Assembly: GCA_044892525.1 (NCBI GenBank)
Contig: CM097885.1
Location: 29,390,001 to 29,454,000, forward strand
Source: Schmidtea polychroa
Lineage: Eukaryota
Reading direction: 5' to 3'
Length of the DNA stretch: 64,000 bases
Within the stretch, counting starts at the first letter, position 1, and the number at the start of each line of letters is the position of its first letter. This document shows positions 1 through 64,000 of the stretch, piece after piece. Made by a program: the position numbers and the translations under genes. The notes below the pieces were generated by a model. It was not told where the DNA came from. It was given only the letters and a program-made list of their open reading frames with translations, and did no database searches.

Positions 1-345
1 TTTCCCTAAAGCTCAAGGTAGAGCAGTCAGAATCTGATTCAAAAGTTTTTTTGTACATAACTTTTTAAATAATTTGAAAATATTGATATGTTAATTATAT
101 GTTAATCAATGTTTATTTCGCATGAAAAACACTTTACTTAATTTTGTATGTATTTTTCATTATGTGTGCTGTGCTTGTATGCTTAATTATTTTCTCTCAC
201 TTTTTAGATTTCTATAATAAATATGTTAAATTTCGCACCATAAAATTTCTACACACAGGTAAGTTTGTGTGTTCCTATAATATATATTTATTGATTTTTT
301 TTAGATTATAGATAATGTTATATTTCGCGGTTAGGTGTATTCATC
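1..345. repeat. Diverged direct repeat, copy 1 (copy 2 at ~1202-1539); probably a tandem duplication of a host gene segment
   Basis: Both copies start TTTCCCTAAAGCTCAAGGTAGAG and share ACACACAGGTAAGTTTGTGTGTTCCTATAATATATATTTATTGATTTTTTTTAGATTATAG and TTAGGTGTAT. Confidence 0.8.
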
Positions 346-837
346 CAAAGAATCTGAATGTATGCATTTATTAAGTATGTATGGATGCATTAAGTAGTAT
401 AACAAATCGAAATTGGAAATGGTATATTTATAAATTTACACCAACAAACCCAAATTCATTTAGGCTACACCCAATTCCGAAATTGAGTAACCTCTATAAT
501 TCACGTTGGTGTGCACACCAGTTGAGTGAGTCACCATTTACGTGAAAATGAAGTTACTCAATTTCATTTATTCTATAATTTATTAGCAACAAAAATTTTT
601 TTCAGGTAATTTTTTTACTTTCAAGTATATTTTAAGACTTGAATTTTGATCTTATATAATTATGAGATCATTATTCAAGCTCTTAAATATTTGCTGTTAG
701 TCATCATTTATAATATAATATATTAATAATTAAATTTCAGGTGTTTTTTTAGGAAATTTATGATATTTTATGCATTAATATGGAATTATTTCGCTAAAAT
801 GTAAGTTAGATATTTTTATATTTATAAATAAATAAAA

Positions 838-1240
838 TTAATCACCAAACACATTTATTTTTTTAAGACATTTAGGGAAAAATCGGCGTACATGAACGAA
901 ATAGTTTTTTAAATTTTTATAATATTCTTTCTGCAGCTCATTTTCGATGGCTTCTTTGACAATGTCAAATCTGCTTGGGAAGGACATTGAACTGAAGCCG
1001 TATTTTGTCATTTTCTGTATATCTATCAAAATATTAATTTATTAAAATAATTTATTTAAATTTACGATTTGCGAATTTCTTTCTGTAAATCAAAAGATCT
1101 CGAAGGACCTTCCATATTTGAAATACTGCCTTCACACATACTATAAAATATTTTAATGTTTTGTAATTTAATGAATAAAACTTACATTGTATTTTCTTCC
1201 TTTTCCCTAAAGCTCAAGGTAGAGTTGTCGGAATCTAGAT
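838..1240 (-). CDS. Probable spliced host gene or pseudogene fragment, product unknown
   Basis: Two minus-strand GT..AG introns of 45 nt (1141-1185) and 43 nt (1023-1065) separate GC-richer exon-like blocks. The spliced frame ...REKEENTIMCEGSISNMEGPSRSFDLQKEIRKSYTENDKIRLQFNVLPKQI* is open, but the true frame is uncertain. Confidence 0.4.
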
Positions 1241-2239
1241 TAAAATTATTTTCTTCCATTTTTTAATAATTTTAAAATTATATTTTAACAATATGTTAAC
1301 AGTTATTTGATTCGGAACAAAAACCTATATAAGAATTTTGCATGTATTTTTCATTATGTGTTTTGTGTTGGTGTGTTCAGTTATTTTTTTCTCACCTTCA
1401 CAAAATCTATAATAAAGTTTCTAAATTTCGGAATGATAAATTTCAACACACAGGTAAGTTTGTGTGTTCCTATAATATATATTTATTGATTTTTTTTAGA
1501 TTATAGAAGTTATTAAATTTCGGAATTAGGTGTATACATTTAGGCTTTGTGATACCACCTGTAATAATTAATGGATGACCGCTTGGAGGCGAACATTTGC
1601 TCAGAGTGTCATTAAGACACAATAATTTCGCTCAGCTAATATTAATTAAATATACTTTAACTTGAGCTTCTTTTTTATCATAAGAATTTGTGATGTGTTT
1701 CATCTTATCATATGCAACAGATTACAATAATAGTAATAATCATTAAAAATAATAATAGTAGTAGGATTGGTCCCCGCCAGATCAGGTCCCCTCCAGATCA
1801 CATATACCCCCTCCCCCCCCCGGGAAAAAATTTTATTTTTTTTTTAGAACGATGCCTAATATTTTTAGAACTATTACGTAATTTTTTTTAAATTAAGTGA
1901 TCCAGCGGGGACCTACTTTTTTTTCTTCCCAAAAGTAATGTTCCCGCCAACAAATTTTATTAACCGATACCTCATCTTCAAGCTCAGTCCAAGACCTTTC
2001 GAATGAGCTATAGGTATCTTATATATCTTTAATAGTTTTAATGTTATTAACAATTGATGACCACCATCTTTTCAACGTTAAATTATTATTATTTTTCAAA
2101 ATATTATTAAGTGATCCAGCGGGGACCTACTTTTTTTCATCCCAAAATTTATTGTTCTCGCCAACATATTATATTGATCGATAGCTTATTTTAAAGCTCT
2201 GTGCAAGAACTTTCTAATGAGATATAGAATTTTATCATA

Positions 2240-2630
2240 CGATGACTCATCACATTTTTAGAACAAAGACAATGACTCATCACATTTTTAGAATGATGTC
2301 TAATATTTTAGAATGATGCCAAATATTTTTAGAACGATGTCTATTATTTTTAGAATGATGTCTAATATTTTAGAATGATGCCTAATATTTTTAGAATGAT
2401 TACGTCATAATTTTAGAACGATGTCTATTATTTTTAGAATGATGCCTAATATTTTTAGAATGATTACGTCATAATTTTAGAACGATGTCTATTATTTTTA
2501 GAATGATGCCTAATATTTTTAGAATGATTACGTCATACTTTTAGAACGATGTCTAATATTTTTAGAACGATGCCTATTATTTTTAGAATGATTACGTCAT
2601 ACTTTTAGAACGATGCCTAATATTTTTAGA
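2240..2630. repeat. ~21 bp tandem minisatellite in element A (mirror copy ~14735-15125)
   Basis: Units such as TTTTAGAATGATGCCTAATAT and TTTTAGAATGATTACGTCATA. Confidence 0.9.
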
Positions 2631-2747
2631 ATTAATAATTTTGTTTTAATTATCGATGATTATATAATTTTGTTTAAATCATTGATTATATAATTTTTTT
2701 GTTTTAATTATCGAATACGTAATAATATAATTTTGTTTAAATCGTTG

Positions 2748-2780
<33 letters not shown>

Positions 2781-2797
2781 ATTATAATTATTAATAT

Positions 2798-2900
2798 TAT
2801 ATACTCCTAGTCTATCCGACAAAATATTCTGTCCCCCTATGGGTACTGCTCACAAATGTACTACTCACATTCAACAAGTCACAAGGGTACTGCTCACACT
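2798..2900. repeat. Dispersed ~100 bp module shared by elements A and B (first of 13 copies)
   Basis: TATATACTC(CT/TG)AGTTTATCCGACAAAATATTCTGTCCCCCTATGGGTA followed by GGGTACTGGTC/GGGTACTACTCAC repeats. Forward copies near 2798, 3055, 4543, 6410, 9267, 22373, 24671; reverse copies ending near 8300, 11156, 13022, 14352, 14558, 28508. Confidence 0.9.
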
Positions 2901-2946
2901 CAATATGTCGTAAATTATTATTATTATTATTTCAAATACAAGTTCA

Positions 2947-3022
<76 letters not shown>

Positions 3023-3384
3023 TATTATTACGCGCACGGGGAATATTATTATCATATATACTCTTAATCTATCCGACAAAATATTCTATCCCTTTATGGG
3101 TATTGCTCATATGGGTTATGGTCAAAGGTGTACTACTCACATTCAACATGTCTCAAAGGGTATAATATAATTATTATTAAATTCTGACCAACTTAAATCA
3201 ATGAAGGGGTAGAACAAAAATATATTAAGTTGCGGTATTTTAAATTTAAAAATATTTTAAAAACTTATTTTGACACTAAAGTTTACTTAATTAACAAAGA
3301 CATAATTATTGCACATGCTTTGCATAAATATTATTATTTTTTAAATTTTCAATATTTTCTTTTAAAGTATTAACACGCGCGGGA

Positions 3385-3435
<51 letters not shown>

Positions 3436-3439
3436 GTTA

Positions 3440-3993
3440 ATGAAAAATCTAAAATATGGTTTACACACACAACCCCTCAACCATTATTATTATTATCAGT
3501 ATTAAAAACCTAAAATATTTTCTACACACACACACACACACAACCCATTAACCATTATTATTATCATTATCATTATTAGTGAAAACTTAAAATATTTTTT
3601 ACACACACACACAACCCATTAACCATTATTATTATTATCAATATTAAAAACCTAAAATATTTTTACACACACACAACCCATTAAACTTTATTATTATTAT
3701 TATTAGTGAAAAGCTAAAATATTTTTACACACACCCAACCCATTATCAATTATTATTGCAAATATTAGTCAAAAACCTAAAATATTATTTACACTCACAC
3801 AACCATTAACCATTATTATTATCATTATTAGTGAAAACCTAAAATATTTTCTACACACACACACACAACCCATTAACCATTATTATTATTGCAAATATTA
3901 GTCAAAAACATAAAAACACTCATAAACCATTATTATTATCAATATTCGTGAAAACCTCAAATATTTTTTACACGCATATACAACCCATTAAAC

Positions 3994-4055
<62 letters not shown>

Positions 4056-4170
4056 CAATATTAAAAACCTAAAATATTTTTACACACACACACAACCCAT
4101 TAACAATTATTTGTAACAATATTCGTGAAAACCTCAAATATTTTTTACACACATATACAATCCATTAAAC

Positions 4171-4223
<53 letters not shown>

Positions 4224-4420
4224 CAATATTAAAAACCTAAAATATTTTTACACACACACACACAACCCATTAACAATTATTTGTAACAATATTCGTGAAA
4301 ACCTCAAATATTTTTTACACACATATACAATCCATTAAACTTTATTATTATTATTATTATTATTATTATAATTATTATTATTATTAGTGAAAAAACCTTA
4401 AATAATTTTTACACACTAAG
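3440..4420. repeat. ~60 bp compound tandem array with (AC)n and (ATT)n cores (mirror copy ~13140-13960)
   Basis: Unit AAAACCTAAAATATTTTT(AC)nAACCCATTAACC(ATT)n. Confidence 0.9.
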
Positions 4421-7400
4421 TTATGGGGTAGAGTATTATTATGTTTGCAGTATTCTGTGTTTGCCTTTACAGGAAGTTGTCAATATGGAGCGATAATTTT
4501 ATACATACATTCTATATACACATACCTTGTTTAACATGGGTGTATATACTCCTAGTTTATCCGACAAAATATTCTGTCCCCCTAAGGGTATTGCTCACAA
4601 AGGTACTACTCACACTCAACATATCGCAAGGGTATATTAATTATGGTTAGTAAATAAAACTTATCACACACACTATTTAAACGATAAAAATCAAGACAAG
4701 AGAGGACAAGGCAAAGTTAATGCATTTAGTATTGCCAGGCCTAATGAGCAGTGACCAAATATCTGTGCCTGAAAGACACGGTGGATATTTGTTCGCGTCC
4801 ACAAGGGTCGTCTGTGCCTCCCCCAAGTGGGGTCAGAAGAACCTGGGCATTATAGCTTTCCGTACGGAACATTACGCCTAGCATGGGTAGTCAACTACCA
4901 GCACATTCGAAACGTATAATTTCAAAATACATGCGTCATTGGCACTATAACCAAATTAATTAATGTTTTCACTAACACAAATATATATTTACAGAGGCCT
5001 CCCACTAGTTGGATTACAACCGCCCACCACGACGATCAGCTTGTAAATATATATTAATTAAGGGATAAAGAGGACCCACCCAACCCTATTATATTTAATT
5101 TACAAATTTTTCTCGTTCTTCTGCTGGTATTCTATCTCAAAATTATCATCTCCATCGGGCCATTTGGAATACATCTTGCGAATTGGACATATTTCTTAGT
5201 TTCTGATGTGGCGTCAACTATCATTGCTAAAATTTATATTGATTTAAAAGCAATTAACTTACATTATCTAGCATTTTATCGTCATAGGCTTGATAAATTA
5301 GGCAACTGTTATTTGTGGTATACTTTTTCAATGTCATTTCCCACCATAAAACACAGATACCTAAATATAATATATATATTTTAAAGAATTAATTCATGTC
5401 TTACATTAATAATAATATTCTTCAGGTAGTACTTTACAATATCTAATTGCTAAAACATCGGTTTTTCCCATTTTTCTTGACAATCGTTGAAAGTTTACAT
5501 AATTTAAGTCTGATAATTCATGTTGAAGGACACCCACAATCAGCTAATTCATTTAAGAAATCCGGAACATAGCAATGTTTCACCATTTTGTCTGGTTCAT
5601 TTTTTTCTATAATTCATGTTTTAATAAGAAATTTCTAAATCCAGAACATAAGTCATTTAGTGTTTCACCATTTTATCTGGTTCATCTTCTTCATAATCAT
5701 ATAATTCATTTTCTTCATTACTAAGTAAAATAATTAAAATATTGTAGTAAATTCTTTATTTACTTACTTTATGGATACTAAAACGAAAGAAATAAAGTTA
5801 TATCAAAAGTATATTTAAATAATTTAAATTTAAATAATTTAATTTAGTTATTTAAAAATATTTAAACAATTTAGTTATTTAAGCATATTTAAACATTAAC
5901 ATTATTATATAGTATAATTTTATATAATATTATAATTTTATGTACACTTATATATCCTTCATTTAATTTTTTAAATTCAAAATTTATAATGAAGATTCTT
6001 TGAATTAAAAAATATTCTGTTAGTATTTCCAGGCAGTAAACAACGAATTCAATAATTAAAATCTTAATTTTCATGTTGTTAGGGTTGTGGCCAGAATTTA
6101 ATCGCCATCTAATCGTTTGTTCTCAATTTCGCTCATTTTTGTTCAAAACATTCAGGTGAGTTGTTATCTGGAAAGTTTCTTTGAGCTCAGTTTTGTTAAA
6201 ACACTCACGGTATTTTTGAGGGACGTGACACTGGGAATAAATTAACAATGGGTGGTCTTGCATACAGGTTGTTGGTTTGAACTGTTGATTTATTTTAGAA
6301 ATATGTATATTAAAAACATTTAAGGTATCATTCAGTAAAATAATATAGTATTTTTGAGTATTTTTAGTTGATTTATAAATAACAGTATTTTGATATATCA
6401 ATAAAGACCATATACTCCTAGTTTATCCGACAAAATATTCTGTCCCCCTATGGGTATTGCTAGCAAGGGTACTGGTCACATTCAACATGTCGCAATATTA
6501 ATCATTTAGAAATTCTTAGGTAATTTAGTGAGATGATCGTGAATATTTTAAATGTAACTTTACACTTATGTCGAGCGACTAATTTATTGGTTAACTTTGT
6601 AGTCATTTAAAGCAAAAATTAATTTATTCATCTAATGTTCGTTACAATAGATAATAACATGAGAAAAACATGGTCATTATTCATTGATAATTTTAAATTC
6701 TTTATCATTTGGAGTAAATTTGTTTGAGGCAAAAATATTTGAAGGAGTCATAATAGAAATATGGTTATCATTTAACCAAATAAGGTGCTTATTAGTTAAA
6801 AATATATATTTATATAGGGTTACAATTCTTTTCTAATTTAATTAGATGATCATTAGACGTAATATATCTTTGCGAGAAATTTAAGATGTTTGAGTAACCA
6901 AAACATTGATATTTTGGGTCATCAATTTATGAATAGTGCTTAATTTTCTCATTTTTAGTGATTTAAAATAATATTTAGCAAAGGTAATTTGGCAAAATAT
7001 CACTTATCCATCCGATAACAATATTCCTTCAATAGATTAACTGATATTCAACCGATTTAATTTCTAATTAAAATCATAAAATTCCTTCAATAAAGATCAA
7101 TTTTCTTTAGCCGTTGTCGATTTCCAACTTTTAAGTCAATATTTCTCAAGTTTTGTCACTGATGTCCCCACAATGAATAAAATAACTTCTTAAGTAAAAT
7201 AATTTAAAGCAATAACCTTTGATATCAATCCCAATTAATTCTAAAGATTTCAAATATTTCATTGTGAAAACCAAGTAAATTGATCATTAACCCTAAACGA
7301 CTTAATAAAACAGTGGATAATTAATATAAAACTGGTTCTAAAACATAAATCTAAATTACTGTGCAATAACATTCATCACAACCTAATAAACCTCTAAAAC

Positions 7401-10259
7401 GATATAATTTCACAGGAACTATTATTAATTCATAGCTAAATACTGACTATTTCCCTTTAAAATTTACCAATAAGAACATTGTCGATTTAAATAGAGATTT
7501 TAAACATTTCCACCAAATATTTCTATCATTTTAAACACCTTAAAAATCATATATTACCATCTTAACCAACCGACTTTAATATATCAGACCTTTAATATAT
7601 CAATTCTCTTAAAATCCATAGAAAATTCTTCAAAATATGAATTTTATTTATTTGTTACAGACATCCTTCCATTGAAATAATTTAGTATCTAAATTCATGT
7701 AGTAAGAGCCCATTAAAAAAATCAAAATTTACTAAAATCAATATTTTCTACAAATATTTCACCACATTTACCATCAAATACCTAACTAGAAATGAAATAT
7801 ATCGATTGATCATAATTCTTCATCGATTCAGCTAATTATATAGCAATTATAACGTGATATATCTTTCAAAATCACAAATTTCAGTATATTTTACAATAAT
7901 TTTTACAAAAATTAAATAATAATAACTTGATTATTGTAAAAACTCTAATTATTAACCTAACTGTCATTAAAAATATTATTATTTAAAAGTAAATTTAAAA
8001 ACAAGTCAATAAAATATAGCAAATTATCAAGAAATTAATTAAATTTGTCTTAGAATTAACACTAAAACGTTAAATTTCAAAATATTCTTTCAATTATTCA
8101 CAAAAAGGTTAGTAATAATGTTAGTAAAATCCCGCTAACTCTAAAAATTACCAACGAATTTAATGCTAAATAATAACCAAAAATTTGCCTAAATAAAACA
8201 CACCAATACCTTTACGACCAGTACCCTTACGAGCAGTACCAATTGTGAACAGTACCCATAGAGGGAGAAAATATCTTGTCGGATAAACTCAGAGTATATA
8301 TAATAAAACGAATTAACAATAACTCCATCAAATTGAATCAGTCAAATTAACACAAATTTTGATAAAAAATCTTATTCTAAAATGGTAAGAAGCGTAAAGA
8401 GATAAAATTAACAATATTATTCTCAGGTGGTAAGAATATTTTATTTTTGAGTCTGTTATCCCTCTATTATCATTGCTTACTTGATGTTTTCATAAATTTA
8501 AGTAAAGTTAATGCTGGGTATGTGTTCTGACACACTTTGTTTCCTTCTTATCTTTGAGAGATTATTTTGATTAAAAAGAGTAATGTATCTTAAATTATCT
8601 TTTAGAATAACTGTTTTTTGAAATATTTAATGTAAAATAGCAAATATCATAATTATTAATTCAATATTAAAGGAGTTAATCAAAATTTAAAATATAAAGT
8701 TATCATAATTGCTTAGTCAAATACCATTTGTTATCTATGTTTGTCATTTTTGGATTAAATACTTTATCAAAATAAATGTTTATCACATTATTAAAATATT
8801 TTAATTCGTTAGTCACTCATATATTAGAAATAATTTATAAATACTCATCACTTATAGCCCCCATTTTCCACTAATCCTCCCAACAACTATTTCTTTGAAC
8901 ATTGAATTAAATATTTTTTTTTTTATTAAAGTGATCATTTTTATAAATTTTTATGAATTTCATGAAATAATTTTAAATAAATGCAATTAATCTATTTCCA
9001 TCTTATCTATGACACTTCTCGGTATATTTACATTTACGTTACATTAATGAATAATTCAAACCCTTATTTTCACCTTTTGAATTTCATTATTAATTAATCA
9101 TAGAATAATGATGATTCTTACCACCTGAGAATAATATTGTTAATTTTATCTCTGTGTTATCTTTCGATTTTACGCTGCTTACCACTTTAGAATAAGATTT
9201 TTTATCAAAATTTGTGTTAATTTGACTGATTCAATTTGATGGAGTTATTGTTAATTCGTTTTATTATATATACTCTGAGTTTATCCGACAAGATATTTTC
9301 TCCCTCTATGGGTACTGTTCACAATTGGTACTGCTCGTAAGGGTACTGGTCGTAAAGGTATTGGTGTGTTTTATTTAGGCAAATTTTTGGTTATTATTTA
9401 GCATTAAATTCGTTGGTAATTTTTAGAGTTAGCGGGATTTTACTAACATTATTACTAACCTTTTTGTGAATAATTGAAAGAATATTTTGAAATTTAACGT
9501 TTTAGTGTTAATTCTAAGACAAATTTAATTAATTTCTTGATAATTTGCTATATTTTATTGACTTGTTTTTAAATTTACTTTTAAATAATAATATTTTTAA
9601 TGACAGTTAGGTTAATAATTAGAGTTTTTACAATAATCAAGTTATTATTATTTAATTTTTGTAAAAATTATTGTAAAATATACTGAAATTTGTGATTTTG
9701 AAAGATATATCACGTTATAATTGCTATATAATTAGCTGAATCGATGAAGAATTATGATCAATCGATATATTTCATTTCTAGTTAGGTATTTGATGGTAAA
9801 TGTGGTGAAATATTTGTAGAAAATATTGATTTTAGTAAATTTTGATTTTTTTAATGGGCTCTTACTACATGAATTTAGATACTAAATTATTTCAATGGAA
9901 GGATGTCTGTAACAATTAATAAAATTCATATTTTGAAGAATTTTCTATGGATTTTAAGAGAATTGATATATTAAAGGTCTGATATATTAAAGTCGGTTGG
10001 TTAAGATGGTAATATATGATTTTTAAGGTGTTTAAAATGATAGAAATATTTGGTGGAAATGTTTAAAATCTCTATTTAAATCGACAATGTTCTTATTGGT
10101 AAATTTTAAAGGGAAATAGTCAGTATTTAGCTATGAATTAATAATAGTTCCTGTGAAATTATATCGTTTTAGAGGTTTATTAGGTTGTGATGAATGTTAT
10201 TGCACAGTAATTTAGATTTATGTTTTAGAACCAGTTTTATATTAATTATCCACTGTTTT

Positions 10260-10560
10260 ATTAAGTCGTTTAGGGTTAATGATCAATTTACTTGGTTTTC
10301 ACAATGAAATATTTGAAATCTTTAGAATTAATTGGGATTGATATCAAAGGTTATTGCTTTAAATTATTTTACTTAAGAAGTTATTTTATTCATTGTGGGG
10401 ACATCAGTGACAAAACTTGAGAAATATTGACTTAAAAGTTGGAAATCGACAACGGCTAAAGAAAATTGATCTTTATTGAAGGAATTTTATGATTTTAATT
10501 AGAAATTAAATCGGTTGAATATCAGTTAATCTATTGAAGGAATATTGTTATCGGATGGAT
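10260..10560 (+). pseudogene. Decayed coding-like cargo, possibly leucine-rich repeat (related sequence at ~26690-27000 in element B)
   Basis: Fragments such as LKSLELIGIDIKGYCF, HCGDISDKT and LKKIDL, with multiple stops and frameshifts. Confidence 0.3.
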
Positions 10561-11788
10561 AAGTGATATTTTGCCAAATTACCTTTGCTAAATATTATTT
10601 TAAATCACTAAAAATGAGAAAATTAAGCACTATTCATAAATTGATGACCCAAAATATCAATGTTTTGGTTACTCAAACATCTTAAATTTCTCGCAAAGAT
10701 ATATTACGTCTAATGATCATCTAATTAAATTAGAAAAGAATTGTAACCCTATATAAATATATATTTTTAACTAATAAGCACCTTATTTGGTTAAATGATA
10801 ACCATATTTCTATTATGACTCCTTCAAATATTTTTGCCTCAAACAAATTTACTCCAAATGATAAAGAATTTAAAATTATCAATGAATAATGACCATGTTT
10901 TTCTCATATTATTATCTATTGTAACGAACATTAGATGAATAAATTAATTTTTGCTTTAAATGACTACAAAGTTAACCAATAAATTAGTCGCTCGACATAA
11001 GTGTAAAGTTACATTTAAAATATTCACGATCATCTCACTAAATTACCTAAGAATTTCTAAATGATTAATATTGCGACATGTTGAATGTGACCAGTACCCT
11101 TGCTAGCAATACCCATAGGGGGACAGAATATTTTGTCGGATAAACTAGGAGTATATGGTCTTTATTGATATATCAAAATACTGTTATTTATAAATCAACT
11201 AAAAATACTCAAAAATACTATATTATTTTACTGAATGATACCTTAAATGTTTTTAATATACATATTTCTAAAATAAATCAACAGTTCAAACCAACAACCT
11301 GTATGCAAGACCACCCATTGTTAATTTATTCCCAGTGTCACGTCCCTCAAAAATACCGTGAGTGTTTTAACAAAACTGAGCTCAAAGAAACTTTCCAGAT
11401 AACAACTCACCTGAATGTTTTGAACAAAAATGAGCGAAATTGAGAACAAACGATTAGATGGCGATTAAATTCTGGCCACAACCCTAACAACATGAAAATT
11501 AAGATTTTAATTATTGAATTCGTTGTTTACTGCCTGGAAATACTAACAGAATATTTTTTAATTCAAAGAATCTTCATTATAAATTTTGAATTTAAAAAAT
11601 TAAATGAAGGATATATAAGTGTACATAAAATTATAATATTATATAAAATTATACTATATAATAATGTTAATGTTTAAATATGCTTAAATAACTAAATTGT
11701 TTAAATATTTTTAAATAACTAAATTAAATTATTTAAATTTAAATTATTTAAATATACTTTTGATATAACTTTATTTCTTTCGTTTTAG

Positions 11789-12440
11789 TATCCATAAAGT
11801 AAGTAAATAAAGAATTTACTACAATATTTTAATTATTTTACTTAGTAATGAAGAAAATGAATTATATGATTATGAAGAAGATGAACCAGATAAAATGGTG
11901 AAACACTAAATGACTTATGTTCTGGATTTAGAAATTTCTTATTAAAACATGAATTATAGAAAAAAATGAACCAGACAAAATGGTGAAACATTGCTATGTT
12001 CCGGATTTCTTAAATGAATTAGCTGATTGTGGGTGTCCTTCAACATGAATTATCAGACTTAAATTATGTAAACTTTCAACGATTGTCAAGAAAAATGGGA
12101 AAAACCGATGTTTTAGCAATTAGATATTGTAAAGTACTACCTGAAGAATATTATTATTAATGTAAGACATGAATTAATTCTTTAAAATATATATATTATA
12201 TTTAGGTATCTGTGTTTTATGGTGGGAAATGACATTGAAAAAGTATACCACAAATAACAGTTGCCTAATTTATCAAGCCTATGACGATAAAATGCTAGAT
12301 AATGTAAGTTAATTGCTTTTAAATCAATATAAATTTTAGCAATGATAGTTGACGCCACATCAGAAACTAAGAAATATGTCCAATTCGCAAGATGTATTCC
12401 AAATGGCCCGATGGAGATGATAATTTTGAGATAGAATACC
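11789..12440 (+). pseudogene. Decayed intron-containing cargo gene inside element A (mirror copy ~5130-5780, minus strand)
   Basis: GTAAG..TAG introns at 11799-11845, 12162-12205 and 12304-12339; exon-like peptides EPDKMVKHCYVPDFLNELADCGCP and ICVLWWEMTLKKYTTNNSCLIYQAYDDKMLDN, broken by stops. Confidence 0.55.
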
Positions 12441-13342
12441 AGCAGAAGAGCGAGAAAAATTTGTAAATTAAATATAATAGGGTTGGGTGGGTCCTCTTTA
12501 TCCCTTAATTAATATATATTTACAAGCTGATCGTCGTGGTGGGCGGTTGTAATCCAACTAGTGGGAGGCCTCTGTAAATATATATTTGTGTTAGTGAAAA
12601 CATTAATTAATTTGGTTATAGTGCCAATGACGCATGTATTTTGAAATTATACGTTTCGAATGTGCTGGTAGTTGACTACCCATGCTAGGCGTAATGTTCC
12701 GTACGGAAAGCTATAATGCCCAGGTTCTTCTGACCCCACTTGGGGGAGGCACAGACGACCCTTGTGGACGCGAACAAATATCCACCGTGTCTTTCAGGCA
12801 CAGATATTTGGTCACTGCTCATTAGGCCTGGCAATACTAAATGCATTAACTTTGCCTTGTCCTCTCTTGTCTTGATTTTTATCGTTTAAATAGTGTGTGT
12901 GATAAGTTTTATTTACTAACCATAATTAATATACCCTTGCGATATGTTGAGTGTGAGTAGTACCTTTGTGAGCAATACCCTTAGGGGGACAGAATATTTT
13001 GTCGGATAAACTAGGAGTATATACACCCATGTTAAACAAGGTATGTGTATATAGAATGTATGTATAAAATTATCGCTCCATATTGACAACTTCCTGTAAA
13101 GGCAAACACAGAATACTGCAAACATAATAATACTCTACCCCATAACTTAGTGTGTAAAAATTATTTAAGGTTTTTTCACTAATAATAATAATAATTATAA
13201 TAATAATAATAATAATAATAATAAAGTTTAATGGATTGTATATGTGTGTAAAAAATATTTGAGGTTTTCACGAATATTGTTACAAATAATTGTTAATGGG
13301 TTGTGTGTGTGTGTGTAAAAATATTTTAGGTTTTTAATATTG

Positions 13343-13398
<56 letters not shown>

Positions 13399-13960
13399 GT
13401 TTAATGGGTTGTATATGCGTGTAAAAAATATTTGAGGTTTTCACGAATATTGATAATAATAATGGTTTATGAGTGTTTTTATGTTTTTGACTAATATTTG
13501 CAATAATAATAATGGTTAATGGGTTGTGTGTGTGTGTGTGTGTAGAAAATATTTTAGGTTTTCACTAATAATGATAATAATAATGGTTAATGGTTGTGTG
13601 AGTGTAAATAATATTTTAGGTTTTTGACTAATATTTGCAATAATAATTGATAATGGGTTGGGTGTGTGTAAAAATATTTTAGCTTTTCACTAATAATAAT
13701 AATAATAAAGTTTAATGGGTTGTGTGTGTGTAAAAATATTTTAGGTTTTTAATATTGATAATAATAATAATGGTTAATGGGTTGTGTGTGTGTGTAAAAA
13801 ATATTTTAAGTTTTCACTAATAATGATAATGATAATAATAATGGTTAATGGGTTGTGTGTGTGTGTGTGTGTAGAAAATATTTTAGGTTTTTAATACTGA
13901 TAATAATAATAATGGTTGAGGGGTTGTGTGTGTAAACCATATTTTAGATTTTTCATTAAC

Positions 13961-14023
<63 letters not shown>

Positions 14024-14576
14024 TCCCGCGCGTGTTAATACTTTAAAAGAAAATATTGAAAATTTAAAAAATAATAATATTTATGCAAAGCATGTGCAAT
14101 AATTATGTCTTTGTTAATTAAGTAAACTTTAGTGTCAAAATAAGTTTTTAAAATATTTTTAAATTTAAAATACCGCAACTTAATATATTTTTGTTCTACC
14201 CCTTCATTGATTTAAGTTGGTCAGAATTTAATAATAATTATATTATACCCTTTGAGACATGTTGAATGTGAGTAGTACACCTTTGACCATAACCCATATG
14301 AGCAATACCCATAAAGGGATAGAATATTTTGTCGGATAGATTAAGAGTATATATGATAATAATATTCCCCGTGCGCGTAATAATAAATAATAATAATAAT
14401 AATAATACTTTGAACTTGTATTTGAAATAATAATAATAATAATTTACGACATATTGAGTGTGAGCAGTACCCTTGTGACTTGTTGAATGTGAGTAGTACA
14501 TTTGTGAGCAGTACCCATAGGGGGACAGAATATTTTGTCGGATAGACTAGGAGTATATAATATTAATAATTATAAT

Positions 14577-14615
<39 letters not shown>

Positions 14616-16939
14616 CAACGATTTAAACAAAATTATATTATTACGTATTCGATAATTAAAACAAAAAAATTATATAATCAATGATTTAAACAAAATTATA
14701 TAATCATCGATAATTAAAACAAAATTATTAATTCTAAAAATATTAGGCATCGTTCTAAAAGTATGACGTAATCATTCTAAAAATAATAGGCATCGTTCTA
14801 AAAATATTAGGCATCGTTCTAAAAGTATGACGTAATCATTCTAAAAATATTAGGCATCATTCTAAAAATAATAGACATCGTTCTAAAATTATGACGTAAT
14901 CATTCTAAAAATATTAGGCATCATTCTAAAAATAATAGACATCGTTCTAAAATTATGACGTAATCATTCTAAAAATATTAGGCATCATTCTAAAATATTA
15001 GACATCATTCTAAAAATAATAGACATCGTTCTAAAAATATTTGGCATCATTCTAAAATATTAGACATCATTCTAAAAATGTGATGAGTCATTGTCTTTGT
15101 TCTAAAAATGTGATGAGTCATCGTATGATAAAAATCTATATCTCATTAGAAAGTTCTTGCACAGAGCTTTAAAATAAGCTATCGATCAATATAATATGTT
15201 GGCGGGAACAATAAATTTTGGGATGAAAAAAAGTAGGTCCCCGCTGGATCACTTAATAATATTTTGAAAAATAATAATAATTTAACGTTGAAAAGATGGT
15301 GGTCATCAATTGTTAATAACATTAAAACTATTAAAGATATATAAGATACCTATAGCTCATTCGAAAGGTCTTGGACTGAGCTTGAAGATGAGGTATCGGT
15401 TAATAAAATTTGTTGGCGGGAACATTACTTTTGGGAAGAAAAAAAGTAGGTCCCCGCTGGATCACTTAATTTAAAAAAAATTACGTAATAGTTCTAAAAA
15501 TATTAGGCATCGTTCTAAAAATATTAGGCATTGATTACGTAATAGTTCTAAAAATATTAGGCATCGTTCTAAAAAAAAATAAAATTTTTTCCCGGGGGGG
15601 GAGGGGGTATATGTGATCTGGAGGGGACCTGATCTGGCGGGGACCAATCCTACTACTAATAATCATTTCTAAAAATATTAATTATTACAAATAAAATAAA
15701 AATCAATATTAATAAAAATAATCATAATGAGATAATTATAAATAGGTAAAATCATTTGATTTTTTGTTTCCTTTTCTTATGATAATATTTTCAAATTTCA
15801 TTGAAATTCATTATGAATATAGATGAACTTTTACCACTATAAATTAAAATTTTTGCACAGCCTTTTAATAATTAAGATTGATAAAATTAATTAATAATAA
15901 TTAAAAATATTTTTTTCAAAACTTTTTTCAAATTTCACCGCTGATTTCTTTTCAATTGAAATTTTATTTATTAAAAATCTTGACTATGAATAAGTAAATA
16001 ATTCGATATTTTTTTATGTATATTTACTAATTCATAGTCAAGCTTCTTAATAAATATAATTAATAAATTAATAATAAGATAATTAAAAATAATTGATAAA
16101 AAGAAATAAAATTCGTATTAATAAAATTAATAAAATAATATTGATAATAATTAATAGTTTAAAAATTGTTTTATAAATAAAAATGTTTCATTATATATTA
16201 TCAATGTAAATGGAAAAAGGAAATTATAACAGTATGAAGAAATCAATTTGGCAGAAAAAAATGATATAAAAATTTCAAAGAAAAATAAAATAAAATTTCG
16301 AATTTAGTGAAAGATTTAACGAAATATTTAAATAATTTTTAAAATATAAAAAAATATAAATAATTTAACTTATCTAAAATTCATTTTTTAACTTATTAGA
16401 TGGCATTTGATCAATATTTTCTTAAAGAACAACACAAAATTTTGACAGACATTTTTAATTGGTTATTTTATTTAAGTACATTCGTCATATAATAATTAAA
16501 AAATGAAATAGTTCATGCAGACTCTAATGGATATATTTTAATATTTAATTATTAAAAGCTATAAAATGTCCACCGTCTAACAGTAAAAATATGAAATATC
16601 TAACAAATTCAAATTTGGCTGAGATGTTTTTACAGATGTAGATTATTAATAAATCAACAGTCTAAACAATTTCAAATTATTTGATATTTATATTACTTTA
16701 TTTCTTATTAATGATTATTTTATAATAATTATGGAGAAAATTATATTATACGTAATTTTATATAAATTTAAATTCATAACAATTTTTATAAATTATATTA
16801 TTTGCACAAATATTGATAAATGACAAAGTTGACATTTGTTTTATTATATTAAAATACGTTAACTTAGAATGGCGTTTTTACATTTATTATTAATATATAA
16901 TTTTAGATTTAATAAAAGGAAAGATTGAATAATTTATTT

Positions 16940-17075
16940 CGTTTTACCGCCAAATATAAGAAACAGATCTTCCAAAAAGTATTGTTCAATAGTCGAGTGT
17001 CGTAATAATGCAATCAAAGATAAGACAATTTCTATCGAAGCTTTGAAGTTTATTTTCATCCCAGCACGATGAAAT
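16940..17075 (+). pseudogene. Possible THAP zinc-finger N-terminal remnant
   Basis: KKYCSIVECRNNAIKDKTISIEALKFIFIP resembles the C-x4-C...F-x-x-P start of THAP domains; truncated. Confidence 0.3.
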
Positions 17076-17995
17076 GAAATGCAAAATAATTTAAATCAGA
17101 AGGTTTTTTGATGGTGTAAGGGTGAAGGTTCACTTGGTCTTAATCCCTTACACCGTCGCTTAACTTGCTTAACCATATTTAAATCACTGCATATCTAGTG
17201 TATTTAAAGAAAAAAACATATAAAATAATATATATGTTAAGTACAGTAAATGAAGATTAAAGTGATTTTAAGAAGAACAAAAATTGTTTTGATAATTTCT
17301 TATATGGTAAATTTTATATGGAGAGATATGATATGAATTAATCTTGTTTTCTAAAATTAAAATTTATTTTAGTCATAACATTTCGGTTGGAATGTATTGT
17401 GCATTCTTAGGGATTTCATATTTAAAAATAAAAATCCTAATTCGTCTTATCATAAAATTCATCTAATATAATTAAAAAAAATATAAAAATATGTCTATTT
17501 TTATTTAAAATAAATTTCGTTTTCACGTGTTCCTTTTTCCTAATCAAGAATGATTTAATAAAACAATAAAATCAAACAAATATTATTTACATTTTTCTTA
17601 AGAAATTTCTCAAAGTTTTGACATGATTTTATATATTTTATTAGATGGAATTATTTGTCAAAAATGTTTCCAATGAAATTTGATATTTTATCTCAAATAA
17701 CATCTAAAATAAAATTTTATATTCCTTTTAATTTAAATTCGTGATAATGATAAAATTAGATATTTGGTAGAATAAATACATTAAACAACCAATAAAGGTA
17801 ATATAAAAATTTAAAAGGTGTAGAAATATATCTATTGACATAAACAAAATGGTAAAATTAATTTTTCTGAGAAGGAACTATTACACTTAAAAAGTTTCAA
17901 AAATACGATGAAACTCAATGAAAGGTTTTAGACATAAATCATAAAAGAAAAATATTTCATAGTTTAAATTTTTTATTTTAACAATATTTTATATC

Positions 17996-18074
<79 letters not shown>

Positions 18075-19079
18075 TTATTATTATTTTTATTGAAAGAAAA
18101 CAAAATATAATAATGAATTTCTGATAAATAAAACCAAATATTCAAAGAATATTCAAACATGTATATTATATTTATTGTCTCGCCTTGCAAATAAGCATAA
18201 CATCTTGCACTACCATCCAAAATATGTATCTGAGAAAATACTTTTAATATCACTATCTCAGCAACAACGAAAGTAAGTACGTATATTTATTACACATTGA
18301 AACTACAATTTCCGATATTAGAGAGAGAGAGAGATGACCAGTTAACCTTTTGTTTCCCTTTCACAACAAGAAAATGGCAATAGAACAATGCCAAAATATT
18401 ATTATTGGTTTTACATTTAATAATTCATATTTTTATAATTTCCTTGTGAGAGAATATTTCACTAGGTTTCGTGTAACGCAAGTTGAAGAAAGGGAACTAA
18501 GTCTATATACATGAAAATTTGTTTAACCAGTATTTCCTTAGAGTATATTTATATATAATTCAGTTAGATTAAAACAATAACTAGTAAAGAATGATCTGTA
18601 TAGTGTAATCAAACGAAGAAATAGTTATAAATAGAATAAAATACTTGAAAATTGCAGTAAATTTTAGAAAATACAATTATGCATTACATTAAATGCTAAG
18701 ATGAAACAGCAGATTTTTCTGCTAAATTAGAATTTTCTTGAAAATGTTTTCTGTTTTTACATAATTGATTTATTTAAAATTCAATAATCACAAAAGAAAT
18801 AATTTAGAAAACTGTATGAAAGGCAACATTTATGTATTAAAAGAAAATAATTAATAAGAATAAAATAGTAAAAAAATAAAACTTCCTTTCAGAGCAATTA
18901 TTCTTGTTTAATGATGCCCAAATAGGTAGCATATGAATGTTAAAGCTTTAGATAAGATAAATAGAGGTTATTTGATAAACATCTTTTTGAGAGTCAAACC
19001 TTAAAGAAATTGCATTTTGTCAGAGTAGGTAGTTAGGGGCTCCCTGCAGCAATGACCCCCCCGGGGGGGGGGGGGGTTC

Positions 19080-20380
19080 TGCTGCAACTCTTTTTTTGCT
19101 GCAACTTTTTTTCTGCTGCAACTTTTGATTACGCAATTGCTGCAACTCACATTTTTTGCGTTCAGGGATTTTTGGTCCAAATTTTTATTTTTATTAGACT
19201 ATAGTCTCGATGGTCCTGGGATTTTCAATACAAAAAGGTGGTCTACACTAAAAAAAGCATGAAATTTTCAGACTATAGTGAGGGGGTCTCGATGGTCCTG
19301 GGATTTTCAATACAAAATTTTTTTTTTCAATACAAAAATCCGACTATCAATAAAAAAGCATGGATTTTTCGAATTAAATTAAGGTGGGTCTCCTTGGTCC
19401 TGAGAATTTCAATAGAAAAAGGTAGTCTACACTAAAAAAGCATGGTAATTTAAGGTCTCAGGATATTTTCAATACAAAAAGGTGGTCTCAATAAAAAAGC
19501 ATGGTAATTTAAGGTCTCAGGATATTTTCAATACAAAAAAGGCGGTCTACACTAAAAAAGCGTGGTAAATCTTTAAAATAAAGTAAATAATGGTCCAAAT
19601 TTTTCAATTAAAGCAAATTATGGGTCTAAAAATTGAATTACAGTAAATTATGGGCTAAGATTTTTGAATGATGATGTTCCAAATTTTAAAATTAAAGTAA
19701 ATTATGGTCTAAATAAGTAAATTAACGTTCATATTTTTGAATTAAAGTAATTATGGGCTCAGATATTTGAATTAAAGTAATAACTGGGCTCAAGTGAGTT
19801 AATTAAGGTTCAAATTTTTAAATTAAAGTAAATAATGGTTCAAATTTTTAATTAAAGTAAATCAAGGTCCAAAATTTTAAATTAAAGTAATGAATGGGCT
19901 CAAATAACTTAATTAAGGTTCTAAAAAATTAAATTAAAGTAAATAATGGTCCAAATTTTAAAATTAAGTAATCAAAGTAAAAAATTAAAATAAAAGTTAA
20001 ATAAGTAAATTAAAGTAATAATTTTTTAAATAAGTAAATTAAAGTAAATTAAAGTAAGATTTTAAAATTTATTAACAAAAAGTTGAAATAATAGGTGTTT
20101 GAGAATTGAAATTTTTTAATGAAAATTTTTATGAAATATTTTTCAATGGTAATTTTTAATGGAAATTTTTATGAAATATTTTTCAATGGTAATTTTTAAT
20201 GGTAATTTTTATGAAATATTTTTCAATGGTAATTTTTAATGGAAATTTTTATGGAATAATTTTTTAAGTTAATTTTTAATGGAAATTCTTATGAAATATT
20301 TTTCAATGATAATTTTACATGGAAATTTTTAAGATAATTTTTAATGAAAATTTTTATGAAATATTTTTCAAAGACAAATT
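19080..20380. repeat. Stacked subterminal tandem arrays of element B
   Basis: TGCTGCAACT x4; TTCAATACAAAAAGGTGGTCT units; AATTAAAGTAAAT units; ~40 bp AATTTTTATGAAATATTTTTCAATGG units. Confidence 0.85.
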
Positions 20381-20400
20381 TTAATAATAATTCAACAACA

Positions 20401-21828
20401 AACCAAAAACTTAGTACCAACAACCAGTAACTTACGAATATGTACTTACAACCAGATACCTACAACTAGTTACTAACAACCAGTTACCTGATACCAAGTA
20501 CCTACAACTAGATACTAACAACCAAAAACATGCAACCAACTAGCTACAACCTACCAAGTACTTACAACCCACAACAACCAGCTAACAACTAGCTACCACC
20601 TACTAAGTACTAACAACCAGTTACCTGATACCAAGTAAATACAACCACCTAACAAGTACTAACAACCAAAAACAAGCAACCAACTAGGTACCAGATACCA
20701 ACTACTAAGTACCTACAACCAACTAGGTACTAGATACCAAGTACTTACAACCGAAAACAACCAGGTACTAAGCATTATCAACCAAGTACCTACAACCAAC
20801 CACAACCAAGTACTAACAACTGAAAAAAAACCAACAACTAGCTACAACCTACCAATTACTTACAACCCACAACAACCAGCTAACAACTAACTACAACCTA
20901 CCAAGTACATACAACCAACATCAACCAGGTACTAAGCATTAATTACCACCTACCAAGTAGATATAACCAACATCCACCAGGTACTAAGCATTAATTACCA
21001 ACTACTCACAACCAACATCAACCAGATATCTACAACTAGATACTAACAACCAGTTACCAAGTACTTACAACCACCTACCCATTAACTAGCTACTAAGTAC
21101 TAACAACTAGCTACCACTTACTAAGTACTAACAACCAACAACAACCAAGTACTAAGCATTATCAACCAACTACTGAGTACCTACAACCAACTAGCTACCA
21201 CCTACCAACTACTCACAACCGTCAACAACCAGGTACTAAGCATTATGAACCAACTACTAACAACCAAGTACAAGATACCTAGTACATACAACCACCTACC
21301 AAGTACTTATAACCAGATGACCACATGAAATTATTGGTTAAATAGGTAAATTAATGTTTTATTTTAAAATTAACTAATCAATGGTCTAAAATATGAAAGT
21401 TAAAGTCAATTTAAGATGAAAGTTTTCTAAGATTTTCAATGTTAATTTTAGATGCAAATCTTCGTCAATTAATCAATGACCACATGAAATTATTAGTTAA
21501 ATATGAAAATAAGGGTTATAATTAGTTGTTTAGTAAATTATGGTGTAAAATTAAGTAATAAAGGATAAATAGGTAAATTAAGGATAAGTAAATTAAAGTT
21601 AAAAATTTTAAATAAGTAAATTAAGGTTCAAAATTTTAAATTAAAGTAAACAATGGTTTAAATTTTAAATTAAAGCTAAATGAGTAAATTAAAGTAATAA
21701 TTTTTAAATAAGTAATGTAATAAGTAAATTAAACTAAGATTTTTAAATTTATTATCAAAAGATTGAATAACCACCAACTTTTTTGAGAAATGTAATTTAT
21801 AATGAAAATTTAAATGGAAATTTTAATG

Positions 21829-21911
<83 letters not shown>

Positions 21912-24465
21912 TTATAATAATAATTAAACAGTTACCAACAATCGGTTACTAAATATTTTTAACTAGGTGCTAACAAATACTTTCAACATGATACCACGTA
22001 CTAACTAACTCTCAAACAATCACATACTTACAACTAACTACTTACAATCAACTATATATTCTTTATTGTATTTTATGAATTGTATTTTTTTAAATTAATA
22101 TTTTTTATACAGCTTCTATAATAATTTTAATTACAATCAGTAGAAAAACCTTTTCAAAATGTCTAAATTTAACAAAAATGTTGATTTTCATCAAAAAACC
22201 ACAACTCAATCACTTTAAAACACCACGTGAAATTCAAAATAATTTAAATTACAATGAAAGACTAATGAATTCTAATTTGCAAAACATTTTTCTTTTAATT
22301 GATTACTACTGACTTATTATTGCAAAGTAAAAATCACATTCAATAAATACTTATTGTTGATCAGTTTTATTATATATACTCTGAGTTTATCCGACAGGAT
22401 GTTTTGACCCCCCTAAGGGTACAGGTCGTAAGGGTACTGGTCGTAAGGGTATTAGTCGTAAGAGTACTGGTCGTAAGGATATTGCTAACTGTCAACCCCC
22501 ACCTACCCATTAACTAGCTACTATCAATCAGCTAACAACTAAATACCAAGTACTCACAACCAACATCAACCAGGTACTGAGCATTATCAACCTACAACTA
22601 TATAACAACAATCAGTAAACAACACTGTACCAACTACCAAATATAAGATACCAACAAATAGATACCAAGTACCAACAATCAACTAACAACACATAAAAAT
22701 AATAGCAATTAAATACAAAATATTCTTCATCACATACACTATCTTCTTATCAAAATCTAAAAAGTCAACCAACTACTTACAACCAACAACTATGTACTAA
22801 CAAATTGATCTTTGAAAGAAAAATACTCATCACTTGAAAAATTAGATGAAAAATTAATTGAATTCAAGGCATCAATAACTAGGTAAAAATTGATGAAATT
22901 ATTGTAAAAATTTAAATTATTCAAAATAAATATCATAAAAATTTAATTAATAGACAAGAAAGAATTCTAATCATTAATCATCCAGTAAATTTAAAAAAAA
23001 ATACTGATCATTCACGTTGAATCAACTAAGATAATAAATTAATAAAATTTGAAATAAAATCTAGTAGATAATTGATTTAGATTGAATAAATTAATTGAAA
23101 TAAAATTAATTTTAATTATTTTTGTAAAAGTAATACATGTACTCAAATTGATTAACTGATTTCTCAATATATTCAAAAAATCAGTATGAATTCATTACAA
23201 TCATCAATGTCGTCAATCTACAATAAAAATAATTATCATTAAATTCCAAGAGAGACTAGAAAACTAATGATAGCATCTAACAAACCAGTAAATTCATTTA
23301 AATGACAATAATTGGTATATTCAAGCGAATTCTCTAATAAATCATCTAAAAAGAATCATTTTCCCTGAAATATCTATATCTTTTAAGATTAGTATCTTAT
23401 CGATAAGTACTTGTGAAAGATCATATATTCACCTCAAACTAACAAGATTCCTTAAAATCTCTTAAATGACTATATTTCTACCCTTAATCCATATTATTAC
23501 AAATAATTCACTAAAATCATCTAAAAAGCATCAAATTTCCCTGAAATAACTCTATCTTTAAAGATTAGTATTTTATCGATAAATATCCTTAAAAGGTTAT
23601 ATATTTACCTCAGACTAATAAGATTGCTTAAAATCCCCTTTAAATGTCTATAATTCTAACTTTAATTCCTATTATCACGAATATTTCCCTATAAAACATG
23701 TAAAATAATTTGGTCATTAACCCTAAATAATTGATAAAATCTAATGATAAAACTGGTTATAATTAAATTTTTGTTAATCACTGTACTCGAAATTTAAAAT
23801 AAATATAACTGACTAGGTCCCATTGAAAGATTAAATTTATCCATTCAATAAAATATATTTCTTCAAATGATCATTTTACCGATATTCCACCGATTTAATT
23901 ACTAATTAAAATCAATCGATAGATTTCTTTCAATAAAGATCAATTTTATTTAGTTGTTGTCGATGTTTTAAGTCCATATTTCTCAACTTTTGTCATTCTC
24001 CGTCTAAATAAAGATAAAAATAAATTAAAGTTGATATCAATCCCAATTATCTGTAAAGTTTTCATTGTCAAAACCAAGTAAATCGATCATTATCCCTACT
24101 TAATAGAACATTGTTCTAAAACATAAATCTAAATTAATATACAATGAATTAATCACAACCTAATAAAACGATATAATTTCACATTATTATTGATACATAA
24201 CTGACTAATTGACATTTCCCTTAAAACAATGATATTTTACCAACATCACCATTAAAAAAATCATATATTCCCATCTTAACCCATCTCTCATTAAATTTAA
24301 CCGACTATATTCCCATCTTAACCCATCCTTCATTAAAGTCAATCGACTATATCTCCCTTAAAAGATCATATTTTTCCATCTTAATCGATCTCTCATTAAA
24401 TCTCACCGACAATATCCCATCTTAACCGATCTCTCAGCAAATATTTCTACCCTTTTAAACATCTA
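20401..24465 (+). repeat. Left inverted arm of element B
   Basis: ~21310-24465 is a near-exact reverse complement of 26415-29580. Confidence 0.92.
20420..21315. repeat. C/A-rich complex satellite (G/T-rich mirror at 29580-30690)
   Basis: Shuffled 7-20 bp words such as ACAACC, CAAGTAC, ACTAGCT and AGGTACTAAGCATT. Confidence 0.9.
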
Positions 24466-24879
24466 AAAATTAATTATTTTCACCCATTTGAATTTATCAT
24501 CGAGTAATGAATAATTTCCTCACTTTAATGAAGATTCTTACCACCTTCATTGTTAATTTTATCAAAGTTTAAAGAATATTTCTCTTTTCATTTTACATTG
24601 CTTACCACATAAGATTTTTTATCGAAATTTATGATAATTTTACTGATTCAATGAAGAATGAGTTAATTAATATATACTCTGAGTTTATCCGACAAAATAT
24701 TCTGTCCCCCTATGGGTATTGCTCACAAGGGTACTACTCACATTCAACATGTCGCAAGGGTATTAGTCGTAAAGGTATTTAATGCTTTTATTTGAATGAT
24801 TATTTAGACAAATTTGATGTTTAAGGCATTCATTGATAATTTTTAGAGTTGATGGTTTTAGTAAATATTCAAGTAAATT

Positions 24880-25180
24880 TCTATCATTTTTGTGAATTTT
24901 TATCGTTTTTTGTGGATTTCCATCATTTTCATGAATTTCCGTAATTTTTGTGAATATCTGTAATTTTTGTGGATATCTATCATTTTTGCGGATTTCTATT
25001 ATTTTCCGTAATTTTTGTGAATATCTGTAATTTTTGTGGATATCTATCATTTTCGTGAATTTCCTATTATTTTTGCGAATTGCTATAATTTTTATGAATT
25101 TTTATCGTTTTTTGTGAATTTCGATCATTTTCATGAATTTTTATCATTTTTGTGGATTTCTATTATTTTTGTGGATTTCA
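24880..25180. repeat. ~21 bp tandem array in the spacer of element B
   Basis: TTTTTGTG(A/G)ATTTCTATCAT-like units; these explain ORF 24763-25050. Confidence 0.85.
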
Positions 25181-25855
25181 TATTTATTGAATGAATATTA
25201 AATAATTTAAAGTTAGTTCTAAGATAAATTTAATTAATTTCTTGATAATTGGATGTATTTTTAATTTTTAATGAGGTTAATAATTAGAGTTTGTACAATA
25301 ATCAAGTGGTAGGATAAATTTTTATGAGGATATTGAATAATTTTCTAAGAATTTCATGTTGACTGATTTAAAGTTTTAATGGTGATAAATTTCTTGATAA
25401 TTAGTTGTATTTTATTGAATAGTTTTTAAATAAAAATTAATTTCATTGACAATTAGGTTAATAATTAAGTGATTTTTGATGATAACTTTGTAATGTATTT
25501 GACTAAATAATTTTTCAATAATTTTCTAAGAATATTTACACATTGATGCACTTTAAAAAACATAAGCTAAGAAACCAGTTAACTTTATCAAGGACTTTAA
25601 ATTTACGTGATAATTATTGTAGGATATACAGAAATTTAGTTTGCTGTTATTGCTTGAAAATGATTGGTTGAATAGCTGAAGAATTATGATCAAACAATAT
25701 ATAGCATCTCCAGTATTTGATGGTAAATATTTGTAGAAAATTTAGTGAATTTTGATCTTTTAGTGGGCTCTTATTATTTGTCTGGTTCCTATAACAATTA
25801 ATTAAAAGTCATATTTTTGAAGTTCTCTGAGGATTTTAAGAGGATTGATATATAT

Positions 25856-26354
25856 CAAGGGTGGGCACGCATGGGTTCAATAAGAGCCATTTTCCGAAAA
25901 TTTATTTTTTACAGAGCCACCATAGTAAAGTACATATTTTTTTTTATTTCATTAATTTGATTAAAGAGACTTAAACGCTATTAAAAAAAAACAAAATAAT
26001 TATTTCAAACATTAAGTAACAAACATAAAAATCCATTAATAAAAAGTAATAAAATTTCTTGAATTAACGAAGACTTTTGGTCAAATCTTTGAAATTTGGT
26101 GTATACTTTGTTAAAGCTAAATTTATTTTTGATGCTTCTCTCTCGTTGTTATAACAAAGCGCCGCCTACTACAAAATAATTTTAAAAAGCAGTAAAATGT
26201 GAAAAACAATGTTTCGTTAATTTTTGACATTTATGAAAATACAATTGCAACAAAAAATTTTTTCTCAAAACATTTAGTGAAAAATTTCAAAATAAAAAAT
26301 CGAATTCGATTATCAAGAATTCAATTATCAATGAGCCGCATTTACCCACCGTTG
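25856..26354. mobile_element. Non-autonomous hAT element
   Basis: Ends CAAGGGTGGG..CCCACCGTTG; 8 bp TSD ATATATAT; subterminal GAGCC motifs; minus-strand remnant LALTKYTPNFKDL; the empty homologous site is in element A near 9965. Confidence 0.8.
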
Positions 26355-26414
26355 ATATATATTAAAGGGCTCAAGTGGGTGGAATCTTTAGGGAAAATAA
26401 GGGATATAATCGGA

Positions 26415-28968
26415 TAGATGTTTAAAAGGGTAGAAATATTTGCTGAGAGATCGGTTAAGATGGGATATTGTCGGTGAGATTTAATGAGAGATCGATTAAG
26501 ATGGAAAAATATGATCTTTTAAGGGAGATATAGTCGATTGACTTTAATGAAGGATGGGTTAAGATGGGAATATAGTCGGTTAAATTTAATGAGAGATGGG
26601 TTAAGATGGGAATATATGATTTTTTTAATGGTGATGTTGGTAAAATATCATTGTTTTAAGGGAAATGTCAATTAGTCAGTTATGTATCAATAATAATGTG
26701 AAATTATATCGTTTTATTAGGTTGTGATTAATTCATTGTATATTAATTTAGATTTATGTTTTAGAACAATGTTCTATTAAGTAGGGATAATGATCGATTT
26801 ACTTGGTTTTGACAATGAAAACTTTACAGATAATTGGGATTGATATCAACTTTAATTTATTTTTATCTTTATTTAGACGGAGAATGACAAAAGTTGAGAA
26901 ATATGGACTTAAAACATCGACAACAACTAAATAAAATTGATCTTTATTGAAAGAAATCTATCGATTGATTTTAATTAGTAATTAAATCGGTGGAATATCG
27001 GTAAAATGATCATTTGAAGAAATATATTTTATTGAATGGATAAATTTAATCTTTCAATGGGACCTAGTCAGTTATATTTATTTTAAATTTCGAGTACAGT
27101 GATTAACAAAAATTTAATTATAACCAGTTTTATCATTAGATTTTATCAATTATTTAGGGTTAATGACCAAATTATTTTACATGTTTTATAGGGAAATATT
27201 CGTGATAATAGGAATTAAAGTTAGAATTATAGACATTTAAAGGGGATTTTAAGCAATCTTATTAGTCTGAGGTAAATATATAACCTTTTAAGGATATTTA
27301 TCGATAAAATACTAATCTTTAAAGATAGAGTTATTTCAGGGAAATTTGATGCTTTTTAGATGATTTTAGTGAATTATTTGTAATAATATGGATTAAGGGT
27401 AGAAATATAGTCATTTAAGAGATTTTAAGGAATCTTGTTAGTTTGAGGTGAATATATGATCTTTCACAAGTACTTATCGATAAGATACTAATCTTAAAAG
27501 ATATAGATATTTCAGGGAAAATGATTCTTTTTAGATGATTTATTAGAGAATTCGCTTGAATATACCAATTATTGTCATTTAAATGAATTTACTGGTTTGT
27601 TAGATGCTATCATTAGTTTTCTAGTCTCTCTTGGAATTTAATGATAATTATTTTTATTGTAGATTGACGACATTGATGATTGTAATGAATTCATACTGAT
27701 TTTTTGAATATATTGAGAAATCAGTTAATCAATTTGAGTACATGTATTACTTTTACAAAAATAATTAAAATTAATTTTATTTCAATTAATTTATTCAATC
27801 TAAATCAATTATCTACTAGATTTTATTTCAAATTTTATTAATTTATTATCTTAGTTGATTCAACGTGAATGATCAGTATTTTTTTTTAAATTTACTGGAT
27901 GATTAATGATTAGAATTCTTTCTTGTCTATTAATTAAATTTTTATGATATTTATTTTGAATAATTTAAATTTTTACAATAATTTCATCAATTTTTACCTA
28001 GTTATTGATGCCTTGAATTCAATTAATTTTTCATCTAATTTTTCAAGTGATGAGTATTTTTCTTTCAAAGATCAATTTGTTAGTACATAGTTGTTGGTTG
28101 TAAGTAGTTGGTTGACTTTTTAGATTTTGATAAGAAGATAGTGTATGTGATGAAGAATATTTTGTATTTAATTGCTATTATTTTTATGTGTTGTTAGTTG
28201 ATTGTTGGTACTTGGTATCTATTTGTTGGTATCTTATATTTGGTAGTTGGTACAGTGTTGTTTACTGATTGTTGTTATATAGTTGTAGGTTGATAATGCT
28301 CAGTACCTGGTTGATGTTGGTTGTGAGTACTTGGTATTTAGTTGTTAGCTGATTGATAGTAGCTAGTTAATGGGTAGGTGGGGGTTGACAGTTAGCAATA
28401 TCCTTACGACCAGTACTCTTACGACTAATACCCTTACGACCAGTACCCTTACGACCTGTACCCTTAGGGGGGTCAAAACATCCTGTCGGATAAACTCAGA
28501 GTATATATAATAAAACTGATCAACAATAAGTATTTATTGAATGTGATTTTTACTTTGCAATAATAAGTCAGTAGTAATCAATTAAAAGAAAAATGTTTTG
28601 CAAATTAGAATTCATTAGTCTTTCATTGTAATTTAAATTATTTTGAATTTCACGTGGTGTTTTAAAGTGATTGAGTTGTGGTTTTTTGATGAAAATCAAC
28701 ATTTTTGTTAAATTTAGACATTTTGAAAAGGTTTTTCTACTGATTGTAATTAAAATTATTATAGAAGCTGTATAAAAAATATTAATTTAAAAAAATACAA
28801 TTCATAAAATACAATAAAGAATATATAGTTGATTGTAAGTAGTTAGTTGTAAGTATGTGATTGTTTGAGAGTTAGTTAGTACGTGGTATCATGTTGAAAG
28901 TATTTGTTAGCACCTAGTTAAAAATATTTAGTAACCGATTGTTGGTAACTGTTTAATTATTATTATAA

Positions 28969-29057
<89 letters not shown>

Positions 29058-30640
29058 CATTAAAATTTCCATTTAAATTTTCATTATAAATTACATTTCT
29101 CAAAAAAGTTGGTGGTTATTCAATCTTTTGATAATAAATTTAAAAATCTTAGTTTAATTTACTTATTACATTACTTATTTAAAAATTATTACTTTAATTT
29201 ACTCATTTAGCTTTAATTTAAAATTTAAACCATTGTTTACTTTAATTTAAAATTTTGAACCTTAATTTACTTTTTTAAAATTTTTAACTTTAATTTACTT
29301 ATCCTTAATTTACCTATTTATCCTTTATTACTTAATTTTACACCATAATTCACTAAACAACTAATTATAACCCTTATTTTCATATTTAACTAATAAATTT
29401 CATGTGGTCATTGATTAATTGACGAAAATTTGCATCTAAAATTAACATTGAAAATCCTAGAAAACTTTCATCTTAAATTGACTTTAACTTTAATATTTTA
29501 GACCATTGATTAGTTAATTTTAAAATAAAACATTAATTTACCTATTTAACCAATAATTTCATGTGGTCATCTGGTTATAAGTACTTGGTATCTAGTTGTT
29601 AGTACTTGGTTAATAATGCTTAGTACCTGGTTGTTGTTGGTTGTAAGTACTTAGTATCTAGTACCTAGTTAGTTGGTTGTTTCAGGTTGTTAGTACTTGG
29701 TTGATAATGCTTAGTACCTGGTTGTTTTCGGTTGTGAGTAGTTGGTTAGTGGTAGCTAGTTGTTAGCTGGTTGATAGTACTTGGTATCTAGTAAATGGGT
29801 AGGTGGTTGTTGTCGGTTGTGAGTAGTTGGTATCAGGTTGTTAGTATCTAGTTGTAGGTATCTGGTTGCTGTTGGTTGTAAGTACTTGGTAGGTGGTTGT
29901 AGGTACTTAATAGTTGTTAACTGGTTGTTGGTATCTAGTTGTAGGTATCTGGTTGTTTTTGGTTGTTAGTACTTGGTATCTAGTACCTAGTTAGCTGGTT
30001 GTAGCTAGTTAATGGGTAGGTGGTTGCTAGTTGTTAGCTGGTTGTAGGTACTTAGTATCAGGTAACTGATTGTTAGTAACTAGTTGTAGGTTGTAGGTAC
30101 TTAGTAGGTGGTTGTAGGTACTTGGTTGATAATGCTTAGTACTTGGTTGTTGTCGGTTGTTAGTACTTGGTAGGTGGTAGCTAGTTGGTTGTAGGTACTT
30201 AGTAGTTGGTTAATAATGCTTAGTACCTGGTTGTTGTTGGTTGTAAGTACTTAGTTGTTGGTAATTAATGCTTAGTACTTGGTTGTGGTTGGTTGTATGT
30301 ACTTGGTTGGTGGTAGCTAGTTGTTAGCTGGTTGTTTTTGGATGTTAGTACTTGGTGCCTAGTTGGTTGCTTGTTTTTGGATGTTAGTACTTGGTAGCAG
30401 GTAACTAGTTGTTAGTAACTAGTTGTTAGTAACTAGTTGTAAGTACTTGGTATCTGGTTGTAAGTACTTGGTATCTGGTTGTAAGTACTTGGTAACAGGT
30501 AACATGTTGTTAGTACTTGTTATCAGGTAACTGACTGTTAGTACTTGGTAACAGGTAACTGACTGTTAGTAACTAGTTGTAGGTATCCAGTTGTAAATAC
30601 ATATTCGTAAGTTACTGGTTATTGGTACTAAGTTGTTGGT
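26415..30640 (-). repeat. Right inverted arm of element B
   Basis: Reverse complement of the left arm; the satellite portion 29580-30600 is reshuffled. Confidence 0.92.
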
Positions 30641-30679
30641 ATCAGGTTGTTAGTCACTAGATGTAGGTATCTGGTTGTA

Positions 30680-30975
30680 AATACTTGTAATACACAAGTA
30701 TTTACTGCATTCTGTACATTAATTTTCGGATTCAATGACTTTATCAACAAAGCCTCACAAATCACACGTTCCCAATAATTATCGAAATTTTTTAATAAAA
30801 TTTTAAAATCAGACATACCTATTTTAATTTTACAGCATTTATTGTGCTCACTAATATGGGTAAAAGCCTTCGGTCTATAATGTTCTCGAACTCGAATTCA
30901 GAAATGACTGGAAGTCTCTCCAATGTATGTGCATTACATCCATTACATTTAAACTGATAAACGAGAGTGTTTTGA
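30680..30975 (-). pseudogene. Penelope-like element GIY-YIG endonuclease remnant
   Basis: LVYQFKCNGCNA/TYIGETSSHF*IRVREH...SEH...FKILL...ERVICEALLIKSLNPKINVQ, with one frameshift and one TGA. Confidence 0.85.
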
Positions 30976-31213
30976 GTGTTTTTAAATAATTATTTTTGTA
31001 TATTGTATGTATTGATTGTTGTATTAAATTAAATAATTTATAAAATTTTTAAATTATTAAATTAAATTTTCAATGCTAAATTTTAAAAAATAATATATTA
31101 ATTTAATTATATTCTTTTAAAAATAATTAAATGTTTTTATTAAATAAAAAATTTTTTTTATATATAATTATTAAATTTGTTTAAAATCCTTAATTTGTAT
31201 AGTTATTAAATCC

Positions 31214-31252
31214 CACATGATGATGACAGGAAAACTGTCGAAATATATCGTG
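31214..31252 (+). ncRNA. Minimal (Penelope-type) hammerhead ribozyme candidate, C3 variant
   Basis: cac-ATGATGA-T-GACAG-gaaaa-CTGTC-GAAA-TATA-TC-gtg: stem II, GAAA, palindromic tetranucleotide helix III, UC site. Confidence 0.6.
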
Positions 31253-31318
31253 AAAAGAATGTTTGATTGGCGTTATCTTATAATTAAATCATTGCCATGT
31301 ATGTTTAACTATTTATTC

Positions 31319-31400
<82 letters not shown>

Positions 31401-31706
31401 GCGTAATAAATAGCGTATATAAATGGTCATTAGAGGCTTTATTTGAAAATATTTTGAAATATTTTATTAGGCGTCTAGAAGCTAATTATAGAAGCTTTAA
31501 AAAATTTAAAGGTTTTAGTTTTTGTCATTTTGAGTTTTAAATGATATTTATTTTATTTTAATTTTAAAAAAAATATTTTAAAAAAATATCCAAAAAAGAA
31601 AGTATATCATTATATTATATTATATTAATAGCCAAAAGGAATCAAGAAAAAAGAAATAAAAGAAAGATAGAAATGTATTTTCGGAAAGGAGATTGCGAAT
31701 TTCTAG

Positions 31707-31746
31707 GAGATTGACAAGGACTATCTTATAGTCGAAAAGTTTTTCA
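31707..31746 (+). ncRNA. Minimal (Penelope-type) hammerhead ribozyme candidate, U3-A8 core variant
   Basis: ga-TTGACAA-G-GACTAT-ctt-ATAGTC-GAAA-AGTT-TT-tc. Confidence 0.5.
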
Positions 31747-31830
31747 TTAAATACATTATTTGCAGCAAAAGGCTTAAATTATCACTTTATTGTTTTAAAT
31801 AATAAATGCTCCTACCAAGAAATCATCACT

Positions 31831-31832
<2 letters not shown>

Positions 31833-31902
<70 letters not shown>

Positions 31903-31906
31903 TTAT

Positions 31907-31975
<69 letters not shown>
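31833..31975. repeat. (AAT)n microsatellite, the insertion site of Polinton 1 (continues 46507-46552; another tract at 31319-31399)
   Basis: Direct reading. Confidence 0.95.
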
Positions 31976-31976
<1 letters not shown>

Positions 31977-32121
31977 GTAGTAGTGTGTTTATATCCCTAA
32001 CCAAAACAGCCCTCCCAACAAAACATACCTCCATTACGCCTAAACCATTAGAAAAACAACCTAAAACCTATACTTTTATAATATTTTAACCCTATATTTT
32101 TGAAAACAACCACCCTTAATA

Positions 32122-32375
32122 CTGCCCTCCTTATCAAATAGACCGTAACTGACAAAACTACAAAAATCGAGTTAGAGGCGTCAACTGTATGCAGTTGCAA
32201 TTAACCTTCATTCTGCTTAGCGATAACACCGTAACTGCATCACTAGGCCTAGATGCAAACAAATATAAATGGATGATTGGTTTAGGTTTACTGGTTGGCA
32301 GAATTGAAAACACGTTTTGCTATTTATCTCCTAAGTGTATTTTTGCAGTTACGGTCTATTTGATAAGGAGGGCAG
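32122..32375. mobile_element. MITE inserted in the left TIR; 30 bp TIRs and 4 bp TSD AATA (superfamily uncertain, Sola-like TSD length)
   Basis: CTGCCCTCCTTATCAAATAGACCGTAACTG..CAGTTACGGTCTATTTGATAAGGAGGGCAG; the empty site CCCTTAATACCCC is present in the right TIR. Confidence 0.9.
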
Positions 32376-32621
32376 AATACCCCTAACTGTTTTAATCTTT
32401 AAAGCCTCAAACTCAAAACATAAAGAGAATAGAAAAGAAAATGGTATAATGAAAAAGTTAGAGGGCTATTTTGGTTAGGGATATAAACACACTACTTGAG
32501 ACATTGTTTTGATCGTAATCAAACTCTAGAGTTGATCTTTATCAGATTATTGATTTTAAATTATATAAAACTTAAAAAATTGAAAAAGAATAAAAAATTT
32601 TATGAAATAGTAAAACTGCTC

Positions 32622-32995
32622 TGAGAGGACAGTGGTATTTTTTTTTTTTTTTCACTGTCCTCTCAACAGTTTTTTTGATCCGGATCATTTTTTTATTCAA
32701 CCTCTTTCGTTTATCAAATCTCTTCCAATATACAAGCTGGCCAGACTCATACATCAGAATCAATCCGATAATAGCAGCACACCTTATTATTCGCTTCTCG
32801 CTCGAATACGATTTCATCGGCGTTTTAAGTGTGCTGCTCGAAAGTACAAATGAATTCGAAAGCGAATCCGAAAGAGGTCCAAAAACAACTGAGAAATAAA
32901 TGTACACAGTTAGGAATCGATCCGGGTGTGTTCGAAAGACTGGTGGCGATAATTACCGGTTCGCCACCATCACCCGTTTCAATAATTTTTTTTTC
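32622..32995. ncRNA. Candidate structured RNA or ssDNA element within the TIR (copies at ~45724-46105 and ~55807-56170)
   Basis: Nested perfect helices of 13, 10, 10, 9 and 6 bp in a GC-richer island. Confidence 0.45.
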
Positions 32996-33256
32996 ATATT
33001 TATGTTTAAAAATAAAATAATTAATAAAATAAATAAAATAAATAAAATAAATAAAAAAAATAAAATAAATAAAATAAATAAAATAAATAAAATAAATAAA
33101 ATAAATAAAATAAATAAAATAAATAAAATAAATAAAATAAATAAAATAAATAAAATAAAATAAAATAAAATATAAATAAATAAAATAAAATATAAATCTA
33201 AGATACCCACACCATTTTCAATATTATTTTCAAATTTTTAATATTATTTTATGTTG

Positions 33257-33337
33257 AAAAAAAACTAACCTCAGATGTGATTTGAACCGCTATCTATTTG
33301 CACTACTGTGCCAGTCTAGCCCACTGCGCTATCGGGC
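33257..33337 (-). ncRNA. tRNA-like Pol III unit in the left TIR
   Basis: A box TAGCGCAGTGG, B box GGTTCAAATCA, T8 terminator. Confidence 0.6.
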
Positions 33338-33376
33338 TTTGGATTTTTTGTCATTTTTTAAATTTTTATTATAAAA

Positions 33377-34654
33377 ATGAATAATATAAATCTTAAAATT
33401 CAAGAAAAAAATAAATTAAATCTTGATTATAATAAAGAATTTACTCATGAAATCAAGAAAAATGATATTTTAAAAATCTCGCCAACTTCAGGATCTATAG
33501 CAAACTTAAATCGTAGGGGTGATATAGTTTTTCAATCTCTTCAAACATCAAACCCAATAGATATTTGTAATGCCAAATTATATTATAAAATTGAATTAGA
33601 AATTGAAGCAAACAAAGATATAACCCTAGAAAATAATTTCTTTCCAAATTTATTCTCCAACATGAGATTAAAACTAGGATCATCAGAAATTGAAACTGTT
33701 TTACATCCAGGAGTATATTCTACAATGTTAAATTTTATTTTGACAGGTTGTGATTATAAAAACGAATATTGGATTCCTGATGTTAATAAAGGAGATTTAG
33801 ATAAAGATGGTTTAGATATAAATTATGGTTATTATAAAAGAGCTGAACTTTATAAATCTAAAAAATTTGACGGTTATTTTGAATTAAAACATTTATTTGG
33901 ATTCCTTCAAAATTATAACCGTGTACTTCATAATGTTTCTATAGAATTCATCTGTAATAGACTAGAAGGTGATAAAAGATTGTTCTATGGAGCTGCAGAT
34001 ACAAAAGCTAAATTAAAATTATCAACACTTGAATTGCATATACCTGAATGGACATTAAACCCACATTCTGAAATCAAACTCCTTGAAAGATTAAATTCCA
34101 ACAAATCTATAAATGTAAATTATTTAAATAGAATCTGTAGTGAATTTAGTATGACAGAGGGTTCAACATATTCTATAAAGGTAGCAAATTTAGCATACCA
34201 ACCAAGATATATCTTGATTGGATTCAAAGAAGTAGATTCATCTTTCCAAAAAAATAACAACTTGTTTATTCAAAAGATTGGAGATGATAATTTAAAAACA
34301 ATCCAAATTCAATTAAATAGTTCTTATTATCCAATAAATAGAATGGAATTTAATATTGAAAATAATGAAAACATATTCCCATATCTAAATTATATTGAAA
34401 CATGTTATGATTTCAAAGTTGAACCGCAATTAAGTTTAGAAGATTTCAAAAATTTATATTCTATATTTTGTATAAATGTATCAGATCAAGATGATAGATT
34501 AGCCATAAATAATGTTGATGTTACACTTCATGTAACAAAGGATTCTAATTTCAAAGCTAAAGTATATACATTAATATTAGAAGAAAAGAAAATAGAAATG
34601 AAATTATATGGTGGAAAGATTTCAATTATTGAAAATGTTAGGGGAGATTCTTGA
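33377..34654 (+). CDS. Major capsid protein (double jelly-roll, Polinton type)
   Basis: 425 aa; ITLENNFFPNLFSNMRLKLGSSEIE..PG..STM, PRYILIGF, QIQLNSSYYP and YSIFCINVS motifs; genomic context. Confidence 0.85.
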   Translation: MNNINLKIQEKNKLNLDYNKEFTHEIKKNDILKISPTSGSIANLNRRGDIVFQSLQTSNPIDICNAKLYYKIELEIEANKDITLENNFFPNLFSNMRLKLGSSEIETVLHPGVYSTMLNFILTGCDYKNEYWIPDVNKGDLDKDGLDINYGYYKRAELYKSKKFDGYFELKHLFGFLQNYNRVLHNVSIEFICNRLEGDKRLFYGAADTKAKLKLSTLELHIPEWTLNPHSEIKLLERLNSNKSINVNYLNRICSEFSMTEGSTYSIKVANLAYQPRYILIGFKEVDSSFQKNNNLFIQKIGDDNLKTIQIQLNSSYYPINRMEFNIENNENIFPYLNYIETCYDFKVEPQLSLEDFKNLYSIFCINVSDQDDRLAINNVDVTLHVTKDSNFKAKVYTLILEEKKIEMKLYGGKISIIENVRGDS

Positions 34655-34683
34655 TATAATCCCTGATATTTTAACATTTTAAA

Positions 34684-36075
34684 ATGTCTCTAAATAAACG
34701 GTATTGGAGATGTGAAACTTGTAATTGTCAAGTTACAAAACATCACAAAGCAAATCATTTAAAAACTAAAAAACATACAGGAGGTGATCTACAATCTTCA
34801 AAAACAACATCTTCAATATTAAAACCTTTTACTACAGAAAAATATCCAGGTGAAAGACATTTATTTAAACACAACTATACCGGACCAGGAACACGTCTAG
34901 ATATTAGATTAGATAAAAATAATAATCCTAAACAAGGAGAAGAACCAATAAATAGAATTGATCAAGCAGCTTTAAAACATGACATTGCTTACAATTCAGA
35001 AGATCTTAGAGATAGACATGTTGCAGATGTGAATTTAATACATGATTTAAATAGTATCCAAAATACATCAACCCAAGAAAAGATTCAAAGAGCTCTAGTT
35101 AAATTAGCAATGAAAGGTAAGATTTTCATAGGCTTAGGACACAGTCCGATCACAATGGGTGCAAGACTTCCTAAGAAAGCAAAAGATGTTGCTAATAAAA
35201 AGATTATCGAACAAGCAGAGATTGAAAGATCCCTCGAGAGTACAGCCAAGACTAGTTTACAAACCCCAACAGAATCAGAAATAAAATATGCCAACGAATT
35301 ACACCATGAATTTAGAAAAAATAAAAAATATTTAAAAGTTCAAGTACATGAAAAAGATCAAACATGGTCTGCAGATTTAGTCTTTATGCCAACCAAATCA
35401 TCAGACCCTGAAAAATATAAAATAATTTTAACTGTAATAGATTTATATACAAGATTTGCTTTTGCAAGGTGTTTAGAAAATAAAACAGGATATTCTATTA
35501 CAGAAGCATTTGAAAATATATTTGAAGAATATCAAAGAATTCCAAAATATTTATGGTGTGATAAAGGAACAGAATTTTATAACAAAGTTTTTACAAAGTT
35601 TTTAAATGAAAATGATATTAAATTATATTCAACAGAAAACGAAGGAAAAGCAGTTGTGGTTGAAAGATTAAATAGAACATTAAAAAATAAAATGTGGAAA
35701 TATTTTACTGCTATTGGAAAACAAAAATGGAACAATGAATTGTTACAAATGATTGTAAATGAATATAATAATGATGTACATAGTTCTATAAAATCAACAC
35801 CCTTAAATGCTTCCTTGAATCCTGAAACCATTAAAGTGGTAAATATTGAAAATGATGTTATTGAAAAACCAAAGTTTAAAATTGGTGACTGAGTAAGAAT
35901 ATTTAAATATAAAAATAAATTTGAAAAAGGATTCACAGCAAAATGGACAAATGAAATTTTTATTATAAATAAAATACATTATACAACTCCAATAACATAT
36001 AGCATCATTGATTTAAATAATGAAAAAATATTAGGTAGATTTTATAATAATGAGTTACAAAAAACAGATTTCTAA
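34684..36075 (+). pseudogene. int: Zinc finger - parvovirus-type phospholipase A2 - retroviral-like (rve) integrase fusion with a premature stop at 35890-35892
   Basis: CETC..HLKTKKH; NYTGPG and DQAALKHDIAY; DDE motifs WSADL, CDKGTEF, VERLNRTLK. The frame continues KFKIGD*VRI..FEKGFTAKWTNEIF..GRFYNNELQKTDF to TAA at 36073-36075. Confidence 0.92.
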
Positions 36076-36638
36076 AACAAACTTTTCCATATTTCAGCTT
36101 CTTCTCTATCCAAATAAATATAATTATATTTTTCTCTCCAATGATTATCAACAAACATATCAAACATATTCTTATCAGGTTCAACATTTGAAAATAAGTC
36201 ATTATAAATCATATTCTTATCACGGCGATCTAATTTAAAAAATATAAAACAATTAGAATTATTTCTTATAGAGTTTTTATCTAAAGCATAATAAGTTTGA
36301 GATATATAAATAACATTACAATTATTATGTCGACCTCGTGTAAAGTAACTCTTTTGAATCTCTTGATTTTTCATGTTAACAACATCATTAAATATAACTA
36401 GATTCTTTTTATCTTTAGGAAGTAAATCACAATGTAAAACATCTTCAGGTTTATTAGAGAATAAAACTTGAATCCATTCATTTTCACAAATATAATCATC
36501 TTCAAGCAACATCCTCAAAAGAAGTACATTCTTTCCACATCCAGAAGAACCAACAATTAATAATCTAAAATTATCAGGAAATACTTTATTATTAAATTTA
36601 CTCTTATGTCTATTTAAAATTGGTTTCCAAATATCCAT
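36072..36638 (-). CDS. A32/FtsK-like DNA packaging ATPase (possibly degenerate)
   Basis: Walker A GSSGCGKN, Walker B LVIFND, RGRH..IYISQ; likely start AAAATG at 36638. Confidence 0.88.
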   Translation of the reverse strand: MDIWKPILNRHKSKFNNKVFPDNFRLLIVGSSGCGKNVLLLRMLLEDDYICENEWIQVLFSNKPEDVLHCDLLPKDKKNLVIFNDVVNMKNQEIQKSYFTRGRHNNCNVIYISQTYYALDKNSIRNNSNCFIFFKLDRRDKNMIYNDLFSNVEPDKNMFDMFVDNHWREKYNYIYLDREEAEIWKSLF

Positions 36639-36653
36639 TTTATTTATTATAAA

Positions 36654-37202
36654 ATGACAACGGAAGAATCTTTGCAAGAATTAATAAATTCAAATAAAAA
36701 TAAATCAGTAGTAATTGATGGTAAAAAATATTTTATTGGAAAACATGTAAAAGAACAAGTTAAAGAACGTATTAGAGAAGGTGGCATTCTTCCATTAGCT
36801 GCTTTAATACCTGCAATCATTGCTGCTTTATCAGGTGCTGCTGGAATAGCTGGAGGAATTGCAACTACAGTTCAAAAAGCTAAAGAATCTCAAAAGACAG
36901 ACCTTGAAAAAGAAAAACTACAAACTGAAATCGAGAAAATGAAGGTAGGGCAAGCTAAAGGAAAAGGTCTCTATCTTAATCCATATCAGGGCAAAGGTCT
37001 CTATCTTGATCCATATAAAGGCAGAGGTTTAAATGACTTTTTAAAAAATCAAATTTCAACATCTGAATCTTTATCATCAAAAGATAAAGATGATTTTAAA
37101 AAAATATGTAAATCTTTAAAGAATGGGTGTATTTGTAAAATTGGAGGAACTCCACAGAATAGTGGTAAAGGATTGTATTTAAAACCTTGGAAGGAACAAT
37201 GA
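36654..37202 (+). CDS. Virion core or membrane-active protein resembling the adenovirus pX C-terminus
   Basis: GGILPLAALIPAIIAALSGAAGIAGGIA hydrophobic segment; three GKGLYL repeats. Confidence 0.65.
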   Translation: MTTEESLQELINSNKNKSVVIDGKKYFIGKHVKEQVKERIREGGILPLAALIPAIIAALSGAAGIAGGIATTVQKAKESQKTDLEKEKLQTEIEKMKVGQAKGKGLYLNPYQGKGLYLDPYKGRGLNDFLKNQISTSESLSSKDKDDFKKICKSLKNGCICKIGGTPQNSGKGLYLKPWKEQ

Positions 37203-37224
37203 TACCATTTTTAATACCATTAAA

Positions 37225-38063
37225 ATGGTATATGAAGAAAGATTAGCACTTTTAAAAAAATTACAATCAGAACAAAACAAGTATAATAAAAAAGATACAA
37301 CTCAACAAACTGAATCTATAATATTAAATGAGGTAATCCAACAACAACAAGGACCAACAATTAAAGCTATAGAGAGACTTAAAACTATAGAAGCTCCTCT
37401 AACCCCCGAACATAAAGCTATAGAAGCCCCTAAAAAGGAATTACTAAGATTAGTAGGAAAAAACGTAGAAATAATATTGATTTAGAAGAAGATGAATTTC
37501 TTTCAAGATTAACACCTCATAAGACTCCAATTAATTTTAAAATTAATACATCACTAGCTCCATCAATTATACCTACTATAGGTTATGATCCTAGAGGTTT
37601 TCAAACAATAACAATTAATAATCAAAAATTTTATATATATTTAAATTCAGAAAATAATCCATCGATTATTTCAACAAATACTTTTATGAATAGAGAGCGT
37701 GTTGACATTGAACTTTCAGATGATTTTCATGGATTAATTTCTGGATATATTCCAGATGGTGTCAAGAATGAAGAAATTGATAAATATTTAAACTTAATAA
37801 AATTAATAAATGGTAGCCCTAAAGCAAAACATATTAAAGATTTAAAGAAATATAAAGATAGAGATAAAACAGGCCCTCAAATTCAAATCATTGAAGGAGA
37901 AGGCCTCAACCCTATAAATCTTTTTATTGAATTAAGAAAACTATTAGCAGCTAAAAAAGCAGGACATAATAATTTAGATTCTGATATTTTAAAGATTTCT
38001 AAAGATTTGTTAAAACAAGGAATAATTTCAAAAGATAAATTTAATAAGTATACGAAGTTATAA
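37225..38063 (+). pseudogene. Polinton hypothetical protein split by a frameshift
   Basis: The second frame is open from ~37434 (ITKISRKKRRNNIDLEEDEF...) through to the ORF at 37686-38063, which ends GEGL..LLAAKKAGHNN. Confidence 0.65.
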
Positions 38064-38085
38064 ATACGAAGTTATAAAATACAAA

Positions 38086-39279
38086 ATGGCTTCAATATTA
38101 GATGTTTTAATAACATTTGGAATAAATGCAAAAACAAATTTTGATTTAAAAGATTATGCAGATTATTTAAATTTAAAAATTAAAATATTAATGAATGATG
38201 AATTGTCGAGTCTGAAAGAAGACACTCCAAAGAATATCATTATAAATTATCAAAATTCAAATGAAAAAGGATCTCATTGGGTTTGTATATATAATAAATC
38301 TATCTACTTTGATTCTTTTGGGATTAAACCTACTAAAGAAGTTGAAGACTATCTGTCGAAGGACTATACTTTTAATTCTTTACAAGTTCAACCTAATAAT
38401 ACTAAAATATGTGGTATTATAAGCTTATATGTTTTGTATAGATTGAATAAATCCAAAGGAGAAGGTTTCACTTCCTTAATCCAAGAAATTTATAATGATT
38501 TAAAATCTCTACTAAAAGAAATGGAAGATAATTTTAAAAAAATGGTAAACATAATGTCAGATAAATATTCAGGAACTTTATCTATAAATTCAAAAGAATC
38601 AGACTTTACTATAAACTTTCAAGATTCAATAAAATTAGATCAAAATTTAAATTATGAATTAGGTCTATTATGGTTTTGTGCTTATAATACTATTTTTAAT
38701 ATAACTAAAGATAATAACACATTTAGTTATGTAAGCCCCCCAAAATTCGAGGATAACATTATAATAATAATAGAACCCGGGGCTTATGAGATAAAAGATT
38801 TAAATAATATACTTTCTAAAAAAACAAATGGAGCTATTGAAATTAAAATAGATTTACCAACTTCAAAATGTATAATGACTTTAAAGAATATAGGAATTAG
38901 GTTTCAAAATAATAGTTTCTTTAGAACAATTTTAGGATTTACACAGAGTCATTATAACATACCTAAAGTTGAGAAAGAATCTATTATAACATCAGAACAT
39001 ATTATAAAAATAATAAATACAAACACAATAAATATTCATTGCGATTGTATAACAGGTTCTTATAATAATGGTAAACAAACAAATGTTTTATATTCCTTTC
39101 CCTCAAACACAGTTCCTATGGGATATAAAATAGTTGAAAGAATGAATCCTCCAAATTATTTGCCTTTATGTAGAAAATATATAATGGATATTAATTTTAA
39201 AATTCTTAATCAAGAAGGAGAATTGATTGATTTTAATGGAGAAGAGATTTCAATGTATTTACATTTGAAACAGGTTTGA
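38086..39279 (+). CDS. Adenain-like cysteine protease fused in frame to the minor capsid protein (penton)
   Basis: GSHWV, YFDSFG and Q..ICG catalytic motifs; the C-terminal part has INIHCDCITGSYNNG..LYSF..GYKIVE and LIDFNGEEIS; the two are separate ORFs in copy 2. Confidence 0.88.
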   Translation: MASILDVLITFGINAKTNFDLKDYADYLNLKIKILMNDELSSLKEDTPKNIIINYQNSNEKGSHWVCIYNKSIYFDSFGIKPTKEVEDYLSKDYTFNSLQVQPNNTKICGIISLYVLYRLNKSKGEGFTSLIQEIYNDLKSLLKEMEDNFKKMVNIMSDKYSGTLSINSKESDFTINFQDSIKLDQNLNYELGLLWFCAYNTIFNITKDNNTFSYVSPPKFEDNIIIIIEPGAYEIKDLNNILSKKTNGAIEIKIDLPTSKCIMTLKNIGIRFQNNSFFRTILGFTQSHYNIPKVEKESIITSEHIIKIINTNTINIHCDCITGSYNNGKQTNVLYSFPSNTVPMGYKIVERMNPPNYLPLCRKYIMDINFKILNQEGELIDFNGEEISMYLHLKQV

Positions 39280-39303
39280 AGATTCATTTTAAATTATTAA
39301 TAA

Positions 39304-40314
39304 ATGAGTTCTTATATTCCATGTAATAGAGGTGGTGGAACAATAAAAACAGGGTTTAATACAGAAGAAATATTAACTTTAACAGAAAATAAATATATTA
39401 ATGAAAGAGGTGATTCAATGAAGGGTGATTTAATTTTAAATGGACACAAGATAAAAGAATTATCTTTTCCAACTGATGAAGCTGATGCAGTTAATAAGAA
39501 ATATGTAGATGGTGTTAAAAAATTTACTGATTTAACAACAACAAGAATTGAAAGTTCATTAACAACAAAAATTGATTCAATGGAATCAAAGCTTAATAAT
39601 ATCGAACAACGATTCAATGATAAATTTGACAAGTTACAAAGTCTGTTAACTGAGCAAGTTGTAAGGTTAAATACTAGCATATTAAATTCTAAAGATAAAC
39701 AAATTATGAATACTAAATTTAATACAATATATAATATAATAAATGAGATGATTACATCATTTAATAAAAGAATTTCAAATTTAGAGTCTCATGGAACACA
39801 CATTAACACCACACATAGTATTAGAAAAAGAGCTGCTGAATTAGAACAGAATAAAACATTATTACCCCATACATATAAACATTTTAAAGAACCAAGTTTA
39901 ATAACAACAAACAGTAAAGAATGGAGTGTTTTTATGGTTGTAAAGATTATTGATCCTTATTTCTTTTTGTTTGATGATGATAATGAAAGAATGAAATGGT
40001 TTGTGAAATGTGATTATAATAGTAAGCTTAAAAAGGGTGATGTTATAATGACTAGTTATGATTTACCACACGGAGATTGGTATGTTAATACTCATTCACA
40101 TGGACTACATAAAGTTAAAAGTAAGAATATTATTTTTAAAAGCACACTTGTACAATATATAGATTTAATATTTTATGAAAAAAAGGTTGATGTTGATGAA
40201 GTTCGTAAAGCATTGAGAGAATTGTATAAAGATATCCTCTCAACAAGAGTTTCTTTTGATATCCGAGTATTGGTACCAGATGGTGCTCAGAAGAATAAAG
40301 TCTTATTTTTTTAA
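39304..40314 (+). CDS. Fibre-like protein with coiled coil
   Basis: MKGDLILNGHKIKEL..PT...DAVNKKYVD neck/fibre motif, heptad region and globular C-terminus. Confidence 0.55.
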   Translation: MSSYIPCNRGGGTIKTGFNTEEILTLTENKYINERGDSMKGDLILNGHKIKELSFPTDEADAVNKKYVDGVKKFTDLTTTRIESSLTTKIDSMESKLNNIEQRFNDKFDKLQSLLTEQVVRLNTSILNSKDKQIMNTKFNTIYNIINEMITSFNKRISNLESHGTHINTTHSIRKRAAELEQNKTLLPHTYKHFKEPSLITTNSKEWSVFMVVKIIDPYFFLFDDDNERMKWFVKCDYNSKLKKGDVIMTSYDLPHGDWYVNTHSHGLHKVKSKNIIFKSTLVQYIDLIFYEKKVDVDEVRKALRELYKDILSTRVSFDIRVLVPDGAQKNKVLFF

Positions 40315-40322
40315 TTATTAAA

Positions 40323-40898
40323 ATGGAAGAAGTAAGAGAAGAAAAAATTTACCCAGAATTGAGATCATCTGGATATTATTCTTCCAAGGCCTCGGCTCCC
40401 ACAGAACTTGAAATTATGAGAGTAAAAGAATTTAAATCAGAAACCTTACATTTACAAGATTTATTAAAGCATTATAAAAAAATTAAAAATAGATGGAATA
40501 AAGGGAATACAGTTTTAAAAGTTATAGGTTATTCTTTAGGATTTGCATCTGCAATATTAACAGTTATTTTACCTATAACTTTACCAGTTGTTACTCTTGC
40601 ACCTGTAATACTTGGAAGTATTTCAGTAGCTGATGGTTTCCTAACTGAAATAGTTTCACTATCTTATACTTCTAAAAAGAAAAGTTTATATCGTGAAGTT
40701 TGTTTATCAATAGAATTAGGAATCTCTAAATTATTTTTATTTCAATTAAAAGGTTTAGAAGATGGAATCTTAACTGATGATGAAATAATGAAATCAAATC
40801 AAATAATACAAGATATTAAAAATGAGGTTATAAGATTAAAAAGTGCTAATGTTATAAGTAATGAATATTCTAAAAAAATTAAAGAAAAAAATGGTTAA
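40323..40898 (+). CDS. Membrane protein with a hydrophobic hairpin and YPxL/SAP motifs
   Basis: IYPEL..ASAP; VIGYSLGFASAILTVILPITLPVVTLAPVILGSISV. Confidence 0.7.
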   Translation: MEEVREEKIYPELRSSGYYSSKASAPTELEIMRVKEFKSETLHLQDLLKHYKKIKNRWNKGNTVLKVIGYSLGFASAILTVILPITLPVVTLAPVILGSISVADGFLTEIVSLSYTSKKKSLYREVCLSIELGISKLFLFQLKGLEDGILTDDEIMKSNQIIQDIKNEVIRLKSANVISNEYSKKIKEKNG

Positions 40899-41009
40899 AG
40901 AATTCTTACTTATAAAATGGATGAATTTTTAAAAAAGTAGATCAAGTTGCTATAGTTGCTTATATTAATTGTCGAGGTTTTATTATTAAAAAATTAAATA
41001 TCGTTGGTT

Positions 41010-44000
41010 TCAGTTATGGTTGAAAGCCAACCTATGAATCATTAATTTATGATCTTTAAATTCTTTATCACTTAGACCTTTTATATATTCAGGATCAGTA
41101 TTAAAATATTTAAGTTCTAAACATATAGGATTAAAAACTTGAGAATATAAAGGCTTCTCGATTTCTCTCTCGGGATAAATAATTTCAACATTATAAATAT
41201 CAAGATCGGTAATATTTGTATCATATAACTTATTCAACTTTTCTAGATTTTTTATTATAGGGATTAAATTATTTCCAATAGGTAGAGTTGTCTTTAAGTC
41301 ACTTAGGATGAATCTTTTATCATCATAATTTGATAATGATACTTTTTGAGATTCTATCAAGTGAATATCATGGTTTTCACTTTTAAGTTGATGTATTTCA
41401 TCAATTTTATCTTTATGATTTGGATTCAATGTATCTATATAATCTTGATGAGAAAGATTCTTTGCAACTGATTTCTGTATTCCTTTACATCTTTTATCCT
41501 TTACAGGTTTTTCTTCTTGTCCCTCTGGTCCTTTAGGAAATATAGGATATCTATGTGTAATGGTTTCTTCTGTTTCTGGGGTTTTAAATATAAATGATCT
41601 AGTTATAAATTCAGGGTTTCTAAATGTTTCGTATGAATATTGTTTAGCACGAATAAATATTCCATTTTCTATAATAGTAAAAGGTTTTTCATCTTTAAAC
41701 GAAAATAATTCTCCAGATGAATTTATTAAATTTGAAAGTATAGGATTTTCGGCTATATCTCTTTGTAAATCATGAGTTCTTATTGTTAAAAACATTGAAT
41801 CTGTACCCATTGCATGCATTGATATATTAGAACCATATATAGGTTGTAAGATGTTATAATATGTTTCATACATTTGTAATTTTGAAAGTTCTAAAATTGA
41901 AAACCCTATAAATATTGGTTTGTTGTATGTTTTCTCAAAATTCTTTAGTTCTATTGCAGTAAGACTTTCAGAAAATACTTGTGCGTTTTTAAATGTAGGC
42001 TTTCCTAGCATATGATTATAACGCTTAATGTCTTTGGTAGTATTTGTTAGGAGTTCAATATGAGTATATTTATCAACATTCTCCATTGTCTTCCCAAAGA
42101 CTGAATTGTTTAAAAGTTTATAATTATTATCTTTAAAAAGGTTACCTTCTCTTTTTGCAATGTTTCGACATCTAATGTTCTCCTCGATAAAAGCTTTCAT
42201 GAATGGCCTCTGTTTAAATCTTATGACACTATGAACTGTTTTTAATATCATACCTCGTGAAAGATAAAATTGGAGGAGTCTATAGTGACAAAGATAATAA
42301 GTTCGATCTGTTTGATCACAAAGAAGTTTCATTGTTGGAGGTTTATCTTGTGAGATTTGCCATTCAGAAAGTTCGTTGATATCAATCTTTCTTCTTACAG
42401 GAGCTAAAGGAAAATATCTTGTTCCTGATTTTATATCATCTGGATATAATAAGTCACATTCTACAAAGTAACCTATTGGAGAATCTTTAGGTGTTGAAAG
42501 TATTTCTTTTACAAGAGTCTTTAATGATTCTTCATTAGAGGGATATATTTCAATGAAATCACCCATTGGTAAATATTGAGTCATAATTCCTGAATATAAA
42601 GCTGTTGCATCTATATAAAGTATAAATATAGGATTTTTCATTGTTTCTAATAATTCCTTTAATTCCTCATTGTTAATTTTCATATATGGATCAGAAGTCT
42701 TTGAAAGCATTCTGCTAGTAGTTATTGCATTTCTAGCTTTTATTTCTCTATTCCCCATTACTGAAGAGACTCCTTCTCTAATGTTTGTTTTAATTAGATT
42801 AAACATATCGAGGTTAGTTAAAAGATCTATAATTTTATCAGATTCTTCTATATTTGAAGTCCAAATGGTATATAATAAAGTATCCCAAGCTAAAGAGGGT
42901 GCTGTTATGTAATTGTAAGGTTTAAGAACAAAAGACTTTGTAAATTCTTCAAAGCAATCTGCTAGAATATAAACATCCAAGGATAAATACATGTTGGTAT
43001 ATTCTCCTAAAGTTTTACACTTGAATAATTCCCACATTTTATTTGCTCGAGAATATTCTTGATCTGTAATATGATATTTTTGAAGTTGTGAATAGAAATC
43101 TTTTTGGCTAGGAAGAATTGTTTCATTATATCTTTCAAATGAATCAACATAGTCATAAGGATATATTCCTTTTGCTAAGCATGTAGAATATTTTTCTAGA
43201 GGAATATTATTTTTTTCCAAGAATTCTCGAGTGATTTTAAAATTTTCTGGTTTCATTGTTTTTGCTACTGCATCTAGAGACATTTGGAGAAAGTTTAACG
43301 AGTCTATAAATTTTAATTTTCCATATTTAACTGATTTATATTTTTCCTTTGTAAGTCCTATAACTTTGAAAGAGCTTTTAGCATTTTCTGCTAATTGTTT
43401 AATAAATAGATGTATGTCATAACCAAAAAGATTATGAAATATAACAGGTACAAATTTAGGAGTATGACAATTAAGATTGCAATTTTTATGAGCTGCTCCT
43501 CGATAATTATTTTCCTTTTTTAAATGATCATGATCGGGGACTTTTATATTTTTCGAAGATTGTTGTCTTTCATGAAAGATTCTTTGTTCTTCTTCTTCAA
43601 TAGTTTCATTATTTGGAGGTTCCTCAAAGAGTTGATTCTCAAATGGTTGTTTACACATCCAACAATTTGAAGAATTTTCATAGTCTTCCCATTGTTCGGT
43701 TGAAAAATTTATTTCATATTTTGTTTTTAATACTTTAAATATATCGTGTTCTAGATCATTTATACTTTTGGTAAAATGATTTAAAACATCTTCTGAAATT
43801 CCATGAAATGTATATTCTCTAGATTCTATGAGTTCAGGATAATTGCTTTTAAATAATAATTTATAAGCAGATGGTAATTGTTTAGTTTTTTTAACACTAT
43901 TAGGTTTGTTTCTTTTTCTTAGAAAGGCTTTCATCCTCTCTGGTTTCATCTTCTCTCCTGAGGAGTTCCATGAATCCATGAGTTTATTTTTTTCTATTAT

Positions 44001-45410
44001 ATTTAAATATTGATTAACCAAATCTTGTTTACGATTTATAGATTCAAAGTCTCCATAAATCACTCCTACTGTTTGTAGTAAATTTGAAAAGTTTTTAAAA
44101 TGCATCTTGGGATCTTTAGGCATGTTAATTAAAGCTGGTTCATCTTTTTCACAAAATCTTGTATGTTTAATCATAGAGTTTTTAGTTGTTGAATAATGAA
44201 GACATCTTTTACTTGTTCCTCCTCCACTAGTTGGATTCTCTGGTGATGTAAAAGCTTGAAAGTTTTTTATTAAAACATAATGTTGATTATTTTGTTGTTC
44301 CAAGATTAAAAGATATATTTCTCTAGGGTTATCGGTTCCACTATCAGAAATGTAAATTGGAATAATTTCTCTGCTATTAACATGTTTCCCTTTAACACGT
44401 TCATAAATATTAATTTTAAGATTATTTAAACTTTCAAATTCTGGAATGTCTTCTAGTTTCATTGGATGTTTGAATCCTTTGGGAAATATTAATTCATTTT
44501 CATATTGTTTGTATTTTGAAACTCTTTGAGGGTTTGATTCTTGAGGATGTAAATGTGCAAGTATTGACCAGATGAAACATTTGTTATCATTATTCTGTAT
44601 GTTTATAACATTTTTATATGTAAAGGGTGTAGGAATATAAGATTTAGGATTGGGTGGTAATCCTCTCCAATAATCAATCACTAAAGTTTGGAAAGAGTTG
44701 AATACTAAGTTTGAATCTCCTAATTCATTTTCAACCTCTTCTTGTTTTGCTTCTACTGCTTAAATTATTTTTTTGATGGTTTTATCAAATCCTTTAGTTG
44801 AAAATAAATATTTAAAGGGTATTCCAATTTCAACATCTAAAGGTGTTGTCTTTTCTTCTGCTCCTCGCCAGTATTTTGCTTTGATTATAATTTTATATTT
44901 TATAACATTATACCTTGTCGGTTTATAATTTTTTAAAGCTTCAGTGAAAGAATTTTTAATATATTTTTTATTTTTATTTATATATTCTCCAGGAGTTATA
45001 GGTCCATTGATTTCTAATTGAAATTCATCTACATGATTAAAATCATCCCAGTTATATTTTTCTCTTTCAACATGATCAGGTTCTCCTTCTGAATGACATT
45101 CCTCATCGTCAGAATTTTGTTTTTTATTTTTACATTCTTTTATATGTTCTAAATAATAGAAATTTAGTTTTGTTGAAAAGTTACAATGAGGACATGTAAA
45201 TATTTCTCTATTTTTCCCGATACAATTTTCAAAATGTTTATTATATCCAGAATGTAGAAATCTTCCTTTACATTTAGGACAAACTTTTGAATTTGTATCA
45301 TTAAGATTGTTTTCTTTTAATAAATGAGCTTTCGATTTTAAGTGAGAAATCAATCCAGTTTTATTTTTAAAAACTTTATTACAAATATTACAATTCATTT
45401 TTAGAAACAA
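41010..45410 (-). pseudogene. polB: Protein-primed family B DNA polymerase with N-terminal zinc fingers and an endonuclease VII-like insert; one nonsense codon
   Basis: YGDFES, FHNLFGYD, YIDATALY, KLLNNSVFGK; DHDH..YRGAAHKNCN; TAA at 44760-44762 where copy 2 has CAA; motif C reads MGTDS. Confidence 0.95.
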
Positions 45411-45477
45411 ATTTTTTATAGGATACCTTGTTTTGATTTTTTATGATGTTTTTATATTTATTTTCATAATGTGACAG

Positions 45478-46506
45478 TAATAAAAATTTAAAAAATGACA
45501 AAAATCTAAAACCAGATAGCGCAGTGGGCTAGACTGGCACAGTGGTTCAAATGGATAGTGTTTCAAATCCTAACTGTGGTTAGTTTTTTTTCAACATAAA
45601 ATAATATTAAAAATTTGAAAATAATATTGAAAATAGTGTGGGTATCTTATATTTATATTTTATTTTATTTATTTTATTTATTTTATTTATTTTATTAATT
45701 TTATTAATTTTTAAACATAAATATGAAAAAAAAATTATTGAAACGGGTGATGGTGGCGAACCGGTAATTATCGCCACCAGTCTTTCGAACACACCCGGAT
45801 CGATTCTATAATGTGCACATTTATTTCTCAGTTGTTTTCGGACCTCTTTCGGATTCGCTTTCGAATTCATTTGTACTTTCGAGCAGCACACTTAAAACTC
45901 CGATGAAATCGTATTCGAGCGAGAAGCGAATAATAAGGTGTGCTGCTATTATCGGATTGATTCTGATGTATGAGTCTGGCCAGCTTGTATATTGGAAGAG
46001 ATTTGATAAACGAAAGAGGTTGAATAAAAAAATGATCCGGATCAAAAAAACTGTTGAGAGGACAGTGAAAAAAAAAAAAAAAAAAAATACCACTGTCCTC
46101 TCAGAGCAGTTTTACTATTTCATAAAATTTTTTATTCTTTTTCAATTTTTTAAGTTTTATATAATTTAAAATCAATAATCTGATAAAGATCAACTCTAGA
46201 GTTTGATTACGATCAAAACAATGCCTCAAGTAGTGTGTTTATATCCCTAACCAAAATAGCCCTCTAACTTTTTCATTATACCATTTTCTTTTCTATTCTC
46301 TTTATGTTTTTAGTTTGAAGCTTTTGAGTTTGAGGCTTTAAAGATTAAAACAGTTAGGGGTATTAAGGGTAGTTGTTTTCAAAAATATAGGGTTAAAATA
46401 CTATAAAAGTATATGTTTTAGGTTGTTTTTCTAATGGTTTAGGCGTAATGGAGGTATGTTTTGTTGGGAGGGCTGTTTTGGTTAGGGATATAAACACACT
46501 ACTACT
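45478..46506 (-). repeat. Right TIR of Polinton 1
   Basis: Reverse complement of the left TIR. Confidence 0.95.
45511..45591 (+). ncRNA. tRNA-like Pol III unit in the right TIR
   Basis: TAGCGCAGTGG...GGTTCAAATGG..GTTTCAAATCC...T8. Confidence 0.55.
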
Positions 46507-47542
46507 AATAATAATAATAATAATTATAATAATAATTATAATAATAATAATAAAAATATGAAATAAGGATTTCTTGACAATGGTATAAATTAAATGTTTC
46601 ACAAGTAAATAGTAAGATAAGCCTTTATTTATTAAAATTAATAAGATTACTCAGAATTTAGTTGTTTCAATATTGAAGTACTTAATGGCATTCTGCTTTA
46701 TATTCCTTTTCTGCATTTTAATTCATCTAAATTTGACTAAATAAAAAACTTTAAATTACTGAAAATTTTTAAAAATCTTTTAAAAAAATAATAACTCTTT
46801 AAAGATAATTTAAACTTAATTTACGCAACCACAACATTAAATTTTTATTATTATTTTCAACATTTATGTAATTTTAATTTTTATTCCTTATAGCTCTTAA
46901 ACATTTTTATTAACTTAAATTAATTTAATTATAATGTATTATTTAAATTTTAAAAAATATTTTAAAGGATTTTGTAAAGCTCGGAAATTTTACACCAAAA
47001 TTAACAAAAGATCAGACTGTAAATTTCATTAATTTCTTAAGCATTAATTTTTGGATTATTTATTATATAAATTGCCTCTTTAAATAGGAGATTTTATTTT
47101 GTGACGAAAAATTGAAATCAAATGTAAAAAGTAAGAAATTATTTTCATTTGTTATTCTTCAGAAAACCTCTGTTATTTAGGTTTCATTCTTTGTCCTTAA
47201 GTTTGCTTACCGTGTAATATAGAGCCTTTCAATTTTCCTGCTTGATTATGGGCGGTTTGTAGTGTTAGGTTCGTATGGTTAGGATCGACTTACACAATAC
47301 AAATTTGACCTTTATCTAAAACAAATACCTCACTTCAAAATGTGTTTTAAAATAAATGGTATTTAGTGACAGCTAAATAAATAAGGTAATAATATGCTTT
47401 ATAATAATTTCTTATACAGATGATAGTTGCAGAATACGTTATACAAAATTTGTGTTGCTGGCTTCATTATAAAGAAAGAGATTGTTTGTTCAAAGCTTCC
47501 TAAGAAATGAATCTATTATTAACAGTTAACAAAACCTCAGCG

Positions 47543-47778
47543 TTAAGGGTCAAAATATAGATAGGATATATTTCACAATATTTATGCGATCATATTAACC
47601 CAAGAAATATTGTGTTGTAAAATAATCATAATAATACATACCGATTTATTATGATATAATTATATATCATAATAAATCGGTATGTATTATTATGATTATT
47701 TTACAACACAATATTTCTTGGGTTAATATGATCGCATAAATATTGTGAAATATATCCTATCTATATTTTGACCCTTAA
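47543..47778. mobile_element. Perfect fold-back MITE flanked by TTAA (Kolobok-like ends)
   Basis: TTAA-GGGTC...GACCC-TTAA; ~116 bp arms around a 4 nt loop. Confidence 0.7.
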
Positions 47779-49793
47779 TATTGTATATAATATTGTATTT
47801 ATACATAAAATCGTTCACTTTTTTTCTTTTCCCTCTGAAATATAAAATTCCAGTGAGCTATTTATAAGATTTTATTAAATGTTTCTGTGTAGAATTTCGT
47901 CTGAGTTTATCTCTTGAATTACAAAACCGTTATAGTTTTCCGGTCTTATTACTTCCCCCCTGGTCAAGTGTGAACTTATTGATATTAAATTCTGATACAA
48001 ATATATAATTTTTTTTATTTTCAGTAATTATAAATTGCTAAAATTATTATTCGGTTGTCCCAACAAATAATGCGTATTTTGCATATAGTTTTGCATTTAG
48101 CGATCTATTTTAATTAATATAAACCTGACAATTTGTCTGAAAAAGATTTTATAAATTATTTTTCAATATAATTATTACTAATTCTTTATCTTTATTTTAA
48201 ATACTTCTTTTCTAAAAATAAATAATATTTCATTAATGTTTTTAATTTTATTCAAAGATTATCCTAAAAATTAATGTTTAGATATAGACCTGAAAGCCTA
48301 TCTTAGTGATGATATATTATGATTTCATCTGTTCTATAAAATCTGTCATTATGCTATTTTTTATTTCTACAAATTTCCATTTTTCGTAAATTGTTTAATA
48401 GATACATCAATATGTAACATTACATATTCAATATGTGGCTTTCAAGGGTTGTTTATTTATATTTAATTACAAATTAACTCCGATTTCAATAATTAATTAT
48501 AAAAAAACATAATAAACTATTAAGAAGAATTATCTATTCAAGAAGAAAAATAATTTCTGAACTTTTCTTTGTAATTCCTAATCTTCAGAAAATAAACGAA
48601 AATTTTATCGTTGATTAAGCAAATAAATGTTTCCTTGAAAACTTTGCCAGATAATATATAGACTGAAAATTCTTTAAGTACTTTATTAAAATGAATCTGA
48701 TTGGTTGATTTTCATCCAATAATATTATTTCTCCAAAATATCTCCGACCTCATTTTGAATTGTGAATGAAGATTGCAAATCTTGACATATAAATTTGAAT
48801 TTCTAGAAACACTCAATGGTTCTTGATCCGGTAAAATGATCGGCCGGAAATATATTATTGACCCTATAGCTGTAATGTTTTTCCAATTCAGTTCAACAAT
48901 TTTCGTAGGTAGGTGCAATAATCCATTTAAAAACTTTTAAATAATAAAATGATTTTTATATAATACAATTTAAAAAATAAAATAAAATAATATAATAATC
49001 AAAATTTTGTTTTTATTTAAAAATGTGTTTACATAAATATAAAACTTTTAATTTATCATAGTAATTAAATCATAAATTTAAATTAATAATTAAGTTTAAC
49101 AAATAAATATTTCATTTAATGATGATGATAAATACAGCTCCCAATGATTGGAAACTTGAAATGAGATTACAAATAAAAATATCAAATAAACAATATATCA
49201 TAATAAATATTTCATGACTGCAAAATTAAAAAAAAATTTCACATAATATAATTTTTTTTTAAATTCAAATTTAAAATATTGACAAAGAAAATATTCTTAC
49301 AAAAACATTTAATAAAGGTTTTCTAAAGCAAAAATAAATTCACTAAATAAAGTTTTCCTTTAAATTATAGAAACGACAAAGTATTATATTACAAATTATA
49401 ACATGTAGCTATAGTATGATCTAAAACATGATATTCAGTAGCAATATTACTAACTTAAATTTATCAATAGAAAAGATTGTGTAAAATGTAAAATCTTAAA
49501 TTTCATTTTACACCATTAATTGCAAAAAGTTATTTGTGTTATATGAGCATAGATTAGGGTTTCTCAAAGTGTGCTCCGCGGATCCCATAATCAAATTTGA
49601 AATAAATTTATAAATTTAAAATACCTAAAAATTAAATTATAATTAAAAAAAATTAACTTATATATATTATTAATCCATATATGAAATTAATTTGTTGTTT
49701 TGAAATATTCAGATTTACTTAATTATATCTAAAAAAATATGTAACTGTTTGTAAATTTTAATTTCTACTAAAAGTAGTCCATATGCTTTAATT

Positions 49794-50041
49794 CAGCCAT
49801 GGCCAACCGTGGCCCGCGAAGCGTTTTGATGTGGCCCGGACACAATTTTAAACATCAAATCAATAATTGTCCTTTATATAATTCATATTCGAATTAAGCA
49901 TGTTTTTAATTTAAAAAATTGATTCTAAGTTTACTTGAATCGTAAAAACGAGTTATATTTATTTAAATGAACTTATTGTGGCCCGTGATAGTATTTTTCC
50001 GAAAATTTGGCCCTTCGATTGATTTGGATTGGCCACTACTG
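49794..50041. mobile_element. hAT (Charlie-like) MITE
   Basis: CAGCCATGGCCAA..TTGGCCACTACTG; GGCCC subterminal motifs; TSD CTTTAATT/CCTTAATT. Confidence 0.8.
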
Positions 50042-50520
50042 CCTTAATTGAATCTTTTATTTCAAAAAACTAATTATTTAAATCCTATAATAACTTAAAT
50101 TTCCAAATATTATATTTTATTTGTGATTGTTGATTACCACGATAATTATTTATTTCAAACTGAAATTATTTTTTTCTTAACTAAAGTAATCAATATTAAT
50201 ATTAAATAATCAATATTATTAGGAAAATAAACTAACAAAATATTTGTAAAAATAATCAATTTAATATTATAAAAATTATAAAAGTAAAAAGATATTATTA
50301 AGAATTAAGTAAATTTAGTAAATATGAAGATGTATATAATTAAATGAATAAAGAATACAAATTAATTAATATAAATTTTTAAAACGATTTTCAGATTCCA
50401 CAAAACGATCAATTTAGGAAACTAGATATTCAATAATAGATTATAGATGAACTTGATATATTTACAATTTGATGTTTGCCAAATTAATTTAAATAAATTT
50501 AAGAGGTAATTCTTAGTCGT

Positions 50521-50952
<432 letters not shown>

Positions 50953-53113
50953 AGTTTTACTGAAATATGTTGAAATATATATTTTATTTACAAAAATCTA
51001 TACTTTCGAATTAATATTAATATTGAGAGTTAATTTATTATAATGTATAGTAAATTTAGTAAATTAACTATTAAATTTAATCAATTATTTAAAAATTAAT
51101 TAAAGTTTCATTAATATATTAATTTCTATAATAATTAATAAAACATATTTTCTACAAAATCTGAAATTTTTATAAGTATTTATAAGTGTTTAGAGTATTT
51201 CCAAATTATTTTAAAAACTCAGAAACTAGAGGATATACAATATAACATTTATACATTTTTTGACGTAATATTCTATTGTCAGTAAAAATTGATGTTGAAC
51301 GATTGATACAAATTGGAAAATCATAAATTTGCAAAAAAAGTAAAATTTAATAAAATCTTTTTCTGTGGATTTTTTATGAAAAGAATATGACAAATTTAAT
51401 CATTGTCTCTTGTGACAGATAATTTGTTATGCTCTGTTAAAATTAAGTTTCTAAAAATTTTAAATTGTTCTTTTGTATTTATTTTCTCATTTTCAATTGT
51501 TGTAATTAGAAATAATTCAGTATCGATGTTTGATGTGCTATAAAATAAGTTTATTTTGACAAGAATAGTAATGTAATCAAGTGTAAAGGTTCGTTTTATC
51601 TAGGAAATTGAGAAAATATGCAATGAATGATAATACGAGTTACATTGTGATATGTAGATGATAATTTAGAAATATAACGTTCTATTAGGTAACTGGCATC
51701 TTGTCGTGGTGTAAATTTGTTATAATGTATTAATGGTAACCTAAGGAACTTACAAATATCAACTCAAAATGGAAAATTATTGAATAACTGATGAAGTTTC
51801 TGACCATGAAAACCGACTTTTTAAAATAGGTTATGTCTAACGGCCAAATGTGGTTATAGGCAATAATAAGAACCCCAACTTATGGAAGGACATACTACAA
51901 CAAAGGTGTGATTCAACCAATTCATAAACTACTAAATTTGAATGTCCTTTTTATGAATTATAAATATTCTTTTTGTATATAATTTTGTATCATTCGGGTA
52001 ATGATATTAATTATTTTTTTTATAAGTGACATAATTTTCAGTTAATATAATCTTAATTATTTATTATATTTAAATTTAAAATTACCGTGTAATGAATTTT
52101 TACCCCGTTGGCTTAACAGTTGGAATTTGAAAAAGTTTATAATTTTTGTTTTAATAATGCAAATAAACAGGTTGTCGAGTTTTTGTAAATAATACGACTA
52201 ATTTTGAAATTTCTATTAAAATTCAAACATAACCCCCGGATTTTTATTCCAAATTAATCCATAAATAAATAAATGATAATACATCTTATAACAAAAACAA
52301 TAATAATTAGGGGAATAAAAAGTTAAAAAAATCTAAATTTAACTCTTATATAAGCATAATAAAAATTTATGAAATAAATAATTACTATTGTTTGTTTAAA
52401 TAACAATTCATTTTTTTATTGATTTCTGGTATAACTAATTACAACATTATTTTACAGCTTTAAACAACAGGATTAGGACACTTTAGATCTTATACACAGT
52501 TTCTAAAAGTATCTATGATTAATTCAATTTAGTTGATGTGTCACTACACTCACTTATTTTGATTCGCCATAATCATCTGTTTGACAAATTATCGTTAAAC
52601 AAACAAACTAAGATATACCAGTTAACCTTGCTTGGTACGCAAACGATCACTCACACATTTCTCACACATTACATAACTTGATAATATTGTACTGAACTGG
52701 GAATTTCATATTTCAACGGCATTTGGTAAACATTTTCTGATATCGTGTTTTGTGTTCTTTATAAAAAACGCTAGAACCTAATGGGTTAAATATACCTTTA
52801 TCCATAATTTCTTATATTAACTCTTATTGCTAACAGATTTCACGAGGTATGTCTTAAAAATGCCACCCAGTTAAACATAAAAGCAGAAATATCACAGACG
52901 AAAGAAGATTTGTTATTTATAATACACCAGCCTTGCTTAAACTTCCATAGTTTATATATAGGCGAAACTGACCCACAGTAAAAAAGTCAACTAAGTAACT
53001 TGATAATTAGAAATACCTGACAATACTAAAAACAATTCAGTCTTATTTAATAAATACAGACAATAAATTAGCATAGTTTCTATTAAAGTATACATATTTG
53101 TTATACATACATA

Positions 53114-53924
53114 CAGGTATAACTCGGTAATACGGCGGGTATGGTTCCAGACCACCGCCGCAATGCGAGTCACTTGCTTTTTTTCTCTCACTACAATAAA
53201 TAAACACCTTAAAACTTGTTTACACTATCATTTATTATTTTCGTTGACGAGATAGTTGAGACTCGTCATCTGACCTTTCAACGAATCTAATTCTCTTGTT
53301 TGGTGAAGAGTCTAGCGTTGATGTTGGTGGTTGTTGAGGCGATGATGGCTGTTGAATGATAGGATTTAAAAATGCGGGTATTTGCGACACTATCTTAAAA
53401 TAAAACGTCAATGACGTTTGCTTCATTGAACATCTCTTTCTCTCTCGAAGAATTTTAGTGTAGCATATGATGTCGTTAAGCAATCTTTTGTCAACTTTCG
53501 AACCTCTCTCAAAGTTATTGTTAATTAATTCAAATCCTTTCACAATTGTATACAGTAGGCCTACATAATGCTCTAAATCTTTTGTAGGAATTTCTTTAAT
53601 TCAGCCTCTAGAAATAATTTACGTTGCTCATCGAGTAAAAGTAAATCTTCATCTGCTAAATGTTCATCGTGAGATGTTATTAATTCCGTTAGATCTTCAG
53701 GAACAACTTCAAGTTCGTATTCTCTTGCCATATCTACTACCTATGTTGTTACTTTAGGAGCATCAACTGCAAAGCCTTCAAAGTCATCAATAAGGGTTGG
53801 AACGCAGCATGGAAAATGTGTTGATTAATAGTTGAACAGCGCATGGTTGCTGTAAGAGCGCGACAAGCACCGAAAAATATTTTAGCGCCGTATGAGAGAA
53901 GCGCCGTCAAACGAGGCATAGTTG
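53114..53924 (-). mobile_element. Internally deleted Tigger1-like (pogo family) DNA transposon
   Basis: TA-flanked ends CAGGTATAACTCG..CGAGGCATAGTTG; GCGGGTATGGTTCCAGACCACCGC subterminus; transposase C-terminal remnants DDFEGF..ELEVVPED..SHD..LLLLDEQRK and NFERGSKV..MKQTSL. Confidence 0.88.
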
Positions 53925-54549
53925 TATATATATAAATTTGTATAGTGTCTACAAGCTGCGTTAGAAAAGGTTTGCCTCACGCGCATGTTAATCAAATGTC
54001 ATTGCCAGTAATTAAATCGAAAATTCATTAAAATATTATAATGTACCGCTTTTTCTGAATTCATCACAACTTGCATATAAAAATAAAATTGAAACCTTTT
54101 AGGAATATCTTTAGAAATAGTCACCTTATTGGGTACTAATTTTACCAAATTTAAATCTCAAATTTTATCAAGATCATTTGGTAATGGTAGTTAGTCTTTA
54201 AATATTTGTTCTTTCAGAGTCACCTGCAGGGCCGGATCGACTATTAGGCCAATTTTGTAAAGCCATCGGTTTAAGTATATCATGAATTAAGAAATAATAG
54301 ATTACAAAATATATTCCAGTTGGCTACGTTGGAAAAAATCAAATTATTTTCCATGTTGAAAACCTCCTTAAACATATTTGGTTTTGGCATATAGAACCTT
54401 TTACAAAATAAACTGACAAATTGACGTTAATTTCTAGAAAAGATAACTCAAATCTATCAAATTAGAAGATACGTTGAAAATCTCGAATCCCACGCTCTTG
54501 TGATCATATTTGCACTCAAAAATGAATCTATTTTCATATATAATATTAC

Positions 54550-55416
54550 CAGGCCCTAAGAGAGGCGGGACCTGAGGGGCCACTGGCCTCGGCCCCAAAT
54601 CTTCAAAATTTTATTTGAAGAAATTTTTTTTGAAACCAAAATTAATTTTTAAAAATTCAACAATTTGAAAATGGACTAATGATATAACTTCTTTGCTCTT
54701 ATATATCAATTTAACATGTTTTTAAATAAATTAGATTGATCTAAGATTAGGAATACGTCATTTAAAATTGCTTGATCATTATTAAAATCCACGAATAAGA
54801 GATTTTTAAAAATATTTTTAAAAATATACGTTTATTAATGATATGATATTGGGGCCCCTAATTTAAATCCAACTAGCGTGGAATTCGAAAGAATATTTTA
54901 AATTTCATTAAAATTTCTCTACTAAAAAAATGAAATGAAACGGCTTGAAATATTTCGAAAATTTCTCATTGAAGTTTTAAATTTAAAATTGTCAGTGTTA
55001 AACTGAATTAAAGTTTGTTTATGGTGTTTGTGTTTCTATTTGATAAAAATTAATTTCAATAAATTTTAATACTAAAAGAAAGGTATGAAAATTTTTTTTG
55101 GATATAAATATATCCCTTAATTTAATGAATATTTAATTTAGATAAAAAGACACAAAAGTGGAGCAGAAAAACGAAAGGACATTAAGAAGCGAAAAGAAGC
55201 TATCTATAAATCAGCGAAAATCACCTCATTTTTGAAGAGAGCAAGCCAAAACAATAAAGAAGATTCTTTTGAATCATTAATCGCATCAGTCAATGGCGAT
55301 TCATTTGATACATTCGTTCAAGAACATGAAGATTTAACAGTAACAGAAGAAAAAAATTGAATACGTCGAGTGATTTAGATAATGATCATTATTTAGTTTC
55401 AAAAGTCGTTTTTGAT
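54550..55416 (+). mobile_element. 5' part of a hAT-like transposon interrupted by Polinton 2
   Basis: CAGGCCC..GGGGCC..GGCCCC end and GGGGCCCC subterminal motif; KRHKSGAEKRK...KITSFL peptide at ~55145-55240, typical of hAT/ZMYM-type transposase N-termini. Confidence 0.6.
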
Positions 55417-56321
55417 AGTAGTGAGGAATCTATGCACCCCAGCACCCCCACCCTCAAAAAAAAACAGCGCTATTGACCCATATTTTCCACATTTATATGC
55501 TTTTTTACCCCATATTCTTCACTTTTTTTAACTTTTAAACTTTGTCCCCTATTGCCATTAACCCTTAATTTCTTCCCTTAAAAGTAAAAAAGTTCGGAAT
55601 AGATGTATTTATAGATTAGTAATTCCGAGAAAAGGTAACGGGGTGCATAGATTCCTCACTACTTGGTCTTAAGGATTTAATGTTATAAGGATTTAATGTT
55701 ATAAGAATATCAGATTACCTAATTCATAATGATCTAGGTCGCCTGATCACCTTAAGGTTTTGAAAGTTTTAAAAATAAAAAATTTTATGAAATAGTAAAA
55801 CTGCTCTGAGAGGACAGTGGTTTTTTTTTTTTTTTTCACTGTCCCCTCAACAGTTTTTTTGATCCGGATCATTTCAACCTCTTTCGTTTATCGAATCTCT
55901 TCGAATATACAAGCTGGCCAGACTCATACATCAGAATCAATCCGATAATAGCAGCACACCTTATTATTCGCTTCTCGCTCGAATACGATTTCATCGGGGT
56001 TTTAAGCGTGCTGCTCGAAAGTACAAATGAATTCGAAAGTGAATCCGAAAGAGGTCCGAAAACAACTGAGAAATAAATGTGCACATTAAAGAATCGATCC
56101 GGGGGTGTTCGAAAGACTGGTGGCGATAATTACCGGTTCGCCACCATCACCCGTTTCAATATTTTTTTTTCATATTTATGTTAAAAATAAAATAATTAAT
56201 AAAATAAATAAAATAAATAAAATAAATAAAATAAATAAAATAAAATAAAATAAAATAAAATAAAAATAAATAAAATAAAATATAAATCTAAGATACCCAC
56301 ACTATTATTTTCAAATTTTTT

Positions 56322-56409
56322 AAAAAAAAAAAAACTAACCACAGTTAGGATTTGAACCGCTACCCATTTGAACCACGGTGCCGGTCTAGCCCACTGCGCT
56401 ATCTAGGTT
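56322..56409 (-). ncRNA. tRNA-like Pol III unit in the TIR of Polinton 2
   Basis: TAGCGCAGTGG A box, consensus B box GGTTCAAATCC, T13 terminator. Confidence 0.62.
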
Positions 56410-56507
56410 TGGATTTTTGTTATTTTTTATACTGTCACATTATGAAAATAAATATAAAAACATAAAAAATCAAAACAGGATATCCAATAAAAAATTTTTT
56501 TCTAAAA

Positions 56508-59500
56508 ATGAATTTTAATATTTGTAATAAAGTTTTTAAAAATAAAACTGGATTAATTTCTCACTTAAAATCGAAAGCTCATTTATTAAAAGAAAACAAT
56601 CTTAATGATACAAATTCAAAAGTTTGTCCTAAATGTAAAGGAAGATTTCTACATTCTGGATATAATAAACATTTTGAAAATTGTATCGGGAAAAATAGAG
56701 AAATATTTACATGTTCTCACTGTAACTTTTCAACAAAAGTAAATTTCTATTATTTAGAACATATAAAAGAATGTAAAAATAAAAAACAAAATTCTGACGA
56801 TGAGGAATGTCATTCAGAAGGAGAACCTGATCATGTTGAAAGAGAAAAATATAACTGGGATGATTTTAATCATGTAGATGAATTTCAATTAGAAATCAAT
56901 GGACCTATAACTCCTGGAGAATATATAAATAAAAATAAAAAAAATATTAAAAATTCTTTCACTGAAGCTTTAAAAAATTATAAACCGACAAGGTATAATG
57001 TTATAAAATATAAAATTATAATCAAAGCAAAATACTGGCGAGGAGCAGAAGAAAAGACAACACCTTTAGATGTTGAAATTGGAATACCCTTTAAATATTT
57101 ATTTTCAACTAAAGGATTTGATAAAACCATCAAAGAAATAATTCAAGCAGTAGAAGCAAAACAAGAAGAGGTTGAAAATGAATTAGGAGATTCAAACTTA
57201 GTATTCAACTCTTTCCAAACTTTAGTGATTGATTATTGGAGAGGATTACCACCTAATCCTAAATCTTATATTCCTACACCCTTTAAATCTAAAAATGTTA
57301 TAAACATACAGAATAATGATAACAAATGTTTCGTCTGGTCAATACTTGCACATTTACACCCTCAAGAATCAAACCCTCAAAGAGTTTCAAAATACAAACA
57401 ATATGAAAATGAATTAATATTTCCCAAAGGATTCAAACATCCAATGAAACTAGAAGACATTCCAAAATTTGAAAGTTTAAATAATCTTAAAATTAATATT
57501 TATGAACGTGTTAAAGGGAAACATGTTAATAGCAGAGAAATTATTCCAATTTATATTTCAGATTATGAAGTTAGAGATAATGAACCCCAGGATAACACTA
57601 GGGAGATATATCTTTTAATCTTGGAACAACAAAATAATCAACATTATGTTTTAATAAAAAACTTTCAAGCTTTTACATCACCAGAGAATCCAACTAGTGG
57701 AGGAGGAACAAGTAAAAGATGTCTTCATTATTCAACAACTAAAAACTCTATGATAAAACATACAAGATTTTGTGAAAAAGATGATCCAGCTTTAATTAAA
57801 ATGCCTAATAATCCCAAGATGTATTTTAAAAACTTTTCAAATTTACTACAAACAGTAGGAGTGATTTATGGAGACTTTGAATCTATAAATCGTAAACAAG
57901 ATTTGGTTAATCAATATTTAAAAATAATAGAAAAACATAAACTCATGGATTCCTGGAACTCCTCAGGAGAGAAGATGAAACCAGAGAGGATGAAAGCCTT
58001 TCTAAGAAAAAGGAATAAACCTAATAGTGTTTAAAAAACTAAACAATTACCATCTGCTTATAAATTATTATTTAAAAGTAATTATCCTGAACTCATAGAA
58101 TCTAGAGAATATACATTTCGAGGAATTTCAGAAACAGAAGTCTTGAATCATTTTACTAAAAGTATAAATGATCTAGAACATGAAATATTTAAAGTATTAA
58201 AAACAAACTATCCTCAAAATATTTCTAATCAACAACAACAAGAATATGAAAACACTTCCAACTGTTGGATGTGTAAACAACCATTTGAAGAGTCTCCGAA
58301 TATAAAAGTCCTCGATCATGATCATTTAAAAAAGGAAAATAATTATCGAGGAGCAGCTCATAAAAATTGTAATCTTAATTGTCATACTCCTAAATTTGTA
58401 CCTGTTATATTTCATAATCTTTTTGGTTATGACATACATCTATTTATTAAACATTTAGCAGCAAATGCTAAAAACTCTTTCAAAGTTATAGGACTTACAA
58501 AAGAAAAATATAAATTAGTTGAATATGGAAAATTAAAATTTATAGACTCGTTAAACTTTCTTCAAATGTCTCTAGATGGAATAGCTAAAACAATGAAACC
58601 AGAAGATTTTAAAATCACTCGAGAATTCTTGGAAAAAAATAATATTCCTCTAGAAGAATATCCTACATGTTTAGCAAAAGGAATATATCCTTATGACTAT
58701 GTTGACTCGTTTGAAAGATATAATGAAACAATTCTTCCTAGCCAAGAAGATTTCTATTCACAACTTCAAAAAAAATCATATTACAAATCAAGAATATTCT
58801 CGAGCAAATAAAATGTGGGAATTATTCAAGTGTAAAACTTTAGGAGAATATACAAGTATGTATTTATCCTTGGATGTTTATATTCTAGCAGATTGCTTTG
58901 AAGAATTTACAAAATCTTTTGTTCTTAAACCTTACAATTATATAACAGCACCCTCTTTAGCTTGGGATACTTTATTATATACCATTTGGACTTCAAATAT
59001 AGAAGAATCTGATAAAATTATAGATCTTTTAACTAACCTCGATATGTTTAATCTAATTAAAACAAACATTAGAGAAGGAGTCTCTTCAGTAATGGGGAAT
59101 AGAGAAATAAAAGCTAGAAATGCAATAACTACTAGCAGAATGCTTTCAAAGACCTCTGATCCATATATAAAAATTAACAATGAGGAATTAAAAGAAATAT
59201 TAGAAACAATGAAAAATCCTATATTTATACTTTATATAGATGCAACAGCTTTATATTCAGGAATTATGACTCAATATTTACCAATGGGTGATTTCATTGA
59301 AATAGAATCATCAAAAGAACTTATAAAAGAAATACTTTCAACACCTAAAGATTCTCCAATAGGTTACTTTGTAGAATGTGACTTATTATATCCAGATGAT
59401 ATAAAATCAGGAACAAGATATTTCCCTTTAGCTCCTGTAAGAAGAAAGATTGATATCAACGAACTTTCTGAATGGCAAATCTCACAAGATAAACCTCCAA

Positions 59501-60825
59501 CAATGAAACTTCTTTGTGATCAAACAGATCGAACTTATTATCTTTGTCACTATAGACTCCTCCAATTTTATCTTTCACGAGGAATGATATTAAAAAAAGT
59601 TCATAGTGTCATAAGATTTAAACAAGCTCCATTCATGAAAGCTTTTATCGAGGAGAACATTAGGTGCCGAAACATTGCAAAAAGAGAAGGTAATCTTTTT
59701 AAAGATAATAATTATAAACTTTTAAACAATTCAGTCTTTGGGAAAACAATGGAGAATGTTGATAAATATACTCATATTGAACTCCTAACAAATACTACCA
59801 AAGATATTAAGCGTTATAATCGCATGCTAGGAAAGCCTACATTTAAAAACGCACAAGTATTTTCTGAAAATCTTACTTCAGTAGAATTAAAAAATTATGA
59901 GAAAACATATAACAAACCAATATTTATAGGGTTTACAATTTTAGAACTTTCAAAATTACAAATGTATGAAACATATTATAACATCTTACAACCTATATAC
60001 GGAGCAAATATATCAATGCATGCAATGGATACAGATTCAATGTTTTTAACAATAAGAACTCATGATTTACAAAAAGATATGAAAGAAAATCCTATACTTT
60101 CAAATTTAATAAATTCATCTGGAGAACTATTTTCGTTTAAAGATGAAAAACCTTTTACTCCTATAGAAAATGGAATATTTATTCGTGCTAAACAATATTC
60201 ATACGAAACATTTAGAAACCCTGAATTTATAACTAGATCATTTATATTTAAAACCCCAGAAACAGAAGAAACCATTACACATAGATATCCTATATTTCCT
60301 AAAGGACCAGAGGGACAAGAAGAAAAACCTGTAAAGGATAAAAGATGTAAAGGAATACAGAAATCAGTTGCAAAGAATCTTTCTCATCAAGATTATATAG
60401 ATACATTGAATCCAAATCATAAAGATAAAATTGATGAAATACATCAACTTAAAAGTGAAAACCATGATATTCACTTGATAGAATCTCAAAAAGTATCATT
60501 ATCAAATTATGATGATAAGAGATTCATACTAAGTGATTTAAAGACAACTCTACCTATTGGAAATAATTTAATCCCTATAATAAAAAATCTAGAAAAGTTG
60601 AATAAGTTATATGATACAAAGATTACTGATCTTGATATTTATAATGTTGAAATTATTTATCCCGAGAGAGAAATCGAGAAACCTTTATATTCTCAAGTTT
60701 TTAATCCTATATGTTTAGAACTTAAATATTTTAATACTGATCCTGAATATATAAAAGGTCTAAGTGATAAAGAATTTAAAGATCATAAATTAATGATTCA
60801 TAGGTTGGCTTTCAACCATAACTGA
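56508..60825 (+). pseudogene. polB: Protein-primed PolB of copy 2, with one nonsense codon and one frameshift
   Basis: AAA>TAA at 58032-58034; +1 nt in the A-run at ~58769-58776; intact DTDS motif. Confidence 0.95.
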
Positions 60826-60919
60826 AACCAACGATATTTAATTTTTTAATAATAAAATGTCGACAATTAATTTAAGCAACTATAGCAACCTGATCTACTT
60901 TTTTAAAAATACACCCATT

Positions 60920-61516
60920 TTATAAGTAAGAATTCTTTAACCATTTTTCTCGAGATGTTTTTTTATTACTTATAACATTAGCCACCATGCCCTCCCTTTT
61001 TAATCTTATAACCTCATTCTTTATATCTTGTATTATTTGATTTGATTTCATTATTTCTTCGTCTGTCAGGATTCCATCTTCCAAAGCTTTTAATTGAAAT
61101 AAAAATAATTTAGAGATTCCTAATTCTATTGATAAACAAACTTCTCTATATAAACTTTTCTTTTTAGAAGTATAAGATAATGAAACTATTTCAGTTAAGA
61201 AACCATCAGCCACAGAAATACTTCCAAGTATTACAGGTGCAAGAGTAACAACTGGTAAAGTTATGGGTAAAATAACTGTTAATATTGCAGATGCAAATCC
61301 TAAAGAATAACCTATAACTTATAAAACTGTATTCCCTTTATTCCATCTATTTTTAATTTTTTTATAATGCTTTAATAAATCTTGTAAATGTAAGGTTTCT
61401 GATTTAAATTCTTTTACTCTCATAATTTCAAGTTCTGTGGGAGCCGAGGCCTTGGAAGAATAATATCCTGATGATCTCAATTCTGGGTAAATTTTTTCTT
61501 CTCTTACTTCTTCCAT
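60920..61516 (-). pseudogene. YPxL membrane protein, copy 2, with a nonsense codon
   Basis: Homologue of 40323-40898; AAA>TAA at 61319-61321. Confidence 0.85.
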
Positions 61517-61524
61517 TTTAATAA

Positions 61525-62536
61525 TTAAAAAAATAAGACTTTATTCTTCTGAGCACCATCTGGTACCAATACTCGGATATCAAAAGAAACTCTTGTTGAG
61601 AGGATGTCTTTATACAATTCTCTCAATGCTTTACGAACTTCATCAACATCAACCTTTTTTTCATAAAATATTAAATCTATATATTGTACAAGTGAACTAG
61701 AAAAAATGAATATTCTTACTTTTAACTTTATGTAGTCCATGTGAATGAGTATTAACATACCAATCTCCGTGTGGTAAATCATAACTAGTCATTATAACAT
61801 CACCCTTTTCAAGCTTACTATTATAATCACATTTCACAAACCATTTCATTCTTTCATTATCATCATCAAACAAAAAGAAATAAGGATCAATAATTTTTAC
61901 AACCATAAAAACACCCCATTCTTTACTGTTTGTTGTTATTAAACTTGGTTCTTTAAAATGTTTATATGTATGGGGTAATAATGTTTTATTCTGTTCTAAT
62001 TCAGCAGCTCTTTTTCTAATACTATGTGTGGTGTTAATGTGTGTTCCATGAGACTCTAAATTTGAAATTCTTTTATTAAATGATGTAATCATCTCATTTA
62101 TTATATTATATATTGCATTAAATTTAGTATTCATAATTTGTTTATCTTTAGAATTTAATATAGCAGTATTTAACTTTACAACTTGTTCAGTTAACAGACT
62201 TTGTAACTTGTCAAATTTATCATTAAATCGTTGTTCGATATTATTAAGCTTTGATTCCATTGAATCAATTTTTGTTGTTAATGAACTTTCAATTCTTGTT
62301 GTTGTTAAATCAGTATATTTTTTAACACCATCTACATATTTCTTATTAACTGCATCAGCTTCATCAGTTGGAAAAGATAATTCTTTTATCTTGTGTCCAT
62401 TTAAAATTAAATCACCCTTCATTGAATCACCTCTTTCATTAATATATTTATTTTCTGTTAAAGTTAATATTTCTTCTGTATTAAACCCTGTTTTTATTGT
62501 TCCACCACCTCTATTACATGGAATATAAGAACTCAT
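61525..62536 (-). pseudogene. Fibre-like protein, copy 2, frameshifted near 61705
   Basis: Near-identical to 39304-40314 but split across two frames. Confidence 0.85.
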
Positions 62537-62560
62537 TTATTAATAATTTAAAATGAATCT

Positions 62561-63325
62561 TCAAACCTGTTTCAAATGTAAATACATTGAAATCTCTTCT
62601 CCATTAAAATCAATCAATTCTCCTTCTTGATTAAGAATTTTAAAATTAATATCCATTATATATTTTCTACATAAAGGTAAATAATTTGGAGGATTCATTC
62701 TTTCAACTATTTTATATCCCATAGGAACTGTGTTTGAGGGAAAGGAATATAAAACATTTGTTTGTTTACCATTATTATAAGAACCTGTTATACAATCGCA
62801 ATGAATATTTATTGTGTTTGTATTTATTATTTTTATAATATGTTCTGATGTTATTATTTTATCTTCTTTTATTGTTATATCCATAGGTTTAAATCCTAAA
62901 ACTGTGTGAAAGAAACAATTATCTAAAAAACTAATTTTTATATTCTTCAAAGTCATTACACATTTTGAAGTTGGTATATCCATTTTAATTTTAATACCTT
63001 CATTTGTTTTTTTAGAAAGTATATCATTTAAATCTTTTATCTCATATGCCCCAGGTTCTATTGTTATAATTTCTGGTTTATGCCCATCACTAGTTTGAAT
63101 AGTAAATTTATTATTATCTTTAGTTATATTAAAAATAGTATTATAAGCACAAAACCATAATAGCCCCAATTCATAATTTAAATTTTGATCTAATTTAATT
63201 GAATCTTGAAAGTTTATAGTAAACTCTGATTCTTTTGAATTTATAGATAAAGTTCTTGAATATTTATCTGACATTATGTTTACCATTTTTTTTAAATTAT
63301 CTTCCGGAGGGTTGTGAAGCTCCAT
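62561..63325 (-). CDS. Minor capsid protein (penton), copy 2
   Basis: Homologue of the C-terminal part of 38086-39279. Confidence 0.85.
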   Translation of the reverse strand: MELHNPPEDNLKKMVNIMSDKYSRTLSINSKESEFTINFQDSIKLDQNLNYELGLLWFCAYNTIFNITKDNNKFTIQTSDGHKPEIITIEPGAYEIKDLNDILSKKTNEGIKIKMDIPTSKCVMTLKNIKISFLDNCFFHTVLGFKPMDITIKEDKIITSEHIIKIINTNTINIHCDCITGSYNNGKQTNVLYSFPSNTVPMGYKIVERMNPPNYLPLCRKYIMDINFKILNQEGELIDFNGEEISMYLHLKQV

Positions 63326-63358
63326 TTCTTTAGTAGTAAATTCATATAGTAAAAATCC

Positions 63359-63823
63359 TTATAGTAGAGATTCTAGATCATTATAAATTTCTTGAATTAT
63401 AGATTCAAAATCCTGCGTATGCCCCTTTCCCTCTCCCTTATTCAATCTATACAAAACATATAAACTTAAAATACCACATATTTTAGTATTCAAAGGTTGA
63501 ACTTGTAAAGAGTTAAAAGTATAACCATTTGGGGAATCAATCGGAGAACCCCTCAAGAGATAATCTTCAACTTCTTTAGTAGGTTTAATCCCAAAAGAAT
63601 CAAAGTAGATAGATTTCTTATATATACAAACCCAATGAGATCCTTTTTCATTTGAATTTTGATAATTGATTATTATATTCAGGGGACTCTCCAGACTTGA
63701 TAATTCATCATTCAATAATATTTTAATTTTTAAATTTAAATAATTTGCATAATCTTTTAAATCAAAATTTGTTTTTGCATTTATTCCAAATGTTTTTAAA
63801 AAATCTAATATTGAAGGAGTCAT
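63359..63823 (-). CDS. Adenain-like cysteine protease, copy 2
   Basis: GSHWV, YFDSFG, QVQ..ICG. Confidence 0.9.
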   Translation of the reverse strand: MTPSILDFLKTFGINAKTNFDLKDYANYLNLKIKILLNDELSSLESPLNIIINYQNSNEKGSHWVCIYKKSIYFDSFGIKPTKEVEDYLLRGSPIDSPNGYTFNSLQVQPLNTKICGILSLYVLYRLNKGEGKGHTQDFESIIQEIYNDLESLL

Positions 63824-63845
63824 TTTGTATTTTAAAACTTCGTAT

Positions 63846-64000
63846 TTATAACTTCGTATACTTATTAAATTTATCTTTTGAAATTATTCCTTGTTTTAAC
63901 AAATCTTTAGAAATCTTTAAAATATCAGAATCTAAATTATTATGTCCTGCTTTCCTTGCAGCTAATAGTTTTCTTAATTCAATAAAAAGATTGATGGGAT
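63846..64000 (-). CDS. 3' end of the Polinton hypothetical protein, copy 2 (partial)
   Basis: Matches the end of 37686-38063 (LLAA..AGHNNLDSDILK..YTKL*). Confidence 0.8.
   Translation of the reverse strand, partial: PINLFIELRKLLAARKAGHNNLDSDILKISKDLLKQGIISKDKFNKYTKL

What the first reader, a model, noticed from the sequence alone, without database searches (positions are those of the whole stretch)
1757..15657. 13.9 kb fold-back element with Polinton ends but no Polinton genes
Seen: AGTAGT..ACTACT termini and a 6 bp AATAAT duplication, the same end signature as the Polinton at 31976. About 95% of the element is two 6.6 kb inverted arms around a 676 bp spacer, holding satellites and decayed cargo. 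Known: Polintons have AG..CT ends, 6 bp TSDs, TIRs usually about 1 kb or less and lengths around 15-20 kb. Inference: a non-autonomous satellite or defective-genome class mobilised in trans by Polinton integrase and PolB. Its length is close to that of the neighbouring Polinton (14.5 kb), which could reflect capsid packaging. Element B indicates a family.
Basis: partly seen in the sequence, partly recalled or inferred. Interest (0 to 1): 0.8.

Follow-up and report, generated by a model that had tools for sequence, protein, structure and literature searches.

The report
Gene-less snap-back satellite of Polintons
This 13.9-kb mirror-image DNA element has no genes, belongs to a family with hundreds of copies in the genome, carries the same ends and insertion footprint as a gene-bearing virus-like Polinton transposon elsewhere in that genome, and is likely a heritable 'snap-back' defective genome that is copied and inserted with that Polinton's enzymes.

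Summary
Confirmed: window 1757-15657 is two inverted arms (6681/6544 bp, 8 mismatches) around a 676-bp spacer, with an AATAAT duplication. It is no artefact: 27 of 28 paired copies of its terminus have exact 6-bp duplications (0 of 756 cross-pairs), and a spacer 24-mer has 554 exact hits. The partner is not the neighbouring Polinton (only 8 terminal bases shared) but a 16-17-kb coding Polinton family with the same ~1.3-kb ends. Arms differ by 0-4/kb within 12 of 15 copies against medians of 20-38/kb between copies, so arms are re-copied from each other. All 6 sampled close inverted PolB pairs are fold-back palindromes of the helper's own end, so such snap-back genomes form and spread. Copies recombine, helper/satellite hybrids exist, and a related core carries a second Polinton family's ends (element B). 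Best reading: a non-autonomous, defective-interfering-like snap-back satellite; replication and packaging are inferred, and a capsid size limit is not supported. Not found in nine literature searches; this scan noted the same kind of element before, three times in this genome and twice in others.

The parts
1751..1756 (.). left target-site duplication AATAAT
   Evidence: family test
1757..8437 (+). left arm (6681 bp), starts with the (AGT)2 Polinton end motif
1757..3107 (+). outer part of the arm shared with the terminal inverted repeat of the coding helper Polinton family (56 of the first 60 bases identical)
2284..2632 (+). 21/64-bp minisatellite within the helper-shared part
2799..2900 (+). 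module 1 (about 100 bp, TATATACTC..TATCCGACA..GGGTACT repeats); the helper has one such module at the inner end of each terminal repeat; limits approximate
3056..3165 (+). module 2 (limits approximate)
3386..4386 (+). ATT/CA-rich satellite block (62-170-bp units); holds the largest arm-to-arm indel (174 bp)
4544..4640 (+). module 3 (limits approximate)
5103..5755 (-). broken ORF-like cargo with two short GT..AG intron-like gaps (mirror of 11811-12463); stops and frameshifts in every copy whose translation was displayed; no credible Pfam family or homologue
6410..6495 (+). module 4 (limits approximate)
7004..8402 (+). inner core shared at 68-79% (BLAST blocks) with the element-B family, which has other Polinton ends
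8200..8300 (-). module 5, inverted, about 140 bp from the spacer (limits approximate)
8438..9113 (.). 676-bp unpaired spacer (the loop of the predicted fold-back); one of two spacer alleles about 23% apart
9114..15657 (-). right arm (6544 bp), reverse complement of the left arm, with five mirrored modules
15658..15663 (.). right target-site duplication AATAAT
19024..30690 (+). element B: related gene-less fold-back element with the ends of a second Polinton family; right terminus absent from the window; right limit approximate

Best explanation
The element is a gene-less palindromic member of a large mobile family that shares its ends and 6-bp insertion footprint with a coding Polinton family in the same genome, and it likely propagates as a snap-back defective genome (satellite) that borrows that Polinton's protein-primed polymerase and integrase. 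Shown: identical ends, exact 6-bp duplications, hundreds of copies, arms re-copied from each other within a copy, fold-back palindromes of the helper's own PolB end that turn at short natural palindromes or microhomologies and in one case sit at two loci, recombination among copies, and helper/satellite hybrids. Inferred: a single strand freed during helper replication folds into a 6.6-kb stem with a 0.7-kb loop; helper PolB initiates at the duplex end and copies through, so one arm templates the other; the duplex product is inserted by the helper's retroviral-type integrase. Inferred: the ten ~100-bp modules per element (two in the helper) are amplified cis-acting sites that would help the satellite compete for helper proteins. 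Some arm-to-arm copying also happens in the chromosome after insertion.
For: Ends and footprint: 27 of 28 paired termini with exact 6-bp duplications, 0 of 756 cross-pairs. One copy sits inside another family member at a TAGAGT site that is single in A at about 4418-4423. Helper: 4 of the 28 are 16.2-17.2-kb Polintons with A32-like ATPase, rve integrase, adenain-like protease, TBP-like gene, PolB and capsid-like ORFs, 97-99.4% identical to one another in the genes compared, PolB frame open in 3 of 4. Copy numbers: 195 exact terminus hits, 554 exact spacer hits, 258 exact helper-PolB hits, controls 0. 10 of 10 sampled spacer hits lie in A-like sequence, 8 with 4.7-8.7 kb paired arms. Homogenisation: 0-4.2 differences/kb between arms in 12 of 15 copies against medians of 20-38/kb between copies; copy-private alleles are in both arms 59 times and in one arm 22 times (12 copies). 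Fold-back in action: 6 of 6 close inverted PolB pairs among the first 100 listed hits are snap-backs of the helper's PolB end, 5 with exact duplications, at least 4 different turning points, two loci sharing one identical centre. Recombination: four-gamete incompatibility rises from 0.26 (<50 bp) to 0.65 (>2 kb), 0 of 1000 permutations as low. Two hybrids at different loci share one helper-gene-block/spacer junction. Modules: 2 per coding helper, 7-12 per long palindrome.
Against: No extrachromosomal molecule, particle or mobilisation was observed; the enzymatic steps rest on shared ends and on the recalled Kapitonov-Jurka model (paper not held). Arm-to-arm copying can also be chromosomal: in copy F1 the copied tract runs 1069 bp into right-flank host DNA, and other loci have inverted flanks. 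3 of 15 copies have unlike arms (12, 19, 41 per kb). The helper's own two terminal repeats differ by 5-19 sites in about 460, no better homogenised than many satellites'. The inner 5 kb of the arm and the spacer match neither helper family apart from the module, so their origin is unexplained. About half of the listed termini had no exact partner within 30 kb and were not classified.
Confidence: 0.8

Rival explanations
1. Giant MITE/foldback-type passenger: the element is moved by the Polinton integrase alone, and its arms are expanded and homogenised in the chromosome by gene conversion or fold-back break repair, with no need for helper PolB replication.
For: F1 shows an inverted copy of the right terminus plus 1069 bp of right-flank DNA inside the left end, joined at a 2-bp microhomology. 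Inverted flanks occur at further loci (E25 5.2 kb, B1, B5, C1:187722). Galileo terminal repeats also lengthen and form chimeras in non-autonomous copies (PMC3573991, passages).
Against: One-arm changes persist unconverted: a hAT fragment in one arm of E3, a 1.4-kb deletion in one arm of E1, and 4%-divergent arms in F2. Lineage-specific rearrangements are symmetric. PolB-end snap-backs with one identical centre sit at two loci. Distance-dependent recombination among copies fits a co-replicating pool, though ectopic conversion could give it too.
Confidence: 0.14
2. Packaged satellite with a capsid-set length: total length is held near helper length because spread goes through helper capsids, and the satellite arrays act as stuffer.
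For: 12 of 13 standard-spacer copies are 12.8-15.0 kb against helpers of 16.2-17.2 kb. B-family palindromes are 15.0-15.7 kb against a 15.5-kb B-family coding copy. The deletion junction of one short one-arm copy is single in the genome. The helper encodes capsid-like proteins, protease and packaging ATPase.
Against: PolB-end snap-backs of 10.6-12.5 kb have exact duplications and one 11-kb form is at two loci; a 27.6-kb nested palindrome has an exact duplication. Common descent explains similar lengths. Only one short-form junction was counted. No particle data.
Confidence: 0.25
3. Assembly or fold-back read artefact.
For: Long near-perfect inverted repeats are hard to assemble, and polishing could make arms look more alike; no single read spanning the locus was seen.
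Against: Exact, different 6-bp duplications at 27 of 28 loci; a conserved 668-701-bp centre in 13 copies; arm-specific SNPs and indels in A. Contigs of four public runs from four studies cover the spacer, and one bridges the left arm-spacer junction with 35 letters on the arm side (family-level evidence, and X1 may be the source sample).
Confidence: 0.02
4. The neighbouring Polinton at 31976-46506 is the mobilising partner.
For: It shares the first 8 bases (AGTAGTAG), a 6-bp AATAAT context and a similar length.
Against: No further similarity to A. Another Polinton family matches 56 of A's first 60 bases and about 1.3 kb of terminal repeat. The (AGT)2 motif is the commonest Maverick end motif (PMC8097293, passages).
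Confidence: 0.03

Closest known systems
Polinton/Maverick elements (PMC8097293, PMC4028283, PMC5718144; passages read)
   Same: (AGT)2//(ACT)2 ends, 6-bp duplications, terminal inverted repeats, length near the 15-20 kb range; the outer 1.3 kb is the terminal repeat of a coding Polinton family in this genome.
   Different: No pPolB, integrase, ATPase, protease or capsid gene; repeats of 6.6 kb against 46-1447 bp in intact vertebrate Mavericks and about 2 kb in a butterfly polinton.
Non-autonomous and PolB-less Polinton derivatives (bioRxiv 10.1101/2025.02.07.637071, passages; Repbase Polinton-N entries recalled, not checked)
   Same: Polinton ends on an element that lacks replication genes and stays mobile; foreign cargo.
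   Different: The published cases seen keep structural genes and ordinary architecture; here 95% of the element is one self-complementary stem with a conserved loop, and it has no genes.
Snap-back/copy-back defective viral genomes (PMC13506859, PMC10924063 passages; PMC8235507 search listing only; adenovirus inverted-repeat-derived gene-less genomes recalled)
   Same: Near full-length reverse complementarity, both ends from one end of the helper, no coding capacity, helper dependence; the PolB-end snap-backs found here are the direct equivalent.
   Different: Known ones are transient products of infection; these are integrated, inherited, amplified to hundreds of copies, and carry a core not derived from the present helper.
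Drosophila Foldback-like elements, Galileo (PMC3573991, passages)
   Same: [quoted passage not shown]
   Different: P-superfamily transposase, 7-bp duplications and repeats up to about 1.26 kb; here a virus-like helper, 6-bp duplications and arms five times longer.

Membership tests
Polinton/Maverick (autonomous) | pPolB and rve integrase genes, plus ATPase, protease, capsid genes | tested here: not met
   0 tblastn hits of 10 helper proteins in A; no ORF of 120 aa or more
Polinton/Maverick (autonomous) | (AG)3 or (AGT)2 end motif on terminal inverted repeats | tested here: met
   AGTAGT...ACTACT; motif per PMC8097293
Polinton/Maverick (autonomous) | 6-bp target-site duplication | tested here: met
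   27 of 28 paired copies, 0 of 756 cross-pairs
Non-autonomous Polinton | Ends shared with a coding Polinton in the same genome | tested here: met
   4 full coding copies among 28; 56 of 60 terminal bases and about 1.3 kb shared
Non-autonomous Polinton | Amplified as a unit without own enzymes | tested here: met
   554 exact spacer hits; 13 copies with the same centre at different sites with different duplications
Non-autonomous Polinton | Mobilisation in trans by helper proteins | not testable with these tools
   inferred from shared ends only
Snap-back defective viral genome | Near full-length self-complementarity, both ends from one helper end, no coding capacity | tested here: met
   95% of A in arms; PolB-end snap-backs in 6 of 6 sampled
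Snap-back defective viral genome | Sequence derived wholly from the helper genome | tested here: not met
   inner 5 kb and spacer match neither helper family apart from the module
Snap-back defective viral genome | Replication by helper polymerase, packaging, interference | not testable with these tools
   no extrachromosomal or particle data
Foldback/Galileo (P superfamily) | 7-bp duplication and P-type transposase partner | tested here: not met
   duplications are 6 bp; the partner with the same ends is a Polinton

The most novel reading that the evidence does not exclude
A long-lived, gene-less satellite lineage of Polinton viruses: snap-back defective genomes that became heritable, amplified the helper's cis-acting module five-fold per arm, outnumber the helper, and switch helper by swapping ends. 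The same core with first-family modules sits behind the unrelated ends of a second Polinton family whose silent sites are saturated against the first. The genome would then hold a fossil record of Polinton strand-displacement intermediates and of defective-interfering dynamics.
Probability: 0.45. Interest if true: 0.85.

Novelty: new variant of a known kind. Interest (0 to 1): 0.7.

Why it matters
How Polintons replicate is still a model. Integrated snap-backs of the helper's PolB end, arms re-templated within each copy, a variable number of terminal AGT units and distance-dependent recombination are genomic traces of a single-stranded fold-back intermediate, and they make that model testable by sequencing free DNA. 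The gene-less family is abundant (554 exact spacer hits; on the order of 1% of the 781-Mb assembly if most are near full length, an estimate), escapes protein-based Polinton searches, can duplicate flanking host DNA in inverted orientation, and is a predicted source of long hairpin DNA or RNA.

Tried and rejected
Exact 18-mer of A's own terminus found only A; a degenerate form was needed. One helper-gene pattern was uninformative and was replaced. Cargo identity: 8 stop-free pieces of A gave no Pfam family above cut-off (one weak, sub-threshold hydrophobic hit); one 45-aa piece found no longer homologue (weak evidence); module-masked six-frame tblastn against the coding Polintons held hit only loci that contain family arms. 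Rfam 0, tRNA 0, module pattern in viral contigs 0. Runs: no RNA holder listed, so nothing is concluded on expression; small-share runs were not used. The locus-specific flank junction and the empty site could not be checked on reads and stay open. Three papers were not held. Look-alike search by sequence in earlier findings was blank. Rejected: the neighbour as helper; artefact; the helper/satellite hybrid as ancestor of the family (its junction cuts the spacer in the middle); the standard spacer as essential (two derived centres of about 95 and 282 bp each occur at two loci). Mismatches of E22 and F1 at reference positions 6506-6546 cluster in the module and may be mis-mapped paralogues.
Full report
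OBSERVATION. Self-BLAST of the window and a global arm-to-arm alignment confirm the element at 1757-15657: arms of 6681 and 6544 bp, 8 mismatches in 6453 aligned columns, 10 gaps (mostly in tandem arrays), a 676-bp spacer, AGTAGT..ACTACT ends and AATAAT on both sides. It has no ORF of 120 aa or more and no hit to 10 Polinton proteins. The window lies on contig C1 of a 781-Mb, AT-rich assembly; earlier notes call the host an animal, which I did not test.

A REAL FAMILY WITH A 6-BP FOOTPRINT. The pattern AGTAGTAGGATKKGTCCC has 105+90 exact hits, control 0 (only the first 100 are listed). I took every facing pair within 30 kb in that list (24, A included) and four more pairs; about half of the listed termini had no exact partner and were not classified. 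27 of the 28 have an exact 6-bp duplication, against 0 of 756 cross-pairings. One duplicate row (a tandem repeat of E3's left end) was dropped; one copy needed its end moved by one extra ACT unit; three of the 27 (A, E16, F4) lie in simple repeats and carry little weight; the miss (E25) has inverted flanks. E3 sits inside another family member at a TAGAGT site that is single in A, a paralogous empty site. A 24-mer from the spacer has 554 exact hits. Of the first 10 such hits not near a listed terminus, all 10 lie in A-like sequence, 8 have 4.7-8.7 kb of paired arm, and several end in terminus variants that my 18-mer missed. Contigs of four public runs from four studies cover the spacer (30, 30, 27 and 18 of 30 bins); one bridges the left arm-spacer junction by 35 letters, another passes the right junction by 30, one short of the tool's threshold. 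This is family-level evidence, and the best holder may be the source sample.

THE PARTNER IS NOT THE NEIGHBOUR. Four of the 28 are 16.2-17.2-kb coding Polintons: A32-like ATPase, rve integrase with chromodomain, adenain-like protease and TBP-like protein by Pfam (ATPase, protease and TBP above cut-off, rve just below), plus a 1388-aa PolB-like ORF and capsid-like ORFs. The PolB and capsid labels rest on 26-28% similarity to the window Polinton's Pfam-typed PolB and on gene order and recall; Pfam gave no such family for them. They share 56 of A's first 60 bases and about 1.3 kb of terminal repeat, are 97-99.4% identical to one another in the genes compared, and PolB is free of stops in 3 of 4. 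A PolB 22-mer has 258 exact hits. The Polinton at 31976-46506 shares only AGTAGTAG with A. Of the other 24, 20 have no helper gene: 13 have a 668-701-bp centre, one more has the spacer and a nested unrelated Polinton, two have new centres of about 95 and 282 bp, four are one-arm deletion forms. The remaining four keep some helper genes.

ARMS ARE RE-COPIED WITHIN EACH COPY. On 3783 non-repeat core positions, 12 of 15 copies have 0-4.2 differences per kb between their arms, while medians to other copies are 20-38 per kb; three (E3, E4, F2) have unlike arms of 12-41 per kb. Alleles private to one copy occur in both arms 59 times and in one arm 22 times (12 copies). Both arms descend from one ancestral fold-back, so without copying they would be at least as diverged as copies are. 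One-arm changes persist (hAT fragment in one arm of E3; deletion in one arm of E1), whereas lineage-specific rearrangements are symmetric; this points to copying at mobilisation. Against a single mechanism: in F1 an inverted copy of the right end plus 1069 bp of host flank lies inside the left end, and E25, B1, B5 and C1:187722 have inverted flanks, so copying also overruns ends in place. The helper's own terminal repeats differ at 5-19 of about 460 sites.

FOLD-BACK OF THE HELPER ITSELF. Among the first 100 listed PolB hits six minus/plus pairs lie within 5.3 kb. All six are palindromes of the helper's PolB end, 8.5-12.5 kb, five with exact 6-bp duplications (one after allowing an extra AGT unit; one right end not found), none with A's core. 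There are at least four turning points: a 4-bp TTAA overlap, a natural 12-bp palindrome upstream of PolB (two loci), one with filler bases, one with a 3.2-kb loop. Two loci on different contigs share one identical 93-bp centre, so a snap-back has moved as a unit. This is the architecture of snap-back defective genomes as defined in PMC13506859 (passages) and listed for AAV in PMC10924063 (passages).

A RECOMBINING POOL AND A SECOND HELPER. Four-gamete incompatibility among 157 informative sites in 14 arms rises from 0.26 to 0.65 with distance (0 of 1000 permutations as low at short range). Two spacer alleles 23% apart do not follow arm type. Two hybrids with different duplications share one junction between the helper's gene block and the middle of the spacer. 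Element B (from 19024) ends in AGTAGGTAG, as do gene-less palindromes (B2, B4; exact duplications, B4 centre 695 bp) and a coding Polinton (B3) whose proteins are 57-85% identical to the first helper's and whose four-fold sites are 32-44% identical, that is saturated. The B-type palindromes carry B3-like ends but share core blocks of 68-79% with A and carry modules about 90% like A's, while the two B-type coding copies checked have no module. This suggests an end swap between helper families. Caveats: only two such coding copies were checked, one B-ended element (B5) has a module inside its terminal repeat, and BLAST blocks are selected for high identity.

THE MODULE AND THE CARGO. A ~100-bp module occurs once at the inner end of each helper terminal repeat, ten times in A and 7-12 times in the long palindromes; a degenerate core motif has 15,616 hits genome-wide (I did not check what share lies in these elements). 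Its function is unknown; an amplified cis-acting site is an inference from its position. The 0.65-kb ORF-like remnant with two intron-like gaps is broken in every copy whose translation was displayed (output partly cut) and has no credible family or homologue.

MECHANISM. Shown: shared ends, footprint, abundance, within-copy arm identity, helper snap-backs, recombination. Inferred from the recalled Kapitonov-Jurka model (paper not held) and recalled adenovirus panhandle repair: a freed single strand folds on its arms, helper PolB primes at the duplex end, the product is inserted by helper integrase. The extra AGT unit at one end of two elements fits slide-back priming (recalled). Packaging is open: 12 of 13 standard copies are 12.8-15.0 kb against 16.2-17.2 kb helpers, but 10.6-12.5-kb snap-backs and a 27.6-kb nested palindrome also carry exact duplications.

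KNOWN VERSUS NEW. It works like a snap-back defective genome and files as a non-autonomous Polinton; it is not an autonomous Polinton, and its core is not helper-derived. Intact vertebrate Mavericks have terminal repeats of 46-1447 bp (PMC8097293, passages); a butterfly polinton has about 2 kb, and PolB-less cargo-bearing polintons stay mobile (bioRxiv 10.1101/2025.02.07.637071, passages); Galileo reaches about 1.26 kb (PMC3573991, passages). Also read as passages: PMC4028283, PMC5718144, PMC6431247, PMC11414722, PMC3185507. Nine full-text searches listed no paper on giant fold-back or snap-back Polintons. The library lacks most subscription papers and Repbase, and no supplements were read, so an existing repeat-library entry is not excluded. 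This scan has noted the same kind of element three times in this genome and twice in other genomes; those notes are unchecked and not independent support.

VERDICT. Real, abundant, and best read as a heritable snap-back satellite of a Polinton family; a new variant of a known kind. Interest 0.7.

Noticed in passing
window 31976-46506: Coding Polinton of a different family inserted in an (AAT)n run; capsid (PF21738), integrase preceded by a phospholipase A2-like domain (PF08398), PolB (PF03175). A second, about 93% identical, broken copy lies inverted at 55771-64000.
   Followed up: partly
L043:682-1158 (G000:C1 near 3179900): The helper Polinton encodes a short TBP-like protein (PF00352, E 5e-15), head to head with the packaging ATPase; noted earlier by this scan.
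   Followed up: partly
L043:2381-3508: The helper integrase frame contains a short in-frame ATT-rich stretch that may be an intron.
   Followed up: no
L139/L140 and L143/L144 (G000:C1 near 249.43 and 260.97 Mb): 12-kb palindromes whose two arms each span the helper's PolB region, without integrase or capsid genes, turning at a natural 12-bp palindrome.
   Followed up: partly
L002/L006 (G000:C3:86275258-86288368): 1069 bp of right-flank host DNA is copied in inverted orientation into the element's left end; other loci have inverted flanks up to 5.2 kb, so these elements appear to seed inverted duplications.
   Followed up: partly
L149/L150 (G000:C3:57433335-57460942): 27.6-kb nested palindrome with a third Polinton-type terminus (AGTAGATGG...) and an exact TAAAAT duplication; a B-type element forms its centre.
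   Followed up: partly
window 47543-47778: 236-bp near-perfect palindrome (98%) with no spacer, possibly a MITE.
   Followed up: no
window 1-344 and 1202-1539: Direct repeat pair, 78% identical, left of the element.
   Followed up: no
window 50519-50952: ATT and AAT microsatellites facing each other as an imperfect inverted repeat.
   Followed up: no
G000:C2 near 29.96-30.02 Mb and G000:C3 near 116.57-116.61 Mb: Termini recur at regular spacing of about 19-23 kb, suggesting tandem duplication of element plus flank.
   Followed up: no

Follow-up and report, generated by a model that had tools for sequence, protein, structure and literature searches.

In murine gammaherpesvirus 68, the TMERs are RNA polymerase III (Pol III) units clustered at the end of the genome, in which a 5' tRNA-like part is followed by hairpins (PMC4337559; PMC4378190). 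The adenoviral VA RNAs I and II possess intragenic A- and B-boxes, are arranged as tandem units, end at a U4 terminator and form long imperfect stems, and an origin from a tRNA gene has been proposed for them (PMC7589676). The miRNA cassettes of foamy virus and bovine leukemia virus (BLV) are also Pol III units, with a type-2 promoter in BLV and a location in the LTR in simian foamy virus (PMC4378190). Furthermore, non-coding RNA (ncRNA) genes, including tRNA genes, have been reported in the genomes of Polinton-like viruses (PLV), virophages and MELD viruses (PMC12220804; PMC8502044).

To our knowledge, Polintons are known almost solely from their proteins. No description of a Pol III or VA-like RNA in Polintons was found in the open-access literature. 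Here, an island in the terminal inverted repeat (TIR) of a planarian Polinton (32622-32995 of the window, the whole 64-kb stretch of DNA analysed) was followed up computationally. On balance, the island is best read as a ncRNA gene of the Polinton TIR, of Pol III type, on the minus strand and directed outward, which would give an RNA of ~365-385 nt that may engage the host small-RNA machinery. This proposed RNA is built like the herpesviral TMERs or the adenoviral VA RNA and is a member of neither, because it has no cloverleaf and its size and fold are unlike those of VA RNA.

The carrier Polinton and the layout of the unit

The carrier element, its terminal repeats and the copies of the two units discussed below were located as follows:

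31976-46506, plus strand: Polinton/Maverick element of ~14.5 kb, from its AGTAGT ends, open reading frames (ORFs) and Pfam matches
31976-33371: left TIR (blastn of the TIR against the window)
45478-46506: right TIR (same search)
Left TIR of this Polinton, unit on the minus strand: island copy 1, the copy studied
~45744-46134, plus strand: island copy 2, in the right TIR of the same Polinton
~55777-56153, minus strand: island copy 3, where a second Polinton, which is inverted, has a truncated TIR
33257-33340, minus strand: unit A, likewise tRNA-like, with an A-box at 33331 and a B-box at 33287, ending in T8
Near 45508-45591 (plus strand) and 56328-56412 (minus strand): copies of unit A, by sequence match

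The features that define a Polinton/Maverick were all found in the carrier, namely a protein-primed PolB (pPolB), an rve integrase, a double jelly-roll capsid, an A32-type packaging ATPase and long TIRs; its ORFs also encode a PLA2-like domain and a zinc-finger protein (Pfam). Seven of the ten Polinton proteins had a Pfam match at E <= 0.01, and the match of a pX-like core protein was under the Pfam cut-off. The PLA2-like domain and the integrase share one ORF (34684-35892). The AGTAGT-ended element sits within an (AAT)n run, from which a 6-bp duplication at its ends is indistinguishable.

The second Polinton extends from 55771 to at least 63305, inverted with respect to the first and 96-99% alike to it across long arms, with interrupted ORFs. 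Its outer TIR has been displaced by other repeats, including a MITE-like inverted pair near 55415-55662, and in blastn the match of copy 3 to the TIR begins at 55771 (corresponding to 32586), 6 nt past the U6 run. Copy 3 is the copy with an unrelated outer end that an earlier note had called copy 2. The earlier placement of the island inside a Polinton TIR was confirmed and extended to both TIRs of the element and a third, truncated one: all three island copies in the window lie inside TIRs, the island stands 650-1000 nt from the element terminus, and neither a free copy nor a diverged relative was found within the 64 kb. No target-site duplication was seen by eye around the island.

Several other repeats were observed. 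A 36-bp inverted copy of the element terminus lies ~480 nt inside each TIR (31979-32014 with 32461-32496; 46229-46264 with 46468-46503) and is a candidate DNA-level replication signal or mini-element. The left TIR alone carries a MITE-like insertion of ~260 nt with 44-bp inverted arms (32119-32378). Imperfect AT-rich inverted repeats border the island (32977-32993 and 32594-32609), which may be chance in DNA of such composition. Elsewhere in the window there are two very large palindromic elements, at ~1918-15445 and 21092-30283, whose arms of several kb are 99-100% identical; the first starts near an AGTAGT end at ~1756.

The proposed unit comprises the modules listed below, all on the minus strand. 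The two box-like motifs were recognized from the type-2 Pol III consensus, the U runs and the AAUAAA segment from the sequence, and the remaining modules were predicted by folding.

32592-32976: full transcription unit, as proposed, ~365-385 nt, outward toward the terminus, with inferred ends
32923-32976: head domain, with a closing helix of 5-6 bp (GGGU/ACCC pairing), a hairpin of 9-11 bp over the A-box and a U-rich loop
32956-32966: A-box-like motif, 10 of 11 positions
32914-32922: B-box-like motif, 9 of 9 positions, 33 nt after the A-box
32881-32885: internal U run, U5 in copy 1
32700-32878: core four-way junction of P1, H3, H1 and H2
32878-32869 with 32709-32700: closing helix P1, 10 bp
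32868-32853: H3
32838-32773: H1, with a 12-bp basal stem and a variable top
32711-32771: H2, a hairpin of pre-miRNA size (61 nt) with 10 + 15 bp, a tandem G-A loop and a 7-nt end loop
32677-32697: AAUAAA (32697-32692), an A7 run and a 10-nt palindrome
32612-32673: terminal hairpin of 21 bp with a poly-A loop, ending in U4
32597-32592: U6 run after the terminal hairpin

The start would lie near 32976-32973, as placed from the position of the A-box. A scan of the window with this consensus, in which the B-box had to be exact, the A-box could deviate at one position and 20-69 nt could separate them, returned eight A/B-box pairs. All of them belong to TIR copies, and 30 local shuffles gave 0.6 pairs on average; any such pair was contained in 22 of 2000 shuffles of the island. 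The eight pairs derive from two units, the 5' end of the island and unit A, and in both the gap is 33 nt, which is tRNA spacing. Both island motifs are identical in the three window copies, and four of the ten positions right after the B-box vary between copies.

The head may resemble tRNA-Glu(UUC). Its fold was weakly better than that of shuffles (z -1.8). A conserved tRNA cloverleaf was not found in it: ARAGORN at default settings reported 0 genes, and the acceptor and T stems, whose 3' side varies between copies, were absent from the predicted folds. With relaxed settings ARAGORN made 215 calls in the window, which were regarded as noise.

Unit A lies upstream of the island in the same TIR and orientation and has a different sequence; it adjoins the capsid gene upstream, on the opposite strand to that gene. 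Its fold was no better than shuffles (z -0.1), and copies 1 and 2 of it differ at 13 positions in ~170 nt, the corresponding figure for the island region being ~1%. At its 5' end, unit A agrees by eye in 16 of 19 letters with a small RNA that is abundant in planarians (supplement 7 of PMC5671611) and is presumably a tRNA 5' fragment. Additionally, what follows the B-box in island copy 1 is the same, letter by letter, as what follows the unit A B-box in copies 2 and 3, a pattern suggestive of exchange between the island head and unit A.

Compared with the described systems, the unit shares with the TMERs a place at an end of the genome, a 5' tRNA-like part, hairpins after it, a 3' U tract and, as a candidate here, an internal leaky stop (PMC4337559; PMC4378190; PMC3141230). 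The internal promoter that TMERs have in their 5' tRNA-like part is represented here by the A/B motif match, and their downstream pre-miRNA-like hairpins and terminal U tract by H2 (61 nt) and the U4-ended terminal hairpin. Unlike in TMERs, a tRNA-like fold that RNase Z could cleave was not found (no ARAGORN gene and no match to a tRNA model), the hairpins stand within a closed four-way junction instead of directly following the head, and H2 is a predicted hairpin, whereas TMERs yield mature miRNAs. No sequence relationship to TMERs was found with Rfam.

With VA RNA the unit has in common the A- and B-boxes, the presence of a pair of units, a U4 terminator and long imperfect stems, and the carrier Polinton, like adenovirus, has pPolB and pX genes. 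Nevertheless, VA RNA measures ~160 nt and consists of a terminal stem, a central domain and an apical stem, whereas a different fold and a length of ~95 or 365-385 nt are predicted in the present case, the unit's 5' end and its 3' end form no terminal stem, no Rfam match was obtained and the location is a TIR. The GGGU/ACCC pairing is in the head (32975-72 with 32927-24 in copy 1), that of VA RNA being in the central domain, and a match over only four bases may arise by chance. The retroviral cassettes resemble the unit in their type-2 boxes (BLV) and terminal-repeat placement (simian foamy virus LTR), and differ from it in being retroviral, shorter and of proven miRNA output, an island miRNA being a candidate. 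The ncRNAs of PLV and MELD viruses are ARAGORN or Rfam calls; the island unit was missed by both programs and has a long structured trailer. Transposable elements offer one more likeness. A tRNA-derived SINE consists of an A/B-box head, an unrelated body and an A-rich 3' part. A tRNA-like A/B-box head and an A-rich tail are present here as well; unlike a SINE, the island has 0 free copies and no target-site duplication in the 64 kb, and it keeps a fixed TIR position.

Strand, folding and substitutions at paired sites

The island has a GC content of 38.8%, whereas the window as a whole has 25.4%, the outer TIR 32.2% and the DNA on the island's inner side 14.2%, in agreement with the GC-richer island of the earlier note; its CpG observed/expected ratio is 1.44 versus 0.49 for the element. 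The five perfect helices reported earlier were all recovered, as were four plus-strand YCGAAAG motifs (32838, 32856, 32868 and 32932); 12 of the 20 matches to this motif on both strands of the window fall in the three island copies. Each of the four is complementary to the 3' strand of P1, and a further copy occurs on the minus strand at 32704, so that alternative pairings during transcription could occur.

The folds of both strands of the island were better than those of all 100 dinucleotide shuffles (minus strand, -124.3 kcal/mol, z -7.44; plus strand, -100.5 kcal/mol, z -5.10), which bears out the folding expected from the helices; as DNA, the values were -61.8 and -55.7 kcal/mol. The difference between strands was larger in the core (32700-32878), with -65.0 kcal/mol and z -6.5 on the minus strand versus -41.1 kcal/mol and z -2.4 on the plus strand, and in H2 (32709-32771 region), with -23.8 kcal/mol and z -5.5 versus -2.1 kcal/mol and z +1.1. 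Strand asymmetry alone is not diagnostic, since G-rich repeats elsewhere in the window show a larger one, and several other 180-nt windows of this stretch fold as well as or better than the island. The most stable 180-nt fold of the window, at ~47521-47790, is equal on both strands, has 20% GC and is probably a DNA palindrome; inverted repeats are abundant across the window.

Nine of the 25 pairs of H2 are G-U, and none of the positions is A-C (two-sided binomial p 0.004). As DNA, H2 (32711-32771) gave only -2.6 kcal/mol (z -0.18), with 80 of 200 shuffles equally good. A further helix of 7 bp, between the 10-nt palindrome and the 5' side of the B-box region, was predicted in the centroid of all three copies and was not significant on its own. 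Three T runs lie on the minus strand, at 32885-81 (T5 in copy 1, T4 in the other two copies), 32615-12 (T4) and 32597-92 (T6), and the internal run equals or exceeds in length the first distal stop (U4).

To examine substitutions, the differences among the three window copies were pooled with variants in contigs of two sequencing runs guessed to be RNA, X1 from organism A and X5 from organism B. Of 68 contig variants, 40 were listed and used, 35 of these in the island; the X5 contigs are mostly less than 95% alike to the window copies. The reference was a model of 81 pairs, defined on copy 1 with G-U allowed and leaving the terminal hairpin outside. Among the variants listed there were 17 distinct changes on paired sites. 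By themselves, 13 of these preserve the pairing, and a null in which every change is reassigned at random to a paired site bearing the same base gives 6.6; the resulting P of 1.5e-5 is optimistic and overlaps with the H2 G-U test, the two being largely the same evidence because copy 1, with G-U permitted, had served to define the helices. The number rises to 14 of 17 once a partner change is counted. New wobble-type changes were G-U rather than A-C in a proportion of 4:1.

The pair 32830/32781 changes on both sides in X5, from A-U to G-C (depth 95/108 and 94/121, each side being counted without phase), and window copy 3 carries the G-U intermediate. By eye, X5 also has changes at both 32760 and 32722, which face each other in the internal loop of H2 and could now pair as G-U. 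The three changes that break a pair are all in copy 3, and one of them is rescued by a register shift. With the partner change included, pairing is retained at all 12 of the listed paired positions with variation in X1 or X5; one pair break was seen by eye in the A-box hairpin, in a loose end of X5. If a run is RNA, its A-to-G differences may stem from editing. A strand-biased deamination during strand-displacement replication was rejected by reasoning, as in the left TIR it would place the G-T pairs on the plus strand, contrary to the observation.

These substitutions support an RNA fold on the minus strand, short of formal covariation. The earlier note had seen no clear covariation and had left the strand undetermined; the third copy and the contigs of the diverged relative lift the first of these reservations in part, and the folding, the G-U content and the pair-keeping changes together place the RNA on the minus strand. 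It is very probable that the structure has been selected as RNA on this strand. The helices named before are real and had been folded on the wrong strand, and the longest one, 32711-32771, had been missed because it is absent from the plus-strand fold. Among the smaller hairpins proposed there, TATTCG/CGAATA and CGAT/ATCG are uncertain, the centroid leaving the region inside 32773-32838 unpaired in all three copies; the GAAA hairpin becomes on the minus strand a U-rich loop, with no GNRA tetraloop; and the plus-strand T-run at the right end is upstream of the unit and is not its terminator.

Searches for relatives and contig evidence

No Rfam family was found in the island at gathering score, and the 15 weak matches at E <= 10 included no tRNA model and nothing credible, the best having E 0.016 and 24.6 bits against a cut-off of 99; the identification by Rfam suggested earlier was not obtained. 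Accordingly, there was no match to Rfam models of ribozymes, 7SK, SRP, RNase P/MRP, snRNA, miRNA or rRNA families, and group I/II introns and telomerase RNA were without Rfam or motif support. The core motif of hammerhead ribozymes is CUGANGA, which had 0 matches on either TIR strand. A likeness of 5 nt between the 3' arm of H2 and the mir-753 model was treated as chance. Elsewhere in the window, Rfam reported a mir-753 match at 628-689 (plus strand; 73.2 bits versus a gathering score of 62), and miR-753d is listed among the miRNAs of Schmidtea mediterranea, which together suggest a planarian host. One 11-nt motif of H2 was absent from all eight files of PMC5671611 and from 12 of the 15 files of PMC7722302, which mostly list names and not sequences.

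In viral contigs, no relative was retrieved with the capsid, with an alignment of capsids or with a 24-nt pattern from the island. There were 35 capsid relatives at E <= 0.001. The island was not detected in 38 metagenomic loci with related capsid genes, most of which are too short to reach the TIR (best blastn E 0.5; none with nhmmer), and these loci contained two A/B-box pairs, against 0-3 by chance. Within this material, the unit is found only in organism A and, via contigs, in organism B.

Four runs were compared, X1, X5, X6 and X10, all as contigs, so that level, ends and strand are not directly readable. The X1 contigs cover 32568-32898 and skip the MITE-like insertion at 32119-32378. 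Their depth, one figure per contig, was 3,454-10,657 over 32704-32907, 779-1,597 over 32602-32703 and 46-571 over 31990-32499, and was not taken as evidence of expression. At 32688 and at 32638, one or two X1 contigs each terminate in 12-14 T, as oligo-dT priming on A runs of the minus strand would produce, a weak hint of minus-strand RNA. Over 32899-33000 there is no X1 cover; the edge at 32898 is near ~32901, where an RNase Z cut would be expected for a tRNA on these boxes, and it could reflect assembly trimming, for which reason RNase Z processing is not claimed. The X1 main variant, which has U4 in the internal run as copies 2 and 3 do, differs from all three window copies at seven listed positions and by one insertion; since it matches none of the three, expression is not tied to the window copies. 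In X6 and X10 the same variant is present at a depth of 2.5-3.8, not independently of X1. Only 0.01 of the X1 aligned material continues into unlike sequence.

The X5 cover is confined to the island by the choice of the run. Three X5 contigs and one X6 contig, which may be DNA, bridge head and core. Immediately upstream of the core, two X5 contigs carry unrelated sequence and a run of at least 15 T on the minus strand, and in one X5 contig the terminal hairpin is missing; these contigs indicate that the modules (head, core and tail) can be separate. The palindrome of 32677-32697 is kept in a loose end of X5, and copy 3 is without the AAUAAA and keeps the other features.

Alternative explanations and proposed role

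The island could be a passenger, a captured host sequence such as a tRNA-derived SINE, an unannotated host ncRNA or a piece of ribosomal spacer, copied along with the TIR and with its structure selected at the source locus. A tRNA-like head with a structured body and an A-rich tail is the layout of a SINE, the X1 main variant is none of the window copies, X5 combines head, core and tail differently, and the CpG content is unlike that of the element. Nevertheless, this origin is considered unlikely: within the 64 kb the three copies are all in TIRs, with no free copy or diverged relative and no target-site duplication seen by eye, only the small fraction of X1 material given above runs into unlike sequence, no Rfam family at gathering score or credible weak match was found, and the same TIR holds in the same orientation unit A, which has a different sequence. 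It is rather improbable that two separate things adjoin here, a short tRNA-like Pol III unit that stops at the internal U run (or a TFIIIC boundary element) and a core belonging to another transcript, e.g., a Pol II RNA polyadenylated via the AAUAAA at 32697. The internal U4-5 run, the long T run that two X5 contigs have upstream of the core, the poly-T contig ends adjoining the AAUAAA and the existence of unit A as just such a short unit without folding would all be accounted for in this way; the head-core bridging contigs (three in X5 and one in X6, which may be DNA), the head-to-tail helix predicted in all three copies and the retention of the rest in copy 3 without the AAUAAA argue for one unit, and no other promoter was identified.

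A ssDNA replication intermediate has been described for Polintons (PMC4196379), and the earlier note had offered an ssDNA origin or packaging signal as the alternative to a structured ncRNA. A signal of this kind for a single-stranded, racket-like intermediate would suit the presence of the island in both TIRs and the five perfect Watson-Crick helices, which would fold in DNA. It is judged highly improbable, since H2 does not fold as DNA, the variants shift between Watson-Crick and G-U on one strand, the A/B-boxes are left unexplained, the island is 650-1000 nt off the terminus and is kept in a copy that lacks the terminus, and the inverted terminus copy at 32461-32496 is a better DNA-level candidate; the ncRNA half of that earlier suggestion, backed by the minus-strand evidence and the type-2 boxes, is the one that stands. 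It is likewise highly improbable that the island lacks a function and that short inverted repeats have merely clustered and decayed in a patch richer in GC. Such repeats abound in the window and other 180-nt windows fold equally well or better, but random decay would produce A-C as often as G-U on a given strand, whereas the proportions were 9:0 in H2 and 4:1 among the new wobble-type changes, and one compensatory change is two-sided.

The reading preferred here, a minus-strand Pol III-type RNA gene of the TIR, would operate as follows. Host TFIIIC and Pol III would be drawn to the A- and B-boxes inside a tRNA-like head that has become worn, and transcription from this head is probable. Pol III would stop in part at the internal U4-5, giving a product of ~95 nt, and partial read-through to the U4 or U6 at 32615-32592 would give one of ~365-385 nt. 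Read-through of Pol III at T4 and T5 has been reported, including in a gammaherpesvirus unit, and T4 and T5 are efficient terminators in vitro in a human system (PMC3141230); the internal U4-5 as a possibly efficient stop counts against the long product. The latter would fold as a four-way junction displaying long G-U-rich hairpins, a structure backed by the substitutions. By analogy with TMERs and VA RNA, its most likely role would be to engage the host small-RNA machinery, through a small RNA derived from H2 or as a double-stranded decoy, although a decoy or miRNA role is put forward tentatively, as somewhat doubtful.

More generally, and as a speculation by the same analogy that we consider rather unlikely at present, animal Polintons may make their own Pol III RNAs from the TIRs, which would yield a miRNA-like product or occupy Dicer/Exportin-5 and so blunt host RNA silencing. 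If true, this would amount to a functional counterpart of VA RNA in a lineage linked to adenoviruses and to an abundant, overlooked class of RNA in the host. A conserved structured RNA in the TIR would show that Polintons affect their host through RNA, would offer an easy way to monitor Polinton activity and would bear on the origin of VA-type RNAs, and, with a planarian as the host, such an RNA could be tested in an established RNAi model animal.

What the first reader, a model, noticed from the sequence alone, without database searches (positions are those of the whole stretch)
33257..33337. Polinton TIRs carry a tRNA-like RNA polymerase III gene, a possible VA-RNA analogue
Seen: at the inner edge of all three visible TIRs (33257-33337 -, 45511-45591 +, 56322-56409 -) there is an ~80 nt unit. 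It has A box TAGCGCAGTGG, a B box (exact GGTTCAAATCC in copy 2, which also has a second GGTTCAAAT) and an oligo-T run, but no clear anticodon arm. The A box is invariant while the intervening bases vary. The unit points outward, divergent from the capsid ATG (~40 nt away) and the polB ATG (~100 nt away). Known: type-2 Pol III promoters use these boxes, adenoviruses (Polinton relatives) express Pol III VA RNAs that counter host RNA defences, and TFIIIC sites can act as chromatin insulators. Inference: this Polinton family encodes a small non-coding RNA, or a tDNA-like insulator shielding both inward promoters. I know of no standard description of this for Polintons.
Basis: partly seen in the sequence, partly recalled or inferred. 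Interest (0 to 1): 0.85.

Follow-up and report, generated by a model that had tools for sequence, protein, structure and literature searches.

The report
tRNA-like polymerase III genes in Polintons
A large virus-like transposon carries short tRNA-like units at its ends, two of them shared with the host's ribosomal-DNA spacer; they are likely transcribed by RNA polymerase III and likely help keep the element's ends active, but no transcript or function has been shown.

Summary
The unit is real. All three copies have an A box, a B box 43 nt later (tRNA spacing) and a T8-13 run. It is not a tRNA, not a dispersed SINE (74 of 74 sampled loci lie in Polinton ends), and has no stable fold. Lineage variants avoid the boxes (2/22 versus 21/52 columns, p=0.012). 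The window copy is a short form: 33 of 60 capsid-picked left ends carry two more units (C, B). B passes the Rfam tRNA cut-off and matches the 5' half of host tRNA-Cys. C and B also sit, 94-96% identical, in the host rDNA intergenic spacer. A strongly folded ~380-nt block with a pre-miRNA-like hairpin lies 150 nt downstream on the same strand. Sibling Polintons with other ends lack all units, so they are accessory. Transcription was not shown. Best reading: a working Pol III unit whose value is promoter occupancy in cis rather than a VA-like structured RNA (0.42). It fails VA RNA membership on length and structure. My literature searches found no such report for Polintons. New variant of a known kind.

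The parts
31976..46506 (.). Polinton element 1, ends AGTAGTAGT...ACTACTACT, inserted in an (AAT)n run
   Evidence: genes
33257..33338 (-). Unit A, left TIR: A box 33331-33321, B box 33288-33278, T8 33264-33257 (start inferred 7 nt before the A box)
45510..45591 (+). Unit A, right TIR: A box 45517-45527, extra GGTTCAAAT 45544, B box 45560-45570, T8 45584-45591
56322..56408 (-). Unit A of element 2 (polB end): A box 56401-56391, exact B box 56358-56348, T13
45740..46115 (+). Strongly folded ~380-nt block, same strand as unit A, about 150 nt past its terminator
   Evidence: z -9.3 on this strand, -4.6 on the other; covariation
45949..46009 (+). 61-nt pre-miRNA-like hairpin, 25 predicted pairs, 7-nt loop
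32610..32980 (-). Same folded block in the left TIR (hairpin 32771-32711)
55795..56157 (-). Same folded block in element 2 (hairpin 55948-55888)
33377..34654 (+). Major capsid gene (double jelly roll, PF21738)
34684..35892 (+). PLA2-like domain (PF08398) plus rve integrase (PF00665)
36072..36638 (-). A32-like packaging ATPase (PF04665)
41010..45398 (-). Protein-primed-type PolB (PF03175), broken into separate ORFs; N-terminal piece has zinc-finger matches
56508..60825 (+). PolB of element 2, broken into separate ORFs; its capsid end lies just beyond the window (L201) and carries units C, B, A, A

Best explanation
The unit has the full layout of a tRNA-type RNA polymerase III gene, is likely transcribed into a ~80-nt U-ended RNA, and likely serves this Polinton lineage mainly in cis, by holding TFIIIC/TFIIIB/Pol III next to the inward-facing capsid and polymerase promoters. 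Shown: boxes, spacing, terminator, confinement to element ends, box-sparing variation, and paralogs B and C shared with the rDNA spacer. Inferred: descent from host tRNA genes (shown only for B, from Cys); capture from the rDNA-spacer cassette; copying of an originally one-ended module into both TIRs; actual transcription; and an open-chromatin or barrier effect that favours unit-bearing lineages. The RNA body would be largely a by-product.
For: A-B offset is 42-44 nt in unit A and 43-44 in units B, C, D and E (one C variant at 47); units A-D carry a T run 11-14 nt past the B box, while E has only T4. Among 77 distinct capsid-ascertained copies of A, shared variants fall in 2 of 22 box columns, 21 of 52 other unit columns (Fisher p=0.012) and 0 of 6 T-run columns. 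The two variable box columns are the R of the A box and the last B-box base. The sequence between the boxes is not detectably alike between the common A form and B or C (shuffle p 0.38-0.80), and no fold is conserved. That pattern fits constraint on DNA promoter signals rather than on an RNA shape. Units are gained repeatedly: A-A duplicates, and C-B at two different positions. That tDNAs act as barriers, better when multimerised, is recalled and comes from no call; SINE-type Pol III elements as insulators is stated in PMC10886601 (Discussion).
Against: No transcript, Pol III or TFIIIC occupancy was shown. The constraint test is one modest p-value on related copies. Against flanking columns (25 of 85 variable) the box contrast is weaker, and B and C are nearly monomorphic, so they give no test. 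12 of 30 Pfam-picked capsid loci have no unit within 1.3 kb, and 11 of those 12 read out to about 3.5-4 kb still have none, so the unit is dispensable for Polintons here. One subfamily has no unit at the polB end (L390-L392). In the 'capsid - small ORF - A' form the unit is about 330 nt from the capsid ATG. A conserved terminator fits a functional RNA equally well.
Confidence: 0.42

Rival explanations
1. The units are true small-RNA genes acting in trans. Abundant tRNA-like RNAs (A, B, C), together with the neighbouring hairpin RNA, would decoy host RNA-silencing or tRNA-binding proteins, as VA RNAs, EBERs and TMERs do for vertebrate DNA viruses.
For: Clustered, divergent paralogs at a genome end with kept terminators. 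B keeps D and T arms, scores 32.4 bits against Rfam tRNA (cut-off 29) and folds at z -2.8. The adjacent block behaves like a selected RNA on the same strand: 18 versus 5 G-U pairs by strand; common variants (9 or more of 145 distinct copies) keep pairing in 13 of 16 cases; 0/500 shuffles reach its covariation score. Precedents: PMC4378190, PMC7589676, PMC11194592 (passages).
Against: Unit A itself has no fold and a variable body. B and C are also host rDNA-spacer sequences, so the host would already make the same RNAs. Only 2 pairs show two-sided change, and the tool warns that related sequences can beat its shuffles. PKR, the main VA target, is recalled as vertebrate-specific.
Confidence: 0.27
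2. The units are passengers: tRNA pseudogenes picked up from the rDNA-spacer cassette (B and C recently, A earlier) and spread by TIR homogenisation and the success of one lineage, with no benefit to the element.
For: Polinton C-B is 94-96% identical to the spacer copy and nearly monomorphic. Its insert sits at an AAAATT microhomology. Unit-free subfamilies exist with open capsid frames. Pokey transposons carry IGS sequence (PMC10946416, table passage).
Against: Box-sparing variation in A and an invariant terminator. A is 47-51% GC in a 27% GC element. A keeps tRNA spacing despite an internal ~16-nt duplication.
Confidence: 0.22
3. Unit A is the promoter for the downstream hairpin block, giving a tRNA-pre-miRNA chimera like the MHV68 TMERs.
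For: Same strand, about 150 nt apart; the two travel together in almost all architectures, including the one-ended subfamily.
Against: A T8 terminator and seven more T4-T5 runs lie between unit and block. No Rfam miRNA family reaches its cut-off.
Confidence: 0.09

Closest known systems
Adenovirus VA RNA genes (PMC7589676, passages)
   Same: Intragenic box A and box B, oligo-T terminator, tandem paralogs, hypothesised origin from a host tRNA gene; carried by a DNA element with a protein-primed polymerase.
   Different: VA RNAs are ~160 nt and highly structured with paired GGGU/ACCC. Unit A is ~80 nt, unfolded, lacks that pair and gives no Rfam VA match. It is terminal, and homology is not claimed.
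MHV68 tRNA-miRNA genes, EBERs, BLV Pol III pre-miRNAs (PMC4378190, passages)
   Same: Several tRNA-like Pol III units in one element; a pre-miRNA-like hairpin nearby.
   Different: Here the hairpin is cut off from the unit by strong terminators, and no RNA has been shown.
BocaSR of human bocavirus 1 (PMC11194592, passages)
   Same: Type-2 Pol III unit in the terminal non-coding region of a small DNA virus.
   Different: BocaSR is 140 nt, structured and important for viral DNA replication; this unit is absent from sibling lineages.
Cassandra / Helenus TRIMs (PMC10886601, abstract and Discussion)
   Same: tRNA- or 5S-derived Pol III promoter inside the terminal repeats of a mobile element, with promoter kept and RNA degenerate.
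   Different: Those are retroelements that use the promoter to copy themselves. A Polinton replicates as DNA, and the unit points outward and terminates at once.
tRNA genes of polinton-like and MELD viruses (PMC12220804 passages; PMC8502044 Fig. 6 legend)
   Same: tRNA-related sequence in Polinton relatives.
   Different: Those were called by ARAGORN/Rfam as tRNAs and read as codon supply. Unit A is invisible to both tools and cannot fold as a tRNA.
Pokey elements carrying rDNA IGS sequence (PMC10946416, table passage)
   Same: DNA element sharing a block with the host rDNA spacer.
   Different: Here the shared block is a pair of tRNA-like Pol III units.

Membership tests
Type-2 Pol III gene | A box and B box at tRNA spacing | tested here: met
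   Offset 43 in all three copies; 0 in 150 simulations
Type-2 Pol III gene | Oligo-T terminator after the B box | tested here: met
   T8, T8, T13 at 13 nt
Type-2 Pol III gene | Pol III / TFIIIC occupancy and discrete transcript | tested here: inconclusive
   Only contigs of runs guessed to be RNA were available
tRNA gene | Cloverleaf with acceptor and anticodon stems | tested here: not met
   A: ARAGORN 0, not called even at 85% threshold in the loci printed. B: Rfam 32.4 bits but acceptor and anticodon stems broken
Adenovirus VA RNA | ~160 nt, stable three-domain fold, GGGU/ACCC pair | tested here: not met
   ~80 nt, z about 0, motif absent, no Rfam match
Adenovirus VA RNA | Blocks PKR, Dicer or export | not testable with these tools
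   Needs bench assays
tRNA-derived SINE | Dispersed insertions independent of a carrier element | tested here: not met
   Unit A: 30/30, 30/30 and 14/14 loci adjoin Polinton terminal sequence; 74 loci read against 1207 exact hits plus uncounted variants
TMER-type tRNA-pre-miRNA chimera | Hairpin inside the same Pol III transcript | tested here: not met
   T8 plus seven T4-5 runs intervene; read-through not measured
tDNA / ETC insulator | TFIIIC binding and barrier activity | not testable with these tools
   Only sequence constraint available
Polinton (carrier element) | PolB, rve integrase, DJR capsid, A32 ATPase, long TIRs with AGT ends | tested here: met
Polinton (carrier element) | Adenain-like protease; 6-bp target duplication | tested here: inconclusive
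   No protease family hit among the ORFs scanned; target is an (AAT)n run, so a duplication cannot be read

The most novel reading that the evidence does not exclude
Animal Polintons have a terminal non-coding RNA module: an array of tRNA-derived Pol III genes, repeatedly exchanged with the host rDNA spacer, plus a hairpin RNA yielding element-encoded microRNAs. It suppresses host silencing and is an independently built counterpart of adenovirus VA RNAs and herpesvirus TMERs, overlooked because tRNA scanners miss it.
Probability: 0.2. Interest if true: 0.87.

Novelty: new variant of a known kind. Interest (0 to 1): 0.62.

Why it matters
Polintons are described almost wholly by their proteins. 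This lineage carries constrained non-coding parts that standard scanners miss, at over a thousand copies per genome. If transcribed, they would be a large uncounted share of Pol III targets and a testable case of how a host tRNA becomes a viral Pol III gene, the route hypothesised for VA RNA. Lineages with and without the units coexist in one genome, which gives a natural comparison for silencing. The antisense tRNA-like array found in the host rDNA spacer is a finding in itself.

Tried and rejected
Expression: no RNA holder listed. Contigs of three runs guessed to be RNA (X1, X2, X7) cover unit A. One X1 contig runs from the small ORF into A, and one X7 contig bridges the capsid 5' end across A past its terminator, so no discrete RNA is shown. 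Summed contig depth peaked over A in X2, but the tool says depth cannot rank parts, and X1 and X2 are one study; not used. The laid stretch did not include the hairpin block.

Viral and prokaryote collections gave none. 38 metagenome loci (23-52% identity, mostly short and probably lacking ends) had no unit under a strict pattern. Two viral-contig motif hits were chance, with no B box. Cross-species conservation is therefore untested.

Other Polinton families in this genome: three capsid searches returned only this family's subfamilies in the loci read (85-100% identity).

Direction of the B-cassette exchange: the tree is unresolved.

Parent tRNA of A or C: only Lys, Arg and Cys host genes were obtained. 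An Asp-type motif found nothing. The host comparisons used truncated sequences and were discarded in favour. Relaxed ARAGORN calls of C as Sec and B as Ser were not trusted.

Coding constraint as the cause of A-box conservation: the small ORF ends inside A at some left ends, but its C-terminus varies and it was not seen at the polB ends examined; rejected. Earlier scan notes: none.

Full report
Observation. The three units exist as described. Each has an A box, a B box starting 43 nt after the A-box T, and a T8-T13 run 13 nt after the B box; the host's own tRNA-Lys and tRNA-Arg genes show about the same offset. A generic box scan finds only these three sites in 64 kb and none in 150 simulated element-length sequences. 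The carrier is a Polinton at 31976-46506 with capsid, PLA2-integrase, A32 ATPase and a broken PolB. A second copy begins near 55760 and runs off the window. ARAGORN and Rfam do not see the unit, and it folds no better than shuffles (z -0.62 to +0.54).

Distribution. The genome (G000, 781 Mb) has 1207 exact copies of the A-box 16-mer, with 0 for the reversed control. The 30 best BLAST loci, the first 30 pattern loci and 14 further variant loci all adjoin Polinton terminal sequence. That is 74 loci read, the last 44 from the start of contig C1, so a rare outside copy is not excluded. A generic A+B pattern has 24,957 hits against 428 for the control. By my count of the first 100 rows, 81 are Polinton units, 3 are rDNA-spacer units, 15 are a satellite and 1 is other. 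Unit A is therefore not a dispersed SINE.

The window copy is a short form. Of 60 left ends fetched by capsid position alone, 57 have A, 34 have a second unit B and 33 a third unit C. The commonest order is capsid - C - B - small ORF - A - TIR, all units pointing outward; A-A duplicates are common. B has 1411 and C 1992 exact hits. The element-2 end just beyond the window has C, B, A, A (L201). The three units share the box letters, a TAG after the A box, 43-44-nt spacing, and GGTYA before the T run. Between the boxes the common A form is not detectably like B or C. One A variant is weakly like both (p 0.013 and 0.040), and B is weakly like C (p 0.018). Common descent of A with B and C is thus suggestive only. 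B passes the Rfam tRNA cut-off (32.4 versus 29 bits) with broken acceptor and anticodon stems. It matches host tRNA-Cys(GCA) at 25 of 29 positions from the A box through the anticodon (only three host isotypes were compared).

Constraint. Among 77 distinct copies of A from capsid-picked loci, variants shared by three or more copies fall in 2 of 22 box columns, 21 of 52 other unit columns (p=0.012), 0 of 6 T-run columns and 25 of 85 flank columns. The two variable box columns are the second A-box base (A/G) and the last B-box base. Copies are related, so this is modest evidence. B and C are almost invariant and give no test.

The rDNA link. One C-pattern locus lacked a capsid gene (L176). Its flank recurs about every 13 kb on several contigs, and Rfam shows these repeats are 18S-5.8S-28S rDNA. 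Five of six rDNA stretches read carry an array E-C-B(-B-B) of tRNA-like units; the sixth shows E and a B fragment. The array is antisense to rRNA, about 3 kb upstream of 18S in the four stretches that include 18S, and all units have 44-nt spacing. Polinton C-B is 94-96% identical to it, and unit A was not found there. The array lies in a ~2.9-kb stretch bounded by imperfect inverted repeats. A 1245-nt satellite holds a copy of B diverged 14-18% that shares spacer flank seen in no Polinton. A second Polinton subfamily holds C-B at a different position with about 50 nt more spacer flank. These nested boundaries favour capture from the spacer-type cassette, but the tree does not resolve direction; I put spacer-to-Polinton at about 65% (inference).

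The units are accessory. Of 30 capsid loci picked by the Pfam model, 18 have units and 12 have none within 1.3 kb. Eleven of the 12 were read further and still have none; four of them end in different short TIRs. In the L376-L378 subfamily, A, the folded block, C and B lie inside a short TIR at the capsid end only, and the polB ends have none. The two-ended arrangement in the window is thus likely a TIR extension over a one-ended module (inference).

A neighbouring structured block. About 150 nt past A's terminator, on the same strand, 45740-46115 folds at z -9.3, against -4.6 on the other strand, with 18 versus 5 G-U pairs. It includes a 61-nt hairpin (45949-46009) in which all six common variants keep pairing. 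Two pairs in other helices show two-sided change. In 40 of the 145 distinct copies, 0 of 500 shuffles reach the covariation score, but 63 of 500 reach the count of two-sided pairs, and related sequences can beat such shuffles. Paired columns are not less variable than unpaired ones (27/226 versus 18/155). No Rfam family reaches its cut-off. A T8 and seven T4-5 runs separate it from unit A, so it is probably not part of the same Pol III transcript. It may be a separate RNA, or a structure used in single-stranded DNA.

Expression was not shown: only contigs of runs guessed to be RNA were available (see Tried and rejected).

Mechanism. Promoter, spacing and terminator are kept while the RNA body and fold are free, and units are gained repeatedly beside the inward promoters. 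I therefore favour a working Pol III unit that matters through occupancy in cis (0.42). Rivals are a trans-acting decoy RNA (0.27), a passenger (0.22) and a promoter for the hairpin block (0.09). tDNA barrier behaviour is recalled, not tested.

Literature. Nine full-text searches (listings seen) returned no report of degenerate tRNA-like Pol III units in Polinton ends. 'Polinton' with 'RNA polymerase III' gave six general reviews, seen as listings only. I read passages of PMC8502044, PMC4378190, PMC12220804, PMC11194592, PMC10946416 and PMC7589676, and the abstract and Discussion of PMC10886601. No supplements were read, and repeat-library annotations and subscription journals are not covered; either could mention this. 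Each ingredient has precedent: viral Pol III RNAs, Pol III promoters in retroelement LTRs, tRNAs in polinton-like viruses, and IGS capture by Pokey. Their combination in a Polinton appears undescribed in what I could search. Verdict: real, new variant of a known kind, interest 0.62.

Noticed in passing
L286:7252-8290; L318/L319 (G000:C202), L320/L321 (C115), L322/L323 (C2 end), L324: Host rDNA intergenic spacer carries an antisense array of three to five tRNA-like Pol III units at ~240-nt period inside a ~2.9-kb inverted-repeat-bounded stretch; unit E occurs there and was not seen in Polintons.
   Followed up: partly
L270/L271 (G000:C1:145883-167106): 1245-nt tandem satellite containing a diverged B cassette (unit D) with a weakened B-box tail.
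   Followed up: partly
L287:3096-9500: Long reverse-transcriptase-like ORFs splitting a 28S gene; looks like an R2-type insertion (name from position and recall; not scanned).
   Followed up: no
L161:1737-2003 (absent from window element 1): 89-98-aa charged, probably coiled-coil ORF pointing outward, whose stop lies inside unit A; no significant Pfam match.
   Followed up: partly
window:32122-32376: ~255-nt insertion with ~30-nt terminal inverted repeats and an apparent AATA duplication inside the left TIR; MITE-like.
   Followed up: no
window:1918-15445 and 21092-30283: Two large foldback structures with kilobase arms at 97-100% identity and internal tandem repeats.
   Followed up: no
L376-L378, L390-L393, L142, L203: Sibling subfamilies share the capsid but differ in PolB (~70% DNA identity where read) and have short TIRs that are themselves bounded by inverted AGTAGTG...CACTACT-type ends; points to modular end swapping.
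   Followed up: partly
window:45903-46169 (+), 32572-32817 (-): An 81-88-aa frame with a hydrophobic stretch overlaps the folded block; only 41 aa in L376. Coding status unknown.
   Followed up: no
G000:C1:269.25 Mb; C4:76.66 Mb; C140, C333: Host tRNA genes lie in long single-isotype tandem arrays (1000 hits for the Cys motif; Lys at 424-nt and Arg at 278-nt period).
   Followed up: no
G000 genome-wide: Very high Polinton load: 2500-4900 first-look capsid candidates, and most of the ~100 scored per search have open frames.
   Followed up: no

Follow-up and report, generated by a model that had tools for sequence, protein, structure and literature searches.

An inverted copy of the terminus inside the ends of animal Polintons: a recurring fold-back that may re-create a terminal duplex

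What does it mean when the terminus of a Polinton recurs, inverted, ~250 bp inside its own TIR? The question is raised by a 64,000-nucleotide stretch of the Schmidtea polychroa genome (GCA_044892525.1, contig CM097885.1, positions 29,390,001 to 29,454,000; henceforth the window, in whose coordinates positions are given), an AT-rich stretch that holds two Polinton copies. Copy 1 is a complete Polinton (31976–46506) with the TSD AATAAT, the left one (31970–31975) lying inside an (AAT)n tract and the right one at 46507–46512. It encodes a double jelly-roll (DJR) major capsid protein (33377–34654, + strand; Pfam PF21738, E 1e-26), a PLA2-like domain fused to an rve integrase (34684–35892, +; PF08398 and PF00665), an A32-type packaging ATPase ORF (36072–36638, −; PF04665) and a protein-primed-type PolB (pPolB; 41010–44462, −; PF03175, E 1e-14). 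Copy 2 lies in the opposite orientation, starts at 55417 and runs past the window edge. Its body is 93% identical to that of copy 1, its left flank offers a candidate 6-bp TSD (55411–55416) whose partner end lies outside the window, and the counterpart of the pPolB is split over several ORFs (56508–60825, with the PF03175 match at 58693–60825). Together the copies show the Polinton/Maverick set of pPolB, rve integrase (in copy 1 only), capsid and packaging ATPase; the TIRs with an (AGT)2 end motif and a 6-bp TSD are seen in copy 1. An adenain-like maturation protease gave no Pfam match among the 16 window ORFs scanned.

At copy 2 the fold-back is exact. The terminal 24 bp (55417–55440, +), which begin with the (AGT)2 end motif, recur inverted at 55640–55663 (−), as the sequence-only reading of this DNA had stated: all 24 positions match, and the score was reached by none of 500 dinucleotide shuffles. 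Copy 1 has the recurrence of ~36 bp that the same reading reported, with 35 of 36 positions identical at each end (0 of 500 shuffles per end). On the left, the (AGT)3 terminus and outer arm occupy 31976–32014 (+) and the inner arm 32461–32496 (−), where 28 perfect pairs are followed by a mismatch that is G·T on the 3′-end strand; on the right, the terminus and outer arm occupy 46468–46506 (−) and the inner arm 46229–46264 (+), not 46265 as first given. The match begins at the second AGT (31979 and 46503) because the termini read (AGT)3 if the TSD is AATAAT.

Folded as single strands, the copy 2 and copy 1 units give z scores of −5.9 and −7.9, and the 3′ end of copy 2 is predicted to be paired up to its last base. 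The loops folded alone are at chance level: z is −0.7 for the 199-bp loop of copy 2 (55441–55639, +), where 26 of 100 shuffles fold as well, and +0.5 for the other. In both copies the inner arms are located ~250 bp inside the TIR. This was taken at first to be the length of the unit throughout; it holds for copy 2, but the left unit of copy 1 measures 518–521 bp, because an independent 254-bp MITE (32122–32375; 30-bp TIRs, 4-bp duplication AATA) sits inside its loop, and the unit of a third element, element A, measures 161 bp.

Element A (1757–15657) is palindromic, carries no genes and has Polinton-type ends with the TSD AATAAT. Its terminus (1757–1800, +) contains two 16-bp subterminal repeats, and an inverted variant of the repeat, a 21-mer, sits where it was first noticed, at 1897–1917 (−) and 2111–2131, with mirrored copies near 15232–15252 and 15445–15465. 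The 21-mer matches the subterminal tandem repeat at only 14 of 16 positions (2 of 500 and 1 of 500 shuffles reach the score), both of its copies fall within one internal duplication with an offset of 214 bp, and predicted folds leave the terminal 12 nt unpaired. Element A is a weak case and not a third equal example of a fold-back end. A second large gene-less palindrome, element B (20395–30690), shares internal blocks of ~70% identity with element A; its ends are tandem repeats, and no Polinton end motif was found there. Elsewhere in the window are a near-perfect 236-bp palindrome with 116-bp arms that begins TTAA (47543–47778) and, read by eye, a hAT-like MITE with an 8-bp duplication containing one mismatch (49795–50043).

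The terminal sequences had also been described as unrelated. For copies 1 and 2 this does not hold. Inside 55774 and 46136, respectively, their inner TIRs (55774–56473, +, in copy 2) align with 396 identities, 9 mismatches and 14 gap columns; the likeness then breaks off at a sharp boundary ~355–367 bp from the terminus, at ~55774 in copy 2. Outside this boundary the outer ~360 bp show a weak global collinearity matched by 0–1 of 500 local shuffles. Taken by part, the copy 2-specific spacer of the end module (55664–55773, +) is matched by 2–8 of 500 local shuffles and the loop by 41–107 of 500, and locally the outer ends of the two copies and of element A align no better than chance. Copies 1 and 2 belong to one family, and the sharp difference between their outer ~360 bp probably arose through an end swap: on the alignments, the outer ends would be two old versions of one end module, exchanged at the ~355–367-bp boundary. 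Just inside this boundary lies a hairpin with a poly-T loop (55803–55855; also 32618–32669 and 46054–46107), which is possibly tied to the exchange point. Further inside the TIR, at 56330–56405 (−) and 33245–33325, there is a tRNA-like stretch that points outward, with a run of T and words resembling the A-box and B-box consensus; it is a candidate for a small Pol III transcript, in which ARAGORN found no tRNA and Rfam nothing above gathering score.

Contigs of four public runs (X1, X2, X12 and X13) were mapped onto 55250–56160. In X12 and X13 the end of copy 2 has deep coverage, the only variants listed from 55405 to 55770 being homopolymer indels, and one X13 contig has ~400 different bases of flank that join exactly at 55417. 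Summed depth in these two runs, which does not equal copy number, shows no step at 55663, and its values in the outer half of the unit are ~1.5–1.8 times those close to the inner arm. A dissimilar loose end at 55774 in X2 suggests that there is another type of end. In X1 and X2 (study P1) no contig lies over 55467–55652 and the inner TIR is deeply covered; the gap is given no weight as evidence, since contigs show presence and not absence.

Relatives were sought with capsid and polymerase profiles, which gave 39 metagenome, 31 viral and 49 GTDB-bin loci, most of them ending before they reach a terminus; fetched bin stretches were added. Seven distant Polinton-type elements have fold-backs of 114–174 bp that begin at the terminal base. 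In L016, whose capsid is 31% identical and which has only 15 nt of flank, a 150-bp fold-back is accompanied by a second, degenerate inner copy, as in element A. The 129-bp fold-back of L087 stands 150 bp before a pPolB ORF, and outside it lie 5.6 kb without an ORF of 100 codons. G006 supplies four: C67 has a 159-bp fold-back at both ends, the ACACAC motif and a pPolB; C9 holds a 15.1-kb element with a 174-bp fold-back at both (AGTAGT) ends, a 6-bp TSD, a pPolB and an rve integrase; a second end on the same contig, with the motif ACACAC and a 114-bp fold-back, was assigned by similarity of its short interior; and C50 has a 118-bp fold-back with an ATPase inside and no polymerase in the fetched stretches. 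The seventh, G010:C243, has a 142-bp fold-back that adjoins a polymerase gene in pieces. A pPolB accompanies fold-back ends in the window, L087, C67, C9 and G010:C243. The seven elements fall into two end-motif classes, with pPolBs only 24–36% identical to the window's. A quick pPolB tree (19 rows, long branches), used solely as an indication of scatter, places the four hairpin-bearing elements apart from each other, one beside a terminus without a hairpin.

A control checked 2151 AGTAGT/ACACAC sites for an inverted counterpart no more than 700 bp away that agrees at 18 or more of 19 bases. Eighteen sites have one; the fold-back ends described account for 16 and L176 for two. In the latter, a 32-kb viral contig, an (AAT)n tract leads straight into an 82-bp AGTAGT fold-back (3016–3097) with 19 perfect pairs; L176 was set aside as a Polinton example because a pPolB match is missing from its record. 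Also set aside were L244, L245 and L247, where long host palindromes extend past the end motif. A scan for the pattern (AAT)n-AGTAG gave 91 stretches, and none of the 80 that were fetched, L176 among them, has a Polinton gene match nearby. Capsid and second-class polymerase scans of viral contigs gave no matches, and in G007, which has 180 polymerase matches, no element ends were located in the stretches fetched.

The layout is not universal. The inverted copy appears to be absent at three probable termini (L050, L051 and L053) and also at two doubtful ones (L105 and L077); seven in 10–12 is nevertheless not a frequency, since the positives were found by scan and the negatives by eye, and four positives come from one bin. 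Given L050, L051 and L053, the fold-back is not essential to Polintons. Taken together, the sequence comparisons indicate that it is a real, recurring end design of animal pPolB Polintons.

Several observations on the relatives stand apart from this argument. Many GTDB bacterial and archaeal bins (L073–L121) include Polinton-bearing, apparently eukaryotic contigs, presumably mis-binned eukaryote DNA. The two different fold-back ends of G006:C9 (L241:169–464) lie head to head, 8 bp apart, probably because one element inserted beside the other. A Polinton-like region in G007:C493 (L129/L130) has multi-kilobase inverted duplications that include the polymerase. Copy 1 (31970–31975), element A (1751–1756), G006:C67 (L139:3790–3804) and L050 (1–71) all adjoin (AAT)n or (ATT)n tracts, which hints at microsatellite targeting; no such tract adjoins copy 2, L087 or C9.

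The anatomy of the stems carries information about the form of DNA in which they pair. Perfect stems are 19–28 bp long, except in C50, with an early mismatch and 11 bp. Over the first columns of ten units (at most 45), all six transition mismatches become G·T pairs on the strand that has its 3′ end at the terminus, a count that is small and not independent, the four ACACAC ends being related and two of the G·T coming from element A; the same columns also contain three transversions and six outer-arm gap columns (five in element A). A single-base bulge at position 20–22 lies on the inner arm in six of six cases (L016, L087, C67, C50, the ACACAC end of C9, and G010:C243). Copy 1 and the AGTAGT end of C9 are alike in having 28 perfect pairs and then a G·T at position 29, and TG comes directly after the inner arm in both window ends and in the AGTAGT end of C9. 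Within the first 29 positions of the outer arm the three G006 ACACAC ends differ from one another at five, and at each of these the inner arm has changed as well.

Tips, too, are strand-specific: GAA triloops occur on the 3′-end strand in L016 (twice) and in the ACACAC end of C9, and GA/GA internal loops on that strand in L016, C67, C50 and the ACACAC end of C9. Motifs of the GAA-triloop and GA type are very stable in single-stranded DNA. The window's own loops have none of these tip motifs; what connects its units with the perfect hairpins is their position, the length of the stem and some minor common details. Because of the G·T strand bias, the inner-arm bulges and the GAA/G·A tips, the fold-back probably forms in single-stranded DNA, and the strand-specific features favour the strand that would template initiation, that is, the one with the 3′ terminus.

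The reading that we prefer, and hold with moderate confidence, is that of a local panhandle re-creating the terminal duplex origin for protein priming, much as the sequence-only reading had proposed for its mini-panhandle. The outer 114–275 bp of the TIR would constitute an end module that folds back once the DNA is single-stranded. On the strand with the 3′ terminus, which serves as priming template, the last 19–28 nt would pair with the internal inverted copy, rebuilding a short duplex identical to the normal end without a 15-kb end-to-end panhandle; the element's protein-primed polymerase and terminal protein could then initiate there, with (AGT)n or (AC)n serving as the slide-back repeat. 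Many relatives would have the entire unit as a long hairpin with a stabilised tip, and the window family would have kept the terminal stem and lost the loop structure. This reading is the best supported: the layout is present in seven distant elements, the stems are compensated and the 3′ strand has features of its own. All seven outside elements and both window end types have a stem that starts with the terminal base (in copy 1, with the second AGT), and hairpin ends occur together with pPolB and slide-back repeats. We infer from these patterns that the unit folds in vivo, that the pPolB uses it and that the outer ~360 bp have been exchanged between subfamilies. Several points weigh against it: the element's own TIRs could already form a panhandle without a local fold-back, arm-to-arm copying can account for matching arms as well as selection, and a paired 3′ end could equally self-prime.

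The last possibility leads to the rival that survives best. In parvovirus-like self-priming the paired 3′-OH would prime synthesis through the whole element, and a nick would afterwards resolve the closed end. In its favour are that pairing of the 3′ end extends, in predicted folds, as far as the last base in copy 2 and relatives, that long hairpins with asymmetric bulges resemble parvovirus termini and that an endonuclease VII domain, found in 24 of 34 aligned pPolBs, could cut branched DNA. As a hairpin-specific resolvase this domain was nevertheless rejected: it is common, it has no match in the C9 polymerase, and it is not tied to hairpin ends. Pfam did not detect it in the window's own pPolB. 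In the complete elements – three of three, few as they are – both ends have the same orientation with no flip/flop, and no strand-change joint is found among the 15 of 19 joints that were listed. Copy 1 would moreover keep a 3-nt unpaired 3′ tail, and pPolB and slide-back repeats have been retained. Self-priming, the model proposed for the palindromes of protist virophages and PLVs in bioRxiv 10.64898/2026.07.28.741278, is unlikely here.

A second rival sees in the fold-back a substrate for the rve integrase, which would act on a duplex end rebuilt on single-stranded DNA, either excising the element from a replication fork or holding its end for integration. The Kapitonov–Jurka excision model, as summarised in the Fig. 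4 legend of the same preprint, needs just such a duplex end on a single strand; the base of the stem is the exact junction of element and host, and two unlike end sequences on near-identical bodies fit recognition by shape. We consider the proposal quite unlikely, however, because the strand bias favours one strand only and elements without a fold-back still integrate. Protection or repair of ends is very doubtful: a hairpin that shields the free 3′ end, templates the restoration of lost terminal bases and keeps the arms identical would agree with perfect identity being limited to the last 19–28 bp and with the asymmetry that persists at position 20–29, but it leaves 70-bp stems and conserved tips unexplained, and PMC5449611, which describes fold-back repair of 3′ ends in Streptomyces, notes that none has been reported for adenovirus-like replicons. 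Protein priming on a local panhandle, self-priming, integrase action and end repair are mutually compatible.

It is highly improbable, finally, that a captured MITE-like mini-element or a neutral template-switch product became the terminus and was copied to the other end by the TIR mechanism: the unit does resemble a 250-bp MITE, the outer ~360 bp do switch abruptly between copies 1 and 2 and depth in X12 and X13 is higher in the outer half, but seven unit readings revealed no TSD, the depth changes inside the loop, the end-type boundary lies 110 bp beyond the inner arm, and neutral events would not be expected to put a bulge at the same position and on the same arm in different hosts. The fold-back unit is probably not an inserted MITE, no unit having its own TSD, and no solo units were found elsewhere in the 64-kb window; the suggestion that the inner copy is a second integrase site spawning MITE-sized derivatives is not borne out, no unit having a TSD and depth showing no step at 55663.

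For the exit of Polintons from the chromosome and for their copying there is so far only a proposed model. A fixed 19-bp stem with a one-sided bulge and a clear strand preference makes a small substrate on which protein priming, self-priming and integrase excision predict different results. The findings also suggest that a conserved structural signal goes unnoticed when TIRs are annotated, and that elements can have their end modules replaced and keep nearly identical genes.

With known Polintons/Mavericks (adintovirus-like) the elements share pPolB, rve integrase, DJR capsid, A32 ATPase, TIRs, (AGT)2 or (AC)3A motifs and a 6-bp TSD. Accounts of the group describe end motifs and TIR lengths (PMC8097293, PMC8502044), and their available portions contain neither an internal inverted copy of the terminus nor an exchange of the outer TIR. 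Our literature search returned no account of such a copy in animal pPolB Polintons from the accessible parts of these two sources and of 10.1101/2023.08.22.554363, PMC11296320, PMC8363768, PMC12747079, PMC6431247, PMC11886824, PMC5449611 and PMC4513846; Kapitonov and Jurka 2006, Pritham 2007 and Repbase could mention it.

One direct precedent emerged from the search. The preprint bioRxiv 10.64898/2026.07.28.741278 reports ~52-nt terminal palindromes in endogenous virophages and one PLV subtype of the protist Halocafeteria seosinensis, mostly without pPolB; it searched palindromes with a gap limit of 10 and called for a global survey. Alike are the self-complementary TIR tip next to the TSD and the part in replication that is proposed there for the hairpin. 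The present units are larger (114–275 bp), occur with pPolB and slide-back repeats, and combine a 19–28-bp stem and an inner-arm bulge with loops of up to 200 nt. The window units, with loops of ~200 nt, exceed a gap of 10 nt, C67 and C50 come close with their small tips, and the replicase found with fold-back ends in the window, L087, C67, C9 and G010:C243 is a pPolB.

Parvovirus terminal hairpins are imperfect fold-backs of 100–200 nt whose bulges are asymmetric and whose loops are compact; at some parvovirus ends a single orientation is kept. These hairpins are mentioned in PMC4513846. Unlike a parvovirus, the present element is double-stranded and mobilised by an integrase, shows no flip/flop, and has no HUH/Rep gene among the window ORFs scanned. 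Another parallel is with the 3′ single-strand telomeres of Streptomyces, which, according to PMC5449611 and PMC4513846, form GNA loops closed by G:A and a terminal-to-internal ‘rabbit ear’ duplex and are protein-primed: there, too, a 3′ terminus can pair with an internal copy, and protein-primed synthesis takes place on a folded single strand. The likeness is one of analogy only, the Streptomyces system being bacterial, with 13-bp pairing, patching by Tap/Tpg after internal initiation and no B-family polymerase; its rabbit-ear duplex, according to PMC5449611, proved not to be what telomere repair makes use of.

The panhandle of adenovirus and PRD1 ITRs, in which a duplex origin is re-formed on the displaced strand for protein priming, is described in PMC11886824 as the standard but unproven model for re-initiation. 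That panhandle pairs two genome ends, whereas the fold-back in the window pairs within one end. The core origin of adenovirus and PRD1 is ~18 bp, about the length of the perfect stem. More tentatively, we suggest as a possibility that a large share of animal Polintons exist for a time as single strands, each end forming its own hairpin telomere – a 19-bp origin duplex with an inner-arm bulge and sheared G·A caps – which would be read by shape rather than by sequence, so that whole end modules could be swapped between subfamilies. Such an end would be a convergent hybrid, combining protein priming as in adenovirus with fold-back ends like those of parvoviruses or Streptomyces.
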